Shown here: positions 1-64,000 of the stretch, piece after piece | Position numbering within the stretch: position 1 is the stretch's first letter | Layout: each line of letters starts with the position of its first letter | DNA from: a bacterium | GTDB lineage: Bacteria; Patescibacteriota; Andersenbacteria; UBA10190; CAIZMI01 | Assembly: GCA_030647555.1 (NCBI GenBank) | Contig: JAUSJG010000013.1 | Location: 12,086 to 76,085, forward strand | Reading direction: 5' to 3' | DNA length: 64,000 nucleotides | Program-made: the position numbers and the translations under genes | Notes under the pieces: generated by a model | Told to the model about the DNA's origin: nothing | Database searches by the model: none | What the model saw: only the letters and a program-made list of their open reading frames with translations

Positions 1-154
1 CATCTTATGTTCACTCCATCCTCAACTACAACCACTTCTCAATCAAAAATCTTTCAACGTACGTTTAGTACGTCTCAAGATTTTGTTCAATCAAAGCGGC
101 CATATTTGAGGCGTATTGAACAGAATATGGAGCGTTTATTTATTACCAAGCCCT
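1..154. mobile_element. MITE-like element, copy A (5' part cut by window edge); ~85% identical to copies at 30135-30315 and (reverse) 60882-61061
   Basis: Direct alignment of 1-154 with 30161-30315; shared right end gcgtttatt(t/a)attaccaagccct. Confidence 0.6.
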
Positions 155-156
155 AA

Positions 157-345
157 GGAAATTTCTATGAAGTAATTGGGCTCGCGCGTCACAGTGAAAC
201 TCTTGAAGAGTTAGTTGTTTATCGAGCATTGTATGATTCAGAAGAATTTGGTAAAAATTCCATCTGGGTGCGTCCCAAAAGGATGTTTTTGGAGATGGTG
301 GTTGTCGATGGAAAAGAAGTGCAGAGATTTACGCTCGTAGAATAA
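157..345 (+). pseudogene. DUF1653-family small protein, N-terminus displaced by MITE copy A (ATG at 127 runs into TAA at 154; no in-frame start for ...GNFYEVIGLARHSETLEELVVYRALY...WVRPKRMFLEMVVVDGKEVQRF)
   Basis: Translation in frame 1 matches DUF1653 core (HSETxEExVVYRALY...WVRPxxMF) but lacks the usual N-terminal YRHYKG segment. Confidence 0.4.
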
Positions 346-495
346 AAAAGCGCGTCCTTGCGAGGCCACCTATGAGGCGGCCGAAGCAATCTCACGTTGT
401 AATTTTTGGGGATTGCCGCGCCTCGCGCATTTTAAAAAATGCGCGATGGCTCCAGCCGTCACCAAGGTTATGGCCGGCAGGCGCAATGACTGCGG

Positions 496-2568
496 TCACT
501 TTTTCCGCCAGCGTTTGGAACGCGGTTTTTCGCCCTTTAGTTTTTTGATTGTGTCGCGGAGTTTTGCTGCTTCTTCGAAATCCAAATTGGCGGCGGCTAA
601 ATGCATTTTGGAAGTCAATTCCTTTAATATGTGTGGCACTTCTTCCGGCGCAACATGTAACTCGCGCGCGACCACATTCGCTTGGTCTTCTTTTTTGCCA
701 GCTAATCGGTCGTCACGTACGGATTTAATAATTGTTGTTGGCGTAATGCCGTGTTTTTTGTTGTAAGCCACTTGAATGGTGCGACGACGATCCGTTTCGT
801 CAATGGCGCGTTGCATCGAGCCGGTAATTTTATCGGCATACATCACCACTTTTCCGTTAGCATGGCGGGCAGCGCGTCCCATCACTTGAATAAGCGCGTG
901 ATCACTGCGTAAAAATCCTTCTTTATCGGCATCTAAAATAGCGACCAACGAAACTTCCGGCAAATCCAAGCCTTCACGCAAAAGATTGATGCCAACCAAC
1001 ACGTCGTAAACACCTAAGCGTAAATCACGCAGAATATCCACGCGTTCCAAAGTATCCACGTCGGAATGTAGATATTGCACTTTGATATTGAGATCTTGGA
1101 GGTAAGTCGTTAAATCCTCCGCCATTCGTTTCGTTAGTGTGGTCACCAAAACACGTTCGTGTTTTTTAATGCGCTCCTGAATTTGTTCCATTAAGTGGTC
1201 GATCTGATTTTCTGTGGGATGAATTTCAATTTGCGGGTCGATGAGACCGGTGGGGCGGACAATGAGTTCAATTATTTTGTCACTTTTGTTTCTTTCTTCC
1301 GGCCCGGGCGTGGCGGAAACATAAACCGTTTGGCCGAGACGTTTTTCAAATTCGTCGTAACGCAGTGGGCGATTATCCAAAGCGGAAGGGAGGCGAAAAC
1401 CGTGGGCGACCAAAGTTTCTTTGCGGGCTTGGTCACCGGAACTCATTCCCCGTACTTGCGACAAAGTAATGTGCGATTCATCAACAAAACCTAAGAAATC
1501 TTTTGGGAAAAAATCCAACAACACACCCGGCGGGGTGCCCGGTTTACGTTGATCGATATGGCGGGAATAATTTTCGATGCCGGAAACATAACCGATTGTT
1601 TCAATCATTTCCAAGTCGTAGTTCACACGTTGTTCCAAACGTTGCGCTTCCACAATTTTTCCGCGTTCGCGCAGTTCGGTTAAACGTTCTTCCAGTTCTT
1701 TCCTAATTTCTACCAGGGCTGTTTTTTGTCTCTCGCGTTCGGCCAAATAAAGTTTCGCCGGATAAACAGTGGCTTCATCCATAATTTGCAAAATTTCACC
1801 GGTCAAGGGATCCATGCGTTTTATTTTTTCAATTTTGTCGCCGTTGAAACTTACGCGCAAAACCATGTCATCACTGACGGGGTGAATATCAACCGTGTCG
1901 CCTTGTACCCGGAAAGTTCCCCGTTTGAAATCAATATCGTTTCGTTCGTAAAGGGTGTGCGTGAGTTTTAACAATAGATCGTTACGCCGAATTTCTTGTC
2001 CCACTTTAAAATTCGCCGCTTCCTTGATGTATTCTTCCGGACTGCCGAGACCGTAGATACAAGAAACGGACGCGACAATAATCACATCGCGACGGGTGAG
2101 GAGGGCTTGGGTGGCGGCGTGGCGGAGACGATCAATTTCATCGTTAATGTCCGCGTCTTTTTGAATGTAGGTGTCGGTGCGGGCAACGTAGGCCTCCGGT
2201 TGGTAGTAGTCGTAGTACGAAACAAAATAATGTACCGCATTTTCCGGAAAGAATTCTTGGAACTCGCTGGCCAACTGCGCGGCCAAAGTTTTGTTGTGCG
2301 ACAAAACCAGGGCCGGGCGCTGCAATTTATTAATCACATTGGCCATCACATAAGTTTTTCCACTGCCGGTTACACCCAAAAGTGTTTGGTATTTCAAACC
2401 GTCTTGCAGTCCTTTGGTTAGTTGTTCAATAGCGCGCGGTTGATCCCCAGCCGGAGGAAACGGGGAATGGAGTTTGAATAGCGATGTTTCTCTCCCTGAC
2501 AAGAGCTTGTCCCCGACCTGATCGGGGAGAGGGTGAGGGTGGGTTTCGTTAGTAGTCTTCTTCTTCAT
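496..2568 (-). CDS. uvrB: Excinuclease ABC subunit B (UvrB); alternative TTG start at 2502
   Basis: PAGDQP motif, Walker A GVTGSGKT, helicase motifs, C-terminal UVR domain; ORF track 496-2850 trimmed to internal ATG. Confidence 0.95.
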
Positions 2569-2707
2569 CCAACAAAGCTTACTCGCCAAAATTATCATTG
2601 ACAAGGAATAAAAACGGTGGTTATATGATGCATTGTTCTGTAAAATCCATAACGCTTCGGGCCTAAGAGTTTCAGAAATTGTTTTCAACCCCTCATGGAG
2701 TACGCTA

Positions 2708-3100
2708 ATGATCAGCGAACAAGAACCTGTTGATTTCGGCGAAATCTTAAGAATCGCGAGAAAGAGATTGAGCAAAAACGCTGCACAGATGGCTGATGAA
2801 CTAGGTGTGAAGGCTTCGACGGTCTCGCGTTGGGAAACGAATAAGTGCATATTCCCCGTAGAGAAATTCGAAGCAGTTTCCCAAGCTTACGTCCTAGACG
2901 CCACTGAAAAAGGCATAATCTCTCAGTTCTTACGAAACCCAACAAACAAACTCCTTTCTAAAAGCCATCCAAAAGTCGCGGGTTCAGAAAGGATGTCATT
3001 GGGCGCCAAAATATTTATCTGCTGGGTTGAATTACCAAAAGCAGAAAGGCAAAAATGGCTCAAAGTCATGCAGGCTTATGAGGCATCAGGCGTCGAATAA
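2708..3100 (+). CDS. XRE-family helix-turn-helix transcriptional regulator
   Basis: [37 protein letters not shown]_3 pattern; divergent from uvrB. Confidence 0.65.
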
Positions 3101-3223
3101 CCAAACCCCAAAGGCGCTGTCCTCATTGCGGATCCAGAGTTGTTTTCTGTTGAGGATGGGGTTTGGGAGCCCGAAAAGGAAGCAGTTCTTGTTTGGAAAA
3201 AGTAGAAATTAGATTGAGACCCC

Positions 3224-3252
3224 CCCGTGCGGTTTTCCGCCCGGGTTTTTTT
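3224..3252 (+). terminator. Intrinsic terminator hairpin cccgtgcggttttccgcccggg + T7; same sequence recurs at 5673-5702
   Basis: GC stem plus T-run seen directly; exact duplicate downstream of 5082-5669 gene. Confidence 0.45.
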
Positions 3253-3331
3253 GCGCGGGTGCAAAAACAACCCTGAGCCTGTCGAAGGGTTTAGAGCTTC
3301 TTGTTTCGATCAATCGAAACGCAAACCTGCA

Positions 3332-3373
3332 TCCACTCCAGGAGCGGAGCAAGGTTGCTCCGCTCCTGGAGTG
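3332..3373. repeat. Palindromic element family 1 (GGAGCAA type): ccactccaggagcggagcaa-gg-ttgctccgctcctggagtgg
   Basis: 20-bp perfect inverted arms; related copies at 46971-47012 and 61133-61207. Confidence 0.7.
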
Positions 3374-3405
3374 GAACTGGTCGTTCTGAAAATAAAGTTA
3401 GCGAA

Positions 3406-3444
3406 ATCAGTGACCGACCCCGGCGTGCGGGGACGGTCCCTGAT
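3406..3444. repeat. Palindromic element family 2 (GACCGTCCC type): atcagtgaccgaccccggcgtgcggggacggtccctgat
   Basis: Identical copy at 7389-7427; related copies 21361-21398, 38601-38639, 48678-48715, 59907-59944. Confidence 0.75.
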
Positions 3445-3550
3445 TTGTCGGATGCACCATTGACTTTTGTCTGTTTTGGGGGTAGGTTGGACGTAAGAAG
3501 CAACCGAAAACTTCCTGAAAGGGTTGTGGCCGAAAGGTCTAGGTTGCTTT

Positions 3551-4117
3551 TTAAATTTCCTTAATAATTCCCTTGCCACACGCTTTGTCAAAAAGCGGTT
3601 TCATTGTTTTGTCTTTTTCTGTTCCGTCTCGTACAAAACCCGCTATTGCGTCCGCTAAACGGATAAATTCCTCTGATTCGTCTCTTGCGCCGCGTGTCAA
3701 TTTTGTTTTGACTCGAAGTTTTCGAAGACCTGCTGCAAACCGCTGTCTTTCATTTTTGCTCAAACCATCGACATAAACTGTGGCAAGATACTCTTCATCG
3801 CCAAAATCCAGAATTGCTTTTGCAGTAGAGAGAATTGTTAAATCTACGTATTCACGCGAATTGAAATAATATGAGAAATATATTTTTCCCAAAAACTTCT
3901 TTTCCTTAAGAATTCGGTTGATGTATTGAACGCGTCGGTCACTGGTGGTTTTTGTCCACTTTTTTGTTTTTCTTGAACTTTTTTCGATATCGCGAAGTAA
4001 TTCGCGCAATTCCTCTCTTTTTTCAGAAACTACGACGATGGCAACGAAAAATATGTTGCCAAGCGTATCTTGTCCAGATTCGTCCACATAAACATCGAAT
4101 TTATTAAGAAGGGGCAT
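3551..4117 (-). CDS. DUF3800-like hypothetical protein
   Basis: N-terminal FDVYVDESG...FFVAIVVV and C-terminal RLADAIAGF resemble DUF3800; weak. Confidence 0.4.
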   Translation of the reverse strand: MPLLNKFDVYVDESGQDTLGNIFFVAIVVVSEKREELRELLRDIEKSSRKTKKWTKTTSDRRVQYINRILKEKKFLGKIYFSYYFNSREYVDLTILSTAKAILDFGDEEYLATVYVDGLSKNERQRFAAGLRKLRVKTKLTRGARDESEEFIRLADAIAGFVRDGTEKDKTMKPLFDKACGKGIIKEI

Positions 4118-4177
4118 ACTGAAATAATATATCATCGAAGACTGATTGGGCGAGGGCGGGGCGGATTTTATTAGTTT

Positions 4178-4225
4178 TTGACAACATATTTAAATAGTGC
4201 AAGGCTGAGGCGTTGTTCTTTGTCT
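4178..4225 (+). promoter_or_regulatory. Conserved promoter-leader module (TTGACA ... cgttgttctttgtc) upstream of 4255 gene; homologous to 6478-6524
   Basis: Direct alignment of 4178-4225 with 6478-6524, same length and shared 14-nt motif. Confidence 0.5.
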
Positions 4226-4254
4226 GAACATTCACAAGAGTAAAGGGGAACATT

Positions 4255-4845
4255 GTGGTCGATCTAGTATTTCCTCCGCCCGCCAAATGGTGGTGTGGCA
4301 TGGCTGATTTCGATTTCTCCCAGGCGTTGAAGGGGCATGAGGCAGTCTTCCGAAAGACTTTCGATCGTGGCGGGCGCCACAAAGCATTTTGTTGGACCCA
4401 CACGCTGGCCGTGGGTACGTCAAAGTATTTGCCACACGGGTATTATTGTGGCCAAGCGTGTTTTGTCGAGCGTGCTTGGAAAACCTGGGGTAATTTCCGT
4501 TTAGCGTGTTTTTGGACTGGGGAAAAGACGGCCAAAAATGTCTATTATGGAATCGTACCTGAAAGTTTTGTTCTCATCCCGTCAATGCATTACTTGAGAC
4601 GAGTAGTAACCAGTCTCGCTGAAAGGCTTGAGTTTAAAATCGTGCGGGGTGGCGCAGATTTTTTAGAGGCAAAACAAGTTCGAATAAAGGTGGAGAAAGA
4701 TAGATTTCACTTGGGCTTTGGTTGGAAACGTTACACAAAAGTTTTTCAAGATGGTCTAAGGGAATTAGAGGTAACTGCGCAGGAAGCAATGCACACCGGT
4801 TACCACTTGAGTATTTTTCGTAGTCACAATATTCTTCGCAAGTAG
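4255..4845 (+). CDS. Hypothetical protein, cassette-type gene (contains CFWTGE motif)
   Basis: ORF with GTG start; own promoter module upstream and terminator + palindromes downstream. Confidence 0.5.
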   Translation: MVDLVFPPPAKWWCGMADFDFSQALKGHEAVFRKTFDRGGRHKAFCWTHTLAVGTSKYLPHGYYCGQACFVERAWKTWGNFRLACFWTGEKTAKNVYYGIVPESFVLIPSMHYLRRVVTSLAERLEFKIVRGGADFLEAKQVRIKVEKDRFHLGFGWKRYTKVFQDGLRELEVTAQEAMHTGYHLSIFRSHNILRK

Positions 4846-4852
4846 AAGTCAT

Positions 4853-4878
4853 CCGCGTCATCGAGACGCGGTTTTTTT
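4853..4878 (+). terminator. Intrinsic terminator ccgcgtcatcgagacgcgg + T7
   Basis: Hairpin and T-run immediately after stop of 4255-4845. Confidence 0.55.
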
Positions 4879-4880
4879 AT

Positions 4881-4932
4881 TTTTCTCATCAGAGAAAAAT
4901 AATCCCCCATAGCTCATCAGCGCGCGCGGGTG
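4881..4932. repeat. Variable palindrome (ttttctcatcagagaaaa) + degenerate 34-bp CAT element (aatcccccatagctcatcag...)
   Basis: Same architecture as 7322-7374, 28296-28351, 38001-38056, 48569-48623. Confidence 0.55.
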
Positions 4933-5006
4933 TTTATTAGGAGTCTCCATAAAAGGAAACACCCAATAAACACGAATCGTTCCCACGTGGGTGACGAAAA
5001 ATTTAT

Positions 5007-5051
5007 TTGCTTAAAATATAAAAGTGGCATAAAACAATATTGTTATTGATC
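5007..5051 (+). promoter_or_regulatory. Putative promoter TTGCTT-17-TAAAAC followed by ttgttattgatc (weaker version of the conserved leader motif)
   Basis: Hexamer spacing read from sequence. Confidence 0.3.
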
Positions 5052-5081
5052 TTTTTTTCTCATTCGAAGAGAGGTTCACAG

Positions 5082-5669
5082 ATGTGTGACGAAAATAATG
5101 AACTCGTTGATCTTGTCCGTTCGATTGCTTCTCCGACCTTGTCACACGAGGCGATCGTGGCTTTGCGTGAATCGGGTATGCTCGATCAACTTTTATTAGC
5201 AGCCAAAAGGAGTCCAGGACGGTTGTCTTTACCACTCGTTCAGCATGAGTTAAGGACGGTGCTGGGGTTTCGTCCAGTAATTGACTGTGACGCGATGTTG
5301 GAATTTGAGGGTTACGAATATCGTAAGGATGATCAGCCCTTGAACAGAATTCGCCACAAGATTTTTTGGGACCCGTTCGCGTTTAGCCGTTACGTTTTTT
5401 CCAGCGTGAAGCTTTGCGACAAGGTGGCCGAAATTCAGGATCTGGTACCGGCGCATGTGTTGCGATTTCTAGTTGATAATCCCGACCAGATGCCGGAGGA
5501 GTATGCATTCTCTGATTTGTTTTTCTGGACGCCGTTGCGAAGTCTGCTGGAAGGGGAACTGTATGTACCCGGTTTGCAACAAGGGAAGTTGTGCTTCCAA
5601 AAGATTGTGGACGCGCAAGGTGCGGTCTTGGTGCCTGCTCGAGCCAGCGATTTGATAGTGGCGTATTAG
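5082..5669 (+). CDS. Hypothetical protein (start at MCDENNELV, RBS gaagagagg)
   Basis: ORF with RBS; followed by terminator repeat; no recognisable domain. Confidence 0.5.
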   Translation: MCDENNELVDLVRSIASPTLSHEAIVALRESGMLDQLLLAAKRSPGRLSLPLVQHELRTVLGFRPVIDCDAMLEFEGYEYRKDDQPLNRIRHKIFWDPFAFSRYVFSSVKLCDKVAEIQDLVPAHVLRFLVDNPDQMPEEYAFSDLFFWTPLRSLLEGELYVPGLQQGKLCFQKIVDAQGAVLVPARASDLIVAY

Positions 5670-5672
5670 TTT

Positions 5673-5702
5673 CCCGTGCGGTTTTCTGCCCGGGATTTTT
5701 TT
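5673..5702 (+). terminator. Intrinsic terminator cccgtgcggttttctgcccggg + T8 (duplicate of 3224-3252)
   Basis: Hairpin and T-run 4 nt after stop. Confidence 0.55.
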
Positions 5703-5727
5703 ATTCGAGAAATTTGTACGCGCAATT

Positions 5728-5945
5728 TGTATCGATATGTCGATACAAAAGAACACTGATTGTTTGTTTTTACTGATTTTTAAAAATCCAACCTTGCTCT
5801 TGTATCGATATATCGATACACAAACAGGCAAAGGCGATATATTTTTTTGCGTTAATTAAATCATGTTGCGCCTGTATCGATATATCGATACACAGATGTT
5901 TGTATTGTTGTAAACGAGTTGCTCTTGTATCGATATGTCGATACA
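5728..5945. promoter_or_regulatory. Four copies of 20-bp palindrome TGTATCGAYATRTCGATACA (5728-5747, 5801-5820, 5873-5892, 5926-5945), each in a promoter-like context (ttgcNc-palindrome-tacaNN)
   Basis: Exact palindromes seen directly; last copy abuts start codon of the TrpR-like gene. Confidence 0.6.
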
Positions 5946-5953
5946 ATTGAGGC

Positions 5954-6364
5954 ATGGCAAAAGTAAAAACGCAAAAATTTACAGCGGAAGAAAAAGAAAA
6001 GTTTGTGAAAAATCTTGGTGCGACAATTCTGAAATATGATAAACCAGATAAAATGGAAAAGTTTTTGCGTGATTTTCTTACGCCAAGTGAAATTATTATG
6101 TTGGCAAGAAGAATCCAAATTGCCGATGGCCTTATAAAAGGAAAAGGGTACCGCGAATTGCACGAAAAATACGGGATTGGAATGAGTACAGTTCAGCTGG
6201 TTGATAAGTGGTTGAGGGTGACAGTTGAAGATTACAAATACGCGCCACCTGGAAAACGCGACAAGAAGCAGAAGAAAACACGTGGCTATTCAAGACGTAG
6301 CGGTATCCAGCTTTTTCTTTCTTATTCAACTGGTCCCAATCCGTATTTTATTTGGCAAAGCTAA
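5954..6364 (+). CDS. TrpR-like YerC/YecD family DNA-binding protein
   Basis: EIIMLARRIQIADGLIKGKGYRELHEKYGIGMSTVQLV matches TrpR_YerC/YecD HTH region. Confidence 0.7.
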   Translation: MAKVKTQKFTAEEKEKFVKNLGATILKYDKPDKMEKFLRDFLTPSEIIMLARRIQIADGLIKGKGYRELHEKYGIGMSTVQLVDKWLRVTVEDYKYAPPGKRDKKQKKTRGYSRRSGIQLFLSYSTGPNPYFIWQS

Positions 6365-6366
6365 TT

Positions 6367-6432
6367 TGTATCGACATATCGATACAAGTCACCGTGTTGG
6401 TTGATATTTTTATGTATCGACATATCGATACA
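6367..6432. promoter_or_regulatory. Two more copies of TGTATCGACATATCGATACA (6367-6386, 6413-6432) downstream of TrpR-like gene
   Basis: Exact palindromes seen directly. Confidence 0.6.
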
Positions 6433-6477
6433 TCATTGCGTGATGCGGTTGAGTGAATTTTTTTAAACTAAAACTTG

Positions 6478-6524
6478 TTGACACAATATTATAATAATGC
6501 TTAAATGAACCGTTGTTCTTTGTC
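6478..6524 (+). promoter_or_regulatory. Conserved promoter-leader module: TTGACA-17-TTAAAT-gaac-cgttgttctttgtc
   Basis: Hexamers with 17-nt spacer; homologous to 4178-4225. Confidence 0.5.
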
Positions 6525-6644
6525 ATTTTTGCCAAGCGTTTGGCTGGACTTTGAACAACATTAACGTCTTTTTCGTCGGTCGTACGTCGAGCCGGGCCCT
6601 GCAAGCGAGGGTTTTTCTCTGACCAGACCGCGAACGGGAGGTGT

Positions 6645-7274
6645 GTGATGGGACATGCGAACGCGGGAACAGATTTTACGATTGATCAAGTCATGGCTAT
6701 TCGGGAGATGGAGAGAAAGTTAGCGCGACAAGGATTTCGCGGTGCTCGAAAAGAGGTTCAAGATGCTTTCGAAGTGTTGCATTACCGTATTAAGGCGTTG
6801 AAAAAACACCGCTTGGTGGATTGTTCTAAGGGGGCGTCTATCCCTGATGGATGTTTGATTCTTGAAGAAGATCAGTTACCGGGAAGAAAGAAAGACGAGA
6901 TGATCCTGAGTGTTCGTTTTATGGAGCTTTGGATTCCGGAAGCCAGGATGCCGGGAATATACAGCAGAGCCGCATTGCTTGAGGAGCTTCAACAAAATGA
7001 ATCAGCGGTACTTCCGTTGAGCGTTCTCGATCACGATCTTCTTTGGCAGCACGGGATTTTCTACGGGCTCATTCCCGATCAAGGTAGCATCTTATTCTGG
7101 GGTACGATCTTTCGCGATGTAAATGGGATTCCAACAGTAAAAGGGTTGTCTCGAAAGCGAGCGGACATTTATCTGCGAGATTTCCCCATCGACAGCTTGC
7201 GGAGTACTGTGCCACAGCGCGAATATGTTGCGCTTTATGTCAACGCTCCAATGATTGACACCGGTGTCTGGTAA
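6645..7274 (+). CDS. Hypothetical protein, FWGT-motif family (paralog of 20738-21304)
   Basis: Shared segment LL..I...LIP....(I/V)(L/F)FWGT..R...G with 20738 protein; atypical codon usage. Confidence 0.5.
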   Translation: MMGHANAGTDFTIDQVMAIREMERKLARQGFRGARKEVQDAFEVLHYRIKALKKHRLVDCSKGASIPDGCLILEEDQLPGRKKDEMILSVRFMELWIPEARMPGIYSRAALLEELQQNESAVLPLSVLDHDLLWQHGIFYGLIPDQGSILFWGTIFRDVNGIPTVKGLSRKRADIYLRDFPIDSLRSTVPQREYVALYVNAPMIDTGVW

Positions 7275-7295
7275 ATAGCGTACGCAGTTTTTCTG

Positions 7296-7322
7296 CTCCA
7301 CGGAATCCCGTGGAGTTTTTTT
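7296..7322 (+). terminator. Intrinsic terminator ctccacggaatcccgtggag + T7
   Basis: Hairpin and T-run after stop. Confidence 0.55.
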
Positions 7323-7374
7323 GTTTTCGCGCGCTCGCGAAAACAATCCCCCATAGTCTTGGTGAAGGGGGATG
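7322..7374. repeat. Variable palindrome gttttcgcgcgctcgcgaaaac + CAT-element variant aatcccccatagtcttggtgaagggggatg
   Basis: Architecture shared with four other sites. Confidence 0.55.
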
Positions 7375-7388
7375 ATTTATTTTTTTAA

Positions 7389-7427
7389 ATCAGTGACCGA
7401 CCCCGGCGTGCGGGGACGGTCCCTGAT
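7389..7427. repeat. Palindromic element family 2, identical to 3406-3444
   Basis: Exact repeat. Confidence 0.75.
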
Positions 7428-7473
7428 TTGTTCGCGTATTCCTATTTCATCAATCATCATTCATAATCACCTT

Positions 7474-8055
7474 ATGATCGCCTCTCTCACTGGCACAATT
7501 GAACACGTATCAATGGACTCTGTTGTTATGCAGGTGAATGGGATTGGTTATCGTGTTTATACTCTGGCTTCGGTTTTGAGTGTGCTGAAGGTTGGCGAGA
7601 AAATTACGATGAAAACATATTTAAGTGTACGGGAAAATGATTTATCGCTTTATGGGTTTCAGAATCCGCGTGAGCTGGCTTTCTTTAAATTGCTTTTGCA
7701 GGCGCCGGGGATTGGGCCCAAGACCGCCTTGAACGTGATGGCAATTGCAACGGTCGATACTTTGATTCGCGCTGTCGCTTCCGGTGATGTGACGCTTCTG
7801 ACAAAAGTTTCCGGAATCGGCAAAAAAACGGCGGAAAGAATTGTGGTTGAATTAAAAACAAAACTGGAAAAAGAACATCCGGAACTTTCAGGGAAGGGGC
7901 CGAGTGTTCACTCGGATGTTATATCGGCGCTTTCAAGTTTGGGCTACAGCCCAATTCAGGCGCGGGAAGTGGTGCGGCAGTTGCCGGAAGAATTGAAGGA
8001 TGCGGAAGCGGGCATTAGAGCGGCGTTGAAGATTTTGGGAAGCAATAAGAAATGA
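7474..8055 (+). CDS. ruvA: Holliday junction branch migration complex subunit RuvA
   Basis: MIASLTGTIEHV... OB fold, HhH motifs (GIGPKTA, GIGKKTAERI), C-terminal domain. Confidence 0.9.
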   Translation: MIASLTGTIEHVSMDSVVMQVNGIGYRVYTLASVLSVLKVGEKITMKTYLSVRENDLSLYGFQNPRELAFFKLLLQAPGIGPKTALNVMAIATVDTLIRAVASGDVTLLTKVSGIGKKTAERIVVELKTKLEKEHPELSGKGPSVHSDVISALSSLGYSPIQAREVVRQLPEELKDAEAGIRAALKILGSNKK

Positions 8056-8190
8056 ATTTGAAATTTGAAATTTTTAATTTGAAATCAATTTGAAAGGATT
8101 AAATTTGAAATATCTAAAACAGCGTTTTCAAATTAAAACATTTAGTTATTTCAAATTGATTAAAAATTTCAAATTTCAAATTAAAAATTG
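8056..8190. repeat. Long AT-rich hairpin (aatttgaaatttgaaatttttaatttgaaatcaatttgaaa ... inverted); near-identical copy at 36080-36212, partial at 54521-54555
   Basis: Inverted arms read directly; likely terminator/MITE after ruvA. Confidence 0.6.
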
Positions 8191-8198
8191 ATGAAATA

Positions 8199-9284
8199 AT
8201 GAAGATTATTGAAGCTACAATTACAGACAGAGTAAATTGGGACACGTTTGTTTCAGGTCAACAAAGTGGTTCCTTCCTCCAGTCCTGGCTTTGGGGAGAT
8301 TTTCAAAACGCGGCGGATTTTCGAATAAAACGCTTAATTATTGTTTCGGTGGACGCAATTGGGGCAATTCATGAATTGCCCCTACATGACGAGCGTAATA
8401 ACTGGCTCGCGGTCTGTTTGTTGGTTGAACGGCGGTTGTCTTTTGGAAGAAGTTATTGGTATGCGCCATGGGGGCCGGTTACCAAAGACGGTCTTAATGA
8501 TAGTCAGTATAAACTAGTTTTGCAGGCGTTGCGCGCGCATTTCACAACAAACCGAAATGGTAGTGAAATGTTTTTGCGTATCGAACCGCATCTGCACACA
8601 AGCGAAGTTGGAAAAATTTTGTTGAGTGAGACGAAATTTAATCCGTTGGAAAAAAGTGTCCAACCGAAAGACACGTTGCTCTTAGATCTCACACAAAGCG
8701 AGGATGACTTGCTTCGGCAGATGCACTCCAAGACGCGCTACAACATTCGGATTGCGATCCGGCACGGTGTGACGGTTGCAGAAGAAACCAGCGTCGAGGG
8801 ATTAAAGGTTTTTTATGCAATGGCGCGCGAGATTGAAAGTAAGGGTGAGTTTCATTATCACAAAGAAAAATATTACATGAAAATGTTGGAAGTTTTAGGA
8901 AAAGAACGGGGAGTATCTATAATCGTAGCGCGACACGATGGTGAACCTTTGGCGGCCGGAATTTTTATTAAGTCCGGAAAAACTTTTACCTATGCGCACG
9001 GTGCGTCCTATAAAAAGAAGGCGCATGTGATGGCGCCGCATCTTTTACACTGGGAAGCGATTGTGCAGGCAAAGAAGCAGGGTTTTCAAAGTTATGATTT
9101 TTTCGGCATCGCGCCAAATGAAAATCCAAAACATTCATGGGCGGGGATTAGCAGGTTCAAGCGCGGATTTGGCGGGGCGGAGCAACACTACTTGGGTGCG
9201 TGGGACGCGGTGTTTGATGTAATAGGATATAGAGTGCTTAACAGTGCAAGGGCGCTTAAGAATATCTTTATGGTGAAGAAATAG
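8199..9284 (+). CDS. FemAB-family peptidoglycan interpeptide-bridge aminoacyltransferase
   Basis: FemAB-like pattern incl. HLLHWEAI...YDFFG; adjacent to murE. Confidence 0.7.
   Translation: MKIIEATITDRVNWDTFVSGQQSGSFLQSWLWGDFQNAADFRIKRLIIVSVDAIGAIHELPLHDERNNWLAVCLLVERRLSFGRSYWYAPWGPVTKDGLNDSQYKLVLQALRAHFTTNRNGSEMFLRIEPHLHTSEVGKILLSETKFNPLEKSVQPKDTLLLDLTQSEDDLLRQMHSKTRYNIRIAIRHGVTVAEETSVEGLKVFYAMAREIESKGEFHYHKEKYYMKMLEVLGKERGVSIIVARHDGEPLAAGIFIKSGKTFTYAHGASYKKKAHVMAPHLLHWEAIVQAKKQGFQSYDFFGIAPNENPKHSWAGISRFKRGFGGAEQHYLGAWDAVFDVIGYRVLNSARALKNIFMVKK
8361..8386. repeat. 26-bp palindromic repeat ggggcaattcatgaattgcccctac inside femAB ORF (encodes IGAIHELPLH); identical copy 63554-63579
   Basis: Exact 26-mer match at two loci. 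Confidence 0.7.
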
Positions 9285-9289
9285 GATAT

Positions 9290-9425
9290 TGAATTATCAA
9301 TTTTCAATGATCAATTATCAATTAATTATCAAATTTTAAATTTTCAAATCACGCCAACGTTTTGATAATTTAATCATTGAACATTGATCATTAATTGAAA
9401 ATTGGGAATTGAAAATTGAAAATTT
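9290..9425. repeat. Long AT-rich hairpin (atcaattttcaatgatcaattatcaattaa...); related copy 51716-51830
   Basis: Inverted arms after femAB stop. Confidence 0.5.
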
Positions 9426-9504
9426 ATCAACCACTGGGTACGATGCAGTCAATACAACAACAAGTTGTTGACGATAAACACCAATAATAATATAAAGATT
9501 CATC

Positions 9505-10893
9505 ATGCTTCCCTATAAACTCACCACCTCGAATTTCGTCCGCACCTTGCGTCGGCCTTGGAAAGTGTTTCAGGCGATGATTGCGAATGTGGCTTTTGGT
9601 TTTCCTTCCAGAAAATTGTTAATTGTGGGGATTACGGGAACCACCGGTAAAACAACTTCTATTCATTTAACAGGTAAGGCATTGGAATCGGCGGGTTATA
9701 CGGTTGGTTTAATATCTTCTATTAAGGTGCAAATAGGCACAAAGATTGAAAAGAATGAAAGTGGTTTAACCTCGCTTGGTCCGTGGCAATTGCAAAAACT
9801 TTTGTCCCGCATGGTCTCGGCCGGTTGTCACTATGCCGTAATCGAAGTCTCTTCGCATGCCTTGGACCAATTCCGTTTTTGGGGTGTCGATTTTGACGTC
9901 GCGGCCATTACTAATTTGTCGCGTGACCATCTGGACTATCATCACACGGTGGAAGATTACGCTATGGCCAAACGCCGTCTGTTTCAGGCGGTGGCTAATC
10001 GGCGGGAAAAACGTCTAAAGAATGGGGAATATGTGCCACGCGTTTTGATTGCTTCGCTCGATGACCCTAAAACCGTTGGTTTTTTGAACGAAGACGCGGA
10101 TTTTCGTTACGGGATGTCGCTTTTGGATTCTAGAATTCCAACTCCACCACGAACCGAGCCGGTTTTACTTTACGCGATACGAGTTTTACCGGATCGCACC
10201 ACGGCGATGGTTTTGGCGCGTGGGCATAATTGTCTTTTGTATCTCAAACTTGCCGGCGCGTTTAATGTGCGCAACGCATTGTTGGCGGTTGCTGTCGGTG
10301 TTTCGCAAAATATTCCCGTTGAAAGAATTTCACGAGAATTATATAGTGTGGAATCAATTCCCGGACGTTTTGAAAAAGTGGCGCTAGGGCAGTCGTTTCA
10401 GGTGATCATTGATTACGCCGTGACGGAATCGGCCTTGCAAGCACTTTACAGTGCCATTACAACAATCCGCGCCCGTCGGGTTTTTGCGATTTTTGGCGCT
10501 TGTGGAAATAGGGATCGCGGAAAACGCGCGGGGATGGCAAAGATTGTTGCAAAGCACGCGGATGTTACTTTTTTAACCAATGAAGATCCATTCTCGGAAG
10601 ATCCGGAACAAATTTTTTATGAATTGGAAAAAGGTTTGTTGGAAGGTGGCGCCGTGCGCGTTGATGTTAACAAATTAAATAATATTGCCCCAGGGCAACA
10701 TGTGTATGTAAAAATTGTCGATCGTCGTGAAGCGATTGCGACGGCGGTGAAAGCCGCGCAAGTGGGTGACTGCATTGTGGCAACAGGGAAGGGTTCGGAA
10801 GAAGTGATGCACTTGGGCGACAAAAATATTCCTTGGAACGAGAGACAAATCTTCGAAGAGGAAATTCGCAAGGTACTTAATGTTAGTAAGTAA
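9505..10893 (+). CDS. murE: UDP-N-acetylmuramoyl-tripeptide ligase MurE
   Basis: GITGTTGKTT P-loop, NLSRDHLDYH, LTNEDPFSEDP (DNPRxEDP-like) motif. Confidence 0.8.
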   Translation: MLPYKLTTSNFVRTLRRPWKVFQAMIANVAFGFPSRKLLIVGITGTTGKTTSIHLTGKALESAGYTVGLISSIKVQIGTKIEKNESGLTSLGPWQLQKLLSRMVSAGCHYAVIEVSSHALDQFRFWGVDFDVAAITNLSRDHLDYHHTVEDYAMAKRRLFQAVANRREKRLKNGEYVPRVLIASLDDPKTVGFLNEDADFRYGMSLLDSRIPTPPRTEPVLLYAIRVLPDRTTAMVLARGHNCLLYLKLAGAFNVRNALLAVAVGVSQNIPVERISRELYSVESIPGRFEKVALGQSFQVIIDYAVTESALQALYSAITTIRARRVFAIFGACGNRDRGKRAGMAKIVAKHADVTFLTNEDPFSEDPEQIFYELEKGLLEGGAVRVDVNKLNNIAPGQHVYVKIVDRREAIATAVKAAQVGDCIVATGKGSEEVMHLGDKNIPWNERQIFEEEIRKVLNVSK

Positions 10894-10920
10894 AAAAGTA
10901 GTTCGTCTAGAAACAGATTT

Positions 10921-10999
10921 GTATATTGTATTTGGTATATAGTATATGAATGTCACGGGGCTTGGTTTTCCCATATACTACATACAATATACTATATAC
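10921..10999. repeat. AT-rich inverted-repeat element (gtatattgtatttggtatatagtatatg ... catatactacatacaatatactatatac); copies at 30581-30648, 30996-31075, 48721-48770
   Basis: Shared 28-bp arm sequence at four loci. Confidence 0.6.
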
Positions 11000-11056
11000 T
11001 TTTATCTTCCCTCATACGGATTATCTTTTTGCAATTAAAAGCTCATAATTCATTTT

Positions 11057-11446
11057 ATGTTTTATCTTTTGATCGACACAACAACAAAGACAGTAAAAAT
11101 TGGTCTTGCTGAAAATGGTGTAGTTTTCGCGTCCGATTCTTGGTTTGCTCTGCAAGAGCTCGCGGAAAATCTGACGGAAAAAATTGAAGCACTTTTAAAA
11201 AATAACGGGAAAACTTTACAACAACTGGAAAAAATTCTGGTGCACAGTGGTCCGGGTGGATTTTCTTCGTTACGGATTGGAGTAACCGAAGCCAATGTGT
11301 TGGCGTTCGGGCTGGGTGTCCCTGTGTGGGGAATCGAAGGAGAATTTTCAGAGTTAGTGGATATGTTGGGGAAAAGTCGTAGTAATGAAGGGTCAACCGT
11401 GTTACCAAAATATAGTCATCCACCGTTGATTGGAGTGCGGAAATAG
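11057..11446 (+). CDS. tsaB: tRNA threonylcarbamoyladenosine biosynthesis protein TsaB (short form)
   Basis: LLIDTTTKTVKIGL...SGPGGFSSLRIGVTEANVLAFGLGVPVWGIE Kae1/YeaZ N-terminal pattern. Confidence 0.7.
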   Translation: MFYLLIDTTTKTVKIGLAENGVVFASDSWFALQELAENLTEKIEALLKNNGKTLQQLEKILVHSGPGGFSSLRIGVTEANVLAFGLGVPVWGIEGEFSELVDMLGKSRSNEGSTVLPKYSHPPLIGVRK

Positions 11447-11460
11447 ATTATAATAGGGAC

Positions 11461-11748
11461 ATGACTGACGAGATTAAAAACATATCGGCGCAGATAACGC
11501 CGTTGCTAAAAAATGCCGGGGTAATTCGGTCGGCGATTTTTGGTTCTCGCGCAACAGGGAATGTTTACAAGGATAGTGATTTGGATTTGTTGGTGGAATT
11601 TGGCTCAAAAAAAACTCTCTTGGATTTGTCTTCATTAAAAAGAAATTTGGAAGCGAAACTAAATATGTCGGTGGATTTGCTGACCTTTCGTTCGCTTAAT
11701 TCTCGATTGCGAAAAAAAGTCGAAAAAGAAGCGGTAGATATATTGTAA
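11461..11748 (+). CDS. Nucleotidyltransferase (MNT-type antitoxin)
   Basis: FGSRATGNVYKDSDLDLLV Pol-beta NTase motif. Confidence 0.75.
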   Translation: MTDEIKNISAQITPLLKNAGVIRSAIFGSRATGNVYKDSDLDLLVEFGSKKTLLDLSSLKRNLEAKLNMSVDLLTFRSLNSRLRKKVEKEAVDIL

Positions 11749-11749
11749 G

Positions 11750-12082
11750 ATGGCAAAGGATATACAAATTCTCCTTGGTTATATCTTGGACAGTGTTGAG
11801 GAATTGGAAAAACATGTGACTGATTTGAGTCACGAAGATTTTTTGCAATCAACACTTGTACAAGACGCAGTGATGCGTCGGTTGGAAATTATCGGCGAAG
11901 CGGTTAATAATCTTCCGGATAAATTAAAAGCAGATAATTCTGAAATTCCATGGCGCGATATAGCGGACATGCGCAATCTGCTGATTCACGAATATTTTGG
12001 CGTCGATATTGAGTTAGTCTGGGAAACCGTTCAAAAAGACATTCCACCGCTAAAGAAAAAGATTCAAGAACTGCAAAAATAG
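11750..12082 (+). CDS. HepT-like HEPN (DUF86) toxin
   Basis: RNLLIHEYFGVDIELVW Rx4HxY motif; 1-nt gap from MNT gene. Confidence 0.75.
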   Translation: MAKDIQILLGYILDSVEELEKHVTDLSHEDFLQSTLVQDAVMRRLEIIGEAVNNLPDKLKADNSEIPWRDIADMRNLLIHEYFGVDIELVWETVQKDIPPLKKKIQELQK

Positions 12083-12204
12083 GGTAAACAAGCCCTGTGT
12101 GTAACTCTGGGGATAACCCTGTGGATTTGTTGTATAGAAGTGGCATTGTGTGATGATTTCTGGAGAATACGGCAGGAAATAGGCCTTCGCTCATTTGTGA
12201 TATA

Positions 12205-12612
12205 ATGCAACCCATGATTAAGAAACGGGTAATTGTGCGAGCGGTTATTAGTGTTTTTTTTGGCGTTTTGATTGGTTGGAACCTTGTGCGGGAGATTGGT
12301 TTGGTTGGGGCCTGGATTGATGGTTTGTTGTTTGGAGCATGGGTCTGGTTTTTTTCAATAGTTCTTTTTGGTCTTTATCCTCCCTCGGTCAAAATCACAG
12401 CAAAAAAAATTATCCAACTATCATTAATGGTCGGTATTCCAATTGCTTTATATGTGTTCGTATTGTTTTGGTATTCTCTCGGATCATGGAAATTTGCCAT
12501 ATTAATGGGGGTATTTATTGGTTGCCTAAGCGCAATATTTGGCATCGGTTTTGCCTTTTTAGTTCGTCATGTGCAGATGGATCCAGCACATAAGAAATAT
12601 TATCTAGAATAA
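12205..12612 (+). CDS. Hypothetical membrane protein (4 predicted TM helices)
   Basis: Hydrophobic segments. Confidence 0.45.
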   Translation: MQPMIKKRVIVRAVISVFFGVLIGWNLVREIGLVGAWIDGLLFGAWVWFFSIVLFGLYPPSVKITAKKIIQLSLMVGIPIALYVFVLFWYSLGSWKFAILMGVFIGCLSAIFGIGFAFLVRHVQMDPAHKKYYLE

Positions 12613-12662
12613 TATTTTTTTCTGAAGCTTATATCAACAACGTTTCTGATTGCTCTGGTGGT

Positions 12663-12672
12663 GGGGGGGGGG
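12663..12672. repeat. G10 homopolymer tract in rpoB upstream region
   Basis: Read directly: ggtggtgggggggggggctc. Confidence 0.8.
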
Positions 12673-13053
12673 CTCAAAGCATCTATTCCCGGGATACTTG
12701 TCCACACCTGTTGACAGGATTTCAGGGTTGATTTATAAAGATAGCAGTGTTTCAAGATCTTGGGGTGTCCACTATAGAATCTCGCATAAAATAGCCCGCG
12801 AAAATTAAAATATGCGGTGCTGGTGTATCTTTGTTGACGTTTTTCGTTAAATATGATGAACTGTCAGGAAAGATATCCACAATCTGCGGGTTCTTATTTA
12901 CACCACCAAAATCTTCAAGATTTCCTCTCCCGAGGTTCTCCTAAGTCTTGTACAAAATAATAAGTGGCAAAATCCTCAAAGCAAAAACTAGAAGATCGAA
13001 AAGAACACCATAAGAAATGGCAGGTTTCTTCGTCACCAGTAGATTCGGGAAAC

Positions 13054-16000
13054 ATGATGTCCCGCAAGTTTTTCACGAAGACCTATGATGTCGCGTCCGC
13101 CCCCCAACTGATTGAAACGCAACTCAATTCATATCGTTGGTTTTTGGAAGCGGGTTTGCCGGAACTGTTTGAAGAATTTAATCCAATCGAAGCGCACGCC
13201 GGTGCGATGTCTTTGGAATTTTTGGACTACTATTTGGATGAACCGAAACATACGGAAAAAACTTCCAAGGATCGCAACTCTACATTGGAAGCGCCAATTC
13301 GCGTGGCGGTGCGTTTGACCAATAAAAAGACCGGTGAAGTAAAAGAACAAGAAGTTTATCTCGGAGAATTTCCGGTGATGACCAATCGCGGTACTTTTAT
13401 TGTAAATGGTGTCGAACGTGTCGTAGTTTCACAATTAATACGCTCTCCGGGCGTATTTTTTACCTCTAATTTTACGCGCGGTCGTAATTGGTATGGCGCG
13501 AAAGTGATCCCAAATCGCGGGGCTTGGTTGGAAATTGAAACCGGCGCGGATGGCGTGTTGTATGTAAAAATTGATCGCCGTCGCAAAGTGGTGGCGACTG
13601 CTTTGATGCGCGCGTTTGGTTATGGTGATGATGATTCAATTCGTAATGCTTTAAAAGAAACCGACACCGATCCGGACATGTCGTTTGTGGATGCGTCGTT
13701 GGCGAAAGATCCTTCCCACAACGAAGCGGAAGGTTTGAAAGAAGTTTATAAGAAGATTCGTCCGGGTGATTTGGCCACCACTGATAATGCCCGTCAAATG
13801 GTGGAAGATATGTTCTTCCGTTTCGACCGTTACGATTTTGGACGTGTCGGTCGTTACAGAATGAATAATCGTTTGGGTTTGAATTTTTCCGAAGCGCAAG
13901 AAACTCGCACGCTCCAAAAAGAAGATTTGGTGGCGATCTTGAAAGAAGTGATTCGTTTGAACGTGACGCAAGAAATTGCCGATGATATCGATCATTTGGG
14001 CAATCGTCGCGTGCGCGCTGTAGGCGAATTGATTCAAAACAAATTCCGTGTTGGACTCCAGCGCATGAAGCGTATCGCGCAAGACCGTATGAGTACGATG
14101 GATCCAAACACCGTTACACCTTCTCAACTGATCAATGCTCGTCCGATTATTGCGGCAATTAAGGAGTTCTTCACGAGCTCGCAGTTGTCACAGTTCATGG
14201 ATCAAACCAACCCATTGTCCGAATTGGAACATAAGCGTCGTTTGTCCGCGATGGGTCCCGGTGGTTTGGCTCGCGAACGCGCCGGTTTTGAAGTTCGTGA
14301 CGTCCACTATTCTCACTACGGTCGTATTTGTCCAATTGAAACTCCAGAAGGTCCAAACATTGGTTTGGTCGGTCACATGGCCTCGTTTGCCCGCGTGAAT
14401 GATTATGGTTTCTTAGAAACCCCGTACCAAAAAGTTTCTCACGTTTTGCCACTCGACAAAGCGGAAGGGGAAGAGGCTTGGGTTGATATTGTTAGCAAAG
14501 ACGAAAAAGTAATTATCCCAGGGAGGACGAAAATTACCGCCGTCCATATCAAAGCTTTGGAAACGGCAGGAATGACTGATGTTCGCGTGAAACCACGGGT
14601 TACGAAAGAAGTTGAATATATTGATGCTAACAAAGAAGATCGCACAGCGATCGCGCACGCCGCCGAACCGGTTGGTGCCGATGGTCACTTTGTAAACGAT
14701 CGCGTGGAAGCGCGTGATCATGGACAATTTAGAGAAGTGGCCATCGATAAAGTTGATTACGTTGATATTTCCGCGATCCAACCAATTTCCGTCGCTTCCG
14801 CTTTGATTCCGTTTATTGAACACGATGATGCCCAGCGCGCACTCATGGGATCAAACATGCAACGTCAGGCTGTGTCTTGTATCAAACCAAGTTCTCCTGT
14901 TGTTGGTACCGGTATGGAACGTCGCGCGGCTTTTGATTCCGGTCACGTGGTAATCTGTCAGGCCGATGGCACAGTCGCCGAAGTGGACGGCGCTCACATT
15001 AGCGTTTTAGAAGATGGTGGTAATGTTCGCACCTATCCTTTGCAGGCTTTTGTAAGATCAAATACGTCCACCTCGATGACCCAACACCCGCGAATTAACA
15101 AGGGTGACAAAGTTAAGCGTGGTGACGCATTAGCCGACGGTGCTTCAATTGAGGGCGGAGAATTGGCCTTAGGTCAAAACCTATTGGTGGCGCTTGTGCC
15201 GTGGCGTGGTGGTAATTTCGAAGATGCCATCTTGATTTCCAGTCGCGTTGTTGAAGATGATTGGTTTACCTCTATTCACATTGAAGATTTTACGATTGAA
15301 GTGCGCGACACAAAACTCGGTCCGGAAGTGGTAACGCGCGATATTCCAAACGTCGGTGAAGAAAAACTCCGCAATTTGGATGAAGACGGCATTATCCGCA
15401 TCGGCGCGGAAGTGTCTTCCGGTGATATCTTGGTCGGCAAAATTACGCCAAAGGGTGAAACCGATTTGACGGCCGAAGAAAGATTGTTAAGAGCCATCTT
15501 CGGCGAAAAAGCACGCGACGTGAAAGACACTTCTCTCTACTTGCAACACGGTGAACACGGCAAAGTCGTTGGCATTAGAATTTTCGATCGCGACAAGGGT
15601 GACAAATTGCCATCCGGCGCCATTCAACAAGTGCAGGTAAGCGTCGCGCAACTCCGCAAATTACAGGTCGGTGACAAGTTGGCCGGTCGTCACGGAAACA
15701 AGGGTGTTATTTCTCGCATTGTGCCGGAAGAAGATATGCCGTATCTCGAAGACGGTACGCCGGTTGATATTGTTTTGAATCCGATGGGTGTGGCTTCCCG
15801 TATGAATCTCGGTCAGATTTTGGAAACCCACTTGGGTTGGGCCGCGCAGAAACTCGGCTACAAGGTCGCATCGCCTCCGTTTAACGGTGTTTCGGAAGAA
15901 ATTATCAAGCAAGAATTGGTCAAAGCCGGGTTACCGGAAAGTGGACAGGTTAAGTTAATGGACGGCGTAACCGGCGAACCTTTTGATCGTCCGGTCACGG

Positions 16001-16449
16001 TCGGTATTATGTACATCTTGAAACTGCATCATTTGGTGGAAGATAAGATTCATATGCGTTCCACCGGTCCGTACTCGTTGGTTACACAACAGCCGTTGGG
16101 TGGTAAAGCACAGAGCGGTGGTCAGCGTTTTGGAGAAATGGAAGTGTGGGCACTCGAAGCTTATGGTGCCGCTTACACCCTGCAAGAAATGTTGACGATT
16201 AAATCTGATGACGTGTTAGGTCGTTCCCGAACATACGAAGCAATCGTGAAGGGTGAAGAAATTCGTCCACCAAATATTCCCGCTTCCTTTGATGTATTGG
16301 TGCGTGAATTGAAAGGTTTGGCACTGGATGTTGAAATCGAAACCAGCACGCCAGCCGTAAAAGAAAGTGACAACGATGTTGATGGTGAAGGGGACGCGCG
16401 GACAAAAACGCCGACCCGCACCATTCGCACCGATAACTCAGGCGAATAA
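13054..16449 (+). CDS. rpoB: DNA-directed RNA polymerase subunit beta
   Basis: Full-length RpoB conservation (N-terminal MMSRKFFTKTYDV...QLNSY; catalytic regions); start moved to 13054 from ORF-track 12964. Confidence 0.97.
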   Translation: MMSRKFFTKTYDVASAPQLIETQLNSYRWFLEAGLPELFEEFNPIEAHAGAMSLEFLDYYLDEPKHTEKTSKDRNSTLEAPIRVAVRLTNKKTGEVKEQEVYLGEFPVMTNRGTFIVNGVERVVVSQLIRSPGVFFTSNFTRGRNWYGAKVIPNRGAWLEIETGADGVLYVKIDRRRKVVATALMRAFGYGDDDSIRNALKETDTDPDMSFVDASLAKDPSHNEAEGLKEVYKKIRPGDLATTDNARQMVEDMFFRFDRYDFGRVGRYRMNNRLGLNFSEAQETRTLQKEDLVAILKEVIRLNVTQEIADDIDHLGNRRVRAVGELIQNKFRVGLQRMKRIAQDRMSTMDPNTVTPSQLINARPIIAAIKEFFTSSQLSQFMDQTNPLSELEHKRRLSAMGPGGLARERAGFEVRDVHYSHYGRICPIETPEGPNIGLVGHMASFARVNDYGFLETPYQKVSHVLPLDKAEGEEAWVDIVSKDEKVIIPGRTKITAVHIKALETAGMTDVRVKPRVTKEVEYIDANKEDRTAIAHAAEPVGADGHFVNDRVEARDHGQFREVAIDKVDYVDISAIQPISVASALIPFIEHDDAQRALMGSNMQRQAVSCIKPSSPVVGTGMERRAAFDSGHVVICQADGTVAEVDGAHISVLEDGGNVRTYPLQAFVRSNTSTSMTQHPRINKGDKVKRGDALADGASIEGGELALGQNLLVALVPWRGGNFEDAILISSRVVEDDWFTSIHIEDFTIEVRDTKLGPEVVTRDIPNVGEEKLRNLDEDGIIRIGAEVSSGDILVGKITPKGETDLTAEERLLRAIFGEKARDVKDTSLYLQHGEHGKVVGIRIFDRDKGDKLPSGAIQQVQVSVAQLRKLQVGDKLAGRHGNKGVISRIVPEEDMPYLEDGTPVDIVLNPMGVASRMNLGQILETHLGWAAQKLGYKVASPPFNGVSEEIIKQELVKAGLPESGQVKLMDGVTGEPFDRPVTVGIMYILKLHHLVEDKIHMRSTGPYSLVTQQPLGGKAQSGGQRFGEMEVWALEAYGAAYTLQEMLTIKSDDVLGRSRTYEAIVKGEEIRPPNIPASFDVLVRELKGLALDVEIETSTPAVKESDNDVDGEGDARTKTPTRTIRTDNSGE

Positions 16450-16478
16450 GTAAATTTGTTAACTATCTTATTATCTAA

Positions 16479-19400
16479 ATGGCCCAATTTCAAGAACAAG
16501 AAGCGTTGGATTTCGAGGCGGTAAAGCTTAAGCTTGCCAGCCCGGAAGTTATGCACGAGTGGTCCCACGGCGAAGTTACCAAGCCGGAAACCATTAATTA
16601 TCGCACGCAAAAACCGGAACGCGATGGCTTGTTTGATGAACGCATTTTTGGGCCGGTAAAAGACTGGGAATGTTATTGCGGTAAATATCGTCGCATTCGT
16701 TACAAGGGAATTATTTGTGACAAATGTGGTGTTGAAGTTACTCGTTCCATTGTTCGTCGTGAGCGCATGGGTCACATTGATTTGGCCTCTCCTGTTGCTC
16801 ACATCTGGTTCTTGCGCGGTATTCCGTCTAAGGTTGGTTTGCTTTTGGATATTAATGTTCAACAATTGGAAAAAGTTGTTTATTTTGCTTCTTATATTAT
16901 CACCTCCGTTGATGAAGACGCTCGTAAGGAAATTGGCAATCGCATCGAACGGGAAATTAAGACCAAGCGTGAAGAAGTAACCAGAGTTTACAAACAATCC
17001 GAAGACGTTATTCGTCAAACTGCGGCTACGAAATTGAAAGATATTTCCGACGAAAAAATTCGCAAAGAAACCGAAACGAAACTGGATAAAGAATTGAAAG
17101 CGAAAGAACTGGAACGCGAAGAAGAACTGCAAAAACTCGAAAAAGCCGGTCAACGGGCGCGTGAAGAATTAAGCGTGTTAAAGCCGTTGCAAATTGTTTC
17201 CGAAGTGGAATATCGCAGTTTATCGATGAAATACGGCCATGTTTTCTCCGCCGGTATCGGTGCCGAAGTGTTGCGTCAAATTTGTGAACATATTGATCTT
17301 GGAAAATTGGCCAAACAATTGGAAGGCGATTTGGCGGACGCCGGTGCGGCCAAGCGCAAGCGCGCGGTAAAACGTTTGTCTTTGGTGCGCAGTTTCTCTC
17401 GTGGCAAAATTCGTCCCGAATGGATGTTCTTAACGGCAATCCCTGTTATCCCACCGGATTTGCGCCCAATGGTGCAGTTGGATGGTGGTCGTTTTGCCGC
17501 CTCCGATTTGAATGATTTGTATCGTCGCGTAATCAACCGCAATAATCGCTTGCGTCGCCTTATTGAGATGGGTGCGCCGGAAGTAATTATGCGCAATGAA
17601 AAGCGTATGCTTCAGGAAGCGGTTGATGCTTTGATTGATAACAATGCGCGTCGCGGTTCAACCACCGCCGCCGCCGTTGGTCAACGTCGTCAATTAAAGT
17701 CATTGGCCGATATGTTGAAAGGTAAACAAGGTCGTTTCCGTCAGAACCTGCTTGGAAAGCGTGTTGATTATTCCGGTCGTTCCGTCATTGTTGTCGGTCC
17801 GCACTTGCGTTTGCATCAATGTGGTTTGCCGAAATTAATGGCACTCGAGCTTTTCAAACCGTTTGTTATTCATGAATTGGTAAAGCGCGGATTGGCGCAC
17901 AATATTCGTTCGGCATCGCGTCTTATCGAACAGGGAATTCCGGAAGTGTGGGATTCACTGGAAGACGTGACGCGAACACACAAAGTAATGTTGAATCGTG
18001 CGCCAACCTTGCATCGCCTGGGTATTCAGGCTTTCCAGCCGGTTTTGATTGAAGGTAAAGCCATTCAGATTCATCCGATGGTTTGTCCGCCATTCAATGC
18101 TGATTTCGACGGTGATCAAATGGCCGTGCACGTTCCGCTTTCTACTCCGGCGCGAAAAGAAGCGAACGACATTATGTTGGCTTCCAAGAACTTACTTAAG
18201 CCGTCCGATGGTGAGCCGGTAACAGGCGCTTCACAGGACGTGGTTTTGGGTCTCTACTATGGTTCCCGTATTTCCGATGGCGCGAAAGGCGAAGGTCATG
18301 TGTTTGGTTCTCCGGCCGAAGCAATTTTCTCTTACGATTCCAATTATATTGCCATTAACGCCAAAATTAAGGTTCGTTTGAATGCCAAGAGCAATGAATT
18401 AACCGAAACAACTGCCGGTAGAATTTTGTTTAACGAAATTTTGCCAAAAGGTGCCGAGTTTGTGAATGAAGTATTCGACAAGAAGCGTCTCAAAGCATTG
18501 TTGGGTGAAATTCTTGCCACTTTCGGTACCGAGCAAGCCGCCGAGTTTATCGATCGGATGAAAGATCTTGGCTTTAGTTTTGCCACTCGTTCCGGTTCTT
18601 CTTGGGGAATGAACGATTTGCACACGCCGGAAGGCAAGCACGCCATTATCGAAAGTTCGGAAAAAGAAATTGAACAGATTCGTGAACAATTTGAAACAGG
18701 TTTGCTTACCGACGAAGAACGCTATGTAAAGACCATTGAAATTTGGGAAAGTGCCAAGAATAAAATTACCGAATTGGTGCAAAAATCTTTACAGCCCTCC
18801 CAGAGTGTTTATCAGATGGTGTTCTCCGGCGCCCGTGGATCAGTTGGTCAGGTTACGCAGATGATGGGTATGAAAGGTTTGGTTATTTCTCCTACCGGTC
18901 GTACCAACGAATTGCCAATCAAGTCTTCCTTCAAAGAAGGGTTTAACGTTTTGGAGTATTTCACCAGTACGCACGGCACTCGCAAAGGTATGGCTGATAC
19001 CGCGCTTCGTACCGCAACGGCCGGCTACCTTACTCGTCGCTTGGTAAACGTCGCCCAGGATATCGTGATTCGTGAAAAGGATTGTGGTGATACGGTTGGT
19101 CGCATCATTTCCAAGAAACATTCTCAAGATATGGGCACAACTTTACTTCGCAGAATTCGCGGTCGTTTCGTCGCCAAAGACGTTGTAGATGAAAAAACCG
19201 GGGAAGTGTTGGTAAAAAAAGGCACACTTATCAACCGTGAACAGGCCAAACAGATTGATGCCGCTTCTGTTCCTGAAGTAATCATTCGTTCCGTCTTATC
19301 CTGCAAAACGCTCCGTGGTATTTGTCAAAAATGTTATGGCTGGGATTTGGGTTCCAACGCGATGATCAATATGGGTGAGGCCGCCGGTATTGTGGCCGCG

Positions 19401-20354
19401 CAAGCCATCGGTGAACCGGGCACTCAGCTGACAATGAGAACTTTTCACCATGGTGGTGTGTCGGGTGGCACGGATATCACGCAAGGTTTACCGCGTGTCG
19501 AAGAATTGTTTGAGGCACGCGCGCCGAAAAACAAAGCTTTGGTTTCGGAAATCGGTGGAACGGTCACTTTGTCCGAACGCGAAGGCCAACCGTTGATTTC
19601 GGTTCTTTCGCAATCTGCCGGACAAGAAATCTATGACCGCGCGGGACTCATTATCGACAAAAATATTGAAGACGGCATGGAAATTGAACCGAACCAACGC
19701 TTATTTATGGATATGGAAGGTGAAGAAGTATTCTCACGTCGTAAGGGTTTGATTCATCTCACGGATAAACAGTTGAAGGTGCAGGGAACAGAAGCGGACG
19801 CCCGTGAATATCCGGTCCCGCCGGATATGGCCGTTTGGGTAAAGACTGGCGACGTCGTGTCTCTTGGTCAACAACTTACCGAAGGTCACGTCAATGTCCA
19901 GGAGCTCTACAAAATTGCCGGCGCCGGCGCCGTGCAACATTACATCATCAAAGAAGTTATGGACGTGTACGCTATTCAAGGTGAAGCCATCAACGACAAG
20001 CACTTGGAAATTATGGTGCGTCAGATGATGTCGCGTGTTCGCGTCAAAGACGGTGGTGAAACAACTCTACTCCCTGGTCGTGTTTATGAACTTGCCGATT
20101 TTATTGAAGAAAACAATCGCGTTACCAAAGAAGATAGCCGTCCGGCAATTGGTGAAAGATTGTTGCTTGGTATCACTAAAGTTTCGTTGACCACCGCGTC
20201 ATTCCTCGCCTCCGCCTCCTTCCAAGAAACCGCCCGTGTCTTAATCGACGCCGCCGTGACCGGTCGTGAAGATCGTTTAGTGGGTCTAAAAGAAAACGTC
20301 ATCATCGGCAAATTAATCCCGGTCGGAACAGGGTATAAGGGCAAAAAAGATTAG
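16479..20354 (+). CDS. rpoC: DNA-directed RNA polymerase subunit beta'
   Basis: Zn-finger [35 protein letters not shown] catalytic motif. Confidence 0.97.
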
Positions 20355-20375
20355 TTAAAACTGACTTAGAAACCA

Positions 20376-20400
20376 ATTCCCGCAGGTGCGGGAATTTTGG
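20376..20400 (+). terminator. Hairpin aattcccgcaggtgcgggaatttt after rpoC
   Basis: 9-bp GC stem + T4. Confidence 0.4.
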
Positions 20401-20409
20401 TATTAAGTC

Positions 20410-20540
20410 CAAAAATCCCAATGACCAAACCCCAATGTCCAACAAAAACCCAATTATCAAAATTCCAAAGTTGCGATTTTTTTTGGTTATTAAAATTTTT
20501 GAATTTTGTTGGGCATTGGTCATTGGGGTTTGGGATTTTG
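20410..20540. repeat. Long hairpin element (tcccaatgaccaaaccccaatgtccaacaaaa ... ttttgttgggcattggtcattggggtttggga); family copies 24997-25125, 32453-32605, 53893-54027, 57531-57660
   Basis: Inverted arms ~32 bp; same arm sequence after rpoC, ftsK, ychF, uvrC, uvrA. Confidence 0.65.
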
Positions 20541-20622
20541 AAACCTAAATATGAATAACCAAACAAAAATATCCAATAATGGCTAAAGTAAGCCTCAAAA
20601 GACTAACTTTCATATTATATTA

Positions 20623-20666
20623 TTGACAAAAACTTGTTTTGGGAGTATAATCGCCTGTTCTGTGTC
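20623..20666 (+). promoter_or_regulatory. Consensus sigma70-type promoter TTGACA-17-TATAAT + leader motif cgcctgttctgtgtc
   Basis: Perfect hexamers with 17-nt spacer read directly. Confidence 0.55.
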
Positions 20667-20737
20667 GGTGTGTTGTTTTCACTAAATCGCGACAAAATCC
20701 GCAAGGATAGTCGCCCAAAAGAAAGGATAGTGGTCAA

Positions 20738-21304
20738 ATGACTACAAAATCCGAATTCAGTGTTCTCGGTTTGGCTCACAAGTTTTTCACAGCGGCCGAA
20801 GAGAGAGGGTTCAATAAGGCCAAGATCAATGCGCTCGCGGAAAACCCCACGATGTTGCAGAATTGCTATGACCTTTTCATTGGACAAGCGAGGATCGTTT
20901 ACATCGTGGATCTCGACGCCTATCCATTCATGCCAGATGGCTGGGAACTTCTCGAGCATCACAAGGGTGGCCAGTTCGAATTTGAGCCGGCGAAGATTGC
21001 GCTGTTTCTCTCCGAGGATCAGAAGGGAGACAGGCAGATCAGAGGGTACGATTTGGGTAATGAGCTTAGAGTTCACGCGGGCTTTAACGCCAACCTGCTT
21101 GATTTCTTGATTGCTCACCCCCTCTTGATTCCGAAAGACTGGAACGGTAAGACTGTCTTCTTCTGGGGTACACACTACCGCAACGCCGATGGCGTGTGCG
21201 TTCGTTATCTCGACTGGGGTGGCGAGTCCTGGATCTGGAACTACTACTATCTTGCGGACGACTTGACTTGCGAGGAACCCGCCGCCGTCCCCGCCCAACC
21301 TTGA
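20738..21304 (+). CDS. Hypothetical protein, FWGT-motif family (paralog of 6645-7274); atypical codon usage
   Basis: Shared motif with 6645 protein; AGA/AGG, CTC, GAG-rich codons unlike rpoBC. Confidence 0.55.
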   Translation: MTTKSEFSVLGLAHKFFTAAEERGFNKAKINALAENPTMLQNCYDLFIGQARIVYIVDLDAYPFMPDGWELLEHHKGGQFEFEPAKIALFLSEDQKGDRQIRGYDLGNELRVHAGFNANLLDFLIAHPLLIPKDWNGKTVFFWGTHYRNADGVCVRYLDWGGESWIWNYYYLADDLTCEEPAAVPAQP

Positions 21305-21325
21305 TTCTGTTGTCGTCGCGTTAGT

Positions 21326-21361
21326 ACGCCTCGTGCTTTGTTGCACGAGGCGTTTTTTTTA
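21326..21361 (+). terminator. Intrinsic terminator acgcctcgtgctttgttgcacgaggcgt + T9
   Basis: Hairpin and T-run. Confidence 0.6.
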
Positions 21362-21398
21362 TCTGGGACCGTCCCTGCAGTCAGGGTCGGTCACAGAT
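21361..21398. repeat. Palindromic element family 2 variant (atctgggaccgtccctgcagtcagggtcggtcacagat)
   Basis: Shares gaccgtccc/gggtcggtc arms. Confidence 0.55.
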
Positions 21399-21443
21399 AA
21401 AACATTAATTTGTGAACAGTAAATTTTGTGAAATTATTCATTG

Positions 21444-21472
21444 CCAAACGGCCTCTTTTTTGCTATAATTAC
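21444..21472 (+). promoter_or_regulatory. Promoter TTGCCA-17-TATAAT, 3 nt before ATG 21476 (leaderless-type)
   Basis: Hexamers read directly. Confidence 0.4.
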
Positions 21473-21475
21473 AAT

Positions 21476-21700
21476 ATGGAATTCAGACAATCGCTCTTTT
21501 GGGACACCGATCCCAAGAAAATTGATCCGCAAAAACACGCGCAATACATCATTGAGCGCGTGGCGGATTTTGGTAACGATAAAGAAGCGCGTTGGGTCTT
21601 GGATTTTTATGACAAACCGCTGCTTCAAAACATTATTTCTAAATCGCGCTGTTTAAGGCCGCGCACAAAAAAATTATGGACGCTTTTGGTCAACAGATAG
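21476..21700 (+). CDS. Small protein (MEFRQSLFWDTDPKKIDPQKH...), putative partner/antitoxin of the downstream AbiEii-family gene; overlaps it by 25 nt
   Basis: ORF directly after promoter; overlap suggests coupling. Confidence 0.4.
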   Translation: MEFRQSLFWDTDPKKIDPQKHAQYIIERVADFGNDKEARWVLDFYDKPLLQNIISKSRCLRPRTKKLWTLLVNR

Positions 21701-22347
21701 TTTGGCAATACCAAACACTGCCTGCTAACACAAAAAAAGCGTTAGATTTTTTGTCCGCGGAAAATTGGTTGGAAAAAACCGATTGGTATTTGGCAGGAGG
21801 CACAGCCTTGGCATTGCAGGCGGGGAATCGAAAATCTTTCGATTTAGATTTTTTTACTGTTCAAAAAGATTTTGATGGTAAAAAACTGCTTGCCAATTTT
21901 TTGGGTAATGATAATTGGAAGACAGATATTGAAGATACAAATACGATCTATGGGCAATTATTTGGGGCTAAAGTAAGTTTTATTGCTTACCCGTTTTTTA
22001 TCCCAAAGCAAAGGTTTATTCAACATGGTTCTGTGTGCGTGCTTGATAAGACTGACGTTGCGGTGATGAAAATAACGGCCATTTCTCAACGGGGCAGGAA
22101 GAGAGATTTTTTTGATTTATATTGGTGCGCGACAAACATCGAATCATTGGAAAACATCGTTAAACGGCTTAAAGAACAATATCCGTTTATTGCGCATAAT
22201 TATCACCACATTCTTAAAAGTCTAGTGTATTTTGACGATGCGGAAGGCGATCCCGAACCGGAGGTTTATTTTGATGCCACATGGGAAAAAGTTAAAGAAT
22301 ATTTTACAAAAGAAGTTCCGTCGATTGTCGACAAGATAGTGAATTAA
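21676..22347 (+). CDS. Nucleotidyltransferase AbiEii/AbiGii toxin-family protein
   Basis: WYLAGGTALALQAGNRKSFDLDFF motif typical of AbiEii NTases. Confidence 0.65.
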   Translation: MDAFGQQIVWQYQTLPANTKKALDFLSAENWLEKTDWYLAGGTALALQAGNRKSFDLDFFTVQKDFDGKKLLANFLGNDNWKTDIEDTNTIYGQLFGAKVSFIAYPFFIPKQRFIQHGSVCVLDKTDVAVMKITAISQRGRKRDFFDLYWCATNIESLENIVKRLKEQYPFIAHNYHHILKSLVYFDDAEGDPEPEVYFDATWEKVKEYFTKEVPSIVDKIVN

Positions 22348-22402
22348 AAGACGGTAAAAACGACACGCATCGGGTAGGCGTACACATTTTGTGTTCAAGA
22401 AA

Positions 22403-22587
22403 GTAACCGCTCACAGGTCGAGGAAAAGACGCGTCAGTTACCTTCAAGGTGGAGCACGCTTGCTCTTCCTTGAAGGTGGTATAGGTTAGCGTTGACGACG
22501 AACCAATACCACTTCCGATGAAGTGCCTCGGCACCACATCGGAAGTGGGAGCGATGATCTTTTTTTCCTTAACCTGTGAGCGGTTAC
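22403..22587. mobile_element. Structured TIR-bounded element, copy 1 (185 bp): 25-bp terminal inverted repeats gtaaccgctcacaggtcgaggaaaa / ttttccttaacctgtgagcggttac, two internal hairpins; flanked by caagaa direct repeat
   Basis: Direct comparison with 34615-34877 and 58081-58280. Confidence 0.7.
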
Positions 22588-22636
22588 CAAGAATAATCTG
22601 AACAAACAAGCCAAAATATGCTATAATCAGTCCACT

Positions 22637-24874
22637 ATGCGACGGAGGAAATACAAAAAACCACTATTGAGTCGTTTTACCAAACACTGGGGTGGGTTTG
22701 AATTGAGTTCAGAAACAAAGAAGAATATTTTCGCGTTGATTTTGTTTTTGATTGGCGTGGTGGGTACGTTGAGTCTGTTTAATTTGGCGGGCAGTGTTGG
22801 GCACGTAATTAAGCCACAACTTTTCTCGTTGTTCGGTTGGGGGGCTTTTCTTTTCCCGCCTTTCTTGGCCGTGTTCTCTCTGATGCGTCTTGATCCAACT
22901 CGATTTCATTTTTCCGTCGGGCGCTATATCGGCATTATTCTTTTGGCGCTTTCCGCGCACGGGCTTTTGCATATGTTCGCGCCAATTGAAAAAGGGCTGG
23001 AGCTTATCGATCGCGGGCAAGGTGGCGGTTACTTGGGCTGGATGGCGTCCTATTGGTTGCGTCTTTGGATTGGTAATGTCGGTTCGTTTATTTTGTTGGC
23101 GGTATTTCTTGGTGTTGGTTTAATGATGACGACCAATAAAACTCCGGGCGATATTTTGGACTGGTTGCGGTCGCTTCGCAATGCGGATGAATCGGAAGAG
23201 GAAGAGGAAACGGAAGAAGAATCGGCAAGCGATACAGAAAATGACGCAGAAAAAGAAGATGGTGACGTGGTGTTTGAAAAGCGTTTGCTGCCCGTTTTAT
23301 CTACCAGACTTTTGGATAGCGTGAAACTTACCGGCAAACGAACGGTCGATTTGCGCGATGAAGCACCCAAAAATAAAACCTCGTTACCACCTTATGAACC
23401 CCCGCCATTATCACTTCTTTCCAATGTGACAACCAAACCGGCTAGTGGTGATGTAAAAAAATCGCAAATAATAATCCAAAAAACGTTGGAAAATTTTGGT
23501 ATTCCGGTGGCAATGGCAGAAGTAAACGTAGGACCAACGGTAACGCAATATACATTGAAGCCGGACGAAGGAGTAAAACTCGCGAAATTAACCGCTTTGC
23601 ATAACGATTTGGCGATGGCGCTTTCGGCTCATCCTGTTCGCATTGAAGCACCAATTCCGGGGAAAAATTTAGTCGGTATTGAAGTGCCAAACAAGGCGGT
23701 GGCCGTTGTTCGTTTAAGAGAAATGTTGGAAAGCAAGGATTTTCAACGCACAGATTACGCTTTGCCATTTTCGGTCGGTAAAGATGTTACCGGCCAATGT
23801 ATCATTGCGGATTTGGCGAAGATGCCTCATTTGCTTGTGGCCGGCGCAACGGGCTCCGGGAAATCTGTAATGATTAATGATTTAATTACCAGTTTAATTT
23901 ATAAAAATGGCCCGGCTGTTTTGAAGTTTATTATGATTGATCCGAAACGTGTTGAGCTGGCTTTGTATAACGGGATTCCGCATCTTTTAACCCCTGTCAT
24001 TACCGAGTCGGACAAAGCAATTCAGGGTTTACGGTGGGCGGTAGGAGAAATGGAAACACGTTATCGAAAATTGGCGGAAGTAAAGAAGCGTGATATCGGG
24101 TCATACAACCGCGGTCGATCGGGAGGGGAAATAATGCCCTTTGTTGTCATTATTATCGATGAGTTGGCGGAAATAATGGTTAAATACGGCCGTGAGGTGG
24201 AAAGTGCGATTGTACGGTTGGCGCAAATGGCGCGCGCCGTTGGTATTCACCTAGTTGTTTCCACACAGCGCCCCAGTGTTGATGTTATCACCGGTTTAAT
24301 TAAGGCCAACATCACGTCGCGCATCGCTTTCAATGTTGCTTCGGCCATTGATTCACGCACTATTTTGGATGGCTCTGGTGCGGAAAAATTACTCGGCAAC
24401 GGTGATATGTTATTCCAAAGAGGAGATATTTCTAAACCGCGTCGTCTACAGGCCCCCTATATTTCGGAAGATGAAGTGAAACGCGTCGCCGAATTTTTGG
24501 CCGGCAACGGTACGCCGGAATATGATCTCTCGATTACCACCCAGCCATCGTCGCCAAACGGGATGAGTGGAGGGTTTGATGGTGACGATGTTGATGATGC
24601 ACTTATCAATGATGCAATTAAAATTGTGCGTGAAAGCAAAAAAGCTTCTACATCACTCCTGCAACGACGTCTGCGGATTGGCTATTCAAGAGCCGCGCGG
24701 ATTATTGATGTTCTGGAACAAAAGGGAATTGTTGGTCCGGCGGATGGGGCGAAACCGCGAGAAGTTTTAGGCGGTGGTGATGAAATTTTAAGCGAAGACA
24801 GTTTCGAATCGGAACCGGAAATGAAATTTGAAGATCAGACATATCAAGACGAAGGTGATAGAGAGATAGTGTAG
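22637..24874 (+). CDS. ftsK: DNA translocase FtsK/SpoIIIE
   Basis: N-terminal TM helices, motor domain GATGSGKS, C-terminal gamma wHTH. Confidence 0.9.
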   Translation: MRRRKYKKPLLSRFTKHWGGFELSSETKKNIFALILFLIGVVGTLSLFNLAGSVGHVIKPQLFSLFGWGAFLFPPFLAVFSLMRLDPTRFHFSVGRYIGIILLALSAHGLLHMFAPIEKGLELIDRGQGGGYLGWMASYWLRLWIGNVGSFILLAVFLGVGLMMTTNKTPGDILDWLRSLRNADESEEEEETEEESASDTENDAEKEDGDVVFEKRLLPVLSTRLLDSVKLTGKRTVDLRDEAPKNKTSLPPYEPPPLSLLSNVTTKPASGDVKKSQIIIQKTLENFGIPVAMAEVNVGPTVTQYTLKPDEGVKLAKLTALHNDLAMALSAHPVRIEAPIPGKNLVGIEVPNKAVAVVRLREMLESKDFQRTDYALPFSVGKDVTGQCIIADLAKMPHLLVAGATGSGKSVMINDLITSLIYKNGPAVLKFIMIDPKRVELALYNGIPHLLTPVITESDKAIQGLRWAVGEMETRYRKLAEVKKRDIGSYNRGRSGGEIMPFVVIIIDELAEIMVKYGREVESAIVRLAQMARAVGIHLVVSTQRPSVDVITGLIKANITSRIAFNVASAIDSRTILDGSGAEKLLGNGDMLFQRGDISKPRRLQAPYISEDEVKRVAEFLAGNGTPEYDLSITTQPSSPNGMSGGFDGDDVDDALINDAIKIVRESKKASTSLLQRRLRIGYSRAARIIDVLEQKGIVGPADGAKPREVLGGGDEILSEDSFESEPEMKFEDQTYQDEGDREIV

Positions 24875-24913
24875 TGGGTTTTGGACGTGTCATTCCCTCC
24901 CTTTCAGCGTCCC

Positions 24914-24962
24914 ACATAACCTTGTGTGACGTGGGATTCAAGGGAGGCCGCCCATCGGGGCG
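24914..24962. repeat. GGGAGG-type palindrome (ccctccctttcag...hairpin...caagggagg); related to the two in-frame elements in uvrC
   Basis: Arms cctccctt/aagggagg. Confidence 0.45.
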
Positions 24963-24996
24963 AGCCTCGCTCTGAAGAGCGGGGCGGGGGTGGGTT

Positions 24997-25125
24997 TGGT
25001 TATTAAACCCCAAATCCCAATGACCAATGTCCAACAAAACCATAATTACTAAAATCCCAAAACGCGTATTTGGTCATTAGTATTTTGGAATTTTGTTGGA
25101 CATTGGGGTTTGGGATTTGGGGTTT
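24997..25125. repeat. cccaatgaccaa-family long hairpin after ftsK
   Basis: Arm sequence shared with 20410-20540. Confidence 0.6.
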
Positions 25126-25188
25126 AAAAGGCACTTGTGTCGGTGAAGGCTAGGAGAAAATCAATTAGTAATGCTAAAGTAAATCCAT

Positions 25189-26205
25189 ATGATGTCCGAT
25201 AAAAAACCCCGTGCCTACAGTAATCCGGGAGACTTGGTGAACCCCGTTCCCGAGGATAGTCTGGAATATGTTCCGGTTGGTCAAAGATTGAAACGGAAGC
25301 GTGAGTGGCAACACCAGTCGCTTTTAGATGTCTCTCGGGCGCTAAAAATTCAGGAAAAAAGCATCAAGGCGATTGAGGAGCTGGATGTCGAAAAACTACC
25401 CGCTCAGGTTTATGCGCGTGGTTTTGTGAAATTATACGCGGAATTTATGGGTTTGGATGCCGACCAAACGGTCAATGATTTTACCACCGAACTGACCAAC
25501 GTGCGGGTACATAAAGAGCAAAAAATTACCCCACACCAATTAAGATCATTTCATGGTCCGAAACTGATTATTTCACCGCGTTTGATCGCTGTAACCGTAG
25601 GTGTGCTGGTAGCGATAATTGCCTTAACATATCTTTTCTTTGAGGTGCGTGGATTTACGCGCGCCCCGGCATTAACGCTTTCCTCTCCGGCTGATAATTC
25701 AAAAATAAAAGAAAATAATGTTACGGTAAAAGGGAAGACCGATCCGACGGCGGAAGTAAAAATAAACGGGGAAAAAGTTTTTGTGCAAAGCGACGGCAGT
25801 TTTTCCGAAACAATTGGAATTGGCCCCGGCTTAAACAAAATTAGTGTCAGTGCCAAAAGTATTGGAGGCAAAGAAAGTACGGTTACGAGGGAGGTTTTAG
25901 TGGAACAAAACCAACCGACACCAGGTCCATCGGCATCACCAGAAGGTAGTGTCAGTCCCACGGTAAGCGCGGGAACAGTTCAGTTGCAAATAAAAACAGA
26001 TGAAGCAGTTTGGGTCTCCGTTGCGGTGGATGGCAAGAGCGCATTCAACGGGTCACTTGATAAAGGAACAGAAAAAACCTTTGCAGGCAAAGAAATCAGT
26101 ATAACGGCGGGCAAAGGAAATAAAGTGCAGGTAAAACAAGGTAGTGAAGATTGGAAAGTGTTGTCCGAAACTCCAGGTGTCGCAAAAAATATCACATTCA
26201 AATAG
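25189..26205 (+). CDS. rodZ: RodZ-like cytoskeleton protein (HTH + TM + DUF4115-like C-terminus)
   Basis: N-terminal HTH VGQRLKRKREWQHQSLLDVSRALKIQEKSIKAIEE, single TM, Ig-like repeats. Confidence 0.6.
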   Translation: MMSDKKPRAYSNPGDLVNPVPEDSLEYVPVGQRLKRKREWQHQSLLDVSRALKIQEKSIKAIEELDVEKLPAQVYARGFVKLYAEFMGLDADQTVNDFTTELTNVRVHKEQKITPHQLRSFHGPKLIISPRLIAVTVGVLVAIIALTYLFFEVRGFTRAPALTLSSPADNSKIKENNVTVKGKTDPTAEVKINGEKVFVQSDGSFSETIGIGPGLNKISVSAKSIGGKESTVTREVLVEQNQPTPGPSASPEGSVSPTVSAGTVQLQIKTDEAVWVSVAVDGKSAFNGSLDKGTEKTFAGKEISITAGKGNKVQVKQGSEDWKVLSETPGVAKNITFK

Positions 26206-26349
26206 AACTATCGAAAATCGGTGTGAAAATTTTGCGTTTGACAAGTGTCTGGATTTATGCAACGATGTTCAGTCCCTGAATAAGGGGTGTTAGGGCTCTG
26301 ACACTTCGTCATCCCGTTTCAAAACCTGAAGAGAAGGGTAGGTGTTTTC

Positions 26350-28218
26350 ATGGCCAGCTTTACGCTTCTGGCACTCGTTGTTTCTGTGCTCGGTGTTTTG
26401 CCGCTTTTGGCGGCCAAACGCCTGCAAGCAGCTGGTGTAATGGCGTCGGTCGCGTTTGTTGCGATTCTGCCGATGCTCGCACTTGCTGTTCCATCGCTGG
26501 TTTGGCCTTGGTGGGGCATGCCAGGAATTCTGGTTGTCTTGCTTTGGGTGATTTGTCCGGTTATTGACATCCTTATCAGTAACAGTGACCAACCGGATGA
26601 ACCAATAAAGATTCGGACAGCACCGCTATACATGACGGCCGTGCTCGTTTCTGTGATGGTGCTCAGTGGTTTTCGCGGTTGCACCGCGTTTACGGCTGGC
26701 GAGTACGCCAACCTGATCGGTGACGTGGATGAAAAGGTTTGGAATCAAGATATCCAGCCGAAAGATCCTCGTCACATCAGGATGGCGTCATTGGAAAATG
26801 CAATTGCCCTGGCCGAACAACAGCTTGGCAAAGGCGGAGCCATCGGGAGCCAGTTTCAGTTGTTGAAAAGTGGAGCTACGGCGCAATTCGTCAACGGGAA
26901 GTTTGTGACGGTTGTGCCGTTGGACTATGCCAGTTTTTCGGCATGGAGTTCCTCAAAAGGCGTTCCCGGGTACGTTGTCGTTGACAACGAAGATCCGCGC
27001 GCCGAAGCTAGTCTGGTTATGTTGCCGGACGAAAAGAAGTTCGTCTACACCCCCAGTGCTTATTGGGGTTACAACCTCGAGCGGCACTTGTGGTGGAACG
27101 GCTTCGCGACGAAAGGATTGGACGATTTCACGTTGGAGATCGACGACTCTGGCAAACCCTGGTGGACGGTGACGGTTTTTGAACCGACCATTTACTGTTG
27201 GGGCGAAAAGATGACTGGTGTGGTTGCCGTTGATCCGGTCAGCGGTGTGACCGAATTCTATCCGGTCGGAAAGATTCCCGATTGGGTGGACAGTGCGATG
27301 CCACGCAAGTTTGCGAAGTCGTACGTTGATTTCCGCGGGAAGTATTCGCTCGGTTGGATCAACGCCGACATTTGGGGTCACAAGGACTTAACCAAGGCCG
27401 ATGGTTACCCGTTGTTAGTGTTTGGTTCAGATGGGGTGCCCTACTTTGTGGTCAGCGTCACGTCGGTAAATGACAAAGACGCGTCGCAAGTGGGTTTGTA
27501 TTACTTTAATACTCGCACTGGAAAGGCGACGTACTACAAGGCCAGCGGAAGTACCGAGTCGGCAGTCGTGAATGCCGTTAATAAGAACGAACAGGTGCAG
27601 TTTAAGCACCTGCACGGCAGTGTTCCGCAGATCTACAACATCTACGGGACGATGTGCTCGGTGGTGCCATTACTGAACGAGAGTCATCTCTTCCAAGGGG
27701 TGGCAATCGTGGATGTCGCGAACATCCAGGTGATGGGAATTGGCAAGGATCAATTTGAAGCCTTGCGGGCATTTCAGAAAGCGTTGCCCGTTTCCGGTCG
27801 GCAAGTGGCGCCGGAACTTTCTCGGAAAGTGGAAACGCTGGAAGGGAAAGTGTCGCGCGTTGCGGTGATTAACCAAAATGGCGACGCGACGTTCTACATG
27901 GTTCTGGAAAGCGTCCCGCATCTGTTCACTTGCGGTATCTCACTCTGTCCCGAAAAGTTGCCCGTTACGGAAGTAGGCGACACGGTACGGATTGAGTATT
28001 ACGGTTCTGGCGAACGGATTGAACCACTGCATGCCTTCGACAACACGTCGTTGAAAATCGAAGGAACAGACAGTGAAAAGGAGGTTCGCGAAGCTGGCGC
28101 GGATGTGCTGGACAAGGCCGCGGTTGTGCAAGAGAAGGCCACAACGCGGACCAAAGTCGGTGAACTCTCTGACGAGGAGGTTCAAACGATCTTGTCCAAA
28201 CGAAACGCGGGTAAGTAA
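26350..28218 (+). CDS. Large hypothetical membrane-anchored protein (3 N-terminal TM helices + ~500 aa extracytoplasmic domain); higher GC than neighbours
   Basis: Hydrophobic N-terminus; no recognised domain. Confidence 0.5.
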   Translation: MASFTLLALVVSVLGVLPLLAAKRLQAAGVMASVAFVAILPMLALAVPSLVWPWWGMPGILVVLLWVICPVIDILISNSDQPDEPIKIRTAPLYMTAVLVSVMVLSGFRGCTAFTAGEYANLIGDVDEKVWNQDIQPKDPRHIRMASLENAIALAEQQLGKGGAIGSQFQLLKSGATAQFVNGKFVTVVPLDYASFSAWSSSKGVPGYVVVDNEDPRAEASLVMLPDEKKFVYTPSAYWGYNLERHLWWNGFATKGLDDFTLEIDDSGKPWWTVTVFEPTIYCWGEKMTGVVAVDPVSGVTEFYPVGKIPDWVDSAMPRKFAKSYVDFRGKYSLGWINADIWGHKDLTKADGYPLLVFGSDGVPYFVVSVTSVNDKDASQVGLYYFNTRTGKATYYKASGSTESAVVNAVNKNEQVQFKHLHGSVPQIYNIYGTMCSVVPLLNESHLFQGVAIVDVANIQVMGIGKDQFEALRAFQKALPVSGRQVAPELSRKVETLEGKVSRVAVINQNGDATFYMVLESVPHLFTCGISLCPEKLPVTEVGDTVRIEYYGSGERIEPLHAFDNTSLKIEGTDSEKEVREAGADVLDKAAVVQEKATTRTKVGELSDEEVQTILSKRNAGK

Positions 28219-28259
28219 GTCTGCGTCGCGGTAAGTTCAGTTCTTTCGAGAGTAGTCAG

Positions 28260-28295
28260 TCCCCGGGTCCAGCAATGGATCCCGGGGATTTTTTT
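28260..28295 (+). terminator. Intrinsic terminator tccccgggtccagcaatggatcccgggga + T7
   Basis: Hairpin and T-run. Confidence 0.6.
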
Positions 28296-28351
28296 GTTGC
28301 CCATCGCAATGGACAACAATCCCCCATAGCTCATCAGAGCGACGGGGGATG
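28296..28351. repeat. Variable palindrome gttgcccatcgcaatggacaac + canonical 34-bp CAT element aatcccccatagctcatcagagcgacgggggatg
   Basis: CAT element identical to 38023-38056. Confidence 0.65.
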
Positions 28352-28519
28352 TGTCAATTAACAAAGCTTTAGCGAAGTGGGGGGTGTTTTCTGAAATTTA
28401 GTACATTTTTTTCATGCGATTGTCGTTTCAGTTTTTCTATAACAAGATAGAAAAACTGAAACGAGTAGGTGTAAAGAAGTTTTAAAATATATTAGGGATT
28501 CTCCTGATTGGAAGTTGTA

Positions 28520-28924
28520 TTACCGTGCATATGTGGAGATAATTTTTTTGTTCAGTTTTCTTTCCATTTCAAAAAAGGGGGCGTAGTTGTGATAAATCTT
28601 GAACGCATTTAGTTTAAATTTTAATAAATCCCGCCTGTCGCCATAGAGCAGGATTGGATTTTTGCTTACTTGGAACGACAAAAGCGGATTGGCTTTGTTT
28701 AAAATTGTTAGATCGACTTCTTTGTTGAAGATTGCGGAAAGTTCATTGATTAAATCAACATGTTCCTTAAAAAAAACGTCTTTCATGCCTAAAACGGCAA
28801 TGTCTAAATCGCTGTCCTTTCTTTGTTTTCCAGTCGCAAAAGAACCAAAAACAACCACCAATTTCAGTTGAAATTTTTTGGTGAGTTCAGTGATCTTCGT
28901 TTTTTGATCTTGGGTCGTTTCCAT
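28520..28924 (-). CDS. Nucleotidyltransferase (MNT-type), no adjacent HEPN partner
   Basis: FGSFATGKQRKDSDLDIAV motif. Confidence 0.65.
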   Translation of the reverse strand: METTQDQKTKITELTKKFQLKLVVVFGSFATGKQRKDSDLDIAVLGMKDVFFKEHVDLINELSAIFNKEVDLTILNKANPLLSFQVSKNPILLYGDRRDLLKFKLNAFKIYHNYAPFFEMERKLNKKIISTYAR

Positions 28925-29057
28925 GGCGTCAGTATAGGAGAATAGCGGATAAATTCAATACAAGTCGGATCCTTTACTATCCTCCATCATTTTGCTACTT
29001 TGGAAGGACTGAAAAGAGGAGAATATTGGAGGGAAATTACTGCTAAATATTGAAAAC

Positions 29058-30131
29058 ATGGTAAAAAAATCTTTACAAACAGAACGAGCAAAGGCGGCAG
29101 CTTTGGCTGTCGAGCAGATTAAAGAGCGTTTTGGCGATGGTTCGATTATGCTTCTTTCGGAAGCACGAAAAGTAGATGTTGATGTTATTCCAACGGGCTC
29201 AATTTCGCTTGATTTGGCGCTAGGCGTCGGCGGTATTCCTCGTGGCCGTATTATCGAGGTCTATGGTCCGGAAAGCTCCGGTAAAACCACGCTGGCGCTA
29301 CATATGATTGCCGAAGCCCAAAAGAAGGGTGGGATTGCGGCCATTGTGGACGCGGAACACGCGATGGATCCAAACTATGCCGGTAAAATCGGCGTTAAAA
29401 TGGATGAGTTATTAATCTCTCAGCCGGATAATGGTGAGCAAGCCCTGGAAATTGTAGAGACGCTAATTTCGAGTAATGCTGTTGATATTATCGTTGTCGA
29501 CTCGGTCGCAGCCTTAACCCCGCGCGCGGAAATTGAAGGAGAAATGGGTGATTCTCACATGGGCCTACATGCTCGCTTGATGAGTCAAGCGTTACGCAAA
29601 ATTACCGCTATTGTTGCCAAATCAAAAACAACGGTTATTTTTATTAATCAGATTCGGATGAATATCGGGGTGATGTTTGGCAATCCGGAAACGACAACGG
29701 GTGGTAAGGCGTTGAAGTTTTATTCCTCCGTGCGTTTGGAAGTACGTCGTCGCGCGCAAATTAAAAAAGACGAAAAAATTATCGGTAGTCGTACTGTGGT
29801 GAAGGTTGTAAAAAATAAAGTGGCGGCGCCGTTCCAATCCACGGAATTCGATATTATGTACAACGAGGGAATCAGTCGCCAAGGGGATATTGTGGACACG
29901 GGTGTTCGGTTTAATGTTTTGCAGAAATCCGGTTCTTGGGTTTTGTATCATGAAGTAAAAATGGGCCAAGGGCGCGAGCAAGCCAAGCAATTTTTGCGAG
30001 AAAATCCGGAATTAGCCAAAGAAATTGAAGGCGCGATTATGACGGCCGCCGCGGCGCAAGAAGAGCAAGCTACGCAAGCATCCGCTCGTCCGGAAGACGA
30101 AGATGAGGACGAAACACCGGCACCGGTCTAA
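29058..30131 (+). CDS. recA: Recombinase RecA
   Basis: GPESSGKTT Walker A, L1/L2 loops, full-length conservation. Confidence 0.97.
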
Positions 30132-30134
30132 TAA

Positions 30135-30315
30135 AGGGCTTGATAATTAATAAACGCCTTATCTTATGTCCAATCCATCTCCAAATACAACCGCTTCTCA
30201 ATCAAAAATCTTTCAACGTATGTCAAATACGTCTCAAGATTTTGTTCAATCAAAGACAGTTGTCTTTGAAGCGCATTGAACATAATCTTAAAGCGTTTAT
30301 TAATTACCAAGCCCT
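30135..30315. mobile_element. MITE-like element copy B (181 bp) with 23-bp TIRs agggcttgataattaataaacgc / gcgtttattaattaccaagccct, inserted 4 nt after recA stop
   Basis: TIRs and ~85% identity to copy A (1-154) and reverse copy C (60882-61061). Confidence 0.7.
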
Positions 30316-30317
30316 AA

Positions 30318-30523
30318 TGGACAAACGGAGGACTTATAAAAAAATTGATCTGGAAGGGATTGATTTGCCCGGACCACGGCGCGAGACGGTGATGTTGCCT
30401 AAATCAAACACGTGGAAGTATTGGGTGGGTGCGTTTGTGTTGCTCGGATTTGTATCGGCGATGGTGCTGTTGAATTGGAACGCGGTGAGCCAAGCGGCGT
30501 TTGTGCGGGCATTGGTAAATTAG
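30318..30523 (+). CDS. Small hypothetical membrane protein (68 aa, one TM)
   Basis: ATG immediately after MITE end; hydrophobic segment. Confidence 0.3.
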
Positions 30524-30580
30524 CAAAAGCTTTTCTAATTGAGTTTGGTTTAATTTTTTAGCTGAACTGTTTTCAGACTT

Positions 30581-30648
30581 GTATATTGTATTTGGTATAT
30601 AGTATATGGATTTAGAAAATCTTGTTGACCCCATATATCATATACTTT
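30581..30648. repeat. gtatat-family AT-rich inverted-repeat element
   Basis: Shares gtatattgtatttggtatatagtatatg arm. Confidence 0.55.
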
Positions 30649-30656
30649 TTCTATGT

Positions 30657-30980
30657 TTAGTTGCGCTTGTTTGGCGCGAAAAGTCTTAGTAACTCGTCTT
30701 TACTGTCATCGATTGCAACCTTATTGTTTTGTTCTTTGTCGCAGGTTCGACAACGGTGCGTGATAATCCATTCATTGTGCTTTTGGGTTAAACCCACCGC
30801 AGTCATAATGCCGTGACAATTTTCTAAACGGTCACCGGGAAAAACATCGACGTGCTGGGAGCATAAACAAAAAGGGCAGTGGTTGCGGTAACTGCTTTTA
30901 GTTTTTTCGACTTGCTTACCGCAATTCAAACAAGCAAAGGCTTCGTTTATTGCGGTAAATTTGCGAGTTTGAAGTGTCAT
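30657..30980 (-). CDS. RNHCP domain zinc-ribbon protein
   Basis: CLNCGK...SYRNHCPFCLCSQH motif. Confidence 0.6.
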   Translation of the reverse strand: MTLQTRKFTAINEAFACLNCGKQVEKTKSSYRNHCPFCLCSQHVDVFPGDRLENCHGIMTAVGLTQKHNEWIITHRCRTCDKEQNNKVAIDDSKDELLRLFAPNKRN

Positions 30981-30995
30981 CGTATCTAGTATGAG

Positions 30996-31075
30996 GTATA
31001 TTGTATCTGGTATTTAGTATATTGATTTATCGAGACTGAATAAACCCATATACTAAATACAATATACTATATACA
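30996..31075. repeat. gtatat-family AT-rich inverted-repeat element
   Basis: Arms gtatattgtatctggtatttagtatat / catatactaaatacaatatactatatac. Confidence 0.55.
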
Positions 31076-31118
31076 AAAAACATTATTGCTTCGCTTTACA
31101 GCAATAACCGATAAAACT

Positions 31119-31349
31119 TTATTGGCCCGTATAAGACAGATACCCTAGTTCCCGTGCTTGCTTGATCGCGCGAGCCAAATGGCGTTGGTGTTTGGCGCAA
31201 ATACCAGTTTTCTTTCTTGGTAAAATCTTGCTGTGACTACTGGTAAAACGGCGTAAGTTTTCCGCATCCTCTACACTCGGTGCCGCAATTTCTTCCGCGC
31301 AAAACACGCATCTTCGCGGGGTTGGTTTTTCTTGTGCTTGTGGTTTCAT
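31119..31349 (-). CDS. rpsR: 30S ribosomal protein S18
   Basis: CVFC...GICAKHQRHLARAIKQARELGYL. Confidence 0.85.
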   Translation of the reverse strand: MKPQAQEKPTPRRCVFCAEEIAAPSVEDAENLRRFTSSHSKILPRKKTGICAKHQRHLARAIKQARELGYLSYTGQ

Positions 31350-31366
31350 AAAATTCTAAGTGCTAA

Positions 31367-31867
31367 TTAAAAAGGGATATCTTCGATTCGTATTTCTTCT
31401 TCTGCCGGGGCTGCCGGGGGAACTGTTGGTTGTGCCGGCGTAACGGGGACCTCTGTCGGTGCCGCGGGAACTTCGTTGTTCATTTCATGCGGTGCCGTGA
31501 TTGCCGCGTTTTGTCCTTGCGCGCTACCCGCTGGAGAACCGAGAAAAATGATATTATCGGCGATAATTTCCGTACGGTAGCGCTTGAGATTGTCTTGCGT
31601 GCCGACCCAACTGCGGGTTTGCAAATAACCTTCGACGTAAATTTGTTTACCCTTAGTAAGATATTGTTTTATAATGTCCGCCAATTTCCGCCAAGCGACA
31701 ATATTGTGATATTCGGTTTGCGATTGCGTTGCGCCGGCGGCATCTTTCCATTGGCGGTTTGTAGCAACGCTAAAAGTAGCGACAGTTAATCCTGTCGGGG
31801 TAGTACGGACTTCCGGGTCTTGCGTGAGGCGACCGATAAGCTGAACTTTGTTGAGGTCTTTTGACAT
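31367..31867 (-). CDS. ssb: Single-stranded DNA-binding protein
   Basis: OB-fold N-terminus, acidic DIPF C-terminal tail. Confidence 0.9.
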   Translation of the reverse strand: MSKDLNKVQLIGRLTQDPEVRTTPTGLTVATFSVATNRQWKDAAGATQSQTEYHNIVAWRKLADIIKQYLTKGKQIYVEGYLQTRSWVGTQDNLKRYRTEIIADNIIFLGSPAGSAQGQNAAITAPHEMNNEVPAAPTEVPVTPAQPTVPPAAPAEEEIRIEDIPF

Positions 31868-31881
31868 AAGATGATTAGATT

Positions 31882-32337
31882 TTATAGTACCTTTTCTTCC
31901 AGGATTTCTTCAATCTTTTCATCAAGTTTCGCCAATGGGGCTTTTTCGGCAGGAGGAAGAGTGGATTGAGCCGCCGCTTCTTTACTTGCTTGTTGTAACA
32001 TGGAACGGGTTGGGATATCTTTGATTGTTTTACCTTCGCCTCTAAATGGACGTTGGTACATTCTGAAACGCAAAACTTTCTTTTGACGACCGAGTTTGGC
32101 GATCAAATCGTTAAGTTTTTCACCGGAAAATTCGAACATAATGGTCATTAAGGCGACCTGTTGGGTGTGACCAATGGTGTAGGCGACGCGACGTTTTTCT
32201 TCCACTTTTACATCCTTAATTTCGCCACCTTTTTCGGCTAGCCAGGACTTTACTAATTTTTCGATTTCATGCTTCTCATCCGCGTCTGCTTGCGGGTGGA
32301 TTAACAACGTTAAAAGATATGGTTTGAGTTGATTCAT
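31882..32337 (-). CDS. rpsF: 30S ribosomal protein S6
   Basis: Position in rpsF-ssb-rpsR cluster, S6-like N-terminus. Confidence 0.8.
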   Translation of the reverse strand: MNQLKPYLLTLLIHPQADADEKHEIEKLVKSWLAEKGGEIKDVKVEEKRRVAYTIGHTQQVALMTIMFEFSGEKLNDLIAKLGRQKKVLRFRMYQRPFRGEGKTIKDIPTRSMLQQASKEAAAQSTLPPAEKAPLAKLDEKIEEILEEKVL

Positions 32338-32452
32338 AACTCGCTAGAATGTAACACGAGGGGCTAAATTGTGCAAGCACGAGGGGGCTTGGATATTGTG
32401 ACTTGGGGATTTATTCGGAATTAAAGCTTGATTAGTGGTAACTCAACCTTTT

Positions 32453-32605
32453 AAATCCCAATGACCAAACCCCAATGTCCAACAAAACTTCAAAATCTTA
32501 ATGACCAAAATGACACTTCTTTGGGATTTTAGAAATTAGAATTTTGTTGCCTGCCGGCCGAAGCTTTAGCGAAGGCTGGGTCATTGGGATTTGGAGTTTG
32601 GAGTT
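32453..32605. repeat. cccaatgaccaa-family long hairpin with nested ~30-bp insertion (ctgccggccgaagctttagcgaaggctggg)
   Basis: Arm sequence shared; aagctttagcgaag also at 28366-28379. Confidence 0.55.
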
Positions 32606-32608
32606 TTT

Positions 32609-33691
32609 CTACAGCCCTGTCTTAAACACAATTACATCCCCATCCTTGACGACATATTCTTTCCCTTCGTTTCTTACTAATCCTTTTTCGCGGGCTGGGC
32701 CGTATCCGCCCTGCGTAAGTAAATCTTGCCAGTTGATTGTTTCGGCAAAAATGAAACTCTTTTCAAAATCGGTATGAATTTTTCCGGCGGCAACGGGAGC
32801 CGTTGAACCATCGATAATTGTCCAGGCGCGGGTTTCATCCGAGCCGGTTGTAAGAAAAGTGATTAGTCCAAGCAGTTTATAGCCGGCCGTAATTAAATCG
32901 TCCATTCCGGAATGAGTTAGGCCGTATTCGGATAAAAATATTTTTTGTTCTTCGGCTGGTAGTTCCGCCAATTCTTGTTCAATTTTTACTGAAAGGGGAA
33001 CGACATCGTTATGTTTTTGTTTGAACTGAACAATAATATTGTTCGCGTCTTTGATTTGTTCTTCGTCTAAATTAGCTACGTACAAAATTGGTTTTTGCGT
33101 CAGTAGTTTTATATCTTTGGTGACGTCGATTTCTGCGCGGGTTAATTCAACACTGCGCGCCGGGTCGCCTGCCGACAGGGCATCGTAAAATTTTTGAAGT
33201 GCGGAGACGCGTAACACATCTTCTGTTTTTCCGCCTTTGGCATCTTTCTTTGCCTTGTCCAACATACTTTCGCAAGTCTTTAAATCAGCCAATGCGAGTT
33301 CGGTGTTAATTGTTTCCGCGTCTTCTAGCGGATTAACTCCGCCGGCAACGTGAATAACATTCGGGTCGGGGAAAAATCTGATTACTTCCACAATTGCATC
33401 CACTTCCCGAATGTGGGATAAAAATTTATTACCCAAACCTTCGCCTTCCGAGGCACCTTTAACAAGACCGGCAATATCGACAAACTCAATAGCAGTCGGA
33501 ACAACTTTTTCCGATTTGAAAAAAGAAGCTAATTTATCAACCCGTTCATCTGGGACAGTGACCACGCCAACATTAGGATCAACAGTGGTAAAAGGGAAAT
33601 TCGCCGCCGGCGCGTGCTGCTTAGTTAGCGCGTTAAATAGAGTAGATTTTCCGACGTTGGGAAGTCCAACAATACCGATTTTGAGAGCCAT
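32609..33691 (-). CDS. ychF: Ribosome-binding ATPase YchF
   Basis: GIVGLPNVGKSTLFNALT, TGS domain. Confidence 0.95.
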   Translation of the reverse strand: MALKIGIVGLPNVGKSTLFNALTKQHAPAANFPFTTVDPNVGVVTVPDERVDKLASFFKSEKVVPTAIEFVDIAGLVKGASEGEGLGNKFLSHIREVDAIVEVIRFFPDPNVIHVAGGVNPLEDAETINTELALADLKTCESMLDKAKKDAKGGKTEDVLRVSALQKFYDALSAGDPARSVELTRAEIDVTKDIKLLTQKPILYVANLDEEQIKDANNIIVQFKQKHNDVVPLSVKIEQELAELPAEEQKIFLSEYGLTHSGMDDLITAGYKLLGLITFLTTGSDETRAWTIIDGSTAPVAAGKIHTDFEKSFIFAETINWQDLLTQGGYGPAREKGLVRNEGKEYVVKDGDVIVFKTGL

Positions 33692-33838
33692 AACGAAAAC
33701 AAAGTAACATCGCGACGCAACCTTGACAAGAGCTTGGATTTATGATACAATTTCTCGTTATTCTTTTGCTCGTCATTATTAGAAGTCGAAGCTTCAACGG
33801 AATGTTGAGGTTTTTTTGCTATTGTTTAATGGGTTAAT

Positions 33839-34240
33839 TTGCGATATTATTGGCGCATGACGGAAGAAAATTTAGTGATTTATTGGCAAGAAGGGGCGCG
33901 AGAAGCGTGGAAAACCGCGGAGGCTTTAATGGCATCAAAACGTTATGTGCATACTCTTTTCTTTTGCCATTTAACACTAGAAAAGGCGTTAAAAGCTTGT
34001 TATGTCGATGTGAACAAGGTTCCCTCTCCACCAGTACATGATTTAAACTGGTTGGCGGAAGAGGCAAAAGTTAGTGTGAGTGATGATGATAAAAATATAC
34101 TTGCGGAAATATCAAAATTTAATATCGCCGGGCGTTATGAAGATTATAAATTGCGTTTGCACGAAGAGGCTACTTTTGAATACGTCAGTCGCTGGGTGGG
34201 TGAAACAAAAAGGCTGATGGATGTTTTATTGGCCGAATAA
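33839..34240 (+). CDS. HEPN domain protein (toxin component)
   Basis: HEPN-like helices with AGRYEDY R-x-H type motif region; overlaps MNT gene by 20 nt. Confidence 0.55.
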   Translation: MRYYWRMTEENLVIYWQEGAREAWKTAEALMASKRYVHTLFFCHLTLEKALKACYVDVNKVPSPPVHDLNWLAEEAKVSVSDDDKNILAEISKFNIAGRYEDYKLRLHEEATFEYVSRWVGETKRLMDVLLAE

Positions 34241-34583
34241 TATGATTATAGAAAATAAACCCGACCAAGAAGCGATTCAAATCGCACAAAGGTTTGGTGA
34301 TTTGGTAAAAAAACAGGGCGTTGATGTGCGAAAGGTCTTGTTGTTTGGATCTCGCGCGCGCGGTGGCTGGAAACCATGGAGCGATGTCGATATTTGCGTT
34401 ATCTCGCCTCAATTTGGCAAGAATGTTTCGGAAGAAATGGGCATGTTGTTGCGTCTTACCGTACAATTAAAATCGCCATTTCCCGTTGAGCCGATTCCTT
34501 TCGGCTTGGATGATCTTGAAGACAAATTCAGCACGCTTGCGAACGAAATTCGTAAGTATGGCGTTTCTGTAGAAATTAAATAA
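34221..34583 (+). CDS. Nucleotidyltransferase (MNT-type antitoxin)
   Basis: LFGSRARGGWKPWSDVDICV motif. Confidence 0.7.
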   Translation: MFYWPNNMIIENKPDQEAIQIAQRFGDLVKKQGVDVRKVLLFGSRARGGWKPWSDVDICVISPQFGKNVSEEMGMLLRLTVQLKSPFPVEPIPFGLDDLEDKFSTLANEIRKYGVSVEIK

Positions 34584-34614
34584 AAATCACGCTAATAAAA
34601 TTGATTATGTAAAG

Positions 34615-34877
34615 GTAACCGCTCACCGGTTAAGGAGAAATTTGAGTCGTCGCTCTCACTTCCGATGTGGTGCCGACCTGTCCCCCATAGCCTTGGCAAC
34701 GGGGGAGGCACTTCATCGGAAGTGGTGTGGGTTAGGGTTTGATAATCGTAGTAACGTTACGCGAACCATAACCACTTCCAAGGAAGCCATGCCTGTCCTC
34801 CGTAGCCTTGTGCGAAGGGGGAAATGGCCACCTTGGAAGTGATCACGACAGCAATCCATCGACCGGTGAGCGGTTAC
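34615..34877. mobile_element. Structured TIR-bounded element, copy 2 (263 bp), inverted relative to copies 1/3 and carrying two nested ~30-bp mini-palindromes in its hairpin loops
   Basis: TIRs gtaaccgctcaccggttaagg / ccggtgagcggttac; internal cacttccgatg...catcggaagtg hairpin. Confidence 0.65.
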
Positions 34878-34923
34878 CGCAAGCCACTTTGGCAAAAGCA
34901 TAATTTAAGCGTATAAAATCCAT

Positions 34924-36048
34924 ATGGCACAAAATAAACTCAAAGGTTTTGTAGCAGAATTATTGGCTAGTGTGGATGTAAAAATTGACGGTGATCGACC
35001 ATGGGATATACGGGTGCATGACGAGCGTCTTTATCGACGCGTTGCGTCGTCGGGAAATTTGGGGCTTGGAGAAGCATATATGGATGGTTGGTGGGACTGC
35101 GAGGCCATAGATGAACTAATCAATCGTATTTTGCGCGGTGATTTGGCAAAAAAGGTTCGTCAGGATATCGGCATGGATTTGGTTATTTATACTTTATTGC
35201 ATTTTAACCCGGCCGGTCATAAAAATAAGGCTTTTGAAATTGCCGAAAAACACTACAATACCGGGAATGATTTGTTTCAGGCGATGCTTGATAAACGCAT
35301 GGTCTATACCTGTGGTTATTGGCGCGACGCCCAAACCTTAGACGAAGCGCAAGAAGCAAAACTGGATTTGGTTTGCCGAAAGATTGGTTTGAAACAAGGA
35401 ATGCGCGTCTTGGATATCGGTGGCGGGTGGGGAAGTTTTGCAAAGTTTGCCGCGGAAAAATATGGGGCGTCGGTTGTAAACGTTACGGTTTCTAAAGAAC
35501 AGGTCGAATTGGCCAACAAATTATGTAAAGGCCTAACCGTCGAAAATCGTTTGCAGGATTATCGTGATGTGAATGAAAAGTTTGATGCAATTGTTTCGTT
35601 GGGAATGTTTGAACACGTCGGTCCGCGTTACTACAAAGATTATTTCGCGGTGGTGGAGCGGTGTCTTAAAGATGATGGACTGTTCTTATTACACACGATT
35701 GGTCGCAATGAAACGAAAGGGCAACCTGACGCCTGGATCAGTAAATATATTTTTCCAAATTCTGCATTGCCTTCCATGCACCAAATTACTGGTGCTGTTG
35801 AAAGGCATTTTATTGTAGAAGATTGGCACAACTTTAGTGCTGATTACGACAAAACACTGATGGCCTGGTACAAAAATTTTGAACAACATTGGCCGGAACT
35901 CAAGACCAAATACAGCGAAAGATTTTATCGCATGTGGCGTTATTACCTGTTATCTTGTGCCGGTGGTTTCCGCGCGCGGGGGATACAGTTGTGGCAGATA
36001 GTTTTGTCAAAAAAAGGTGTGGTGGGGGGTTATGAATCAGTTCGATAA
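34924..36048 (+). CDS. cfa: Cyclopropane-fatty-acyl-phospholipid synthase family SAM-dependent methyltransferase
   Basis: VLDIGGGWGSFAKFAAEKYGASVVNVTVS SAM-binding motif, CFA synthase-like length. Confidence 0.8.
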   Translation: MAQNKLKGFVAELLASVDVKIDGDRPWDIRVHDERLYRRVASSGNLGLGEAYMDGWWDCEAIDELINRILRGDLAKKVRQDIGMDLVIYTLLHFNPAGHKNKAFEIAEKHYNTGNDLFQAMLDKRMVYTCGYWRDAQTLDEAQEAKLDLVCRKIGLKQGMRVLDIGGGWGSFAKFAAEKYGASVVNVTVSKEQVELANKLCKGLTVENRLQDYRDVNEKFDAIVSLGMFEHVGPRYYKDYFAVVERCLKDDGLFLLHTIGRNETKGQPDAWISKYIFPNSALPSMHQITGAVERHFIVEDWHNFSADYDKTLMAWYKNFEQHWPELKTKYSERFYRMWRYYLLSCAGGFRARGIQLWQIVLSKKGVVGGYESVR

Positions 36049-36079
36049 AATAGACTGTTATTGATATATTAAGATAATT

Positions 36080-36212
36080 AATTTGAAATTTGAAATTTTT
36101 AATTTGAAATCAATTTGAAAGATATAAATTTGAAATACCGAAAACAGCGTTTTCAAATTATGATATTAAATTATTTCAAATTGATTAAAAATTTCAAATT
36201 TCAAATTAAAAA
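36080..36212. repeat. Long AT-rich hairpin, near-identical to 8056-8190
   Basis: Direct alignment. Confidence 0.65.
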
Positions 36213-36297
36213 TTGGGTTGTCTTTATCTGACAACAAAGTTGTATTACATAAAATGGCTAATATGAGCCATAAATAGAGCGGGTAAATACCCTCCTA

Positions 36298-36340
36298 TTG
36301 ACAAAATTCTCCAGTGGGTGTAAAATTGCCTGTTACTCAT
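36298..36340 (+). promoter_or_regulatory. Promoter-leader module TTGACA-17-TAAAAT + tgcctgttactcat, ~280 nt upstream of 36622 start (long structured leader)
   Basis: Hexamer spacing and motif similarity to 20623-20666. Confidence 0.45.
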
Positions 36341-36621
36341 TTTCTCTGCCATTTCACAATTTGGCGTAAGTCCTTCATATCGGGAGTTTTTTGGTTGTGA
36401 TTAATGATTTATGATTTAAGAAGAATGAATTCGGTCGTTCAGCGTTTCATCATTCAGAAATCATCTCCGCCAGCTGGCGGACATCATTCGCAATTAACAA
36501 ACTCCCCTTGTGGGGATTTACGAAGAGATGCGGTGTAGTTCGTACCCGTGTCTAATTTACCCTGCGTGACGTCGAACCCTTCGGGGCGAGATACGAACCG
36601 TCACAACGAAAGGACCTTCCG

Positions 36622-37935
36622 ATGAAGACCTCCATCACTGCCACGTTGTCCGCTAAGGCCACCACCGCTCGCGCCGAGTTTTTGAAGATTATGAAAACGG
36701 CCGATCAGATCGGCTGGCAGGAGTGCTACGACGCCATTCAGGGCGTCGTGGGTGCCCTCGACGCCGACACCCAGGCCGAACTCCAGCAGTTTTTGGTCGG
36801 TATCAAGCCGGAGACGGCGCGGATGCGGATTGATAACGCCGCCCGGGTTTTGGAAGACCTTGGCGAATATTCGTTAGCGTTCGCGTTGAAAGGTGAGGTA
36901 GTCCTCACCAACGTGCAGGCCATCGCAATGTTTGAACCGTTCGTGGCCGGCAACAACGCTCTGCCCGAATGGATTCGGGGGGCACTGAACGTCCGCTTGG
37001 GTGCTGTCAAGGCGATGATCGAGAGGGCAAAGTTGCCTCCCGTACCGCCGAAGTCGGCTGTGCCCGCCGATCCGTTGCCCGGACTGCGGAAGCAGTTCGA
37101 GCAGATGCTGGATCGTATGGAGCACGGTCACTTCTGCAACGGCGACTTTCATGTCGCCGAGACCAAGTTGACCGTCGCGCAGCGCGATGAACTGGCGGAC
37201 CTGATCAAAAAGATCCGCGACGAGATCGAGCCGTGCTACTTGCGAGCCCGCACGAATGCGGGCGAAATGCTCGAGACCGTCGGCCATGATCGTGCGGCCG
37301 AAGCGCTCTATGACGACGAGGCAGATCCCGGAGTGTTGCATGACGCGTTGAGGGCGCGGAATGTGCACGGCTGGGTGAAAGGGCTGATCAATCATCGGAT
37401 TTATCAGCTAGAAAAGCTGGCGCGTGCCCGCGAGCAGGTCGCCAGATTGACCGAAACCGACGTCGCGGTGGCGAAGGTGGCCGAACTGGTCGGCCGTGTC
37501 ATCAAGATCGGCGATCAGGCGGCGGAATTCTCGGTTATGGGACCGACGCTGCTTAAGAAGGCCGAGGAGATTCTCGAGGAGGCCCAGCGCACGGAAGTGC
37601 ACTACGGTTTACTCGAGGGACTCATTGCCGACCAGGGCGGTGAGAAGAGTTTCGTCTCGCGGATGCTTCGCGACGTCGAGGCGATGGCCATGGTAGTCGA
37701 CAAGGCGGTCGAGAAGACCAAGGCCGCGGCGTTCCACCGCGAGTTACTCCGACCGGCGCGCGAAGCGGTCGAGGCGATGCGGACGGAGTTCGGTGAGGCC
37801 AATCAGACCGAGCCGGAACCGGTGGTACAGAAGGCCGAACCGGTTAAGCAGAATGGGAAGAAGAAGTTTCACCCTAATCTGCTGGCGAATCACGTTGATT
37901 CGCCACGGCATTCGCGCCATGGAGTCGCGCGCTGA
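36622..37935 (+). CDS. Hypothetical alpha-helical protein, markedly GC-rich (~60%) relative to window
   Basis: ORF with RBS aaaggacc; GCC/GAG/CTC-rich codons. Confidence 0.55.
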   Translation: MKTSITATLSAKATTARAEFLKIMKTADQIGWQECYDAIQGVVGALDADTQAELQQFLVGIKPETARMRIDNAARVLEDLGEYSLAFALKGEVVLTNVQAIAMFEPFVAGNNALPEWIRGALNVRLGAVKAMIERAKLPPVPPKSAVPADPLPGLRKQFEQMLDRMEHGHFCNGDFHVAETKLTVAQRDELADLIKKIRDEIEPCYLRARTNAGEMLETVGHDRAAEALYDDEADPGVLHDALRARNVHGWVKGLINHRIYQLEKLARAREQVARLTETDVAVAKVAELVGRVIKIGDQAAEFSVMGPTLLKKAEEILEEAQRTEVHYGLLEGLIADQGGEKSFVSRMLRDVEAMAMVVDKAVEKTKAAAFHRELLRPAREAVEAMRTEFGEANQTEPEPVVQKAEPVKQNGKKKFHPNLLANHVDSPRHSRHGVAR

Positions 37936-37964
37936 TCGTCAGTGCGCCAAGTTTATTCGTTCAG

Positions 37965-38000
37965 CCGTTGAATCTCACCCGAGGTTCAACGGTTTTTTTT
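37965..38000 (+). terminator. Intrinsic terminator ccgttgaatctcacccgaggttcaacgg + T8
   Basis: Hairpin and T-run. Confidence 0.6.
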
Positions 38001-38056
38001 GATTTTCTTCGCGAAGAAAATCAATCCCCCATAGCTCATCAGAGCGACGGGGGATG
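38001..38056. repeat. Variable palindrome gattttcttcgcgaagaaaatc + canonical 34-bp CAT element
   Basis: Identical CAT element to 28318-28351. Confidence 0.65.
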
Positions 38057-38145
38057 TTTCTTCATCAATCAGCGTCATGTACCCTACGTCACAACCCTTG
38101 TAATTGTCGTCTGGTAGTGTTACATTATTAAGAAGGAAAGACTAT

Positions 38146-38592
38146 ATGAAATCAATTACAAGCAAAATTTTGACATTATCGATTTTTGGCCTAGGTGCTT
38201 TTTCTTTGCTGACGCCCGGTTTAGCGATGGCGAGCAATGACGGTTGGGGTAATTTGAATTGGAATCGAACACAAGCGCAAGCAAAAGGAATGTGGCAGTT
38301 GGAAAATTGGCTTTCGGATGTGCAACAGCGTTGGAATAAATCGGACAAAAATCATCATCACGACAACAATAATGATCATCGCCAAAACGTGAATGTTAAT
38401 TATGGTGGAAATAACAATGTTAATGTGCGTCAACATCAAGAAGTGACCGGTGACTTCAAGAGTGTCACTTTGGAACAAAAAGTCCGGGTTTATGTTAATG
38501 GCGTGTTAACCTCCAATGAACAACAAACATCTGTCCACAGTAATGGCGACAAAGCCGAGCAGTGGCAAGAAATTTCAGTGAAGGGGAGATAA
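38146..38592 (+). CDS. Secreted His/Asn-rich hypothetical protein (signal peptide MKSITSKILTLSIFGLGAFSLLTPGLAMA)
   Basis: Signal-peptide-like N-terminus, low-complexity HHHDNNNDH region. Confidence 0.5.
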   Translation: MKSITSKILTLSIFGLGAFSLLTPGLAMASNDGWGNLNWNRTQAQAKGMWQLENWLSDVQQRWNKSDKNHHHDNNNDHRQNVNVNYGGNNNVNVRQHQEVTGDFKSVTLEQKVRVYVNGVLTSNEQQTSVHSNGDKAEQWQEISVKGR

Positions 38593-38600
38593 AAAGTTTT

Positions 38601-38639
38601 ATCAGGGACCGTCCCCGGCGTGCGGGCACGGTCCCAGAT
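38601..38639. repeat. Palindromic element family 2 (atcagggaccgtccccggcgtgcgggcacggtcccagat)
   Basis: Related to 3406-3444. Confidence 0.65.
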
Positions 38640-38778
38640 AAAACCTTGATTTTGTGTTGCTTTAGTGCTATCTTTAATTAGTTGCTAGAAATGTTTTTTG
38701 GTATTAGAAAAGGAGACGATCTATAAATCAAAGGAGTGCCTGAAGTGATGGAATGTTTCAGAAGTAATTTCAAAAGGG

Positions 38779-38952
38779 ATGATGAAAATGAAAAGCAACA
38801 CAGAGGATCGGAACAGCGAGAAAGAAATTGAATTGAAACGGGACCAAATCAAAGCGAGTTGGTCGCCAGGAAGGAGGTTGGCGAGACGAAGAATCGCCAA
38901 ACAGAGAATTGTTAAACTTGCGACTCACCTCGTTATCTCCGCGAGCTAAAAA
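38779..38952 (+). CDS. Small basic protein (57 aa; MMKMKSNTEDRNSEKEIELKRDQIKASWSPGRRLARRRIAKQRIVKLATHLVISAS), below ORF-track cutoff
   Basis: RBS aaggga 5 nt upstream; intrinsic terminator 38975-39004 downstream. Confidence 0.3.
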
Positions 38953-38974
38953 CTCTCGCAATCCTCTTACACCC

Positions 38975-39004
38975 CGGTGCATCTCGTGCCGGGTTTTTCT
39001 TTTG
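38975..39004 (+). terminator. Intrinsic terminator ccccggtgcatctcgtgccggg + tttttctttt
   Basis: Hairpin with GU wobbles and T-run. Confidence 0.4.
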
Positions 39005-39145
39005 GGGTATTTGGGCGTATTATTGCAAATACTGTGAGTAAGTCCCCTTTAATTAAATACTAATAAGTCGAGCGTATTTCTCGGGGATATTTGCTAACTT
39101 CATCATTCGTCTTCAACCTTTATTCATAAATTATTAATCACGCTT

Positions 39146-41488
39146 ATGAGTATTTTACCAAGAGAAAACGAAGCCTATATAGAAGAGGCCGGCGCGGGCC
39201 AAGTCGATCGTGAATTTTTGTTGGCCAAGGCCGAACAAGGAATTAGAGCTTATTTAACGGAACAAAAGGATAAAGGAAATATTGCAGAAAATTACTACAA
39301 GATTGCTCTGGACGGTGTCTTGCCGAATTTACGCGCTTGGTATTTGGATAATTCATTAGATTTGGCTGATCGAAATTTGCGCAACGGTGTTACAAAAGCG
39401 ATTGAATCGGCCAAATGGGAAGAGCTGGTAAATACTTATATTCGTCGGGCTTCTTTTAGTGCGACCGGTGGATTACGGGCTTTGATGGCGTCCGATAAAG
39501 ACTCGATTTTGGCTTTGCAAAAAGACGGCTTGGAAGCGGATTATTTGAAAGGTCCGGCCACGATTAACGATGTGGTTGTGGCATTGACGGCACTGGGTGC
39601 CGCGCGTTATGGCAAAACCAAAGGTTTTAAAAAATTGATTGTCGGTTGTGATAGTCGGGTGCGTGGTGAAGATTTTGCCTGGTTGGTAGCAAAGGTATTT
39701 TTAGCGCATGACTACGAAGTCTATATTTTTGATGAGCCTTGCATGTATCCAAACATTTGTTATGCCGTGCCGACTCTAAAAGCGGATGTGGGAATATTTA
39801 TTTCCGCCAGTCACAACGATTATCGCTATAACGGTTTCAAAATTACGGCCCCGCATGGCGCTTCGTTAGAAATGACCGTGCGCGACGAAATGTTTGATAA
39901 TTTTATCAATAAAACCGTTCCGGCCGATATTAAATTGGCGGAGTTAAAACAAGTGCCGAAAGAGAAACTTTGGTTTCTTGGTGGTGAAACAACAGAGCAA
40001 GTTTTTGCCGACGGTGAAAATAAAGGCTTTCCAGTTGGAAAACCGCGCGAAGGTATTAACTATCTTGGGCGCGAAGATCAGATTCTCAACATCCACCTCT
40101 TGCACGTTGCACAAGTGAAAAAGTTTATGCAGAATATTGATTTGTTAAAAAATCAAAAAGACAATCCGCGCAGACTTTCCGTCGCCTATAGCGCTAATCA
40201 TGGGTCGGGACGGCGCATTGTGCCCTGGCTTTTGCAAGAAGTGGGCGTGGTTGATCTAAAGGTAATTCATCGTTTCAGTGATTTAAATGGATTGTTCCCG
40301 GCGTTTTGCAGTGATCCTGGTAAGGAACAACAACCCGACCCGGGTGACGATCGTGCGGCAAAAGTCGCGGTCGACGCTTTTAAAGATGAATATCCGGACG
40401 CTTGGAAAGATTTGGATATTTTAATTTCTACCGATCCTGATGCCGATCGTAGCGGATTGGTGGTAAAAGTACCGGAGCATTTGCAGAAATACTATGATGG
40501 AAAAGATTATGTATTATTGCCGGCGGATGACGCGTGGCTATTGGTAATTTGGTATATGTTGGAACAGGAAAAACTTAAATATGGCGCGGTGCGCGACGCG
40601 GAAACAAAATATGTTAGTCTCACGCACACCACCAACGAGATGATTGCGCGGGTGGCACGAAAATATGGACTGGGAGTTGTTTATACTTGGGTGGGTTTTG
40701 TGATGTTGGGAAGTGCCGCTCGCTACGTTTGGGATAATAAGTCCGTACCACCAATCGAAGAGGGTCGCTTGGATGTGAATAATCCAAAGTGTCATTCGTT
40801 TTTCTACAAAGCGACGGATATGGCGACAGGAAAACGCGTCTTTAATGTCGCGGCCGCTGAACAAAGCGCGGGGATGTCGATTTTTGGTGGTGTGCCAAAA
40901 TCGAATCGCGATTTGGGCGAAGGCGGTCATGTGCGTGATAAAGATGGTACTTTTGCGTCGCTCTTATTAACTGAACTGGCGGCATACGCCAAAGATAAAG
41001 GCTTGAATCTCTTGGAGATTATGAACCAGATGTATTTGGATCCGGCGATTGGGATGTTTGTAAATTATTACGAAGCTGATCCGATGGATGGTGCTTATCC
41101 TGGACTTCGTGGTGATACACACAAACGAGATGTTTTGATGTCTGCGATAAAATTGCACGAAGATGTACAGGCCGGTAAACCAGTTGTGTTTGGCGGTATG
41201 CCGGTAAAATCCAGTATCGCATTTTGGACAGGTAAGTATGATAAAGCCAACTGGGTAGGTTTTCCGGATGAAGGTTTGCGTTTCTACTTTGACGATGAAA
41301 AAATGAGTAGCTTCATCTTGCGTCCGTCCGGCACGGCCAATGCCATCCGGTTGCACGTTTTGCTGCAAGAAAAAGGCGAACTCAACGAAGGAAATGTGAA
41401 CGAAAAACGCGTGGCATTACTCAAGAAAGCCAAAGAGATCATCGATGATGTTCGTAATCAGATTGGCGCCTCTAGGGATTTTGTGTAA
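39146..41488 (+). CDS. Phosphohexomutase (phosphoglucomutase/phosphomannomutase family), unusually long (780 aa)
   Basis: Active-site region ISASHNDYRYNGFKI (TASHNP-like), GGLRA motif. Confidence 0.75.
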   Translation: MSILPRENEAYIEEAGAGQVDREFLLAKAEQGIRAYLTEQKDKGNIAENYYKIALDGVLPNLRAWYLDNSLDLADRNLRNGVTKAIESAKWEELVNTYIRRASFSATGGLRALMASDKDSILALQKDGLEADYLKGPATINDVVVALTALGAARYGKTKGFKKLIVGCDSRVRGEDFAWLVAKVFLAHDYEVYIFDEPCMYPNICYAVPTLKADVGIFISASHNDYRYNGFKITAPHGASLEMTVRDEMFDNFINKTVPADIKLAELKQVPKEKLWFLGGETTEQVFADGENKGFPVGKPREGINYLGREDQILNIHLLHVAQVKKFMQNIDLLKNQKDNPRRLSVAYSANHGSGRRIVPWLLQEVGVVDLKVIHRFSDLNGLFPAFCSDPGKEQQPDPGDDRAAKVAVDAFKDEYPDAWKDLDILISTDPDADRSGLVVKVPEHLQKYYDGKDYVLLPADDAWLLVIWYMLEQEKLKYGAVRDAETKYVSLTHTTNEMIARVARKYGLGVVYTWVGFVMLGSAARYVWDNKSVPPIEEGRLDVNNPKCHSFFYKATDMATGKRVFNVAAAEQSAGMSIFGGVPKSNRDLGEGGHVRDKDGTFASLLLTELAAYAKDKGLNLLEIMNQMYLDPAIGMFVNYYEADPMDGAYPGLRGDTHKRDVLMSAIKLHEDVQAGKPVVFGGMPVKSSIAFWTGKYDKANWVGFPDEGLRFYFDDEKMSSFILRPSGTANAIRLHVLLQEKGELNEGNVNEKRVALLKKAKEIIDDVRNQIGASRDFV

Positions 41489-41495
41489 AGCGTTT

Positions 41496-41599
41496 GTCTT
41501 TGCGAGCCATCGACCATTCCTTAGAATGGGCGAGGCGTGGCAATCTCCAAAATATAACTATCACGAGATTGCGTCGGCGCAGATGCGCCTCGCAAAGAC
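41496..41599. repeat. gcgagccatcgacc-family palindromic element (gtctttgcgagccatcgacc ... cctcgcaaagac); copies 61641-61769 and in-frame in uvrC 52702-52799
   Basis: Shared ends and internal ccatcgaccat..gggcgaggcg motif. Confidence 0.6.
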
Positions 41600-41634
41600 G
41601 GATTCCTGCTTTCGGCAGGAATGACACGACGACG

Positions 41635-42636
41635 TTACGAAATCTGCGTAAAGCCCATGCGCGATTTCATCTCGCGTAAATTCTTTTGGGCTACTTCGTT
41701 GGCACGGCGCGCCCCGAGTTGCAAGTTGGCCATCAGAGAAGATTCATTATCCAAAAGCGTGCGTACTTTATTGCGGATTGGGGTTAATTTTTCGATTAAC
41801 ATTTCCGCAATATCGTTTTTGATTACGGCGTAGCCTTTTCCGCCAAATTTAACCATTGTTTCGTCAACACTAAACCCAGAAAAAGCAATGTAAATAGAGA
41901 GGAGGTTTTTTAGAGCTGGCCCGATATTTTCCGGATCAAACGTGGAACCGGAATCCGTGACCGCGGTGCGAATTTTCTTTTGAATTTCGTCTTGGGAGTC
42001 GGTCAAGAAAATCGCGTCGTTAGGGTTGCCGGATTTACTCATCTTTTTTGTCGGGTCCTTGAGCGACATTACGCGCGCCACTTCTTTAATCACGTATGGC
42101 TCGGGAACAGTGAAAAGGTGGTTGTAGGTATTGTTAAAACGTGTTGCGAGGGTGCGGGTTAATTCCAGGTGTTGGATTTGATCATCGCCCACCGGCACGA
42201 GATCAGTTTGGTAAAGCAAAATATCTACTGCCATGAAAACAGGGTAAACAAATAAGCCTGCGCTGACTGATGGTTGGTTCTCACCCTTCTCTTTAAATTG
42301 TGTCATGCGTTGGAGTTCCCCATATTTTGTTTGACAGGCCATAAGCCATGTTGCTTCCGTGTGCGCGGGAACGTGTGATTGCACAAATAAAATACTTTTT
42401 TCCGGATCAATACCGATTGCCAGCAGTGTTGCGGCAGTTGTTAAAACTTTTGTTTTATAACTCGCAACGTCGTATGGCATAGTAATGCCGTGCATGTCGA
42501 CAATCGACCAAAAACAGGTGTTGCTCGATTTTTGCAAATTAACCCATTGTTTTAGTGCACCAAGGTAGTTGCCGATGTGGGGAACACCAGTGGGCTGAAT
42601 TCCCGAAAAAACACGTTTGTTGGAAGGGTATGGCAT
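41635..42636 (-). CDS. trpS: Tryptophan--tRNA ligase
   Basis: HIGN (HIGH) and KMSKS motifs, TrpRS length. Confidence 0.95.
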   Translation of the reverse strand: MPYPSNKRVFSGIQPTGVPHIGNYLGALKQWVNLQKSSNTCFWSIVDMHGITMPYDVASYKTKVLTTAATLLAIGIDPEKSILFVQSHVPAHTEATWLMACQTKYGELQRMTQFKEKGENQPSVSAGLFVYPVFMAVDILLYQTDLVPVGDDQIQHLELTRTLATRFNNTYNHLFTVPEPYVIKEVARVMSLKDPTKKMSKSGNPNDAIFLTDSQDEIQKKIRTAVTDSGSTFDPENIGPALKNLLSIYIAFSGFSVDETMVKFGGKGYAVIKNDIAEMLIEKLTPIRNKVRTLLDNESSLMANLQLGARRANEVAQKNLREMKSRMGFTQIS

Positions 42637-42725
42637 AGGAATAGGATAGCAGGGTACAGGGGTCAGGGTACAGGGGTCACAAAACAGCTCCTGTTTTGCA
42701 GGGGCTGTTTTGTTCTTAATATTTA

Positions 42726-44450
42726 TTATACTTCAATTAATAGTGGAATAATCATTGGACGGCGTTGCGTCTTGTTGAACAAGAATTGTCCTAGATCATC
42801 GCGGAGTTTGGATTTCACATAGGCCTCATTTGGGGGAGTAGGGTTTTGATCCTTACTGCAGGTTTTTTCCATAATCTCCTTGATTTTCTTTTGGGTTTCG
42901 TCGATAAGCGCTTTTTGCTCTTTCATATAAACGAAGCCGCGGGAAACAATATCGGCCTTACCGAGCATTTCACCATTGGCGTGCGCCATCTTGATAATCG
43001 CGACGATAATTCCATCGGAGGCGAGAATTTGACGATCACGTAATACCACATCGGCCAAATCACCGACACCTAATCCATCGACCATAATATAGTTAATTGG
43101 ATAACGTTCTTCCATCACTTTGGCTTCATGCTGACGTACTTCGATTACTTGTCCGTTATCCGGATAAAGAATTCGTTCTTTTGCGACACCAACGTCTTGT
43201 GCTAAACGACCATGTACTTTGCGATGATAGTAATCGCCGTAAGCGGGAACGAAGAATTCCGGTTTTACCATAGCGAGCATTTCTTTCAAATCTTCTTGTT
43301 TGCCGTGACCGCTTGAGTGTACGTCCATCATTTGATTGTGATAGACTTCGGCTCCTTGACGGGAAAGATAATCTTTCAGATGCCCCACGGCCCGTTCGTT
43401 GCCGGGAATAGCGGACGAGGAAAAGATAACAGCATCGCCCTGTTGAATGGCCAGAGTGCGATGTTCTTTGTTAACGATGCGCATTAGTACGGCCTGTTCT
43501 TCGGCTTGCGCGCCGGTGCAGATAATCAAGACCTTGGAAGGCAACATTCCGTTCGTTTCTTCCGAAGAAATAATCGTGCCCTTTGGAACCTCAATATATT
43601 TTAATTCTTGAGCAATTTCTACCGCAGTACGCATGCTGAAACCTTCCACGGCCACTTTACGACCATAATTAACAGCCAGTGTCATTAGTTGTTGAACTCT
43701 CCGAACATTACTGCCGGTTGTCGAGGCAATAATTCTACCTTCCGTCTCTTTGAAAATCTTTTCAAGGGTGTCCATTACCGTTTGTTCCGGAATGGTACCG
43801 CCCGGGACGTTGCTGTTTGTAGAATCGCCAAACATTACCGTTACGCCACGTTTTCCAATTGATTCAATGTGGCCACGCGGTGTTGGCGCGTCGTGCACCG
43901 GATTAGAATCGAATTTCCAATCGCCCGTGATAAACAATGTACCGGAAGGCGTGCGGACAACGAGTCCAATCGCGTCGGGCACACTGTGTTGGGCGTGAAA
44001 TGCTTCGATTTCGAAATTACCTAAACGTAAAACGTCTTCCGCTTTTACTTCTTGCGTAATTGGTTTTGCTTGTGAAGGGAAATCCAAGTGCTTTTTTTGG
44101 ATAAGTTTTGATGTAAAAATGGAACTGTAGACCGGTTGATTACCAATTCTTGGAAGAATGTGCGGTAATGCTCCCATATGGTCTAAGTGGGCGTGGGTAA
44201 TAAATACACCGCGGATATCGCGCTCGCGTCCTCTTAACATTGAAATATCGGGAATGATGTAATCAATACCCGGCATGTCTTCTTCCGGAAACATTAAACC
44301 GGCGTCGACAATAATAATATCGCGTTTGTATTCAATGGCCATACAATTGCGAGCACCAGTTTCATCAAAACCGCCGATTGGGATAACGCGTAAAACGTTG
44401 TCATCACGTAATGGCAATGACGGGCTTTCGACACGGCGAGTTACCAACAT
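42726..44450 (-). CDS. rnj: Ribonuclease J; ORF extends to 44717 giving an 89-aa Pro/Asn/Arg-rich N-terminal extension of uncertain reality
   Basis: Metallo-beta-lactamase HxHxDH (ITHAHLDHMGALP), beta-CASP and C-terminal domain. Confidence 0.85.
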   Translation of the reverse strand: MLVTRRVESPSLPLRDDNVLRVIPIGGFDETGARNCMAIEYKRDIIIVDAGLMFPEEDMPGIDYIIPDISMLRGRERDIRGVFITHAHLDHMGALPHILPRIGNQPVYSSIFTSKLIQKKHLDFPSQAKPITQEVKAEDVLRLGNFEIEAFHAQHSVPDAIGLVVRTPSGTLFITGDWKFDSNPVHDAPTPRGHIESIGKRGVTVMFGDSTNSNVPGGTIPEQTVMDTLEKIFKETEGRIIASTTGSNVRRVQQLMTLAVNYGRKVAVEGFSMRTAVEIAQELKYIEVPKGTIISSEETNGMLPSKVLIICTGAQAEEQAVLMRIVNKEHRTLAIQQGDAVIFSSSAIPGNERAVGHLKDYLSRQGAEVYHNQMMDVHSSGHGKQEDLKEMLAMVKPEFFVPAYGDYYHRKVHGRLAQDVGVAKERILYPDNGQVIEVRQHEAKVMEERYPINYIMVDGLGVGDLADVVLRDRQILASDGIIVAIIKMAHANGEMLGKADIVSRGFVYMKEQKALIDETQKKIKEIMEKTCSKDQNPTPPNEAYVKSKLRDDLGQFLFNKTQRRPMIIPLLIEV

Positions 44451-45263
44451 TGTTGGCCCGCCTTTTTTCTTAAAATTCTTTTCCGGGCGTCGGGAGTTAG
44501 TACGATTTGGTTGTGTGCGGGGGCCGTTGCCGACGGGGGCCGTATTTTGATGTGGTGTCGCATTTTGGCGCACCGGTCCGCGTTGGGTGTGTTGCGGTTT
44601 GTGTGGTCGGTTAAAATTCTTGGGACCACGATTGTCACGATTTTTTTGGGGCACCGGCCCGTTATTTTTCCCTGGAATACTTGGTACTGCTGGGGGTGCG
44701 AAACTTGCTGTAAACATTCTATCTATAAAATAAAAAAATTAATCTGTACAAAACGGTTTTTCGGTGGATGTAAGGCAAAAAATTATCGCCAAACTGATCT
44801 ACCCTAGAAGCAAGGGTGAAACAACTCTAGAGAGCTGTGAGGCAGTGTTACCACGTGCCGTAAGGAATATAAATTCCTTAAGTACTTTGATAGTGTAACA
44901 TGGCGCGATAATTTTGTCAAAAATGATCATTTTTTATTAGTCAGTGAGAAGCTCCGAGACTCGGCGCTTTCGAGCGCCTAGAGTCTCGGAGTTCTTCGAT
45001 TCTTGTGCAAAACGACTCAACAGGATGTTGAATCGTTTTGTGTACATTTTATAGTTTCGCAAAGCGAAACAAATCTCGAGTGCCGAGGGCGGGAGTTGGT
45101 CACAAATAAATTTTCTGACGAAAATTTTTCGCGACCCCCGCTCGCGGTTTTTGCCTTGCCCTGCGGGGCAAACAAAAACATCGCTGCGCGTTTCAAATCC
45201 CCCGCAACACAAGCAGTTGTGTTGCGGTTTAGCACCATTAAAAGGCTCAGAAAAGCCTTTTAA

Positions 45264-45351
45264 TGGTGCCGAGGGCGGGATTTGAACCCGCAAGCCCTTA
45301 CGAGCACTACGACCTGAACGTAGCGTGTTTGCCAATTTCACCACCCCGGCT
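45264..45351 (-). tRNA. tRNA-Leu (anticodon CAG), class II with long variable arm, CCA encoded
   Basis: Manually folded: acceptor GCCGGGG, anticodon loop TTCAGGT, T-loop GGTTCAAATCC, 3' CACCA. Confidence 0.75.
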
Positions 45352-45451
45352 TGCCATATTTTTACTACAGAGTTGGTCTTACGTAAACAAAGGAAAATAA
45401 AATTAGAGATTCTCCTGCGAAAGGAAAATCCCTAATTTTTCCCTATTTTGT

Positions 45452-46462
45452 TTATTGCTTTAAAAGTTTCTTAAATTCTTCCACCATGTCTACCGGGGAC
45501 GGGTTGATGCCTAATTGCAATGCAAGGTTGTATGAGAACCAGTCGCCAATGAGCAGTGTCGAAAAAACTTTCTCTGCTTTTGTGGCGCCTTTGATTTCTA
45601 CGAACGAAACCTTGATACCTTTTTCGGTGAGTAATCGCGCGGTGATTTCCATCCGCTTTAGAATCATTGGTTCGGTTGCTTGGTCACGCAAAATGACGAT
45701 ATGAAAACTGCCGTGAGGCAAAGTCCACCCACACATTTCGTTGTGGTTGAGTTCCGGGAAGAAATTCCAGAAGGCGGGTGTTTTGGCGTTTTCGTTGCAC
45801 TTGATTTTCCAGATGCGGGCTACTGACTTGTATTCATTGCTTGTGTAGATAATCGGTGTGACGGTTTTGAATTCCGGCGCCATTTGTTCGCCAAGGCGCC
45901 GCGCTTCCGCCATTGATTCCGTTAAGTTTTTTGAAACCGCTTCAATTCTTTCTTTTGCATTCGGAACAGCCAATCCTAAACGGGAAAGAAGTGCGGCAAA
46001 AATTCCTATGGTATAACCGGTCGCGCAACGTGGTTGAATGTTGGATGGTGTCGCTGGGATTTTTATAAATGGGATGCCATCGTTTATGCACCGTTTTTCC
46101 AAATCACCACCCGCCGCAATTCCCATCAGTGGCAAACCAAGTTCTTTTGCTTTTTCGTATGCTGAAAGCGTTTCTTCCGTATTGCCGGAAAAAGAACTGG
46201 CGATTACCAGAGTATTTTTGTTTACCCAATGCGGTAAGCCATATGCGCGATGAATATGAATTGATGTTGTAATTATTCCGCTGTCTCGCAGTAGTGCGGC
46301 AAACATCCAAGAGCCACCCATAGCGCACACTAAAACCTTTTCAATTTTCTCGGATGGTGTCCAGGTTGCCACTTGTTCAGCGGACTTTAAACCATCTAAA
46401 TATTGCTGGGGCGAGTCAAGAATGACCTGCTCCATGTTCTCTTTATCTAATGGGTTTGTCAT
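45452..46462 (-). CDS. Bifunctional phosphoglucose/phosphomannose isomerase (SIS domain)
   Basis: Archaeal-type PGI/PMI length and SIS-like CAMGGSW segment. Confidence 0.65.
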   Translation of the reverse strand: MTNPLDKENMEQVILDSPQQYLDGLKSAEQVATWTPSEKIEKVLVCAMGGSWMFAALLRDSGIITTSIHIHRAYGLPHWVNKNTLVIASSFSGNTEETLSAYEKAKELGLPLMGIAAGGDLEKRCINDGIPFIKIPATPSNIQPRCATGYTIGIFAALLSRLGLAVPNAKERIEAVSKNLTESMAEARRLGEQMAPEFKTVTPIIYTSNEYKSVARIWKIKCNENAKTPAFWNFFPELNHNEMCGWTLPHGSFHIVILRDQATEPMILKRMEITARLLTEKGIKVSFVEIKGATKAEKVFSTLLIGDWFSYNLALQLGINPSPVDMVEEFKKLLKQ

Positions 46463-46563
46463 AGTGTTTTTATTTTATGCCTGCTTGACAAAGTTGGCCA
46501 ATGGAATGATAATACAAAGTTCCTTTAAGTTTAATAACCAACCACATTTTCCGGAGAACAAAA

Positions 46564-46911
46564 ATGATTACCGCAGAATTACGCGAATGGCTTTGCGTTA
46601 GTGGTCACATTTTCTTTCACAAGGGGGCGATTCCTGATGCAGGCGCAGATATTTTGGAAATTGCTCAAGCGGCAGAAATCAATGCGCGGGTTTGTTGTCC
46701 GTGTGGTGCCGTTTCTATGATGGAGTTTCCTTTGGGTGAAATCTCTCGAGGTGACGTCTATCCGTTGGTTCGTTGTGAATCAGTGGTTGTGCCGGCTGGG
46801 CAGTATTTTGACGCCGAAGGAGAAAGGTTTGAGGAGGGTAGTACTGCCATACTGGAAGTGCGCAATATTGATACTTTGCTCAGTGCTTTGGAACTGAGCG
46901 AAGAGCCATAA
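46564..46911 (+). CDS. Hypothetical protein (Cys-containing: CCPCG, CES)
   Basis: ORF followed by terminator repeat. Confidence 0.4.
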   Translation: MITAELREWLCVSGHIFFHKGAIPDAGADILEIAQAAEINARVCCPCGAVSMMEFPLGEISRGDVYPLVRCESVVVPAGQYFDAEGERFEEGSTAILEVRNIDTLLSALELSEEP

Positions 46912-46922
46912 AACGTCACATC

Positions 46923-46949
46923 GCGACCACCTCGGCCGCGATTTTTTTA
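46923..46949 (+). terminator. Intrinsic terminator cgcgaccacctcggccgcg + T7 (near-duplicate at 48541-48567)
   Basis: Hairpin and T-run. Confidence 0.55.
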
Positions 46950-46970
46950 TTCGATAATGCGAACCTGTGT

Positions 46971-47012
46971 CCGATCACGGAACGGAGCAACCTTGCTCCG
47001 TTCCGTGATCGG
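46971..47012. repeat. Palindromic element family 1 (ccgatcacggaacggagcaa-cc-ttgctccgttccgtgatcgg); supplies the last ~12 codons and stop of the HepT gene
   Basis: Overlap of palindrome with 3' end of ORF 46975-47439. Confidence 0.65.
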
Positions 47013-47439
47013 TGTTGGTCGCCACTACCTTGCTGATTATTTGCACGAATTGTTCAAGATCTCCCAAATTGTTTTGGAGGTTTTCGTATACTATTTCCGG
47101 ATCAACGTCCAAATAATCGTGGACCAAGACATTGCGGAAACTTTTCGCTTTTGTCAGTTTGACAGCGAGTTCTTCGGACAAGATTCCCGAGTTTGCCAAT
47201 ATTTCAAATTCACTATTTTTTTCGCCGGGCTTTTGTAATTTGTTTTCAATTATTAAATAACGCGCGATATCAACAACGGTCTCCAGTCCTGTTTGGAACA
47301 GGCGTTCCACCGAAAGTTCGTTGCGTTCATCGGCAAAGTATTCGTTTTTCGACAGCGCTTGGTATTTTTTCAGCTTTTCCAGTGTTTCTTCCAGCGAGGA
47401 TAATTTATTGACGACTATTTCTTTAGTTATTTCAGTCAT
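46975..47439 (-). CDS. HepT-like HEPN (DUF86) toxin; C-terminus read through a palindromic element
   Basis: RNVLVHDYLDVDPEIVY Rx4HxY motif. Confidence 0.7.
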   Translation of the reverse strand: MTEITKEIVVNKLSSLEETLEKLKKYQALSKNEYFADERNELSVERLFQTGLETVVDIARYLIIENKLQKPGEKNSEFEILANSGILSEELAVKLTKAKSFRNVLVHDYLDVDPEIVYENLQNNLGDLEQFVQIISKVVATNTDHGTEQGCSVP

Positions 47440-47443
47440 TATA

Positions 47444-47890
47444 TTATGATGCGGTTAAATTGTTTAAGAAAGATTGGTTGTAAAGTTTCAGAAAATCTTT
47501 TTGGTCGTCGTATTCACGTAAAACCGCCATCTCGAATTTTACGCGTTCTCCATGTTCTTTTTCCGCTAGAACAATACCTTCACTGATCACCGCCATCCGC
47601 AAAGCGAGCGGGGCTTGGTTGAGTACGGAAATATCCAGCGCTTCTGTTGGTACATCAAAAATTTTTCCAATTATTTCGTGCGCGATTAAACGCGCGTCAA
47701 ACTGTGTCTGTTTTGAAGCATTGGGATCCAAAAATAAGGCGATGTCGATATCGCTTTCCTCATGTATGTCGCCGGAAACGGCGGAACCGAAAATATAGGC
47801 AAACAAAATCGGAAGGCCGGCCATTTCTTTTTCGGCCAGTTTGTTTAAATCGTCTGTGACAGTAATTTTCTTCGCGCCAAAGCGTTTCAT
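47444..47890 (-). CDS. Nucleotidyltransferase (MNT-type antitoxin)
   Basis: FGSAVSGDIHEESDIDIAL motif; 4-nt gap to HepT. Confidence 0.75.
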   Translation of the reverse strand: MKRFGAKKITVTDDLNKLAEKEMAGLPILFAYIFGSAVSGDIHEESDIDIALFLDPNASKQTQFDARLIAHEIIGKIFDVPTEALDISVLNQAPLALRMAVISEGIVLAEKEHGERVKFEMAVLREYDDQKDFLKLYNQSFLNNLTAS

Positions 47891-47918
47891 CAGTCAAATT
47901 TAGCTTATTAATGCGCTA

Positions 47919-47962
47919 TTGACAAGGAATCAAAAAGGGGGCAAAATAGGGTGTTCTTTAGC
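47919..47962 (+). promoter_or_regulatory. Promoter-leader module TTGACA-17-CAAAAT + agggtgttctttagc
   Basis: Same spacing and motif as other module copies. Confidence 0.4.
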
Positions 47963-48031
47963 TTACCCCACACCCCGTGCAAGCGTGCCGGAAGGGGACT
48001 AGTGGGAACACTTTTTCGGGAGGAATTTGAG

Positions 48032-48481
48032 ATGTTGGGTTCTTTGCAAACTTTATCTATTATTCTCTGTGTTGTTTCCATTCTTTGTTGTCCCTATCTA
48101 TTTCCTGTTTTGTGTCGGAATCTTCACTATTTTTGGAACAGGTGGAAGATGGGGCGACCGCGACCAATTGTTTACATGTGTCGTCCAAATGGCAGTAAAC
48201 GAATTGGATTCGTTCTGCGACGTGATTTCCAGAAGGCGGAGAAAAAATTCTGGAAAGAAAAGCGTCGTCAAGATGTGTGGCACGGAAAAGGATGGACTGG
48301 AGAATGGGACGCGGTAAGGATTCCTGTTGCACCGGTGTTCGTTTTTGATGCAGATTTGCCTACGTATAATTTGCTGAAGAAATACTGCTATTTGCAGGAG
48401 GCGGTGTTTCTTGTGCCGTTGGATAGCTATGGTCCCTCATTCGATGAGTGTTGGCTACACTTTCGGGGGGTCGTGAAATAG
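48032..48481 (+). CDS. Hypothetical protein (cassette-type; GWTGE motif)
   Basis: ORF between module and terminator+palindromes. Confidence 0.4.
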   Translation: MLGSLQTLSIILCVVSILCCPYLFPVLCRNLHYFWNRWKMGRPRPIVYMCRPNGSKRIGFVLRRDFQKAEKKFWKEKRRQDVWHGKGWTGEWDAVRIPVAPVFVFDADLPTYNLLKKYCYLQEAVFLVPLDSYGPSFDECWLHFRGVVK

Positions 48482-48540
48482 TTTTGTACGGAATCTGCCA
48501 GATGAGTAATTGGCACGTACTTCTTGAACGGTCTTAGCAT

Positions 48541-48770
48541 CGCGACCACCTCGGTCGCGATTTTTTTATTGCCCATCGGAATGGGCAATAATCCCCCTTA
48601 GCTCATCAGAGCGACGGGGGATGTTGCCTTGTTTTGTATCGATTATATCGATACAAACGGAAGATTGCTTACACGAAATCGGTGACCGACCCTGACCGCA
48701 GGGACGGTCCCCGATTAACTTCTCAAATCCTTATACTATATACCAAATACCATATACAAATCTAAATACA
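48541..48770. repeat. Repeat nest: terminator repeat (48541-48567), palindrome attgcccatcggaatgggcaat + CAT element (48569-48623), TGTATCGATTATATCGATACA (48635-48655), family-2 palindrome (48678-48715), gtatat-family fragment (48721-48770)
   Basis: Five different repeat families juxtaposed within 230 bp. Confidence 0.65.
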
Positions 48771-48821
48771 GTAAAAATATAGGATTTTATAGGATGTTGA
48801 TAGGAAATGACATGCTACTCC

Positions 48822-50513
48822 CTACTTCTTCCACACCCGCCTTGTCTTCATGTACCAAGTGGAAATTGTATTGAAGCGTTGGGCCGGTAGCTGAATCGCA
48901 TCCAGCATTTGGCCACGAACATTATTGTGCAACGCGTAATTATAGGTTGGACTGTAAAGGAATAATGCGGGAACAGCACCAATTAGACGTTCTTGGAATT
49001 TTTTATACGTTTCTTCACGTTTGGCGATGTCGGTTGTTTTGCGTGCTTGTTCCAAAAGCTTGTCGGACTCGGTGTCTTTGTATAAAGCCAAATTTAAGCC
49101 CGGGTCGCGAGTTGCTGTGGAGTGCCAAAAAGGATATGGATCTGGGTCGGCTCCTAAAACTTCGCCATAAAGAATGGCATCGTAGGCACGTGGGCGGATA
49201 GCTTCGCTTTGAACAGTTCCTACGGTTTGCGCTTCCAGTTTTACATCCGCGCCAATCGCGCGCCATTGTTCCGCCAATAAGTCCGCCGTCTTGGTATATT
49301 CCGGCCAATCGGTGGTTGTGAGTGTGAAAGTAAAAGGTTTTCCATTTTTTTCGCGAATGCCTGTTTTGTCGTTAACCTTCCAGCCGGCATCGTCCAAATT
49401 TTGCTTGGCTTTTTCCGGATTATATTCAACCCGACCCAAACCTTCTTGGTAGCCCAAGAAACCCGGCGGGATTGGTGTATCAATCCGTGTTCCTTCATTG
49501 TACAACGCTTCGCGGATAATTTTATCGCGGTCGATGGCTAAATCTAAAGCTGTACGAATCGTTTGATCGGCCAACACTGGTTGACGGGCTTGATTGAAAA
49601 AGACGGCAAAATACTGTGGTAGTTTAGCGCGATATATTTTTGCACTACGAATGCGATTAATTTCGCTAACTAATGATGGTGGCACAAAACTCATACCGTC
49701 GACTTTGTTGCCCTGAAAAGCACGCAGTAATTCATCGTTACTTTGATAAAAAGAGAAAATAATGTTGTTGATAAGGGGACGCTTTCCGTAGTAACCGTCA
49801 AAGCGGGCAAGTTCATATTCGCGCACTTCCCCCATTGTGCTTTTCTTCAACTTCTTAAACATAAATGGTCCCGTGCCGATAGGTTTTAGGTTTTGTTCCG
49901 CGAGAGTGATATTTTTTGGTTCAACATTGGCCCAAACATGTTCGGGCATAATTGCCTGGGTGAGGTTGTAAAGGAAGGGGGCGTATGGTTCGCGTAAGGT
50001 AAAACTCACTGTTTGGTCATCTATTTTGTTGGCTACAACACTTTGAAAAATCGGTGCGGCAGGACTCTTGGCGTCGGGGTTTTGAATTGTTTGGATGGTA
50101 AACAAGACATCATCAGCATTAAATTGTTCACCGTCTTGCCACTTGATCCCTGTGCGGAGATGCGCCGTGTAGACTTTTCCATCGTCGCTAATATCTACTT
50201 TTTCCGCCAAATCACCGACAATATTTTTATTTTCATCTACGCGCATTAGTCCTGAATAAACTAAGCGGGAAATATTCATATCAACATCGTTTGTGCGTGC
50301 CAGAACAGGAGAAATATAGCGTGGTTGCCCAACCGCACCCTCGCGGTAGGTGCCACCTTCCTTTGGAATTAAAACTGTTTTTTCGCGGATGAATAAACCG
50401 GCACCCCAAATAACGCCGACAATTACAACCGTTACGCAAATCATTAGTGTTTTTCGTTCACGCTTTGAAAGACTGTGGCCAAGAGTGGAAAAAATTCTAT
50501 TCATTAAAGACAT
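48822..50513 (-). CDS. ABC transporter substrate-binding protein, family 5 (peptide/nickel), N-terminal membrane anchor
   Basis: SBP_bac_5-like length and conserved central region. Confidence 0.75.
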   Translation of the reverse strand: MSLMNRIFSTLGHSLSKRERKTLMICVTVVIVGVIWGAGLFIREKTVLIPKEGGTYREGAVGQPRYISPVLARTNDVDMNISRLVYSGLMRVDENKNIVGDLAEKVDISDDGKVYTAHLRTGIKWQDGEQFNADDVLFTIQTIQNPDAKSPAAPIFQSVVANKIDDQTVSFTLREPYAPFLYNLTQAIMPEHVWANVEPKNITLAEQNLKPIGTGPFMFKKLKKSTMGEVREYELARFDGYYGKRPLINNIIFSFYQSNDELLRAFQGNKVDGMSFVPPSLVSEINRIRSAKIYRAKLPQYFAVFFNQARQPVLADQTIRTALDLAIDRDKIIREALYNEGTRIDTPIPPGFLGYQEGLGRVEYNPEKAKQNLDDAGWKVNDKTGIREKNGKPFTFTLTTTDWPEYTKTADLLAEQWRAIGADVKLEAQTVGTVQSEAIRPRAYDAILYGEVLGADPDPYPFWHSTATRDPGLNLALYKDTESDKLLEQARKTTDIAKREETYKKFQERLIGAVPALFLYSPTYNYALHNNVRGQMLDAIQLPAQRFNTISTWYMKTRRVWKK

Positions 50514-50519
50514 ATGTTT

Positions 50520-51014
50520 TTAAAAAGGATTACGTAAAAAACTTACGACACTATAATCATACGCGGTTTTATTTCCGCATGGGCTGGCGTCGCGATTGCC
50601 GTTTTTGTCAGCTTCCAATTTAGCTAATAATTCAAAACTCGATGGGCTGGTTTTCCAATAGAAATAATCGTTGGTGGTATTTTTATAAACAGGATCGGTT
50701 GGAAAAAGTTTTTCTGATTTGGCATATTTTTTGTCTTGACGTAAGCTTTCTTCAATTTTATTCAAAATGTCTTTATTGGCGGAATCGGATAAGGTGCCAC
50801 ACCAAGAGGAAGCGTTTTCCGGTGGGTAAGTACCGTGGGTTTTTTCGAAGCGACCCAAGGCTAATTCTATGTCTTCAATGTCATGTTTCCGCACAATGTC
50901 GCGGGCTTGTAAAGCTTGTAAACGTAAGGCCCAAGCGCCAATAAGCACAAAAACCACGGTCACCAAAGGGAAGGTGTACCTATTCTTGAATATCTGCGCA
51001 GAGAATTTCATCAC
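50520..51014 (-). CDS. Hypothetical protein with N-terminal TM helix
   Basis: ORF; hydrophobic N-terminus. Confidence 0.4.
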   Translation of the reverse strand: MMKFSAQIFKNRYTFPLVTVVFVLIGAWALRLQALQARDIVRKHDIEDIELALGRFEKTHGTYPPENASSWCGTLSDSANKDILNKIEESLRQDKKYAKSEKLFPTDPVYKNTTNDYFYWKTSPSSFELLAKLEADKNGNRDASPCGNKTAYDYSVVSFLRNPF

Positions 51015-51092
51015 TTGTAGTTAACTGTTTTCTAATGATTTCGAGACTGAAAACAGTTTACGACTCATGGCGAAAGGTCTTTTCGTTGCGTC

Positions 51093-51314
51093 TTAGAAGA
51101 TAATCTGAAGCAACGGGACTGTCAAGAAAGCCACGGCGAGCAAAATCGTAGCTTGGTGAAGGCGTTTTTCGAAACCGCGTTTGGTGTGATATGTAGCGGA
51201 ACTGCCGCCAAAAGACTGTCCCAGGCCCGCGCCACGATTCTGAAGTAAAACGGCCGTAATAAGGAGGACAGAAATTACTACTTGGATAACGAGGAAGATG
51301 GTTTTGGAGTTCAT
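51093..51314 (-). CDS. secG: Preprotein translocase subunit SecG
   Basis: LLQNRGAGLGQSFGG motif, two TM helices. Confidence 0.7.
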   Translation of the reverse strand: MNSKTIFLVIQVVISVLLITAVLLQNRGAGLGQSFGGSSATYHTKRGFEKRLHQATILLAVAFLTVPLLQIIF

Positions 51315-51324
51315 AGATGATAGC

Positions 51325-51675
51325 TTAGGACGAAAACGGCAAAAGGAAAAGGATGGAGAAAATCAGGGTCGTTCCGGCTAGCCCTATTAGTTGGCTTGTA
51401 ATGGGGGGAGTAAGGCCAAAACCGGACGTCAGACCAATGGCAATGGCGACTATAATTATGCGTAAGCCGTAGATTCGGACCGGTCTTGGAATGAAAAAAA
51501 GGATTAAAGCGGCACCGCCTTGGATAATAAAGAGAACCATTTCGCCGATCGCGACAAATAAACCCATAAGGGCGTATGTTTGCCAAGCACCATCAGAATT
51601 GATTCCGGGGATTAGGGTGGCCGCCACCCATGTGCCGGCAGTGGCGAGGAGAAATCTAAACAAGAACCTTTTCAT
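51325..51675 (-). CDS. DUF360 (YvlD/Phage_holin_4_2-like) membrane protein
   Basis: MKRFLFRFLLATAGTWVAATLIPGI pattern. Confidence 0.5.
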   Translation of the reverse strand: MKRFLFRFLLATAGTWVAATLIPGINSDGAWQTYALMGLFVAIGEMVLFIIQGGAALILFFIPRPVRIYGLRIIIVAIAIGLTSGFGLTPPITSQLIGLAGTTLIFSILFLLPFSS

Positions 51676-51715
51676 GTGGGTATTATACACCAAACATGCG
51701 AAAAATTTTCAATAA

Positions 51716-51830
51716 TCAATTTCCAATTATCAATGAATTATCAATTAACTAATTTTCAATGACGACGCCGAATTGAAAATTGGAATTTGATCATTAATTG
51801 ATAATTGGCCATTGAAAATTGATACTTATA
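51716..51830. repeat. AT-rich hairpin (caataatcaatttccaattatcaatgaattatcaatta...), related to 9290-9425
   Basis: Inverted arms. Confidence 0.45.
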
Positions 51831-51832
51831 TT

Positions 51833-53872
51833 CTATCTTCTTAAAAATTCTATTAATATCTCTGTTTTTTTAGAACCTAATATTTTTTCTAATTCTTCAA
51901 CTGTTGCTGCTCTGATTCCGGCCAATGATCCAAATGCGCGGAGTAACTTTTTGCGAGTGCCTGGTCCAATGCCCGGAATTTCTTCGAGGATTGATTTTGT
52001 CATTCGCTTTTTTCGAAGGAGGCGGTGATAACTGATTGTGAATCGGTGCGCTTCGTCGCGCATCCGTTGCATTAAATAAAAAGCGGGGGAAGTACGATCG
52101 AGGATGATTGAAGAAGAATTTTTTGTGGTAAAAATTTCTTCTTCTCGTTTGGCGAGAGAAATTAATGGGATCTTTAAATCAAGTTCAGTAAAAAGTTTAT
52201 TGATCGTATTTAATTGCGGTTTGCCACCGTCGAGAACAATCAGGTCAGGTAGAGGCCAGCGCGATTTTTCCTCCCTTGATAAAGGGAGGCGGGGAGGGAT
52301 TTTGTTATTGGGCCGCGAAATCTCCCTTGTTCCCCCTTTATCAAGGGGGAGACGGCTCTTAAATCTTCGTGTCAGTGTTTCCCGCATCATTCCTACATCG
52401 TTTGGTTCACCGTCGTTGATAATTTTAAATTTGCGATATTCCGATGGCACGGATTTTCCGTCGATGAAAACCACCATCGAAGCGGTCGCCAATTTTCCTT
52501 GAATGTTTGAAATATCATATGTCTCAATTCGTTTTGGTAGGGTTGGAAGATTCAACTTTTCCTGTAGGTCGGTAATACTCTTGAGTAAATTTTGGGGACT
52601 TTGTAATTCTGTTTCAGAACGGTTCAATGATTCTTGGGCATTTGTATTTGCCATGTCGATTAACTGTTTTTTCCAGCCACGTTCTGGAAATTTGATAGTC
52701 AGTCTTTGCGAACCCCGCCCTTGGCGGGGTGAAGCAATCTCGTCGGCGTTTTGAATCGGGGGATTGCTTCGCCTCACTGCGGTGATGGCTCGCAATGACG
52801 ACGACGGTGTCGGCAAATAAATAATCTTTGCTCCTCCTTGTGCTGTCGGTAAATATTGCGCTAGAAATTCTTCCCAAATGTCTTTTTCTTCTTTCTTGTC
52901 CGGTAAAAGCAATGGGAAAATTTGTCGTCCAATAATCCGACCTTGGCGTAATTGCAGAAGGGCGATACTGCCATGACCGCCACGGTGCGCCAAACCAAAC
53001 ACATCCGCATTTTCATTTCTTGTTGTGATCACGTCCTGTGGAATCATTGTTTGCTGAATCGCTTTAATCCGGTCGCGTAAAGCGGCGGCTTTTTCGTAAT
53101 GTTGTTGTTCACTTAGCTCATTCATTCGTTCAGTTATTGCACCAAGTACTGCATCAGTATCGCCATCCAAAAACTTTTTTAAGCGGACGAAATTGTTTTG
53201 GTATTCTTCGAGGCTAATCGCGCCGACACAAATTCCCGGGCACAAACCGATGTGATAGGCGAAACAGGGACGACGTAATCCCTCCCGCGCTGGCACCCCC
53301 TCAAACGTCCGCTGGACGTTCTTGGTGGCCCCGCCTCCCTTTGGAAAAAGGGAGGGGACGCCAACGCTTCCCTCCTTTTTCCAAAGGAGGGCGGGGGTGG
53401 ATTTTCCCGGGTCAGGATATCCGCACCAAGGAAAAAACTTTCGCGCTTCTTTTAATGTCTGTCGTACCGCTCGAGAATTTGGATAAGGGCCACGATACCA
53501 CGCACCATCCGTTGCAACTTTTCGTTCCAAAGAAACTTTTGGATAGGCTTCATTAGAAATCCTTACGTATAGATAAGATGAATCATCAACCAAGCGCACA
53601 TTATATGGTGGTCGGTGTTTATGGATTAGCGTGCCTTCCAATACCAGGGCTTCCGTTTCATTTTTTACAATTATTGTCTCAACCGAAAAAGCGAGCTTCA
53701 CCATCTCGACCTTGAGTGGTTCAAGTCGAGTTGGTGCAAAATATTGGGCGACACGTTTCTTTAGTGATTTCGCTTTGCCAATATAAAGGATCGCGCCTTT
53801 GGCGTCTTTAAATTGGTAAACACCGGGTAAGTCGGGAAGGTTTTTGGCTTGATTTTTTAATTCATTTTCCAT
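51833..53872 (-). CDS. uvrC: Excinuclease ABC subunit C (UvrC), ~70-100 aa longer than typical owing to three in-frame palindromic insertions
   Basis: GIY-YIG (GVYQFKD...ILYIGKA), RPCFAYHIGLCPGIC, ENDO V/RNaseH-like and C-terminal HhH domains. Confidence 0.9.
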   Translation of the reverse strand: MENELKNQAKNLPDLPGVYQFKDAKGAILYIGKAKSLKKRVAQYFAPTRLEPLKVEMVKLAFSVETIIVKNETEALVLEGTLIHKHRPPYNVRLVDDSSYLYVRISNEAYPKVSLERKVATDGAWYRGPYPNSRAVRQTLKEARKFFPWCGYPDPGKSTPALLWKKEGSVGVPSLFPKGGGATKNVQRTFEGVPAREGLRRPCFAYHIGLCPGICVGAISLEEYQNNFVRLKKFLDGDTDAVLGAITERMNELSEQQHYEKAAALRDRIKAIQQTMIPQDVITTRNENADVFGLAHRGGHGSIALLQLRQGRIIGRQIFPLLLPDKKEEKDIWEEFLAQYLPTAQGGAKIIYLPTPSSSLRAITAVRRSNPPIQNADEIASPRQGRGSQRLTIKFPERGWKKQLIDMANTNAQESLNRSETELQSPQNLLKSITDLQEKLNLPTLPKRIETYDISNIQGKLATASMVVFIDGKSVPSEYRKFKIINDGEPNDVGMMRETLTRRFKSRLPLDKGGTREISRPNNKIPPRLPLSREEKSRWPLPDLIVLDGGKPQLNTINKLFTELDLKIPLISLAKREEEIFTTKNSSSIILDRTSPAFYLMQRMRDEAHRFTISYHRLLRKKRMTKSILEEIPGIGPGTRKKLLRAFGSLAGIRAATVEELEKILGSKKTEILIEFLRR
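52258..52345. repeat. GGGAGG-type palindromic element in-frame in uvrC (encodes ...SRLPLDKGGTREISRPNNKIPPRLPLSREEKSR...)
   Basis: Inverted arms ctcccttgataaagggagg / ccccctttatcaaggggg; insertion between conserved MRETLTRRF and PDLIVLDGGK. Confidence 0.65.
52702..52799. repeat. gcgagccatcgacc-family element in-frame in uvrC
   Basis: Reverse complement aligns with 61641-61769 ends (cgtcattgcgagccatc...cgcaaagac). Confidence 0.55.
53290..53415. repeat. GGGAGG-type palindromic element in-frame in uvrC between WC..D and RPCF Cys motif (encodes ...PGKSTPALLWKKEGSVGVPSLFPKGGGATKNVQRTFEGVPAREG)
   Basis: Long inverted arms ccgcctccctttggaaaaagggagg / cctcctttttccaaaggagggcgg. Confidence 0.65.
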
Positions 53873-53892
53873 TCAGGATGATTTTAGGGGCA

Positions 53893-54027
53893 AAAATGAC
53901 CAATGACCAATACTCAATGGCCACTCAATTATTAAATGATTTAATGTCCAATTTTGAATCCGTGTTTAGTGTCTATTAGTTAATTGGTTATTGAGTGGTC
54001 ATTGGCCATTGGGATTTGGTCATTCGT
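53893..54027. repeat. cccaatgaccaa-family long hairpin upstream of uvrC
   Basis: Arm similarity. Confidence 0.5.
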
Positions 54028-54126
54028 CGTCCGCCCCTAGCTTGACATATATATTGTAATAAGCAATAATGGCGGGTCGTGAGATGGGGCGGTTCTTGGT
54101 TTTATTTGTGTGCATGGGAGTAAAAC

Positions 54127-54405
54127 ATGTCCATTCTTGAATTGGTATGTCTCTGTGTTTCGTTGGTTTCGTTCCTGGTCGGGTTGCTGGGGGTGGCTGT
54201 TTGCCTGTCGTTGTGGAAGGAAAGTAAAGATGCACGGTTGCAGTTGATATTAATGATTTTGATGACACTTTCTGGATTTTCCACCTTTGTTGTGGTTCGT
54301 GAGGAATATGATCGAGGACATCATGACCCTGTTCAGCAAGAAATTGAAAGAACGGAGGCCGTAACTCCGCCACTAATCTCGCCAGGCACAGTGGTTCCGA
54401 ATTGA
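54127..54405 (+). CDS. Small hypothetical membrane protein (2 TM)
   Basis: ORF preceded by TTGACA-17-AATAAT (54042-54070). Confidence 0.35.
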   Translation: MSILELVCLCVSLVSFLVGLLGVAVCLSLWKESKDARLQLILMILMTLSGFSTFVVVREEYDRGHHDPVQQEIERTEAVTPPLISPGTVVPN

Positions 54406-54668
54406 GTGGGTCATGTCCATGAAGTCGTCGTTCGTCGAGCTCTCCATGTGAGAGCTTTTTTATTTTAGATTTTAAAACATTTGAAATTGAATACCCGCCA
54501 CGACGGCGGGTCCGCCCGATGGCGGAAAAATTTTAAATTTCAAATTAAAAATTGGGAGGTTGATTTCTTGAGCTTGCTTCGATAGACAGAGGGGTCGCTT
54601 AGTTGCACTTGCCATGAGGGTGATCCCGTGCTACACTCTCGCGCAGTCACTTTTAAATTACTTTTGCA

Positions 54669-57530
54669 ATGGCAAATGTTATCACCATCCGCGGGGCGCG
54701 CGTTCATAACTTAAAAAACGTCGATGTAACCATTCCACGCGACAAGCTGGTGGTTATCACCGGACTCTCGGGTTCCGGTAAATCTTCTCTCGCTTTTGAT
54801 ACACTTTACGCGGAAGGGCAACGTCGTTATGTTGAATCGCTTTCCGCTTACGCTCGGCAGTTCTTGGGTTTGATGGACAAACCGGACGCCGACCAAATTG
54901 ACGGGCTAAGTCCGGCAATTTCCATCGATCAAAAATCCGGGACACGCAATCCGCGTTCTACGGTAGGTACTGTTACAGAAATTTACGATTATCTTCGTTT
55001 GCTTTTTGCCAGAACCGGTGTCCCGCATTGTCCGCAGTGTGGAAAGATGATTCGTCGTCAAACAATCAAGGAAATTACCGATCAGATTTTGAATTTGCCG
55101 GACGGCTCAAACATTATGGTGTTGGCGCCCAAGATTCGCGACCGCAAAGGTGAGCACAAACAAATTTTCAAAGAAATTGAACAGCAGGGTTATGTGCGCG
55201 CTCGTGTCGACGGCTCGGTTTATGATTTGCAAGAAGCGCAACAATTGGAATTGGATAAACAAAAAAAGCATTCTATTGAGGTTGTGATCGATCGCTTGTT
55301 AATTGATAAGCGCAACTTGGATCGTCCGCGCATTGCCGACTCGGTAGAAACAGCAACCCGTATTGGTGGGGGCATTGTGATCATCGAAGATCGCACCGCG
55401 AAAAAAGATTTTGTTTATTCTGAACAATTTGCTTGTTCGGATTGTGGGATCAGTTTGACCGAAGTGGAACCAAGAATGTTTTCGTTTAATAGTCCGCACG
55501 GCGCGTGTCCGGCTTGTACCGGTCTTGGTACGCAATTGGAAGTAAACGAAGAACTTGTAATTCCTAATCGCAAATTAACTTTGGCCGAAGGCGCCATTAA
55601 ACCGTGGAGTCGCCGGATGCGTGGCAGTTCATGGGCGATGTGGATTTTGGAAGCAGTGGCTAAAAGAAACCATTTTTCGTTGGATGTGCCGGTTAGTAAG
55701 TTATCGGAAGAAGTAATGGAAATTATTATGTTTGGTATGGGTGACGAAAAAATCACTGTGAAAACCGAAGAGGGTACGACGATGGAAACAAAATTTGAAG
55801 GTGTGGTTCCCAATTTGATGCGTCGCTACAAAGAAACGGATTCGGATTATGCCAGAAGCGAAATCGAGCGTTATATGGTGAGCAAGCCCTGTCCGGTTTG
55901 CAAAGGGAAGCGTCTTAAGCCGGAATCATTAAGCGTTTTCTTGGCCGGAAAAAATATGCACGAAGTTGTGTCATTAACTATCGCTGATAACTACAAACTC
56001 TTTTCTGATCTCGCGCAAAACCCGAAATCACACGAAACTTTTGGTCCACGTGAGCAAATTATCGGCAAGCAGGTATTACTGGAAATTCGTGCTCGCTTGA
56101 AGTTTTTACTCGACGTCGGTTTGGATTATCTGACTTTAGATCGTTCGGCCGCCACATTGGCCGGCGGTGAAGCGCAACGGATTCGTTTAGCCACACAAAT
56201 TGGTTCCGGTCTCGTTGGGGTGCTTTATATTTTGGACGAACCGTCAATTGGTTTGCATCAACGCGATAATTCGCGCTTGATTGGCACATTGAAAACTTTG
56301 CGTGATTTGGGTAACTCGGTAATTGTTGTGGAACACGACGAAGAGATGATTCGTAATGCGGATTATGTGATTGATGTCGGGCCGGGCGCCGGTGAACACG
56401 GCGGGCAAATTGTTTTCGCGGGAACGGCGAAAGCATTGGAAAAATCCAACACGCTTACCGGCAAATATCTCGCCGGAAAAATGGAAATTCCTGTGCCGAA
56501 GAAAAAGCGCGCCGGAAATGGAAAGACATTGGTCATCAAAGGCGCGACCGAACACAATTTACAAAACGTCGATGTAAAAATTCCGTTGGGTAAATTTGTT
56601 TGCGTGTCCGGTGTTTCCGGTTCCGGAAAATCGACATTGATTAACGATATTCTCTCGAAGGTCTTGGCCAAAGAATTCTACGGGGCCAAAGATTTGCCGG
56701 GTAAACACGATAGTGTTCAAGGTCTGCAAAATCTCGACAAAGTAATTATGATTGATCAATCGGCAATTGGTCGCACCCCACGCAGTAATCCTGCCACATA
56801 TACCGGCGTCTTTACCGCGATTCGCGAATTGTTTTCGGCCACTCCGGAAGCAAAAGTGCGCGGTTATGATGCCGGACGTTTTTCTTTCAATGTACGTGGT
56901 GGTCGTTGTGAAACCTGTCAGGGTGACGGAGTGATTCGGATTGAAATGCAATTTTTACCGGACGTTTACGTGGAGTGCGAAGAGTGTCACGGTAAACGTT
57001 ACAATCGCGAAGCGTTGGATATTCTTTATAAAGGAACAACGATTGCGGAAATTTTGAATATGACGGTGGAACGGGCGCACGAATTTTTCCGTGCTATTCC
57101 GGCGATTGAATCGAAATTGGCCGTGCTTGAACAAGTTGGTCTTGGCTATGTCCACTTGGGTCAACCGGCGACGCAACTTTCCGGTGGTGAAGCACAGCGC
57201 ATTAAATTGGCCACAGAACTTTCCCGTCGCGCCACCGGTAAAACAATTTATATTTTGGATGAACCGACAACGGGTTTGCATTTCGATGATGTCCGTAAAT
57301 TGTTAACTGTTTTGCATGCGTTGGTCGACAAAGGTAATTCTGTTTTAGTCATCGAACACAATCTCGATGTTCTTAAAGCGGCCGATTGGATTATTGATTT
57401 GGGCCCGGAAGGTGGAAACAAAGGCGGAGAAATTATCGCCGAAGGTACGCCGGAAGAAGTATCACGCGTGGCGAAGAGTTACACAGGGCAGTATTTGAAG
57501 GGGATGCTGGGGAAGAAAAAGACAAAATAA
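54669..57530 (+). CDS. uvrA: Excinuclease ABC subunit A (UvrA)
   Basis: Two ABC ATPase modules ([14 protein letters not shown]; [13 protein letters not shown]), zinc fingers. Confidence 0.97.
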
Positions 57531-57660
57531 ATCCCAATTTCCAAATCCCAAAACCCAACAAAATCCCAAAATCATAATGACCAAAACGGTTAGTCTTTGG
57601 AATTTAGGTGATTAGGATTTTGTTGGACATTGGTCATTGGGGTTTGGGTTTTATTACCAA
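57531..57660. repeat. cccaatgaccaa-family long hairpin after uvrA
   Basis: Arm similarity. Confidence 0.55.
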
Positions 57661-57675
57661 TCATTATTTTAAATC

Positions 57676-58068
57676 GTGTATAATAACCCCATGCAGTTAA
57701 ATCTTTGGAAAAGAGTAGTGTTCTATGGTCTTGCCCTCTGGGTGATTGTTTTTGCGGTTATTTCTCTTTTGGTTTTGTTGGGTCTGACTAATCGTTCTAT
57801 CCCGACAGATTTTGTTTTGTTTTTAGCGGCAGTCTTACTCTGTTGGACTTTTTCCAGTCGGTTGCATCTTGTATCAATGTCACAAGGCCTGCTTGTGGGT
57901 TGTGCTTGGTTGGCAATCAATATGTTGTTGGACTACACGGTGATTGTTCGTGGCTTTAATGGCGGTGATTTGGGTTTCTATCAAACGTGGATCATTTGGG
58001 GACATTATGCTTTGCTGTTGGTTGTCCCAATTATCGCCAGTTCGCGACGACAAGTGGCGCCGCAGTAA
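57676..58068 (+). CDS. Hypothetical membrane protein (4 TM)
   Basis: Hydrophobic profile; extended -10 tgtataat upstream. Confidence 0.4.
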   Translation: MYNNPMQLNLWKRVVFYGLALWVIVFAVISLLVLLGLTNRSIPTDFVLFLAAVLLCWTFSSRLHLVSMSQGLLVGCAWLAINMLLDYTVIVRGFNGGDLGFYQTWIIWGHYALLLVVPIIASSRRQVAPQ

Positions 58069-58080
58069 AGTAAAAACTCA

Positions 58081-58280
58081 GTAATCGCTCACTGGTTAAG
58101 GAAAAAGCCGTCGCGGACACATCCAAGGTGGCCATTCATGGCTTCCTTGGATGTGGTGTAGGTTCGCGTAACGTCGTTACGACGCTACTAACCCACACCA
58201 CTTCCGATGAAGGCCAAGCGTGGCCCACATCGGAAGTGAGTGCGACGATTCAAATTTTTCCTCGACCTGTGAGCGGTTAC
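58081..58280. mobile_element. Structured TIR-bounded element, copy 3 (200 bp)
   Basis: TIRs gtaatcgctcactggttaaggaaaaa / tttttcctcgacctgtgagcggttac; internal hairpins with compensatory changes relative to copy 1. Confidence 0.7.
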
Positions 58281-58932
58281 ACCGGTCACGCTTGACAAAA
58301 ACTGCCAACGGGTGTATAATTACCCGTTATTGTTTTTTCAAACCCAAAGGAGATAACGAATGACGACGTAAAGAGCGCCTTGGCAGAATTGGCGCTAGAA
58401 CAGAAATACCCTCAAAAGTCGCAGTAGGCGATGAGGGAATTACTGCCCACAGCCTTGGAAAGTGGCTGAAACCGATGGAGTGGATGCGAGAAAACGTTTG
58501 GCTGGCGTCTAACCAATATTGGGACAGACATCCTCGTGTTCTACAAACCGGTAAAAATTTCCGCGGTGTCCGGGTGAGGGATCAACTTTGTGCCCATGAA
58601 ATCGATTACGACCTTCATGGGGCTAACGCAAAGGCCGATAAACTCGGGCTCAACTCTGAATCCCACTGGACAAAGGATTGTCCGCCGACAGGCAACCGTG
58701 ATCCGGCTTTGGTGGTAACTAAAGGGTAGCCGCAAGTAGTTTGTTTTGAGGAGGTCGCGATTCAACTCGCCACCTCCTCGCTTTCTCTTTGCTCGCAGTA
58801 TTGCGAGTAAAGATGAAGGTTGCTTTGGTTCGAATCTGTCGGGACGAAAGCATAATTGTTTTTTCAAAATCAGGGCGGCTGTCATGGGCCGCGAGACAGA
58901 TCCAACAAATTGTTCATGAAAGGACATCAACC

Positions 58933-59703
58933 ATGGCGAATCGTGACTTGTTCCGGGAAATCGTCGAGTCTTTGATTGTGCCGGCCAGCGAAGGTGTGGG
59001 TGACGCGGCTGAAAATCTGCTTCGGCTGTGCGCGAATGCGCGACCGGAAGCGGTTGAGGCGCTGGGCGACGTCGTTGAACTCGAAGTGCTGCTTTCGGCC
59101 ATCGAGGGCTACAAACAGCGCCAGGTTTTCGGAGGTTCAGGCGAAGCACAGGCTGAGATTCCGGAAGAGCTTGCCAGGGACGACGACGAGTTCATGAGCA
59201 CTCGGCAAGCGGCCCGGTTGTTGCGCGAAAAGGGACGGCCGAATTTCGCCACAACGGTTGGTCAACTGGAAGAACTGATCCACACCGACCAGGCGCGCGA
59301 GTTGGTTAATCTTCTGCACACGGTCGGTCAGATCCAAGAACTACAGATTCCCTGGGGACTGAAGTTCTCGAGCTACCTCAATGAGGCTGCGGAACGGATC
59401 GTTACCCGCTTGTTGCAACTTGTGGTCGAGTGGATGGAGGATGGCGCCAAACAGGACGCTTCCCGGCTGGCTCGCGATTTCGGTGAAGTCGGACTGGCGG
59501 CCGTCCAGCGGCTGATCAAGGCAGGTCGGCTCCCATTTCGGGTCGAAACCTATATGGGGCCGGATGCCCTGGATAGGGTTCGCTCGGCGGCCAATCAACC
59601 GATCGCGTTGCGCTGCGCTTTGCTCGGGGTGGAGTATCACGAGCGGAGTGTCAGTCGGTGCGAGAGCCCGCGTGCGGATCGTCGCGAGATGGCCCCCGCG
59701 TAG
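58933..59703 (+). CDS. Hypothetical protein, GC-rich (start MANRDLFREIV, RBS aaagga)
   Basis: ORF with RBS and terminator; atypical composition. Confidence 0.5.
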   Translation: MANRDLFREIVESLIVPASEGVGDAAENLLRLCANARPEAVEALGDVVELEVLLSAIEGYKQRQVFGGSGEAQAEIPEELARDDDEFMSTRQAARLLREKGRPNFATTVGQLEELIHTDQARELVNLLHTVGQIQELQIPWGLKFSSYLNEAAERIVTRLLQLVVEWMEDGAKQDASRLARDFGEVGLAAVQRLIKAGRLPFRVETYMGPDALDRVRSAANQPIALRCALLGVEYHERSVSRCESPRADRREMAPA

Positions 59704-59725
59704 GTTGGTCAAGTGGGGTAGAGTC

Positions 59726-59759
59726 ACGGGTGTTCACGCGAAGTGGCACCCGTTTTTTT
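59726..59759 (+). terminator. Intrinsic terminator cgggtgttcacgcgaagtggcacccg + T7
   Basis: Hairpin and T-run. Confidence 0.5.
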
Positions 59760-59780
59760 GTTCAAAAAATAGGGTACGCT

Positions 59781-60848
59781 ATGTGTGTGGAAACTAATAA
59801 TTTAAAAATCGAACAAGCGATTCTTGCCACGCTGGCCTACCACGATATTTTGAATATGCCGTTAACGGCGACCGAAATTTGGCGGTATTTGTTTAGAGAA
59901 CAACCAATCAGGGACCGACCCTGCATACAGGGACGGTCCCTGATTGGCGCATCGCTTACGGAAACAGAAAACATACTTAAGAATTTGTACAAATTTAATG
60001 AAATCGAATTTCATTCAGGCTACTACTATTTCCTCGAACGACAAGATTTAGTTGAAAAGCGTCTAAAAATGCACGCGTTGGCGCAAATTAAGTGGAAACG
60101 GTTGCGACGCATCGTTTGGTTTTTGCAGGCGATTCCTTTTTTGGAGATGGTGGCGGCGAGCGGCTCGCTTGCCCGCGAGTTTACGCATAAAGATAGTGAT
60201 CTGGATGTTTTGTTGGTTACAAAAGCGGGTAGGATTTGGACCGTGCGGTTTATTGTGACGGTAATTTTGGACTTGTTTCACTTGCGCCGGCGTCCGACAG
60301 GACCCACCCGTGACCTGGTTTGTTTGAATCATTATTTGGCACAGGACGGTTTAGCGCTTCCGTATCAAAGTTTATATACCGCTTTGGAGTATGCGCATAT
60401 CGTCCCACTCATTGGTGATAAAGTTTGTGCGGAATTTCGGGAAGCGAATAGAGAATGGATTGAGAAATATTTGGTACGTTTATTGCCCGATGAAATTGAT
60501 AATCTTAAACAAGTGCGAAAATCCTTTTTTCTTTCGGGGATTAAAAAAATAGTTGAGCTTTTGTTGTGCGGTATGGTTGGCGACGCACTAGAAGAGTGGT
60601 TAGGAAAAAGACAGAAAGAGAGAATTGTAAAAAACGAGGAAAATGCGACGGCGGGCGGTCGGATCGTGGCCAGTCCATTGCATTTGGAGTTTCATCCGCA
60701 CAGCAAAGAAGCGCCGTTGCTGAAAAAGTTTAATGAGAAAATGGCGGAAATGGGATTGGACGCGTTTGGTGGGCAAAAAGATTCCGGCTTGACAAAAAAT
60801 GCAAACGGATATATGATCCCGACATCCTCGGATGCCGACCCGCCGTAA
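59781..60848 (+). CDS. Nucleotidyltransferase-superfamily protein (Pol-beta-like GS...DSDLDVLLV) with N-terminal wHTH-like region; carries in-frame family-2 palindrome
   Basis: GSLAREFTHKDSDLDVLLV motif; start at MCVETNN. Confidence 0.5.
   Translation: MCVETNNLKIEQAILATLAYHDILNMPLTATEIWRYLFREQPIRDRPCIQGRSLIGASLTETENILKNLYKFNEIEFHSGYYYFLERQDLVEKRLKMHALAQIKWKRLRRIVWFLQAIPFLEMVAASGSLAREFTHKDSDLDVLLVTKAGRIWTVRFIVTVILDLFHLRRRPTGPTRDLVCLNHYLAQDGLALPYQSLYTALEYAHIVPLIGDKVCAEFREANREWIEKYLVRLLPDEIDNLKQVRKSFFLSGIKKIVELLLCGMVGDALEEWLGKRQKERIVKNEENATAGGRIVASPLHLEFHPHSKEAPLLKKFNEKMAEMGLDAFGGQKDSGLTKNANGYMIPTSSDADPP
59907..59944. repeat. Palindromic element family 2 inside ORF 59781-60848 (encodes QPIRDRPCIQGRSLIG)
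   Basis: atcagggaccgaccctgcatacagggacggtccctgat read directly in coding frame. Confidence 0.7.
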
Positions 60849-60881
60849 CCAATCGGCGCTTAAGCATCCAGGTTTTATTTT

Positions 60882-61061
60882 AGGGGACTGACGTAAATAA
60901 ACTGTCCATATTCTGTTCAATACGCTCTGAATACAAGTACTGCGACCGAACAAAATTTCGAAGCGTACTAGCAGTACGTTGAGAGATTTTGTGACCGAGC
61001 AGTGCTTGTAGTCAGAGATGTAGTGGACATAAGATGGATAGTTTATTTACGTCTGTCCCCT
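60882..61061. mobile_element. MITE-like element copy C (180 bp, reverse orientation) with 26-bp TIRs aggggactgacgtaaataaactgtcc / ggatagtttatttacgtctgtcccct
   Basis: Core aligns to reverse complement of copy A. Confidence 0.65.
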
Positions 61062-61132
61062 TAGGGCAAGTTTTTTGAGATCGTCGTAGGAAAGCGAACG
61101 GTCTGCTTTGCGTTTTCCTGTGACCTGCGTAC

Positions 61133-61207
61133 CGATCACGGAACGGAGCATCCCCCTTCGCACAAGGCTACGGCGGGACAAAGAGGTTGCTCCGTTCCGT
61201 GATCGGT
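61133..61207. repeat. Palindromic element family 1 with 36-bp insertion (tcccccttcgcacaaggctacggcgggacaaagagg) in its loop
   Basis: Arms identical to 46971-47012; insert also present (reverse) in 34794-34823. Confidence 0.65.
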
Positions 61208-61338
61208 TATTGGTTTCCCATATTGGTTTCCCATTGACACTAATTTGTCTCCTGCTACAATAAATCCATTGGCACTCTAATGACTTGAGTGCTAAAATGT
61301 TCAGAACTTATCTTATTCTTAATTTCAAGTTCAAAAAG

Positions 61339-61632
61339 ATGAATATCAAACCGTTGAACGATAAAGTGGTGGTGAAACCGTTGAAGCAAGATGAAAAGAC
61401 GAAGAGCGGGATTTTTCTTCCAGATTCCGCGCGCGAAGAAAAGCCGGAACAGGGTGAAGTGGTGGCTGTTGGGACAGGTAAAATGTTAGACAATGGCACT
61501 CGCGCTGTAATGTCCGTCAAAGTCGGTGACCGCGTTTTGTTTACAAAATATTCGCCGGACGAAGTGGAAATCGATGGTATTAAGTATCTCGTTATCGAGG
61601 AAGAAAAAATTCTCGGTGTAGTTGAAGCATAA
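61339..61632 (+). CDS. groES: Co-chaperonin GroES
   Basis: MNIKPLNDKVVVKP...GEVVAVG pattern. Confidence 0.95.
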   Translation: MNIKPLNDKVVVKPLKQDEKTKSGIFLPDSAREEKPEQGEVVAVGTGKMLDNGTRAVMSVKVGDRVLFTKYSPDEVEIDGIKYLVIEEEKILGVVEA

Positions 61633-61640
61633 AGCATCGT

Positions 61641-61769
61641 CATTGCGAGCCATCGACCATCCTTTGGGATGGGCGAGGCGCGGCAATCCCCTAAATGATA
61701 TGACGCGGGAGATTGCCCGCCCTGCAGGGCGAGGCTCGCCCAGATGGGCGGCTTCGGGCTCGCAAAGAC
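61641..61769. repeat. gcgagccatcgacc-family palindromic element in groES-groEL spacer
   Basis: Aligns with 41496-41599. Confidence 0.6.
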
Positions 61770-61789
61770 TACGAATTATTAAACAATAA

Positions 61790-63469
<1,680 letters not shown>

Positions 63470-63553
63470 GGTTTGCACCAAGTGCAAACCGCAACCCCGT
63501 ACTGAACATCAGTTCTAGTACGGGGTAAGCGCGAAACAAAGGGTTATACGTGT

Positions 63554-63579
63554 AGGGGCAATTCATGAATTGCCCCTAC
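63554..63579. repeat. Palindrome ggggcaattcatgaattgcccctac (within gtaggggcaattcatgaattgcccctac hairpin) after groEL; identical 26-mer inside femAB
   Basis: Exact match to 8361-8386. Confidence 0.7.
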
Positions 63580-63618
63580 GGTGTTTGTGAAGAAAAAACT
63601 GACCGGTGAAGGTCAGTG

Positions 63619-63822
63619 TTAGGTGAGGCAAGCGGTGAATTCTCGTGGCTCTCCAAGAACGGTTTCGGGATTTATTCCCATCTCGTGGACCTGCTGCAGT
63701 CTTTTGAGTTCCCACTTTTGTCCATCGGTCAAATCGAAATCCTTCATTGTGGGTAACTTCTCAAAATTCTGGGAACTGACGGGCTGGCCGGCGTTGACGT
63801 CTTGGGGTGTTTCGTTGGGCAT
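63619..63822 (-). CDS. Small hypothetical protein (67 aa), RBS agggag
   Basis: ORF with good SD; no homology recognised. Confidence 0.3.
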   Translation of the reverse strand: MPNETPQDVNAGQPVSSQNFEKLPTMKDFDLTDGQKWELKRLQQVHEMGINPETVLGEPREFTACLT

Positions 63823-64000
63823 TGAATTCTCCCTGCATATTTTGTTGGGTCTACTAAAGAACGCCGTTCCAGCATAATTAAATATAAAGAAATGTCAATA
63901 ATTAGGGAGTATCCTTTCGCAGGATACTCCCTAATAACGTGTTTTAAGTATTTTCTAAATCAAATTTTCTTCCGCTTGTCCGGCGTTGTCTTCTTGTAAC

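What the first reader, a model, noticed from the sequence alone, without database searches (positions are those of the whole stretch)
22403..22587. Structured 185-263-bp element with 25-bp terminal inverted repeats and covarying internal helices (3 copies)
The copies lie at 22403-22587, 34615-34877 (inverted) and 58081-58280. All share termini of the form gtaaccgctcacNggt...accNgtgagcggttac and two internal hairpins.

Between copies 1 and 3 the hairpin stems differ by compensatory changes. Hairpin A is ccttcaagg/ccttgaagg in one copy and atccaagg/ccttggat in the other. Hairpin B, cacttccgatg/catcggaagtg, is conserved. The loops vary freely.

That covariation argues for a selected RNA or DNA secondary structure rather than neutral decay. 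Copy 1 is flanked by a caagaa direct repeat, a possible target-site duplication. Copy 2 carries two nested mini-palindromes in its loops.

No transposase is present, so this is either a MITE of a structured kind or a small ncRNA family, possibly a relic of an IS-end or guide RNA.
Basis: seen in the sequence. Interest (0 to 1): 0.7.

Follow-up and report, generated by a model that had tools for sequence, protein, structure and literature searches.

The report
Structured miniature transposon in a Patescibacteria genome
The three repeats are copies of a small, gene-less "jumping" DNA element (a MITE) with ends like those of IS66 insertion sequences; this is a known kind of element, notable here for its cloverleaf-like internal hairpins, its ultra-small-bacterium host, and its position 11 bases upstream of gene promoters.

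Summary
Three intergenic copies (22403-22587, 34615-34877 inverted, 58081-58280) share 16-25-nt terminal inverted repeats (GTAACCGCTCACNGGTYRAGGA). Each has a core of hairpin A, a central palindrome and hairpin B.

The hairpin stems keep pairing through compensatory changes: 28 basal pairs are 98.6% paired and 6 pairs changed on both sides.

The best reading is a MITE, not an RNA gene:
- A paralogue in a sister lineage has a perfect 8-bp target-site duplication. Copy 1 has CAAGAA-A/CAAGAATA.
- The copy-1 site is empty in two relatives.
- The sister lineage carries a subfamily with the same ends but a different interior.
- TIR changes are mostly one-sided, which points to sequence constraint rather than pairing.
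- Neither strand folds consistently better.
- Rfam gives no match.

A 21-25-nt TIR starting GTAACCG plus an 8-bp duplication matches the published IS66-family signature (20-30 bp, GTAAGCG, 8 bp). No autonomous partner was found.

The host is an uncultured Patescibacteria (CPR) bacterium.

One feature is unexplained. A TIR end lies 11-12 nt upstream of a sigma-70 -35 box at five independent loci, and 16 and 18 nt at two more. Other palindrome families in the window show no such spacing.

Verdict: a new member of a known kind, of moderate interest.

The parts
22403..22587 (+). Copy 1 of the element (185 nt), orientation A-centre-B
22403..22427 (.). Copy 1 left terminal inverted repeat (GTAACCGCTCACAGGTCGAGGAAAA)
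   Evidence: I20: 25 nt, 92% complementary to 22563-22587
22437..22480 (.). Copy 1 hairpin A. It has a basal stem ACCTTCAAGG/CCTTGAAGGT, a T/T internal loop and an apical stem GAGCA/TGCTC.
22510..22547 (.). Copy 1 hairpin B. It has a basal stem CACTTCCGATG/CATCGGAAGTG, an AA/CA internal loop and an apical stem GTGC/GCAC.
22563..22587 (.). Copy 1 right terminal inverted repeat
22396..22402 (.). Left copy of the copy-1 target-site duplication (CAAGAA-A, one base lost)
   Evidence: The site is empty in L255 and L258.
22588..22595 (.). Right copy of the copy-1 target-site duplication (CAAGAATA)
22599..22627 (+). ftsK promoter (TGAACA-17-TATAAT with TG), starting 11 nt after the element. This is context, not part of the element.
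   Evidence: It is conserved in L255 and L258.
34615..34877 (-). Copy 2 (263 nt), inverted, long form with hairpin extensions in both loops
34657..34724 (.). Copy 2 B-type hairpin (CACTTCCGATG...CATCGGAAGTG) with a roughly 30-nt loop extension
34773..34841 (.). Copy 2 A-type hairpin (CACTTCCAAGG...CCTTGGAAGTG) with a roughly 30-nt loop extension; the same module occurs in L237
34889..34917 (+). cfa promoter (TTGGCA-17-TATAAA), starting 11 nt after the element. This is context.
   Evidence: It is conserved in L259, L260 and L262, which lack the element.
58081..58280 (+). Copy 3 (200 nt), orientation A-centre-B
58116..58157 (.). Copy 3 hairpin A (CACATCCAAGG/CCTTGGATGTG)
58199..58238 (.). Copy 3 hairpin B (CACTTCCGATG/CATCGGAAGTG, apical stem GGCCA/TGGCC)
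58292..58320 (+). Consensus promoter TTGACA-17-TATAAT, starting 11 nt after the element. This is context.
   Evidence: It is conserved in L243.

Best explanation
The three repeats are copies of a miniature inverted-repeat transposable element (MITE): a non-coding, non-autonomous derivative of a DDE-type insertion sequence. It lives in the genome of an uncultured Patescibacteria (CPR) bacterium.

Shown:
- The element is bounded by 21-25-nt terminal inverted repeats beginning GTAACCG.
- Insertion duplicates 8 bp of target.
- Copies are present or absent at homologous sites in close relatives.
- Subfamilies share the ends and the outer ~35 nt but differ in the interior.

Inferred:
- The ends are bound in trans by a transposase of an IS66-family-like element located elsewhere in the genome or population. 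The basis is that TIR length, the terminal heptamer (6 of 7) and the 8-bp duplication match that family's published signature.
- The interior of the window subfamily is an inverted duplication of one hairpin unit around a central palindrome, so either DNA strand, or an RNA copy, folds into a long stem capped by three hairpins.
- The hairpins are kept intact by compensatory changes. The cause is either selection (for example recognition of an extruded or single-stranded hairpin during transposition, or a host-level effect) or arm-to-arm correction.
- For the host, the elements most likely act only as bulky, stable palindromes between an upstream operon and the next promoter. In two of three cases that operon is a toxin-antitoxin module with no other predicted terminator. 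If transcribed, the element would be a 3'-end hairpin or transcriptional insulator.

Unexplained: the elements sit 11-12 nt upstream of -35 boxes (8-bp duplication plus 3 nt). This may be a target preference, or it may be the only tolerated slot in very short intergenic regions.
For: Ends and copy number:
- Three copies with six TIR matches, against 0.93 expected.

Mobility:
- L255 13563-13688 (= L256) has a perfect 8-bp duplication, GACGCGAT, on both sides.
- Copy 1 has CAAGAA-A / CAAGAATA.
- L255 and L258 keep both flanks of the copy-1 site (gtacacWttttgtgttcagg ... ftsK promoter) without the element.
- The cfa upstream site lacks the element in four relatives that keep the same promoter.

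Subfamilies:
- L243 and L255 share the TIRs and the outer ~35 nt with the window copies, but their interior is a single 16-bp hairpin.
- L229 is a 5'-truncated copy, and L234 has the core without TIRs.

Constraint pattern:
- TIR changes are mostly one-sided or unpaired: 7 unpaired cells of 96 and only position N covaries.
- In hairpins A and B, 13 positions covary with 5 unpaired cells of 197.

Not an RNA gene:
- Sense and antisense folding energies differ by 6.3 kcal/mol or less for the five complete copies with TIRs at both ends, with no consistent direction. L237, whose one TIR is degenerate, differs by 13.5 kcal/mol.
- No Rfam match.

IS66 signature:
- PMC11946415 (citing Ross et al. 2021) states that IS66 has a 20-30-bp terminal IR starting GTAAGCG and 8-bp direct repeats.

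MITE definition and the usual partial loss of duplications:
- PMC6382973: bacterial MITEs are 50-600 bp, have lost the transposase gene and are mostly flanked by TIRs. Only 40% of MITEAba12 copies had duplications.

Host:
- The named UvrA, FtsK and Cfa relatives are Andersenbacteria, Kerfeldbacteria and other Patescibacteria.
Against: - No autonomous element with these ends was found.
- Copies 2 and 3 and L243 have no recognisable duplication.
- Only about 8 distinct copies were seen, and no copy was seen in about 110 kb from relatives with roughly 82-90% protein identity (L248, L251, L258, L262).
- The terminal heptamer differs from the IS66 consensus at one base, and TIR similarity beyond it was not compared.
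- The element is GC-rich and highly structured, unlike typical AT-rich bacterial MITEs.
- At the copy-3 site, the sister lineage has the other subfamily at the same distance from the same promoter. Simple one-off insertion does not explain that.
- The fixed 11-nt spacing to -35 boxes is not a known property of IS66-type elements.
Confidence: 0.7

Rival explanations
1. A family of structured non-coding RNA genes (an sRNA, or a guide or scaffold RNA left over from an IS end). The terminal repeats would form the closing stem and the covarying hairpins would be functional RNA helices.
For: The predicted folds are very stable (z-scores of -9 to -12). Stems show compensatory changes with conserved internal-loop bases. 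The stems contain some G-T pairs on the sense strand.
Against: - No Rfam family matches, even at E<=1.
- The element is nearly self-complementary, so both strands fold alike, and the better-folding strand is inconsistent across copies.
- No promoter reads into the element.
- Copy 2 is inverted relative to its neighbours, yet occupies the same position.
- Target-site duplications and an empty site show insertion.
- The interior is swapped in the sister subfamily while the ends are kept.
- Changes in the closing 'stem' are mostly non-compensatory.
Confidence: 0.07
2. A REP/REPIN-like palindromic repeat spread by a RAYT (IS200/IS605-type Y1 transposase) or maintained as a host terminator or mRNA-stabiliser family. 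It would resemble BIMEs, which are mosaics of separable palindromic units.
For: The modules are separable. L234 has the core without TIRs, and L243 and L255 have the TIRs with another core. The genome holds several other intergenic palindrome families directly after stop codons. Hairpins are the conserved feature. In the window, no separate terminator is predicted between the upstream genes and the elements.
Against: A perfect 8-bp duplication and a near-perfect second one are not produced by Y1 transposases, from established knowledge of IS200/IS605 and RAYT. The 21-25-nt TIRs are conserved at the sequence level. No RAYT-like gene was found among the ORFs scanned. In L243 a canonical terminator precedes the element, so the element is not needed as one.
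Confidence: 0.08
3. A recombination site of a gene-cassette system, analogous to integron attC. The element would mark the 3' end of mobile cassettes (toxin-antitoxin genes) that integrate just upstream of housekeeping promoters.
For: - Copies 1 and 2 directly follow TA modules: DUF6922+AbiEii and HEPN+nucleotidyltransferase.
- The DNA to the left of the elements is variable between relatives, while the promoter to the right is conserved.
- The ends contain AAC...GTT.
- The ends are conserved while the interior is variable and branched, as in attC sites.
Against: - The 8-bp duplications indicate transposition, not site-specific recombination.
- The terminal stem is a perfect 16-bp duplex without the unpaired spacer and extrahelical bases that define folded attC (established knowledge).
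- No integrase or array of sites is present.
- Copy 1 is a simple insertion into a conserved spacer.
- L261 has a TA module at the cfa site without any element.
- TA modules are frequent in this window anyway.
Confidence: 0.05
4. A pair of operator sites for a dimeric DNA-binding regulator. The TIR core GTGAGCGGTTAC is a quasi-palindrome around a central CG, and its first 9 bases, read as TGTGAGCGG, equal lacO1. The pair would sit upstream of promoters and loop the DNA between them.
For: The TIR end lies at a fixed 11 nt from the -35 box. The TIR sequence is conserved, rather than its pairing.
Against: - No solo sites exist in 64 kb.
- The downstream genes are unrelated (ftsK, cfa, small ORFs).
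- Duplications and an empty site show the unit is inserted as a whole.
- A site centred near -52 is not a usual repressor position.
- The lacO resemblance rests on memory and is short.
Confidence: 0.03

Closest known systems
IS66-family insertion sequences and MITEs derived from IS ends
   Same: The TIR is 21-25 bp and begins GTAACCG, against the family's 20-30 bp beginning GTAAGCG. The target duplication is 8 bp (for the family; here). The element has no coding capacity, is 126-263 bp long, and has subfamilies that share only the ends. That is the pattern described for bacterial MITEs.
   Different: No IS66-type transposase (TnpA/B/C) with these ends was found. One of the seven terminal bases differs. 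The interior is an elaborate, GC-rich, three-hairpin palindrome with compensatory substitutions. The host is a Patescibacteria bacterium. Five independent insertions lie 11-12 nt from a -35 box.
Correia elements (Neisseria), ERIC/YPAL and RUP/BOX: bacterial MITE-like repeats that fold into long hairpins when co-transcribed (from established knowledge)
   Same: These are short intergenic TIR-bounded repeats lying close to genes. They can fold into long stems and can influence neighbouring transcription or mRNA stability.
   Different: There is no sequence relation. Correia elements duplicate TA and carry their own promoter or IHF sites. The present family duplicates 8 bp, has a branched core rather than a simple rod, and lies next to resident promoters rather than carrying one.
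REP/BIME/REPIN palindromic units
   Same: Both are mosaics of separable palindromic modules in intergenic regions, and hairpin structure is conserved.
   Different: REPINs lack long TIRs and target duplications and depend on RAYT. Here TIRs and 8-bp duplications are present.
Integron attC sites
   Same: Both have conserved ends containing AAC/GTT, a variable and sometimes branched interior, and a position at the 3' end of variable genes, including TA modules.
   Different: The terminal duplex is perfect, without an unpaired spacer or extrahelical bases. Target duplications are present. There is no integrase and no array.

Membership tests
MITE (bacterial miniature inverted-repeat transposable element) | Small size (about 50-600 bp) and no coding capacity | tested here: met
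   Copies are 126-263 nt. The only ORF over copy 1 is a 101-aa TTG antisense frame running across the palindrome. The definition is taken from PMC6382973.
MITE (bacterial miniature inverted-repeat transposable element) | Terminal inverted repeats | tested here: met
   The termini are 16 nt perfect to near-perfect and extend to 21-25 nt.
MITE (bacterial miniature inverted-repeat transposable element) | Target-site duplication of fixed length | tested here: met
   L255/L256 has GACGCGAT, 8 of 8. Copy 1 has 7 of 8 with a 1-nt deletion. Copies 2 and 3 and L243 have none. Partial loss is usual: 40% of MITEAba12 copies keep one.
MITE (bacterial miniature inverted-repeat transposable element) | Insertion polymorphism (filled versus empty homologous sites) | tested here: met
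   The copy-1 site is empty in L255 and L258 with both flanks conserved. The cfa site is empty in L259-L262.
MITE (bacterial miniature inverted-repeat transposable element) | Multiple dispersed copies in one genome | tested here: met
   There are 3 copies in 64 kb and 2 copies in about 35 kb of the sister lineage. The genome-wide number is unknown.
MITE (bacterial miniature inverted-repeat transposable element) | A cognate autonomous element with the same TIRs supplying transposase | not tested
   None lies in the window (ORF scans).
IS66 family (as source of the ends) | 20-30-bp terminal IR starting GTAAGCG | tested here: inconclusive
   The length is met (21-25 nt). The first seven bases are GTAACCG, 6 of 7 (versus). 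The rest of the IR was not compared with family members.
IS66 family (as source of the ends) | 8-bp direct repeat at the insertion site | tested here: met
   against the family description.
IS66 family (as source of the ends) | DDE transposase (TnpC) with accessory TnpA/TnpB | not tested
   No such gene was found among the window ORFs scanned. The rest of the genome is not available.
Structured ncRNA family | Match to a curated RNA family | tested here: not met
   Rfam 15 at gathering threshold and at E<=1 gives only tRNA-Leu and chance miRNA-like hits outside or below threshold.
Structured ncRNA family | Strand-specific signal: one strand folds better, G-U rather than A-C, and an own promoter or terminator | tested here: not met
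   One search shows no consistent strand preference. Searches show no promoter reading into the element.
Structured ncRNA family | Discrete transcript | not testable with these tools
   No expression data are available.
Integron attC site | The folded strand has R/L boxes separated by an unpaired central spacer with extrahelical bases | tested here: not met
   The terminal 16 bp pair perfectly in copies 1 and 2, and the next irregularity is a single mismatch. The attC features are taken from established knowledge.
Integron attC site | Nearby integron integrase or an array of sites | tested here: not met
   No recombinase was found among the window ORFs scanned. The copies are 12 and 23 kb apart.
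REP/REPIN | No target duplication; mobilised by a RAYT | tested here: not met
   8-bp duplications are present. No RAYT-like protein was found among the window ORFs scanned.

The most novel reading that the evidence does not exclude
The family is a promoter-homing transposon. Its insertion machinery would place the element so that the 8-bp duplicated target ends 3 bp upstream of a sigma-70 -35 hexamer, for example by sensing promoter-bound RNA polymerase or promoter DNA geometry. The structure-conserved cloverleaf core would be the recognition platform for that machinery. Alternatively, it may have been retained by the host as an insulator between mobile toxin-antitoxin cargo and essential-gene promoters. 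Either would be an unreported target-selection mode for a bacterial DDE-type element, and a functional repeat class in genome-reduced Patescibacteria.
Probability: 0.15. Interest if true: 0.65.

Novelty: new member of a known kind. Interest (0 to 1): 0.38.

Why it matters
Patescibacteria have tiny, streamlined genomes and are thought to carry few repeats. A search of the held paper library found no listed paper that combines MITEs with this group. An active MITE family there, alongside several other intergenic palindrome families in the same 64 kb, shows that these genomes tolerate selfish or structural DNA in their very short spacers.

Such repeats also break metagenome assemblies. The exact-match contigs for the neighbouring genes end inside or next to the element.

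If the fixed 11-nt distance from -35 boxes reflects targeting rather than survivorship, it would give a handle on how a transposase reads promoters. It would also provide natural markers of promoter positions in organisms that cannot be cultured.

Tried and rejected
1. The genome-contig scan with the 15-base terminus returned only single chance hits in unrelated phyla. None of them has the hairpin. The pattern was too short and the scan was wasted.

Most hits belong to unrelated repeat families that happen to share the 11-nt stem. I considered, and rejected, that this shows a cross-phylum protein-binding motif. With this many hairpins in the database, such matches are expected by chance. Only L229, L234 and L237 are true homologues.

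3. Viral-contig scans gave one unrelated phage operator-like hairpin (L122) and one host flank beside a prophage (L254).

4. Exact-protein look-ups for the window edges brought no new DNA from the same genome.

5. I searched for a larger composite unit (TA genes plus element) bounded by a second end or a distant duplication. None was found.

6. Intrinsic-terminator reading: a T-run follows hairpin B in copies 1 and 3, but not on the sense strand of copy 2, and never directly after a stem. This is not a consistent feature.

7. The LacI-operator idea and the attC idea are covered under the rival explanations.

8. blastn against the plasmid and phage collections gave no match.

9. A full-text search for the terminus sequence found only unrelated fish primers.

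Full report
**Observation**

The 16-nt terminus GTAACCGCTCACNGGT occurs six times in the window with up to three mismatches. That is exactly the six ends, against 0.93 expected, and no shuffle reached six.

The inverted repeat extends to about 25 nt with one irregular position (I20). The consensus over all ends seen is GTAACCGCTCAC-N-GGT-YR-AGGA. A profile built from the three copies scores copy 2 far better on the minus strand (214 versus 69.5 bits), so it is inverted.

Every copy is intergenic, between genes on the plus strand:
- Copy 1 lies between a DUF6922/AbiEii toxin-antitoxin pair and ftsK.
- Copy 2 lies between a HEPN/nucleotidyltransferase toxin-antitoxin pair and cfa.
- Copy 3 lies downstream of uvrA and a 130-aa ORF.

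**Anatomy**

Each copy folds, on either strand, into a long closing stem formed by the TIRs plus an A-rich/T-rich extension. That stem is capped by hairpin A, a central palindrome (GGTT...AACC) and hairpin B. The folding z-scores are -10 to -12 against shuffled sequence.

Hairpin B is essentially the reverse complement of hairpin A. Each has:
- a basal 11-13-bp stem of the type CACTTCC-R-A-K-G;
- a small conserved internal loop (T/T in A, AA/CA in B);
- a 5-6-bp apical stem of free sequence;
- a loop that is either 4 nt or carries a roughly 30-nt extra hairpin.

The extended loops occur in both hairpins of copy 2 and in L237 in the opposite orientation. The element is therefore an inverted duplication of one hairpin unit.

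Within an element, the local hairpins are perfect while A and B are not exactly complementary to each other. It is therefore the local hairpins that are maintained.

**Covariation**

I aligned five cores: three from the window plus L234 and L237 from another metagenome. The 28 basal pairs are 98.6% paired. Six pairs changed on both sides, reached by 0-2 of 500 shuffles. Sliding the partner gives 38-48% pairing.

A hand table that includes the apical stems gives 13 covarying positions in hairpins A and B, with 5 unpaired cells of 197. In the 16-bp terminal stem, by contrast, 7 of 96 cells are unpaired and only position N covaries.

So the hairpins are conserved as structures, and the ends are conserved as sequences. 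Arm-to-arm correction of palindromes is a non-selective alternative to selection.

**RNA or DNA**

- Rfam has no match at gathering thresholds or at E<=1.
- Folding energies of the two strands differ by 6.3 kcal/mol or less for the five complete copies with TIRs at both ends, and the better strand is the sense strand in three cases and the antisense strand in two. L237, with one degenerate TIR, differs by 13.5 kcal/mol.
- No promoter-like site reads into the element.
- Copy 2 is inverted yet sits in the same place relative to its neighbours.

None of this supports an RNA gene.

**Host and relatives**

The exact proteins of the window belong to an NCBI record named only 'MAG: bacterium', on a contig of 122,775 nt. 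The nearest named relatives of UvrA, FtsK and Cfa are Andersenbacteria, Kerfeldbacteria and other Patescibacteria. Close unnamed relatives exist at 97, 90 and 87% UvrA identity.

**Evidence for transposition**

1. In the sister lineage (FtsK 92%), L255 13563-13688 (= L256) is a 126-nt element with the same TIRs. It is flanked on both sides by GACGCGAT, a perfect 8-bp duplication.
2. Copy 1 is flanked by CAAGAA-A and CAAGAATA, an 8-bp duplication with one base lost.
3. L255 and L258 keep both flanks of the copy-1 site (gtacacWttttgtgttcagg on the left, the ftsK promoter on the right) with nothing in between.
4. Four relatives keep the cfa promoter TTGGCA-17-TATAAA without the element.
5. The sister lineage's copies (L243/L244 and L255/L256) share the TIRs and about 35 nt at each end with the window copies. 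Their interior is a single 16-bp hairpin.
6. L229 is a 5'-truncated copy, and L234 retains the core without TIRs.
7. No copy was seen in about 110 kb from relatives with roughly 82-90% protein identity.

Together these findings are the defining pattern of a MITE as described for bacteria. PMC6382973 also notes that only 40% of MITEAba12 copies keep their duplications.

**Which transposon family**

PMC11946415, citing the TnCentral/ISfinder description, states that IS66 has a 20-30-bp terminal IR starting GTAAGCG and characteristic 8-bp direct repeats. The present ends are 21-25 nt, start GTAACCG and make 8-bp duplications.

This is a good but incomplete match. No transposase was found among the window ORFs scanned, and there are no further TIR-like sites in the window. 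I had no scans left to look for the autonomous partner. The IS66 link is therefore an inference.

**Position relative to promoters**

The outer end of one TIR is followed by a sigma-70-type promoter at these distances:

| Locus | nt from TIR end to -35 | Promoter |
|---|---|---|
| Copy 1 | 11 | TGAACA-17-TATAAT with TG |
| Copy 2 | 11 | TTGGCA-17-TATAAA, conserved in relatives |
| Copy 3 | 11 | TTGACA-17-TATAAT |
| L243 (same site as copy 3) | 11 | TTGACA-17-TATAGT |
| L255 | 11 | TTGACA-17-CAGAAT |
| L254 | 12 | TTGACA-17-TACAGT |
| L237 | 16 | TTGACA-17-TAGTAT |
| L229 | 18 | TTGACA-17-TACAAT |

- The spacer sequences are unrelated.
- In L255 and copy 1 the spacer is the 8-bp duplication plus 3 nt.
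- The distance from the upstream stop codon to the other end varies (55, 31 and 12 nt).
- Other palindrome families in the window show no such spacing.

Two explanations remain. One is a real target preference. The other is that, in these compact spacers, this is the only slot that spares both the upstream terminator and the promoter; in L259 and L262 the terminator ends 8-9 nt before the -35 box. I cannot separate them with eight loci.

**Surroundings**

The DNA to the left of the elements differs between relatives, while the promoter to the right is conserved:
- Between rpoC and ftsK the window has about 2.2 kb of extra genes, including the AbiE pair.
- Upstream of cfa, different relatives have different genes, including a different MNT/HepT pair without any element.
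- At the copy-3 site the sister lineage has two extra genes, a canonical terminator and then its own subfamily element.

This raised an attC-like cassette reading. The duplications, the perfect terminal duplex, the simple insertion at the copy-1 site and the lack of any recombinase argue against it.

**Verdict**

This is a MITE family with IS66-like ends and a structure-conserved, three-hairpin palindromic core, in a Patescibacteria genome. It is a new member of a known kind. The covariation is real but does not make it an RNA. The fixed spacing to promoters is the one feature worth following up.

Noticed in passing
window 20394-20550, 25003-25127, 32440-32605, 57526-57655: A second repeat family: AT-rich palindromes of about 130-160 nt built on AAATCCCAATGACCAAACCCCAATGTCCAACAAAA and its complement. 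Three of the four copies lie directly after the stop codons of rpoC, ftsK and uvrA. They may be unusual long terminators or another MITE family.
   Followed up: partly
window 8052-8192 and 36078-36214; 9292-9427 and 51704-51827: Two more two-copy families of long AT-rich intergenic palindromes: AATTTGAAATTTGAAATTTTTAAT... and ATCAATTTTCAATGATCAATTATCAATT.... They sit right after ruvA, cfa, a FemAB-like gene and before uvrC. Further single palindromes lie at 30982-31086, 30135-30315, 60882-61061 and 61131-61207.
   Followed up: no
window 5728-5892 and 5954-6364: Three copies of the 20-bp perfect palindrome TGTATCGATATATCGATACA (5728-5751 imperfect, 5801-5820, 5873-5892) lie just upstream of a Trp-repressor-family gene. 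They look like autoregulatory operators.
   Followed up: no
window 58307-58372; L243 7590-7655: The copy-3 promoter is followed by a hairpin overlapping the -10 box plus a T-run, and then a Shine-Dalgarno sequence with a mini-ORF, ATG ACG ACG TAA (Met-Thr-Thr). In the sister lineage the mini-ORF reads Met-Thr-Thr-Asn and is followed by another hairpin. This may be a leader-peptide attenuator.
   Followed up: no
window 21428-22347, 28520-28924, 33839-34583, 46975-47890: Toxin-antitoxin genes are unusually dense for a small genome: DUF6922+AbiEii, HEPN+MNT, MNT+HepT and a lone MNT. The sites upstream of ftsK and cfa hold different genes in each relative.
   Followed up: partly
L125-L242 (e.g. 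L127 4067-4098, L137 608-639); JGI metagenomes Ga0183260, Ga0136612/14/17/20/32: An abundant repeat in a high-GC organism: CACTTCCAATGGGTTCGAACCCATTGGAAGTG flanked by extra direct copies of CTTCCAATGG (up to four in tandem) and a second palindrome, CCCACGTGAACGTGGG. It shares the 11-nt stem with the window element only because the search pattern demanded it.
   Followed up: no
L134, L158, L203, L227, L241: Another unrelated repeat, from low-GC contigs in five other metagenome samples: CACTTCCGATGAGAAGCA...TGCTTCTCATCGGAAGTG next to CCCCCCTATAGAGTATAAATACTCTATAGGGGGG.
   Followed up: no
L234 6320-6640: A 420-nt spacer between convergent genes is filled with a chain of hairpins. It contains two copies of AAAATCCCCAGCGAGG...CTGGGGGG, a Y-shaped palindrome (CGTAGGGG...CCCCTACG) and the A-centre-B core without TIRs.
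   Followed up: partly
L254 1-5915: The IMG/VR contig with an element end is a host-prophage junction. In order it holds the element end, a small gene, tRNA-Lys and tRNA-Ser, then a large serine recombinase, a terminase and a DNA methylase.
   Followed up: partly
L121, L253, L259-L261: Contigs carrying exact or near-exact copies of the genes next to the elements are very short. L121, an exact match, starts inside copy 2, which suggests that these repeats break short-read assemblies of this lineage.
   Followed up: no

What the first reader, a model, noticed from the sequence alone, without database searches (positions are those of the whole stretch)
28296..28351. Invariant 34-bp hairpin element always preceded by a different 22-bp perfect palindrome
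The element aatcccccatagctcatcagagcgacgggggatg has a 7-bp stem atccccc/gggggat and an 18-nt loop. It occurs at 28318, 38023 and 48590, which are identical to near-identical, and as variants at 4901 and 7345.

In every case it directly follows a different 18-22-bp perfect palindrome, and that palindrome directly follows an intrinsic terminator. The five preceding palindromes are ttttctcatcagagaaaa, gttttcgcgcgctcgcgaaaac, gttgcccatcgcaatggacaac, gattttcttcgcgaagaaaatc and attgcccatcggaatgggcaat.

A variable palindrome beside a constant hairpin resembles a bipartite recombination or insertion site (attC-like, or the foot of a REP/BIME-type element) more than a regulatory motif.
Basis: seen in the sequence. 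Interest (0 to 1): 0.55.

Follow-up and report, generated by a model that had tools for sequence, protein, structure and literature searches.

The report
Repeated hairpin stacked behind gene terminators
In this candidate-phyla (Patescibacteria) genome, a two-hairpin DNA unit sits directly behind the transcription terminators of at least five genes; its constant hairpin belongs to a much wider, undescribed family of small hairpin repeats, and it behaves like a REP-type mobile repeat rather than an integron-type recombination site.

Summary
Five plus-strand sites (4901, 7345, 28318, 38023, 48590) each carry an intrinsic terminator with a T7-8 run, then a 24-nt hairpin of different sequence, then AATCCCCC...GGGGGATG, with no spacer bases.

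New findings:
- The variable hairpin covaries at 8 of 10 pairs. It has Watson-Crick pairs only.
- The constant hairpin is an imperfect palindrome with an AUA/GAC internal loop.
- Two further relatives lie at 34681 and 34796, with no palindrome and no terminator.
- The orthologous terminators of three sites in related genomes lack the unit, and about 94 kb of related genomes holds no copy.
- An identical 33-mer is a two-way terminator in a distant MAG. A longer-stemmed variant terminates a tRNA gene in a metagenome contig.
- The 7345-type loop matches a near-invariant 30-nt hairpin (CYTG-TCCNCC-GTAG-CCTTGGCGAAGGGGGA). It occurs in at least 120 metagenome loci (GC 33-70%) and six viral contigs. 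It is absent from Rfam and linked to no gene family.

Best reading (about 0.45): a REP-like, non-autonomous hairpin repeat added at terminator T-tracts, acting as an extra two-way terminator or insulator. The attC reading fails its defining features. The copying enzyme and the cause of the perfect variable palindrome remain unknown, and the source genome could not be retrieved.

The parts
4853..4878 (+). Site A, hairpin 1: intrinsic terminator of gene 4255-4845 (CCGCGTC-ATCGA-GACGCGG plus T7)
4878..4901 (+). Site A, hairpin 2: T-ATTTTTCTC-ATCA-GAGAAAAAT-A. It shares the 10-mer CTCATCAGAG with the tip of hairpin 3
4902..4932 (+). Site A, hairpin 3: decayed copy (ATCCCCCATAGCTCATCAGcgcgcgcgggtg) with its 3' arm lost
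7295..7322 (+). Site B, hairpin 1: terminator of gene 6645-7274 (GCTCCACGG-AATC-CCGTGGAG plus T7)
7322..7345 (+). Site B, hairpin 2: T-GTTTTCGCG-CGCT-CGCGAAAAC-A
7346..7374 (+). Site B, hairpin 3 of 'type 2': ATCCCCC-ATAGTCTTGGTGAA-GGGGGAT-G. It matches the widespread metagenome consensus at 23 of 26 positions
28258..28295 (+). Site C, hairpin 1: terminator of the conserved gene 26350-28218. It is orthologous to the terminator in L009, with the loop CAGCAATG conserved
28295..28318 (+). Site C, hairpin 2: T-GTTGcCCAT-CGCA-ATGGaCAAC-A, with one C-A mismatch (G-T on the minus strand)
28319..28351 (+). Site C, hairpin 3 of 'type 1': ATCCCCC-ATA-GCTC-ATCA-GAGC-GAC-GGGGGAT-G
37963..38000 (+). Site D, hairpin 1: terminator of gene 36622-37935 (14-bp stem plus T8)
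38000..38023 (+). Site D, hairpin 2: T-GATTTTCTT-CGCG-AAGAAAATC-A
38024..38056 (+). Site D, hairpin 3 of type 1, identical to site C
48539..48567 (+). Site E, hairpin 1: terminator of gene 47951-48481 (ATCGCGACC-ACCTC-GGTCGCGAT plus T7)
48567..48590 (+). Site E, hairpin 2: T-ATTGCCCAT-CGGA-ATGGGCAAT-A. It is related to the site C palindrome, with a compensated outer pair
48591..48623 (+). Site E, hairpin 3 of type 1, with one change (A to T in the internal loop)
34681..34706 (+). Extra type-2 hairpin, TCCCCCATAGCCTTGGCAACGGGGGA, preceded by CCTG as in the metagenome consensus. It has no terminator or palindrome and caps one arm of a 265-nt structure
34796..34822 (+). Extra diverged type-2 hairpin, TCCTCCGTAGCCTTGTGCGAAGGGGGA. 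It caps the other arm of the same structure
   Evidence: the pattern fits

Best explanation
The 34-mer is the local, nearly identical subfamily ('type 1') of a large family of short imperfect-palindrome hairpins. The shared architecture is a C5/G5 foot, a 3x3 non-Watson-Crick internal loop (R-U-A opposite G-A-M), a short G-C helix and a small apical loop or helix.

The family behaves as a REP-like, non-autonomous repeat that spreads within and between genomes. In this Patescibacteria lineage, a 56-58-nt unit made of a variable perfect hairpin plus the constant hairpin was added exactly at the 3' end of the T-tract of terminators that already existed.

Shown:
- the anatomy of the unit;
- its absence at three orthologous terminators, and from all related DNA that was sampled;
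- identical or near-identical copies in unrelated genomes, where they act as terminators;
- membership of a widespread family that is not linked to any gene.

Inferred:
- Copies are made through a single-stranded DNA hairpin recognised in trans, by an enzyme of the Y1/HUH kind (RAYT or IS200/IS605 type) or something equivalent.
- A hairpin followed by a T-tract is the preferred landing place.
- Once in place, the unit works as a second, two-way terminator or insulator. The constant hairpin has an A-rich 5' flank and a T-rich 3' flank, as in L001.
- The variable palindrome is the zipper formed by the extended T-tract of the first terminator and the A-tract of the second.

Hairpin 2 against hairpin 3:
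- Hairpin 2 has 8 of 10 pairs changed on both sides and 49 of 50 cells Watson-Crick, with no G-T. Hairpin 3 does not vary.
- The hairpin 2 left arms are T-rich (24 of 45 bases, counted from the sequences). They continue the T-run, and the right arms are A-rich.

The unit is a gain:
- L009 carries a 75%-identical ortholog of gene 26350-28218. It keeps the same terminator and T7 but has no unit.
- L002 and L008 carry orthologs of 4255-4845 and 6645-7274. Each has a plain terminator and no unit.
- L007 has nothing of the kind upstream of ruvA.
- Nine related loci, about 94 kb in all, hold no hairpin of this kind, against seven in the 64-kb window.
- One copy, at 4901, is decayed.

Spread between genomes:
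- An identical 33-mer occurs in L001, whose UvrA is only about 50% identical to the window's. There it is flanked by A7 and T8 between convergent genes.
- L107 and L108 hold a variant with the same foot and internal loop and a longer apical helix, followed by T6, directly after a tRNA gene.

The wider family:
- Positions left free in the search pattern are nearly invariant. The loci range from GC 33% to 70%.
- No gene family recurs next to the hairpin, and its orientation shows no bias relative to flanking ORFs.
- There is no Rfam family.

Resemblance to HUH substrates:
- The IS608-type subterminal hairpin, GCCCCTAGCTTTAGCTATGGGG, was read from an H. pylori plasmid. Its reverse-complement arm CCCCATAGCT equals the 5' arm of hairpin 3.
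- REPs are defined as 30-40-nt imperfect palindromes whose stem mismatch is needed by TnpA-REP (PMC3333891).

Position:
- The unit lies 3' of a canonical terminator, so most sense transcripts should end before reaching it. This argues against a sense 3'-UTR RNA role.
Against: - No transposase or recombinase is in the 64-kb window or enriched next to about 130 family members.
- Only 5-7 copies are visible, because the source genome could not be retrieved.
- The (A/G)TAG lies inside the hairpin, not 5' of its foot as in REPs. There are no inverted pairs and no target-site duplication.
- If the 56-nt unit were copied as a whole and recently, hairpin 2 should be as conserved as hairpin 3. It is not. 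A T-tract/A-tract zipper does not require exact complementarity.
- Only 3 of 131 type-2 copies have a T-rich 3' flank. Termination is therefore not the general role of the wider family.
- Near-invariance of a 30-nt sequence across GC 33-70% is unusual for selfish REPs, which are normally species-specific.
- The orthologous comparisons are at 35-75% protein identity. An old gain followed by selection cannot be told apart from a recent insertion.
Confidence: 0.45

Rival explanations
1. The constant hairpin is a functional structured element that binds a conserved trans-acting factor. It could act as RNA or as single-stranded DNA. Its internal loop (RUA/GAM) and foot are kept by selection, and the neighbouring variable hairpin is kept only as a structure. 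The copies would then be old and maintained by selection, not recently copied.
For: - The primary sequence of the type-2 form is conserved across phyla, including at positions the search left free.
- The non-Watson-Crick internal loop is kept while the apical helices differ (GCTC-ATCA-GAGC, GCTCCAGC-TGC-GCTGGAGC, GC-CUUG-GC).
- Hairpin 3 is invariant while hairpin 2 covaries.
- Four copies lie in the 5' UTRs of paralogous WD40 genes in L120, and two sit inside a very stable 265-nt structure.
- G-T wobble pairs occur on one strand only.
Against: - In the window, the five units lie 3' of strong terminators, where little sense RNA is expected.
- One copy, at 4901, has decayed.
- Close relatives lack the element altogether.
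- The exact type-1 loop was found in only 1 of 185,579 species genomes and in no metagenome record.
- The element is not linked to any gene family and shows no orientation bias.
- There is no Rfam family.
Confidence: 0.2
2. The unit is an ordinary tandem or two-way terminator that arose in place. The constant hairpin with its A-rich and T-rich flanks would be a back-up or antisense terminator. Gene conversion or repeated local duplication would have made the copies alike, and nothing would be mobile.
For: - In L001, L107/L108 and L051, members of the family are flanked by A- and T-tracts exactly where terminators belong.
- In the window, the 3' flanks of hairpin 3 are T-rich (for example GATTTATTTTTTT at 7375 and GTTTCTTC at 38057) and the 5' flanks are A-rich.
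- Two of the five sites lie between convergent genes.
Against: - Sites 10-40 kb apart carry 34/34-identical hairpins beside unrelated sequences, which needs a copying process.
- An identical 33-mer in an organism with only 50% UvrA identity cannot have arisen in place.
- The U-tracts after hairpin 3 are weak at the two convergent sites.
- Only 3 of 131 type-2 relatives have T-rich flanks.
Confidence: 0.2
3. The unit is a bipartite site-specific recombination site, attC-like or Xer/dif-like, that marks the ends of acquired gene cassettes. A tyrosine or serine recombinase elsewhere in the genome would act on it.
For: - Four of the five upstream genes have no Pfam or NCBIfam match.
- The UvrB-RuvA interval holds extra genes compared with relatives.
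- Synteny breaks just after the terminator at site C.
- The hairpins would fold as single-stranded DNA.
Against: - There is no RYYYAAC/GTTRRRY core, and the unit is two separate hairpins rather than one bulged attC hairpin.
- The sites are dispersed among rpoB/C, recA, ruvA, ftsK and other housekeeping genes, not in an array.
- The window holds no integrase or recombinase.
- Gene 26350-28218 is conserved across Patescibacteria.
- The orthologs of 4255-4845 and 6645-7274 are present in L002 without the unit, so the genes and the unit do not travel together.
- No matching half-site lies upstream of the genes.
Confidence: 0.05

Closest known systems
REP / BIME elements and their RAYT (TnpA-REP) transposases (E. 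coli, Pseudomonas; GTAG-tagged REP superfamily)
   Same: - It is a short (about 30-34 nt) imperfect palindrome with obligatory unpaired bases.
- It is intergenic and mostly downstream of genes.
- It is multicopy, and gained or lost between related genomes.
- It is clustered with other hairpin repeats.
- It contains a (G/A)TAG.
- Published REPs likewise sit between unidirectional and convergent ORFs (PMC3733652; PMC3333891).
   Different: - The RTAG is inside the hairpin, as part of the internal loop, and not unpaired 5' of the foot.
- There are no REP/iREP inverted pairs.
- It is partnered with a sequence-variable perfect hairpin.
- It is placed exactly at a terminator's T-tract.
- The type-2 form is nearly invariant across very different genomes, whereas REPs are usually species- or genus-specific.
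- No RAYT has been seen.
Subterminal imperfect palindromes of IS200/IS605-family elements (IS608) and their MITE-like derivatives (PATEs)
   Same: - It has a C-rich/G-rich foot, an irregularity next to TAGC and a small loop.
- The reverse-complement arm of the IS608-type hairpin (CCCCATAGCT) is identical to the 5' arm of hairpin 3.
- There is an A-rich tetranucleotide 5' of the foot, where IS608 has its guide sequence AAAG.
- All copies share one orientation.
   Different: - There is only one such hairpin per site, not a left-end/right-end pair.
- There is no tnpA or tnpB nearby.
- No defined cleavage tetranucleotide is known.
- The 10-nt identity may be chance.
Intrinsic (Rho-independent) and bidirectional terminators, including terminators built from repeated sequences (for example paired DNA-uptake sequences in Neisseria; PMC1852404, seen only in the list)
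   Same: - It is a G+C-rich hairpin with T-rich 3' and A-rich 5' flanks.
- In L001 and L107 it stands exactly where a terminator is needed.
- In the window it is stacked behind another terminator.
   Different: - A plain terminator needs no conserved loop or internal loop.
- The U-tracts after hairpin 3 in the window are weak to moderate.
- Most type-2 relatives have no T-tract.
Integron attC sites
   Same: - It follows the 3' end of genes that are often of unknown function.
- Structure is more conserved than sequence in part of the unit (hairpin 2).
- It would fold as single-stranded DNA.
   Different: - There are no R''/L''/L'/R' boxes and no GTTRRRY core.
- It is two hairpins instead of one.
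- There is no array and no integrase.
- The upstream genes are not cassettes.

Membership tests
Integron attC | Conserved core sites: R'' (RYYYAAC) at one end and R' (GTTRRRY) at the other, pairing as the outer part of one long hairpin | tested here: not met
   The unit starts with GTTGCCC, GTTTTCG, GATTTTC, ATTGCCC or ATTTTTC and ends with GGGGGATG. None fits RYYYAAC...GTTRRRY. The fold is two independent hairpins.
Integron attC | Occurs in arrays of promoterless cassettes next to an intI integrase with attI and Pc (or in attC clusters) | tested here: not met
   The five sites are spread over 44 kb among rpoB/C, ruvA, recA, ftsK, uvrA/C and other housekeeping genes. No integrase was found. 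At least one upstream gene has its own sigma-70-type promoter. Only 64 kb could be examined.
Integron attC | Recombination of the folded bottom strand, with extrahelical bases that set the polarity | not testable with these tools
   This needs recombination assays.
REP / BIME | A 30-40-nt imperfect palindrome whose stem mismatch is required by TnpA-REP (PMC3333891) | tested here: met
   Hairpin 3 is 32-34 nt, with a 7-bp foot, a 3x3 internal loop (ATA/GAC) and a 4-bp helix. Whether the mismatch is functionally required is untested.
REP / BIME | Conserved unpaired GTAG (or CGTC) tetranucleotide at one end, 5' of the hairpin foot (PMC3333891, PMC3733652) | tested here: not met
   ATAG/GTAG lies inside the hairpin, after the 5' arm. 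The four bases 5' of the foot vary (CAAC, AATC, CAAT, AAAC, AAAT). In the metagenome family, the bases 5' of the foot are CYTG.
REP / BIME | Many copies per genome, mostly intergenic and downstream of genes | tested here: inconclusive
   Seven copies were found in 64 kb, all intergenic. Five of them are immediately 3' of genes. The genome-wide count could not be made, because the source genome was not retrievable.
REP / BIME | REP and inverted REP paired through a linker (BIME), or REPIN doublets | tested here: not met
   All copies are on the plus strand and none has an inverted partner. The partner hairpin (hairpin 2) is unrelated in sequence.
REP / BIME | A RAYT (tnpA-REP) gene in the genome, flanked by REPs | not testable with these tools
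   None is in the 64-kb window. The rest of the genome was not available.
IS200/IS605-derived miniature element (PATE) | Two similar subterminal hairpins (left and right ends) in direct orientation, with cleavage sites set by guide tetranucleotides | tested here: not met
   Each site has only one hairpin of the conserved type. Hairpin 2 differs in sequence at every site.
IS200/IS605-derived miniature element (PATE) | Insertion 3' of a fixed short target sequence, with no target duplication | tested here: inconclusive
   All five units start right after T7-8, and no duplication is seen. Because a terminator is also present, the target cannot be separated from the context.
Intrinsic terminator | G+C-rich hairpin followed at once by a U-tract | tested here: met
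   Hairpin 1 meets this at all five sites. Hairpin 3 meets it only weakly in the window, with 4-6 T in the next 8 bases. It meets it fully in L001 (T8) and L107 (T6).
Any Rfam 15 RNA family | A score at or above the family's gathering threshold | tested here: not met
   Only a tRNA passes in the window. Nothing was found at 34560-34940. In 20 metagenome loci carrying the hairpin, only tRNAs and a 6S RNA were found elsewhere.

The most novel reading that the evidence does not exclude
The hairpin family would be the recognition element of an undescribed single-strand DNA mobility system. That system would home to the 3' edge of a terminator's T-tract. It would build a new perfect palindrome at each insertion by fold-back or template-switch copying of flanking sequence. 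The variable palindrome would then be a footprint of the insertion chemistry, not a selected structure.

The near-invariant 30-nt metagenome hairpin (CYTG-TCCNCC-GTAG-CCTTGGCGAAGGGGGA) would be the same system's substrate, spread across phyla and phages.
Probability: 0.1. Interest if true: 0.85.

Novelty: new variant of a known kind. Interest (0 to 1): 0.5.

Why it matters
- Little is known about non-coding DNA in Patescibacteria. This window shows that one lineage has filled its intergenic spacers with several hairpin repeat families, while close relatives stay compact.
- The terminator-linked two-hairpin unit gives a clean case for asking how small palindromic repeats choose their landing sites.
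- It also allows a test of whether such repeats are co-opted as extra or two-way terminators in very small genomes.
- The constant hairpin led to a short hairpin that is nearly invariant across hundreds of unrelated environmental contigs and some viral ones. That hairpin is absent from Rfam and linked to no gene. If it is the substrate of a mobile system or the binding site of a conserved factor, it has so far been overlooked.

Tried and rejected
**Searches that led nowhere**
- Retrieval of the source genome failed. Exact-protein look-ups of two window proteins, and of the 100%-identical P0121, returned nothing. Genome-wide enumeration was therefore impossible.
- Exact-pattern scans for the type-1 loop gave one hit in 185,579 species genomes (L001). 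They gave none in JGI metagenomes and none in IMG/VR.
- blastn of the 34-mer against phages and plasmids found nothing. The type-2 consensus found nothing in plasmids.
- Rfam gave nothing, in either gathering or E-value mode.
- Literature searches by sequence and by pseudo-peptide found nothing.

**Readings considered and rejected**
- *attC:* see the membership test.
- *Diversity-generating retroelement target:* there is no repeat of 100 nt or more at the gene 3' ends.
- *Group IIC intron remnant:* such introns do target terminators, but there is no intron-like sequence and the unit is only 56 nt.
- *Hammerhead or box C/D motifs:* CUGAUGAG on the minus strand is simply the GCUC-UGAU-GAGC tip, and there is no GAAA core.
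- *tRNA D-arm mimic:* ARAGORN and Rfam are negative.
- *Promoter or operator for the downstream gene:* two sites face convergent genes, and nothing is conserved 3' of GGGGGATG.
- *Shared regulon promoter upstream of the genes:* only generic TTGACA-17-TATAAT promoters are present.
- *Paralogy of the upstream genes:* none.
- *Coding origin of the type-2 consensus:* variable positions fall on third codon positions of the frame PLRQGYGGQ, but the ORFs in that frame are mostly 10-100 aa.
- *General association of type-2 hairpins with an upstream palindrome:* 2.5% against 2.7% at random.
- *General association with T-tracts:* 3 of 131.
- *General association with one gene family or with transposases:* none.
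- *General association with gene orientation:* none.
- *Protelomerase (telRL) site:* one palindrome resembles it from memory, but five sites in 64 kb of a chromosome cannot be telomere sites.
Full report
**1. The observation**

The 34-mer AATCCCCCATAGCTCATCAGAGCGACGGGGGATG is at 28318 and 38023. A copy with one mismatch is at 48590. No match occurred in 100 shuffles. Its first 12 bases occur five times, all on the plus strand, at 4901, 7345, 28318, 38023 and 48590, against 0.3 expected.

Reading the five places and aligning them shows one fixed layout with no spacer bases:
- a G+C-rich hairpin;
- a run of 7-8 T;
- a 22-nt palindrome closed by the last T of the run and the first A of AATCCCCC;
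- the ATCCCCC...GGGGGAT hairpin followed by G.

The pattern T7-RWT-N16-AWYAAT finds exactly these five places. Each site folds as three tandem hairpins, as RNA (z -5 to -8) and as DNA.

- The '18-nt loop' holds a 4-bp helix, GCTC/GAGC.
- One palindrome (28296) has a C-A mismatch.
- The 4901 copy has lost its 3' arm.
- Two related hairpins, at 34681 and 34796, were missed.

**2. Context**

The window is a bacterial chromosome. It carries uvrB, ruvA, rpoB, rpoC, ftsK, recA, ssb, uvrC, uvrA and groEL, plus several HEPN/MNT toxin-antitoxin pairs. GC is about 45% and GC skew is uniformly positive.

RuvA relatives are Patescibacteria. A 100%-identical protein is labelled 'MAG ... Q7S57_03680 [bacterium]' on a 122,775-nt contig. 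The genome itself could not be fetched.

All five units follow plus-strand genes. Three are followed by another plus-strand gene and two (28318, 48590) by a convergent gene. Nothing is conserved 3' of GGGGGATG. The upstream genes are unrelated to each other. One of them (26350-28218) is conserved across Patescibacteria. No recombinase or transposase is in the window.

The canonical hairpin-plus-T7-8 terminators on the plus strand are largely those that carry the unit. One more, at 21326, is followed by a hairpin of another repeat family.

**3. The two hairpins behave differently**

On the five-copy alignment:
- The variable hairpin has 8 of 10 pairs changed on both sides and 49 of 50 cells Watson-Crick, with no G-T. 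It exceeds every shuffle and every slid control.
- The constant hairpin shows no covariation at all.

The left arms of the variable hairpin are T-rich (24 of 45 bases) and extend the terminator's T-tract. The right arms are A-rich and abut the constant hairpin. The palindromes at 28296 and 48568 are related, and their outer pair changed G-C to A-T. The palindrome at 4879 shares CTCATCAGAG with the tip of the constant hairpin. These palindromes occur nowhere else in the window.

**4. The unit is a gain of this lineage**

- *Site C:* L009 carries a 75%-identical ortholog of gene 26350-28218. It keeps the same terminator (loop CAGCAATG) and T7, and then continues with unrelated sequence.
- *Sites A and B:* L002 and L008 carry orthologs of 4255-4845 and 6645-7274. 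Each ends with a plain terminator.
- *UvrB-RuvA interval:* L003 and L006 have uvrB directly next to ruvA. L007 has nothing upstream of ruvA.
- *Overall:* nine related loci, about 94 kb in all, contain no hairpin of this kind, against seven in the window.

The window lineage has also acquired several other intergenic hairpin families that L002 and L006 lack.

**5. The same hairpin elsewhere**

The only hit in 185,579 species genomes is L001. There, an identical 33-mer lies between convergent genes as AAAAAAA-hairpin-TTTTTTTT, a two-way intrinsic terminator with no preceding palindrome. That organism's UvrA is only about 50% identical to the window's.

In L107 and L108, a tRNA gene is followed directly by TCCCCCGTCGCTCCAGCGCAGCTGGAGCTATGGGGGA-TTTTTT. 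This is the reverse complement of a hairpin with the same foot and internal loop and a longer apical helix.

The type-1 hairpin and the 28296 palindrome pair better on the minus strand, with G-T in place of A-C. The 7346 copy pairs better on the plus strand. Strand of action is therefore unresolved.

**6. A much larger family**

The loop of the 7345 copy, and the two hairpins at 34681 and 34796, fit TCCNCC-NTAG-YCTTG-N5-6-GGGGGA.

- The positions left free are nearly invariant: GCGAA inside the hairpin and CYTG upstream.
- The consensus is CYTG-TCCNCC-GTAG-CCTTGGCGAAGGGGGA.
- The loci range from GC 33% to 70%.
- Eight further copies lie in six IMG/VR contigs.
- The predicted fold is a 6-bp foot, then G-A / U-A / A-G, then two G-C pairs and a CUUG loop. 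This parallels AUA/GAC plus GCUC-AUCA-GAGC in type 1.

The family has no Rfam model and no plasmid hits. No paper was found by sequence.

It is not linked to any gene family, to gene orientation, to T-tracts (3 of 131) or to an upstream palindrome. Copies are sometimes nested in the loops of other hairpins or arrayed.

Variable positions coincide with third codon positions of one frame, but that frame is rarely open for long.

**7. Comparison with known kinds**

*REPs.* These are 30-40-nt imperfect palindromes with a conserved GTAG 5' of the foot, mostly paired as BIMEs. TnpA-REP needs both the GTAG and a stem mismatch (PMC3333891; PMC3733652). Here the imperfect palindrome, the intergenic multicopy habit and the gain and loss all fit. 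The position of the RTAG, the lack of inverted pairs and the cross-phylum invariance do not.

*IS608-type hairpin.* The sequence read from an H. pylori plasmid is GCCCCTAGCTTTAGCTATGGGG. It shares CCCCATAGCT, as a reverse complement, with hairpin 3. This is a lead towards Y1/HUH recognition, not a test.

*attC.* Its features (core sites, a single bulged hairpin, arrays, an integrase) are not met.

**8. Conclusion**

The most economical account is a REP-like, non-autonomous hairpin repeat. In this lineage it was added at the T-tract of existing terminators. With its A-rich and T-rich flanks it probably serves as an additional two-way terminator or insulator.

Two things remain open. The copying mechanism is unknown. 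So is the reason why the partner hairpin is a perfect palindrome of different sequence at each site. A footprint of insertion, palindrome 'correction' by template switching, and DNA-level structural selection all remain possible.

I put this explanation at about 0.45. A selected factor-binding element and an in-place terminator each stand at about 0.2, and a recombination site at about 0.05.

Noticed in passing
window 34614-34878 (+): A region of about 265 nt between an MNT gene and a CMAS-type methyltransferase gene has an exceptionally stable fold (-139 kcal/mol, z = -8). It has an 18-bp closing stem and two long arms, each capped by a type-2 hairpin. There is no Rfam match. It could be an undescribed ncRNA or a nested cluster of palindromic repeats.
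   Followed up: partly
metagenome loci L011-L130 and viral loci L131-L136: A near-invariant 30-nt hairpin, CYTG-TCCNCC-GTAG-CCTTGGCGAAGGGGGA, occurs in at least 120 unrelated metagenome contigs (GC 33-70%) and six IMG/VR contigs. It has no linked gene family, no orientation bias and no Rfam model. It is sometimes nested in other hairpins (gtcatcctgagcg...gcgaaggatc) or arrayed. In L120, four copies lie in the 5' UTRs of paralogous WD40 genes.
   Followed up: partly
window 5726-5946, 6366-6433 and 48633-48657: The palindrome TGTATCGATATATCGATACA occurs seven times. Six copies flank a Trp-repressor-like gene (5954-6364) and one lies 10 nt after the 34-mer at site E. It looks like an operator array for that regulator.
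   Followed up: no
window 3404-3448, 7387-7431, 21357-21400 (-), 38599-38643, 48676-48720, 59904-59948: A second hairpin repeat family, AAATCRG-tGACCGACCC...GGGACGGTCCC-CYGATTT, shows compensatory changes in its stems. It lies 40-90 nt after the unit at sites B and E, and directly after the T8 of the terminator at 21326.
   Followed up: partly
window 20404-20548, 25004-25127, 32452-32549, 57527-57653; also 8051-8190 and 36076-36215: These are long A+T-rich inverted repeats (AAATCCCAATGACCAAA... / ...TTTGGTCATTGGGATTT). There is also a 140-nt repeat present twice at 92% identity. One copy sits between ruvA and femAB, where relatives L002 and L007 have abutting genes, so it is an insertion. A similar family is present in relative L003.
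   Followed up: partly
window 3332-3375 and 46971-47012: Two perfect palindromes of 17-18 bp share the centre GGAGCAAnnTTGCTCC and have different outer arms. One lies upstream of a DUF3800 gene and the other at the end of a HepT gene.
   Followed up: no
window 2-96 and 30161-30255: A 95-nt direct repeat at 89% identity. The second copy lies within the ORF at 30140-30523.
   Followed up: no
L107 5192-5290: This stretch is a mosaic of family members: a tRNA gene, then a type-1-like hairpin plus T6, then a lone 3' arm fragment ACGGGGGATG fused to a type-2 hairpin. It suggests recombination between members of the hairpin family.
   Followed up: no
window 28520-28924, 33839-34583, 46975-47890, 21428-22347: The 64 kb holds a high density of HEPN/MNT (MntA/HepT) and AbiEii-type toxin-antitoxin modules. 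Two of them are next to the hairpin units.
   Followed up: no

What the first reader, a model, noticed from the sequence alone, without database searches (positions are those of the whole stretch)
30135..30315. 180-bp MITE family with 23-26-bp TIRs; one copy disrupts a DUF1653 gene
Three copies lie at 1-154 (truncated by the window edge), 30135-30315 and 60882-61061 (reverse). Their cores are about 85% identical.

Copy B has TIRs agggcttgataattaataaacgc / gcgtttattaattaccaagccct and starts 4 nt after the recA stop. Copy C has divergent TIRs (aggggactgacgtaaataaactgtcc) on the same core.

Copy A ends inside the 5' end of a DUF1653-family ORF. The ATG at 127 lies within the element and hits TAA at 154. 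The conserved DUF1653 sequence resumes at 157 without a start codon. This is a likely insertional inactivation or N-terminal replacement.

No transposase lies in the window, so the element is non-autonomous.
Basis: seen in the sequence. Interest (0 to 1): 0.55.

Follow-up and report, generated by a model that had tools for sequence, protein, structure and literature searches.

The report
Mobile 180-bp hairpin repeat family
A small non-coding DNA repeat that folds into a long hairpin has copied itself into gene boundaries of tiny uncultured (Parcubacteria-type) bacteria and has cut the start off one gene; it is a new family of an already familiar kind of element, with an unusual structure conserved on one strand only.

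Summary
Three copies of a 178-181-bp repeat lie at 1-154 (cut by the window edge), 30135-30315 (+) and 60882-61061 (-). Identities are A/B 85% and C about 75%.

Thirteen more copies occur in other genomes and metagenomes, with unrelated flanks. Relatives have empty sites for all three window copies, including an intact 76-aa DUF1653 gene, so the element is mobile and copy A truncates DUF1653. It is non-coding, and none of 30 window ORFs scanned is a transposase.

It is not a textbook MITE:
- The core is more conserved than the ends (83% vs 66%).
- The arms come in at least five co-varying types.
- No consistent target-site duplication can be shown.
- The hairpin is conserved on one strand only. 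The same 69 pairs are 97.3% standard pairs on that strand and 86.8% on the other, with two invariant G·U pairs.
- The better-folding strand is usually antisense to the flanking genes (12 of 15 copies).

The mobilising enzyme is unknown.

Verdict: a new family of a known kind (MITE/ERIC/REPIN-like palindromic repeats) in Patescibacteria, of moderate interest.

The parts
1..154 (+). Copy A. The right 154 nt of the element; about 25 nt of the left arm lie upstream of the window. It ends in CCAAGCCCT.
   Evidence: nhmmer E = 1.3e-49, profile positions 26-179.
30135..30315 (+). Copy B, complete, 181 nt, between recA and a 68-aa membrane ORF.
   Evidence: 97% identical to L001, a copy in another genome.
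60882..61061 (-). Copy C, complete, 180 nt, opposite orientation, arm type 2.
   Evidence: Same subfamily as metagenome copy L086.
30135..30157 (+). Left arm of copy B: AGG tip, about 10 variable nt, then the AAATAAAC box.
   Evidence: Pairs with 30293-30315 at 22/23.
30293..30315 (+). Right arm of copy B.
60882..60907 (+). One arm of copy C (AGGGGACTGACGTAAATAAACTGTCC).
   Evidence: Pairs 24/26 with 61036-61061.
61036..61061 (+). The other arm of copy C.
30205..30243 (+). Central hairpin of copy B (AAAATCTTTCAACGTA ... TACGTCTCAAGATTTT), highly conserved.
30198..30204 (+). TCAATCA, the 5' side of the symmetric internal loop. The same heptamer lies on the 3' side.
   Evidence: Both sides read TCGGTC in the type-2 subfamily (winC, L086).
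30246..30252 (+). TCAATCA, the 3' side of the internal loop.
157..345 (+). DUF1653 (PF07866) remnant: 62 codons plus stop, lacking about 14 N-terminal codons. There is no in-frame start codon before the TTG at 229.
29058..30131 (+). recA, the left flank of copy B (context).
30317..30523 (+). 68-aa membrane ORF, the right flank of copy B. It is conserved next to recA in relatives (context).

Best explanation
This is a family of about 180-bp non-coding, non-autonomous mobile repeats of Parcubacteria-type (Patescibacteria) bacteria. It belongs to the general class of MITE / ERIC / REPIN-like palindromic elements.

Shown:
- Copies are bounded units of 178-181 bp, dispersed at unrelated loci in several genomes.
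- They are absent from the orthologous sites of close relatives.
- Two copies sit inside genes: copy A in DUF1653, and L005 in another ORF.
- The whole element folds into one rod-like hairpin kept by many compensatory changes.
- Pairing is nearly perfect on only one strand, here called the 'bottom' strand: the reverse complement of copies A and B as they lie in the window.

Inferred:
- An enzyme encoded elsewhere moves the element. It recognises the conserved tips (AGG...CCT) and the sub-terminal AAATAAA/TTTATTT boxes presented on a stem whose middle is free to vary.
- The selected form is single-stranded, either ssDNA or RNA of the bottom strand.
- Insertion is into A/T sites (TA/TAA), which are common at stop/start junctions of tightly packed genes. 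It adds at most 1-3 duplicated nucleotides.
- Surviving copies mostly lie so that the mRNA carries the weaker-folding strand.
- Whether the enzyme is a DDE transposase (classical MITE, about 0.4), a hairpin/ssDNA-specific enzyme (about 0.3) or something else is open.
- Copy A most likely inactivated DUF1653 recently.
For: - Family and bounds.
- Empty sites: the DUF1653 site in L092; the recA site in L103 and L099, plus a 13-nt remnant in L096; the copy C site in L105.
- In-gene copy L005: the reading frame is restored by removing 181 + 1 nt.
- Non-coding: variable columns fall equally on the three codon positions (24/50, 26/49, 24/49), and the ORF differs between subfamilies.
- Structure: 69 pairs, 32 with changes on both sides, 0 of 500 shuffles as good, slid controls 41-46% paired.
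- Strand asymmetry: 97.3% vs 86.8% paired. The bottom-strand RNA MFE is lower by 9-32 kcal/mol in 15 of 15 copies. The asymmetry also holds with DNA parameters.
- Orientation: 12 of 15 copies have the weaker strand as the sense strand.
- No transposase in 30 ORFs.
- No Rfam family.
Against: - No mobilising gene and no ORF-containing version of the element was found.
- The target-site duplication is not consistent: 6 of 15 copies have a perfect TWA repeat, 11 of 15 a 1-nt match.
- Only 16 copies were analysed, and they fall into a few subfamilies, so many compensatory changes are shared by descent.
- The orientation bias is modest (12:3).
- Two copies (L090, L091) have non-matching arms.
- Expression of either strand is untested.
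Confidence: 0.72

Rival explanations
1. Classical MITE. It is an internal-deletion derivative of a DDE insertion sequence (for example IS5/PIF-like with a TWA target, or IS630-like with a TA target), moved as double-stranded DNA by a transposase that binds the terminal inverted repeats.
For: - Size, 23-26-bp terminal inverted repeats, conserved AGG/GGG tips and AAATAAA box.
- Flanks are TA/TAA-rich: the right flank reads TWA in 15 of 16 copies, and 6 of 15 copies have perfect TWA direct repeats.
- Presence/absence polymorphism.
- From memory only: IS5/PIF-Harbinger ends start GGG/GGC and duplicate TWA.
Against: - The arms are the least conserved part (66% vs 83% for the core).
- There are at least five arm types on near-identical cores.
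- Invariant G·U positions and a one-strand fold have no role for a dsDNA-binding enzyme.
- The two insertions calibrated by coding sequence do not fit a clean 3-bp TWA duplication as they stand. Copy A does not fit it given the codons of the one relative compared (L092). L005 fits only if one copy of the repeat has since mutated (CTA vs TTA).
- No transposase in the window.
- No partner found.
Confidence: 0.4
2. Hairpin-mobilised element. It is moved as a single strand by a structure-specific enzyme, either HUH/Y1-type as for IS200/IS605 and REPIN-RAYT, or a recombinase acting on folded DNA as at integron attC.
For: - A strand-specific fold with G·U(T) tolerated on one strand only.
- Stems co-vary freely while the tips are fixed.
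- A net duplication of 0-1 nt in the two calibrated cases.
- Orientation bias.
- The REPIN precedent (PMC3116915).
Against: - Ends are symmetric inverted repeats, unlike IS200/IS605.
- The arms are not themselves short palindromes, so they are not REPs.
- The attC core sites RYYYAAC/GTTRRRY are absent, and copies are not in arrays.
- No HUH or integrase gene among 30 ORFs.
- In a window with uniform GC skew, the copies lie 2:1 in orientation.
Confidence: 0.28
3. A functional RNA element, either a cis-acting processing/stability hairpin or a small RNA gene, that the host keeps. Its mobility is secondary.
For: - The fold is very strongly conserved.
- Copies sit 3-33 nt after stop codons, and the next ATG lies 2-15 nt after the right end in at least 9 of 16 copies.
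- Copy C lies behind a consensus promoter that would transcribe its well-folding strand, and it is followed by a hairpin plus a T-run.
Against: - Sites are not conserved between relatives.
- Copies interrupt genes.
- In 12 of 15 copies the well-folding strand is antisense to the neighbouring genes.
- No conserved promoter lies inside the element.
- No Rfam match.
Confidence: 0.12
4. Chance similarity or a segmental duplication rather than a discrete element.
For: None beyond copy A being cut by the window edge.
Against: - E-values of 1e-49 or lower.
- Sharp common boundaries in 15 complete copies.
- Unrelated flanks.
Confidence: 0.01

Closest known systems
Bacterial MITEs such as Correia/NEMIS (Neisseria) and RUP (Streptococcus); from my own knowledge
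   Same: Size of 100-200 bp, terminal inverted repeats of about 25 bp, A/T (TA) insertion sites, many intergenic copies next to genes. Transcripts fold into long hairpins. For Correia, no transposase is known either.
   Different: There is no match to any described RNA family in Rfam. Here the ends vary and co-vary while the core is conserved, the target-site duplication is unclear, and the fold is one-strand-specific.
ERIC/IRU and YPAL imperfect palindromes of enterobacteria; from my own knowledge
   Same: Imperfect palindromes of 127-168 bp that span the whole element. They are co-transcribed with flanking genes, have orientation-dependent RNA hairpins, and their mobilising enzyme is unknown.
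   Different: A different phylum and sequence. Covariation and arm types were not compared directly.
REPINs mobilised by RAYT transposases (PMC3116915)
   Same: Non-autonomous, hairpin-forming doublets of inverted repeats. The hairpin is thought to form in ssDNA or RNA.
   Different: REPIN arms are themselves short palindromes (REPs) and are the most conserved part. Here the arms are not palindromic and are the least conserved part. No RAYT was seen.
Integron attC sites; from my own knowledge
   Same: A hairpin that folds on one strand only (the bottom strand). Stem sequence is free and structure is fixed. The site lies between co-directional genes just after stop codons.
   Different: There are no R''/R' core sites, no arrays and no integrase. 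There is a conserved 130-nt core, and the flanking genes are housekeeping genes (recA, uvrB, groESL).

Membership tests
MITE | Small size (under about 600 bp) and no coding capacity | tested here: met
   178-181 bp. No codon-position bias among variable sites, and the ORF is frame-shifted between subfamilies.
MITE | Terminal inverted repeats | tested here: met
   22/23 and 24/26 matches in the window copies. 13 of 15 complete copies have matching arms.
MITE | Multiple dispersed copies with insertion polymorphism | tested here: met
   16 copies in at least 3 genomes plus metagenomes. Empty sites in relatives.
MITE | Target-site duplication of fixed length | tested here: inconclusive
   Left flank NTA/TAA, right flank TWA. 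6 of 15 copies have a perfect 3-nt repeat, 11 of 15 a 1-nt match. Copies A and L005 fit a net 1 nt.
MITE | Parent autonomous IS with the same ends, and a transposase in trans | tested here: inconclusive
   No transposase domain in 30 window ORFs. Viral-contig scans gave only chance hits. The genome and metagenome scans had to require both halves or the centre of the element, so a full-length IS could not have been seen.
MITE | Ends more conserved than the interior (transposase binding sites) | tested here: not met
   Mean pairwise identity is 66% for the arms and 83% for the core.
REPIN/RAYT | Each arm is a short palindromic REP, and the arms are the conserved part | tested here: not met
   The arm sequences are not self-complementary and are the variable part.
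REPIN/RAYT | A RAYT (Y1 HUH) gene flanked by the repeats | tested here: inconclusive
   None among 30 window ORFs. Whole genomes were not available.
Integron attC | R'' RYYYAAC and R' GTTRRRY core sites at the ends; tandem cassette arrays | tested here: not met
   The ends are AGG...CCT and the inner boxes AATAAAC/GTTTATT do not fit the core-site consensus. Copies lie 30 kb apart next to recA, uvrB and groESL.
Any Rfam RNA family | Score at or above the family's gathering threshold | tested here: not met
   Only the tRNA passes in the window. At relaxed E-values the element hits only plant miRNA-precursor hairpin models far below threshold.

The most novel reading that the evidence does not exclude
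The element may be moved as a folded single strand by an enzyme that reads shape (a long stem with fixed tips and a symmetric TCAATCA/TCAATCA internal loop) rather than arm sequence. That would be a new hairpin-dependent transposition system in the reduced genomes of Patescibacteria. The co-varying arm types would be neutral 'barcodes', and the invariant G·U(T) positions would mark the active strand.
Probability: 0.2. Interest if true: 0.7.

Novelty: new member of a known kind. Interest (0 to 1): 0.42.

Why it matters
Mobile elements are thought to be scarce in the roughly 1-Mb genomes of candidate-phyla-radiation bacteria. I found no paper on MITEs in them.

This family shows active insertion and loss at essential-gene junctions: recA, uvrB/DUF1653 and groESL. 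One gene has been truncated. The same subfamily is 97% identical in unrelated genomes from similar lakes, which suggests horizontal spread.

The one-strand-specific, covariation-supported fold gives a concrete handle for asking how an element without a visible transposase moves. The same question is still open for Correia and ERIC elements.

Practically, these repeats break short-read assemblies: contigs L102 and L104 end inside repeats.

Tried and rejected
- Recovering the left end of copy A. Exact-protein look-ups either failed or returned only short Logan contigs that end in repeats. The source is an NCBI MAG contig of 122,775 bp (UvrB = MDO8512327.1), but its DNA was not retrievable.
- A coding ORF inside the element. 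Rejected.
- A known RNA family. Rejected.
- An attC site or a REPIN. Defining features not met.
- Similar DNA in plasmid or phage records. None.
- Arm or core patterns in viral contigs. Only chance hits, one of them inside a phage ORF.
- A mutational (deamination or skew) origin for the strand asymmetry. Unlikely. The window has positive GC skew throughout. Copies A and B carry the weaker-folding strand, which shows A·C mismatches where the other strand has G·U, on that G-rich strand.
- Spurious-ORF census. Only 7 representative proteins match the element ORF in 1.84 billion, so the family is rare.
- A sliding MFE scan of the window was not informative.
- A precise target-site duplication from the copy C empty site. 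Not possible, because relative L105 has a different gene there.

Full report
**Observation.** The three copies are real and lie at the stated coordinates.
- A profile built from them hits only 1-154, 30135-30315 and 60882-61061 in the 64-kb window (E = 1e-49 to 8e-55; the next hits have E > 4).
- A/B are 84.7% identical. C is 75.5% identical to A and 73.2% to B.
- Each copy is 73-76% complementary to itself along its whole length.
- Copy B's arms match 22/23 and copy C's 24/26. C's arms differ from B's on both sides.
- Copy B begins after the recA stop plus a second TAA. It ends one nucleotide before the ATG of a 68-aa membrane ORF.
- In copy A, the ATG at 127 runs into TAA 154-156, and a DUF1653 reading frame follows from 157.

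**The family elsewhere.**
- A scan of one genome per species found five copies in 'uncultured bacterium Loc090907-8-6m_bin-405' and one in a Candidatus Parcubacteria MAG. Two Apilactobacillus hits were chance matches.
- A metagenome scan added seven copies.
- Outside the element the flanks are unrelated, while winB and L001 are 97% identical.
- All 15 complete copies are 178-181 bp with the same boundaries: AGG(G)... to ...(C)CCT.
- The window itself is part of an NCBI MAG contig of 122,775 bp (UvrB MDO8512327.1).
- Its RecA is closest to unnamed MAG proteins, then to Andersenbacteria/Parcubacteria proteins at about 70-75%.

**Mobility and the DUF1653 claim.**
- The 62-codon fragment at 157-342 matches PF07866 proteins of 75-77 aa at 82-89% identity. 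It lacks their first ~14 residues, M.EE...GKYQHYK.
- A syntenic relative (L092, uvrB 85% identical in DNA) has the intact gene. Homology to the window resumes exactly at window 155, AAGGAAATT. Copy A therefore sits in codon 13-14.
- No in-frame start codon remains before the TTG at 229, and the frame coming out of the element ends in TAA. The gene is most likely inactivated.
- The 62 remaining codons carry no stop or frameshift, so the insertion is probably recent.
- Downstream of recA, relatives L103 (83% DNA identity) and L099 (76%) have the same small ORF 5 nt and 1 nt after the recA stop, with no element.
- The closest relative, L096 (88%), has only GGGGCTTGAAAAT, the first 13 nt of the element, between TAG and ATG. 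Window 30148-30316 is missing. I read this as a remnant of near-precise loss.
- At the copy C site, relative L105 has no element but a different gene.
- Copy L005 lies inside a minus-strand ORF whose frame is restored by removing 181 + 1 nt.

**Not coding, no known RNA, no transposase nearby.**
- Variable alignment columns fall equally on the three codon positions (24/50, 26/49, 24/49).
- The ORF that starts at the conserved ATG ends at different places in different subfamilies.
- Rfam gives nothing at gathering thresholds. At relaxed thresholds it gives only far sub-threshold hits to plant miRNA-precursor hairpins.
- Thirty window ORFs scanned against Pfam include FtsK, RodZ, RNase J, UvrC, FemAB and several HEPN/nucleotidyltransferase pairs. 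None is a transposase or recombinase.
- Plasmid and phage records hold nothing similar.

**Anatomy.**
- The element is one rod-like hairpin: outer stem, conserved inner stems, a symmetric internal loop and a central hairpin.
- The outer stem is an AGG tip, about 10 variable bp, then an AAATAAAY/RTTTATTT box.
- The conserved inner stems include ATCTTATG... paired with ...ATTGAACA.AAT.
- The internal loop carries the same heptamer, TCAATCA, on both sides. Both sides read TCGGTC in the type-2 subfamily.
- On the aligned (top) strand, RNAalifold predicts 57 pairs, 29 of them with compensatory double changes.
- On the reverse complement (bottom strand) it predicts 69 pairs, 32 with double changes, at -92 against -57 kcal/mol.
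- For the same 69 pairs, 97.3% of cells are standard pairs on the bottom strand and 86.8% on the top strand. On the bottom strand no shuffle out of 500 reaches the observed values. On the top strand the same holds for four of the five measures; 13 of 500 shuffles reach the observed number of further pair types. Slid partners give 30-46%.
- Two pairs are G·U in all 15 copies (A6 columns 37/147 and 44/140). Several others alternate G·U with A·U or G·C.
- The bottom strand folds better in all 15 copies, by 9-32 kcal/mol as RNA. For copy B the values are -46.9 vs -34.6 kcal/mol as DNA and -87.7 vs -57.6 as RNA.
- A mutational origin is unlikely. The window has positive GC skew throughout. Copies A and B carry the weaker-folding strand, with A·C mismatches where the other strand has G·U, on that G-rich strand.

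**Ends versus core.**
- Mean pairwise identity is 83% in the core and 66% in the arms.
- At least five arm types exist, and in 13 of 15 copies the two arms match each other.
- Near-identical cores carry different arms: L008/L002 have core 92% and arms 60%; L008/L091 have core 96% and arms 56%.
- L090 and L091 have arms of two different types.
- Exchange between copies (gene conversion or recombination) would explain both the mosaics and the homogeneous core. This is inference.

**Insertion sites.**
- The right flank reads TWA (counting the terminal T) in 15 of 16 copies. The left flank reads TAA or NTA.
- A perfect 3-nt TWA direct repeat is seen in 6 of 15 copies, and a 1-nt match in 11 of 15.
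- The two coding-calibrated cases (copy A against L092; L005) fit AGGG...CCCT plus one duplicated A/T. They do not fit a clean TWA duplication as they stand. Copy A does not fit it given the codons of the one relative compared, L092. L005 fits it only if one copy of the repeat has since mutated, CTA against TTA. The duplication is therefore unresolved.
- Copies lie 3-33 nt after stop codons. In at least 9 of 16 an ATG follows the right end within 2-15 nt.
- The top, weaker-folding strand is the sense strand of the neighbouring genes in 12 of 15 scorable copies.
- No convincing promoter or terminator lies inside the element.
- Copy C, one of the three reversed copies, lies behind a consensus promoter (60789-60817) that would transcribe its well-folding strand.

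**Interpretation.**
- The element is a mobile, non-autonomous, non-coding palindromic repeat.
- It does not behave like a transposase-bound-TIR MITE. The ends are the variable part, they co-vary as a stem, and selection acts on the fold of one strand.
- That points to a single-stranded form, ssDNA or RNA, as the selected state. The enzyme remains unknown.
- I give about 0.4 to a DDE-type MITE whose hairpin matters at the RNA level, about 0.3 to a hairpin/ssDNA-specific mechanism, and the rest to other routes.
- REPINs (PMC3116915), ERIC and Correia elements, and attC sites are the nearest analogues. None is a match on its defining features.

**Rarity and novelty.**
- Only 13 further copies were found by strict patterns in the two large collections.
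- Only 7 representative proteins in 1.84 billion match the element's spurious ORF.
- Full-text searches found no paper that describes MITEs in Patescibacteria or the candidate phyla radiation.
- The finding is a new family of a known kind with some unusual, testable features, and is of moderate interest.

Noticed in passing
window 20413-20548, 24995-25131, 32447-32549, 57526-57656; also 9292-9428, 51700-51827, 53895-54024: A second family of about 130-nt AT-rich imperfect palindromes built from CCAAT/ATTGG-like words. They occupy intergenic spacers.
   Followed up: no
window 3206, 3404-3448, 7387-7431, 21357, 38599, 48676, 59904: A GC-rich 45-nt hairpin repeat (AAATCAGGGACCGTCCCCGGCGTGCGGGGACGGTCCCTGATTT). 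The copies at 3404 and 7387 are 100% identical. Short-read contig L104 ends at both.
   Followed up: partly
window 8051-8192 and 36076-36215: Two copies (92% identical) of a 138-nt AT-rich palindrome, another MITE-like repeat.
   Followed up: no
window 4870, 7316, 28287, 37992, 48559: A repeat made of a T-run, a variable hairpin and the conserved AATCCCCCATAGCTCATCAGAGCGACGGGGGATGT. It may be a terminator-like module or another repeat family.
   Followed up: no
window 44950-45080 (- strand); L001 6875-7005: A stretch of about 130 nt with three hairpins, about 180 nt downstream of the tRNA-Leu gene in the window. It is 90% identical to a stretch in bin-405 that directly follows what looks like a tRNA 3' end (GGTTCGATTCC motif; no tRNA scan was run on L001). 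The flanks are unrelated and there is no Rfam family. It is a candidate conserved small RNA or a shared mobile repeat.
   Followed up: partly
window about 2600-6500: A block of genes: an HTH regulator, DUF3800, hypothetical proteins and a TrpR-like gene. Six 25-nt palindromes (TGTATCGATATGTCGATACAA) lie at 5724-6433. The block is absent from relative L092, where the homologue of window 6497-6651 follows uvrB within about 50 nt. It is probably an inserted island.
   Followed up: partly
window 60789-60817 and 61054-61078: A consensus promoter (TTGACA-17-TATGAT) lies inside the last 17 codons of the nucleotidyltransferase-like gene and points into copy C. A short hairpin plus a T-run follows copy C. 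These 17 codons and the promoter are missing in relative L105.
   Followed up: partly
L096 4073-4086: A 13-nt remnant (GGGGCTTGAAAAT) of the element's left tip lies between the recA stop and the next ATG in the closest relative. It suggests near-precise loss of a former copy.
   Followed up: yes
window 33839-34583, 46975-47887, 28520-28921, 21676-22344: Several toxin-antitoxin-type genes in 64 kb: HEPN plus nucleotidyltransferase, HepT plus MntA-like, a Polbeta nucleotidyltransferase, and AbiEii.
   Followed up: no
window 61269-61298: A CIRCE-like inverted repeat (TTGGCACTC-N9-GAGTGCTAA) lies in front of groES/groEL and is conserved in relative L105.
   Followed up: no

Follow-up and report, generated by a model that had tools for sequence, protein, structure and literature searches.

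The REP/RAYT systems of Escherichia coli, Pseudomonas and Stenotrophomonas consist of short, mostly extragenic palindromes that lie behind gene ends, follow a family consensus and occur as several sequence variants per genome. In the arrangement known as the REPtron, a RAYT gene is flanked by REP copies (PMC6006769). The usual REP stem is imperfect and 10-13 bp long. Canonical REPs also carry a 5' GT[AG]G foot, while foot-less, atypical REPs occur in some RAYT subclasses (PMC6006769). The distance between a REP and the gene before it can matter: according to PMC12306157, which cites Liang, Rudd and Deutscher (2015), ribosomes in E. coli stall at REPs that lie within 15 nt of a stop codon, and expression of the upstream gene falls.

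Other palindromic repeats enter coding sequences or accumulate between genes. Rickettsia palindromic elements (RPEs) of ~100-150 bp lie in frame inside genes and, as with other MITE and ERIC insertions in ORFs, are translated within a host protein whose fold is kept (PMC10969869). The BIMEs of E. coli and the BOX/RUP/SPRITE clusters of Streptococcus pneumoniae are mosaic intergenic hairpin arrays with nested elements (PMC10969869). The gene considered here belongs to the HEPN/MNT class of toxin-antitoxin pairs, in which AMPylation neutralises the RNase toxicity of the toxin. The defining motifs of the class are Rx4HxY in the toxin HepT and GSX10DXD in the nucleotidyltransferase antitoxin MntA (PMC7641770).

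The locus lies in a 64,000-nucleotide stretch of a Patescibacteria (CPR) genome, hereafter the window, in whose coordinates all positions are given; contigs used for comparison carry L numbers. The host is assigned to this group from RecA, for which the best named relatives are Candidatus Andersenbacteria and Parcubacteria. The original prediction was that an inserted palindrome had replaced the native 3' end of a HepT gene, an event that might modulate the toxin or mark pseudogenisation of the pair. The repeat does encode the tail and the stop codon, and no homologue shares the extension; nothing native has been replaced, and the pair shows no sign of decay. The likely explanation is that a hairpin repeat of the REP/RAYT type stood behind the gene, and that loss of the HepT stop codon lets the ORF read into it; the toxin would then be attenuated rather than inactivated. 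The features of the locus and of the two other copies in the window are as follows.

3332-3375, no strand: variant copy of the repeat, with 21-nt perfect arms and the same GAGCAA-NN-TTGCTC centre and outer flanks as at 46971-47012
46564-46911, plus strand: convergent ORF115, 115 aa, a variable cassette (no Pfam match; only one homologue, in L020)
46919-46951, plus strand: canonical hairpin and T-run terminator of the convergent small ORF, a repeated 33-nt module (second copy at 48538-48570, 97% identical)
46959-47022, no strand: full hairpin unit, with outer helix GCGA(A)CC / GGTCGC, internal loop and 20-bp helix (from folding and from flanks common to other copies)
46971-47012, no strand: repeat core, a perfect palindrome with 20-nt arms and the 2-nt centre CC (read from the sequence)
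46975-46977, minus strand: TGA stop codon in use, inside the palindrome arm distal to the gene
46975-47439, minus strand: HepT ORF, 154 aa, C-terminus ...SKVVATNTDHGTEQGCSVP*, also read as ...ISKVVATNTDHGTEQGCSVP (ORF translation)
46978-47022, minus strand: 15-codon read-through extension ATNTDHGTEQGCSVP, encoded by the repeat (translation and homologue comparison)
47020-47022, minus strand: GCG (Ala140) at the ancestral stop-codon site (TAG in L002; TAA in L001, L003 and L004)
47023-47439, minus strand: native HepT coding part, 139 codons to ...ISKVV, with Rx4HxY as R102..H107.Y109 (PF01934, homologues, 5YEP_B)
47444-47890, minus strand: MntA-type nucleotidyltransferase antitoxin, intact, with GSX10DXD as GSAVSGDIHEESDID (Pfam PF18765 and PF01909; motif read in the translation)
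61131-61207, no strand: second copy with identical arms and a 33-nt hairpin module (61151-61183) exactly at the apex (sequence comparison)

A perfect palindrome within a longer repeat unit

The palindrome reads CCGATCACGGAACGGAGCAA-CC-TTGCTCCGTTCCGTGATCGG, with 20-nt arms that are 100% complementary, as originally described; by simple arithmetic, the number of such palindromes expected by chance in 64 kb is ~5e-7. Its overlap with the HepT ORF runs from within codon 143 to the stop codon, with codons 144-154 entirely inside, in agreement with the predicted overlap of about 12 codons, and the TGA is indeed supplied by the element. Four matches to its 19-nt arm are found in the window, against none in 100 shuffles; they are both arms at 46971-47012 and both arms at 61132-61206. 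The RNA form of the 42 nt folds at -37.7 kcal/mol, whichever strand is taken. The 42-mer recurs unchanged in L007, L008, L011, L016, L017 and L019.

This palindrome is the core of a unit of ~64 nt. The L017 copy reads CGACCAACA, then the 42-mer palindrome, then ACACAGGTTC, and L007 is 100% identical to the window across 46969-47017. Folding of the full unit at 46959-47022 gives -44.6 kcal/mol, compared with -24.4 kcal/mol for the L002 copy. Across the 11 copies compared, the main helix is 95.5% paired, and five pairs are altered on both sides. The central dinucleotide is CC or GG (for example, in L007 versus L008) with unchanged orientation of the flanks, a pattern that inversion or re-templating of the palindrome core would produce. 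The sequences before CCGATC in the copies are ...TGTGT, CGCGT or CTGCA, without GT[AG]G. The whole unit is a foldback, and no direct repeat flanks any copy.

Three copies are degenerate (L002, L013 and L014). The mismatched pairs in their arms read G.U on the strand that corresponds to the window's plus strand and A.C on the other, and the former strand folds better in each case (-27.2 versus -20.1 kcal/mol in L002, -32.8 versus -27.7 in L013, -18.0 versus -16.3 in L014), three copies being too few to separate RNA-level selection from mutation bias. On the G-rich strand, the flanks of the three window copies are oriented alike. A strand or orientation preference, considered on the basis of the G.U bias and the shared flank orientation, was dropped as the numbers are too small for such a claim.

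Dispersal of the repeat

The related copies claimed earlier are both present, one with different arms and the same core (3332-3375) and one at 61131-61207. The former differs from 46971-47012 at five positions, each compensated in the opposite arm; the 64 kb hold two copies with identical arms and one variant. When one genome per species was scanned with the 19-nt arm, the only related metagenome-assembled genome (MAG) matched was CAIZMI01 bin-405, with at least six loci, four of them bearing perfect 42-mers. Six single-arm matches in unrelated phyla were discarded, this being about the number that chance gives for a 19-mer. Two further perfect copies with the same flanks, on two contigs, were found by scanning JGI metagenomes for the core. 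The copies are met in three settings, namely solo behind gene ends and terminators, within larger composite repeats, and with the 33-nt module at the apex (61131-61207).

Viral contigs, phage records and plasmid records contained no match to the palindrome and thus give no sign of a phage or plasmid origin. At the Rfam gathering score only a tRNA-Leu is reported, and the palindrome has no family match; permissive matches in the local region are generic miRNA-type hairpins far under threshold, although one sub-threshold hairpin match spans exactly 46959-47022.

Stop-codon loss at the HepT gene

Comparison with relatives shows how the gene came to end in the repeat. L002, from another sample, reads GTA ATT TAG ACC AAC ACC AC-TCACGGAGCGGAACAAGTTTGCTCCGCTTCATGAG, followed by the spacer and the T-run terminator as in the window, whereas the window at the equivalent position reads GTA GTG GCG ACC AAC ACC GA-TCACGG... 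A diverged hairpin thus stands at the equivalent site in L002, directly 3' of the TAG stop, and the window hairpin is therefore no fresh insertion into the gene. The equivalent of codon 140 is TAA in L001, L003 and L004. Both L001 and L003 are without the hairpin and have the PGI gene within 20-73 nt of HepT; the L004 sequence ends ~20 nt beyond the stop and is uninformative on the presence of a hairpin.

Where L002 has TAG, the window has GCG, so the ORF reads on for 15 codons into the repeat until it reaches an in-frame stop, the TGA of the far arm. On the sense strand TA has become GC, and these two bases pair with G46959 and C46960, which adds two G-C pairs and extends the outer helix to GCGA(A)CC/GGTCGC. 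The CGACC outer arm is also present in the L017 and 3332 copies (both CGACCA...). Both changes raise pairing, as would be the outcome of a template switch within the palindrome or of gene conversion by a copy that has the CGACC arm, and ordinary substitution is a third candidate for the origin of GCG; in one genome the three are inseparable. That genome is the only carrier of the extension, which may be a neutral, transient variant.

The toxin-antitoxin pair

The tail has been added to a complete toxin. PF01934 matches HepT with 101.7 bits over residues 16-133, corresponding to profile positions 1-118 of 120, and the Rx4HxY motif, whose integrity had been noted from the start, reads RNVLVHDY (R102-NVLV-H107-D-Y109). 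Four relatives with 86-94% identity are all 139 aa long and end in ...ISKVV/I*, and more distant HepT relatives end 0-5 residues from this point. The comparison with homologues that the original prediction had named as its check is thus clear: four of four close relatives end 15 codons earlier. The structure of Shewanella oneidensis HepT (5YEP_B) aligns to residues 7-136, 2 short of its native 133-residue end. In an AlphaFold2 model, pLDDT stays at or above ~90 as far as the last helix (residues 114-141), beyond which residues 142-154 are coil with pLDDT 42-49. Because homologues end at 139 aa, 5YEP_B aligns as described and the modelled tail is coil, the 15 extra residues are best read as an appended tail, probably disordered, with no native residue lost. 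All 139 native codons are kept, which contradicts the proposed replacement of the native 3' end.

The proposed pseudogenisation is not supported either. Both the Rx4HxY motif of HepT and the GSX10DXD motif of MntA are intact, and the modelled fold is confident to about residue 141. Among these lineages, dN/dS of HepT is 0.04-0.12 at dS of 0.6-1.1, values that describe whole lineages rather than the terminal branch, and this comparison indicates that the gene is under strong purifying selection among them. Moreover, HepT with a C-terminal His tag remains toxic in S. oneidensis (PMC7641770). Given the low dN/dS, the intact antitoxin and the toxicity of the tagged protein, there is no sign of pseudogenisation. 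The pair resembles known HEPN/MNT systems in its PF01934 toxin with Rx4HxY and in the GSX10DXD-bearing MNT gene 4 nt upstream, and differs in the 15-residue C-terminal tail, which is absent from all relatives.

A mosaic locus and its neighbouring modules

The region between the PGI gene (45452-46462) and a small ORF at 47951-48481 is hypervariable, as seen when window positions 46460-48600 are compared with L001, L002, L003 and L020. Three architectures are found. The TA pair directly precedes PGI, without ORF115 or hairpin, in L001 and L003; the window and L002 have the TA pair, the hairpin, the terminator, a small convergent ORF and PGI, with small ORFs that are unrelated (L002 carries a 135-aa ORF in the ORF115 slot); and L020 has an ORF115 homologue with the terminator, and neither TA pair nor hairpin. 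ORF115 and the hairpin were considered as one mobile cassette, and this was rejected on the grounds that L020 has the terminator without the hairpin and L002 the hairpin with an unrelated ORF. The heptamer TAATGCG (46955-46961 and 47909-47915) was likewise rejected as a target-site duplication, being too short and absent at the L020 junction.

By sequence, the hairpin at 46920-46949 is a canonical terminator, and the terminator scan lists its repeat at 48539-48561. The terminator module, CATCGCGACCACCTCGGYCGCGATTTTTTTATT, is also present in L002 (~988-1019) and L020 (~456-485) and ends several unrelated small ORFs. Its two window copies (46919-46951 and 48538-48570) bracket the block formed by the hairpin, HepT, MntA and ORF176.

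The window is rich in other hairpin modules. A hairpin module of ~33 nt (TCCCCCTTCGCACAAGGCTACGGCGGGACAAAG and relatives) occupies the exact apex of two unrelated perfect palindromes (61151-61183; 34657-34724; 34773-34841), and both of these palindromes also occur 'empty', with a 2-nt centre, at 46971-47012 and 22509-22548. Such hairpin-in-hairpin nesting suggests apex-targeted insertion. Composite repeats of ~190-270 nt, with inverted ends GGTAACCGCTCACMGGT and varied internal hairpin modules, lie at 22402-22588 and 34614-34878, with a single end at 58265-58281; in the window, these composites follow TA genes (AbiEii at 21676-22347 and HEPN/NTase at 33839-34583). Others are found in L007 (~5056-5220) and L008 (~3061-3225), and in bin-405 the palindrome family described here is one of the internal modules. 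The likeness to BIMEs and BOX/RUP/SPRITE clusters (PMC10969869) lies in the mosaic, nested arrays; what differs here is the precise placement of the 33-nt module, at the apices of two perfect palindromes that are unrelated to each other, and the ~17-nt inverted ends that bound the composites.

Further families accompany them. A second hairpin family (GTGACCGACCC...GGGACGGTCCCTGATT) has at least five copies (3419-3445, 7388-7436, 21357-21402, 48684-48712 and 59904-59947) and is also present in L013 and L016, and a loop-less perfect palindrome, (GTA)GGGGCAATTCA|TGAATTGCCCC(TAC), is found at 8361-8382 and 63552-63579 as well as in L001 (765-797) and L007 (6773-6799). MITEs are IS-derived elements with terminal inverted repeats and a target-site duplication. 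A MITE-like repeat of ~190 nt, with ~35-nt terminal inverted repeats (AGGGCTTGGTAATAAATAAACGCTCCAT...), has at least three copies in the window (1-156, cut; 30135-30318; 60894-61049, minus strand) and occurs also in bin-405 (L016, 6802-6983). The window is also dense in nucleotidyltransferase/HEPN and AbiE-type TA genes (11461-12082, 21428-22347, 28520-28924, 33839-34583 and 59658-60848), most of which are followed by hairpin repeats.

Relation to REP/RAYT and other repeat systems

A gene resembling the transposase genes that accompany REPs is found next to this repeat in the related MAG. Contig L011 of bin-405 carries a RAYT-like gene (6755..7423, minus strand, 222 aa) with palindromes at 6700-6741 and 7467-7495: a perfect copy follows 13 nt after the stop codon, and a second begins 43 nt upstream of the start, where the contig end cuts it. 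The flanks facing the gene are inverted repeats. The protein matches Pfam Y1_Tnp with 31.2 bits (cut-off 23), and its only NCBIfam match, 'REP-associated tyrosine transposase', reaches 66.2 bits, under the equivalog cut-off of 80. Among PDB entries it matches E. coli TnpA_REP (4ER8) best, and the HUH (PTHFHLV) and tyrosine (RYIHLNPVSAGLV) motifs of the two align, the latter as YxxxNPV. This REPtron arrangement was found in the related MAG only; in the 64-kb window, neither tblastn nor a scan of 10 ORFs of unassigned function found a RAYT gene. Among relatives at the locus, no site was found to be empty or filled for the repeat unit alone. A literature search for RAYT or REPIN together with Patescibacteria (CPR) found no paper.

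Several traits by which REPs are known are present, namely a stem-loop (with a 20-bp perfect stem), multiple copies with a consensus, here in low number, and an extragenic location. Other copies lie between genes or within composite repeats, and it is only through loss of the stop codon that the window copy comes to overlap an ORF. As in REPtrons, the palindromes lie mostly outside genes and behind gene ends, share a consensus with several variants per genome, and flank one Y1/HUH gene with two copies (L011). The short, imperfect stem (about 14-40 nt) with a 5' GT[AG]G foot is not seen; the core is 42 nt long and perfect, with a 20-bp stem and a 2-nt centre. The low copy number, the Patescibacteria (CPR) host and the absence of a RAYT gene from the window likewise set this repeat apart from REPtrons.

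Other classes of hairpin fit less well. An intrinsic (Rho-independent) terminator is a GC-rich hairpin directly followed by a U-tract, and an integron attC site is an imperfect palindrome with RYYYAAC/GTTRRRY cores and extrahelical bases, located next to intI. On the HepT strand the sequence after the palindrome is ACACAGGUUCGC, and on the opposite strand it is UGUUGGUCGCC, neither being a U-tract, and the palindrome is unlisted in the terminator scan; a terminator was therefore rejected. An attC or integron origin was also rejected: the palindrome is perfect, its ends lack GTTRRRY, and no integrase was seen among the ORFs scanned. An in-frame insertion of the RPE kind (PMC10969869) does not apply either, the element lying 3' of a complete gene whose ORF ends inside it. 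The likeness to RPEs and to other MITE or ERIC insertions is that a palindromic repeat is translated in a host protein that keeps its fold; the difference is that a 3'-flanking repeat has here been captured through stop loss and adds a C-terminal tail only.

Together, these comparisons suggest a ~64-nt repeat of REP kind that is scattered through a small clade of Patescibacteria. Here it occupies the short gap that separates the convergent genes HepT and ORF115, immediately beyond the intrinsic terminator of ORF115. Its spread and maintenance may depend on a RAYT-type Y1/HUH transposase acting on single-stranded DNA hairpins, in the relatives and presumably here. The ancestral HepT would have ended ...ISKVV-stop, with the stop abutting the outer hairpin arm, as it still does in the L002 strain. 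The first two bases of the stop codon would then have changed (TAG to GCG), each change lengthening the outer helix, and translation would now run 15 codons through the hairpin to the TGA in the far arm. Termination inside a hairpin of -38 to -45 kcal/mol would be expected to lower HepT output. We thus infer that HepT translation is probably reduced, by analogy with E. coli REPs that stall ribosomes near stop codons, as the ribosome here must open the hairpin. The resemblance to REP-dependent translational down-regulation, as described in PMC12306157, is a stable hairpin near the stop, the L002 core starting ~10 nt after TAG with the outer helix abutting the stop; the window differs in that its stop lies inside the hairpin, where such an effect is predicted. 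Toxin activity may thus be modulated, as originally proposed.

A bolder reading, which we regard as rather doubtful, is that the repeat belongs to an unusual REP/RAYT-like system that combines perfect 20-bp palindromes with mirrored arm changes and CC/GG flips within unchanged flanks, precise insertion of a second small hairpin module at the apex, and overwriting of neighbouring stop codons by extension templated on the palindrome.

Competing explanations

The reading closest to the original prediction is unlikely; in it, insertion of a palindromic element within the gene cost HepT its native 3' end, and the TA pair is in decay. This reading accounts for a tail and stop encoded by the repeat and for an extension unique among homologues, and it gains from the fact that the 'CG' of GCG belongs to the outer arm of the unit in the L017 and 3332 copies. 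These points are outweighed by the retention of all 139 native codons, by a hairpin already behind TAG at the equivalent site in L002, by intact catalytic and antitoxin motifs, by the low dN/dS and by a fold predicted with confidence to residue 141. Still less can be said for an assembly or sequencing artefact at a repeated palindrome, which is very improbable. Both Logan contigs of the sample, L021 and L022, break within the palindrome, and the join across it consequently rests on the MAG assembler. Yet L022, from an independent assembly of the same sample (run SRR13727527), reads ...GTAGTG GCG ACCAACACCGATCACGGAACGGAGCAAGGTTGCTC and so shows GCG in place of a stop, with the frame continuing through the first arm and the loop, so that the missing stop is not peculiar to the MAG assembly; L021 covers the opposite side of the palindrome up to the arm, and the adjacency of HepT, hairpin and terminator is also assembled in L002, from another sample.

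Two further explanations concern what the hairpin does. In one, it has been selected chiefly for a role in RNA, whether in stabilising 3' ends, as a terminator or insulator that separates the convergent genes, or as an RNase III site, and read-through is a side effect; this is a tentative possibility and compatible with the explanation preferred here. Paired bases change in a compensatory manner, the degenerate L002, L013 and L014 copies fold better on one strand with G.U replacing A.C, and copies lie behind gene ends and terminators. The window and L002 differ at only 2 of 33 positions in the terminator and 1 of 12 in the spacer, where ~46% would be expected under neutrality from synonymous sites; of the 42 palindrome positions 11 differ, most of them in compensated pairs. 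This low non-coding divergence is compatible with selection acting on the hairpins, with homogenisation of the repeat copies, or with the two together. An RNA role is harder to reconcile with the lack of a U-tract on either strand and of a call in the terminator scan, with copies that lie within composite repeats and with the absence of an Rfam family match, and 42-mers that are identical between genomes with near-saturated synonymous sites fit recent spread or homogenisation better than conservation in place. An alternative that makes the hairpin a recombination or breakpoint site, through which small gene cassettes are exchanged in a hypervariable locus, has in its favour the three architectures among relatives (L001/L003; window/L002; L020). 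It seems improbable nonetheless: no integrase or recombinase was seen nearby, there is no attC-like GTTRRRY core, and palindrome-stimulated deletions or homologous exchange at any repeated module explain a pattern drawn from five related contigs equally well. Read-through into a REP/RAYT-type repeat after loss of the stop codon remains the explanation that we prefer.

Implications

The most unusual aspects of this locus are its perfect palindromy, the nesting at the apex and the CPR host; in other respects it is a minor and rather commonplace instance of a selfish element that alters where a gene ends. Its value lies partly in its resolution, as it offers a base-by-base example of an extragenic hairpin repeat that captures the end of a neighbouring gene through two substitutions that lengthen the hairpin. 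For annotation, it teaches that a C-terminus encoded by a repeat need not imply insertion into a gene or a pseudogene.

To our knowledge, selfish DNA of this type has been little studied in the streamlined genomes of Patescibacteria, and the locus suggests that this group harbours REP/RAYT-type repeats as well as many kinds of nested hairpin module. Were the more unusual system with its three features real, ultra-small genomes would possess a mechanism, based on hairpins of single-stranded DNA, for reshaping the ends of genes and adjusting how much product toxin genes yield. More simply, if termination within the hairpin lowers HepT synthesis, loss of a stop codon next to such a repeat would be a simple route to an altered toxin:antitoxin ratio.
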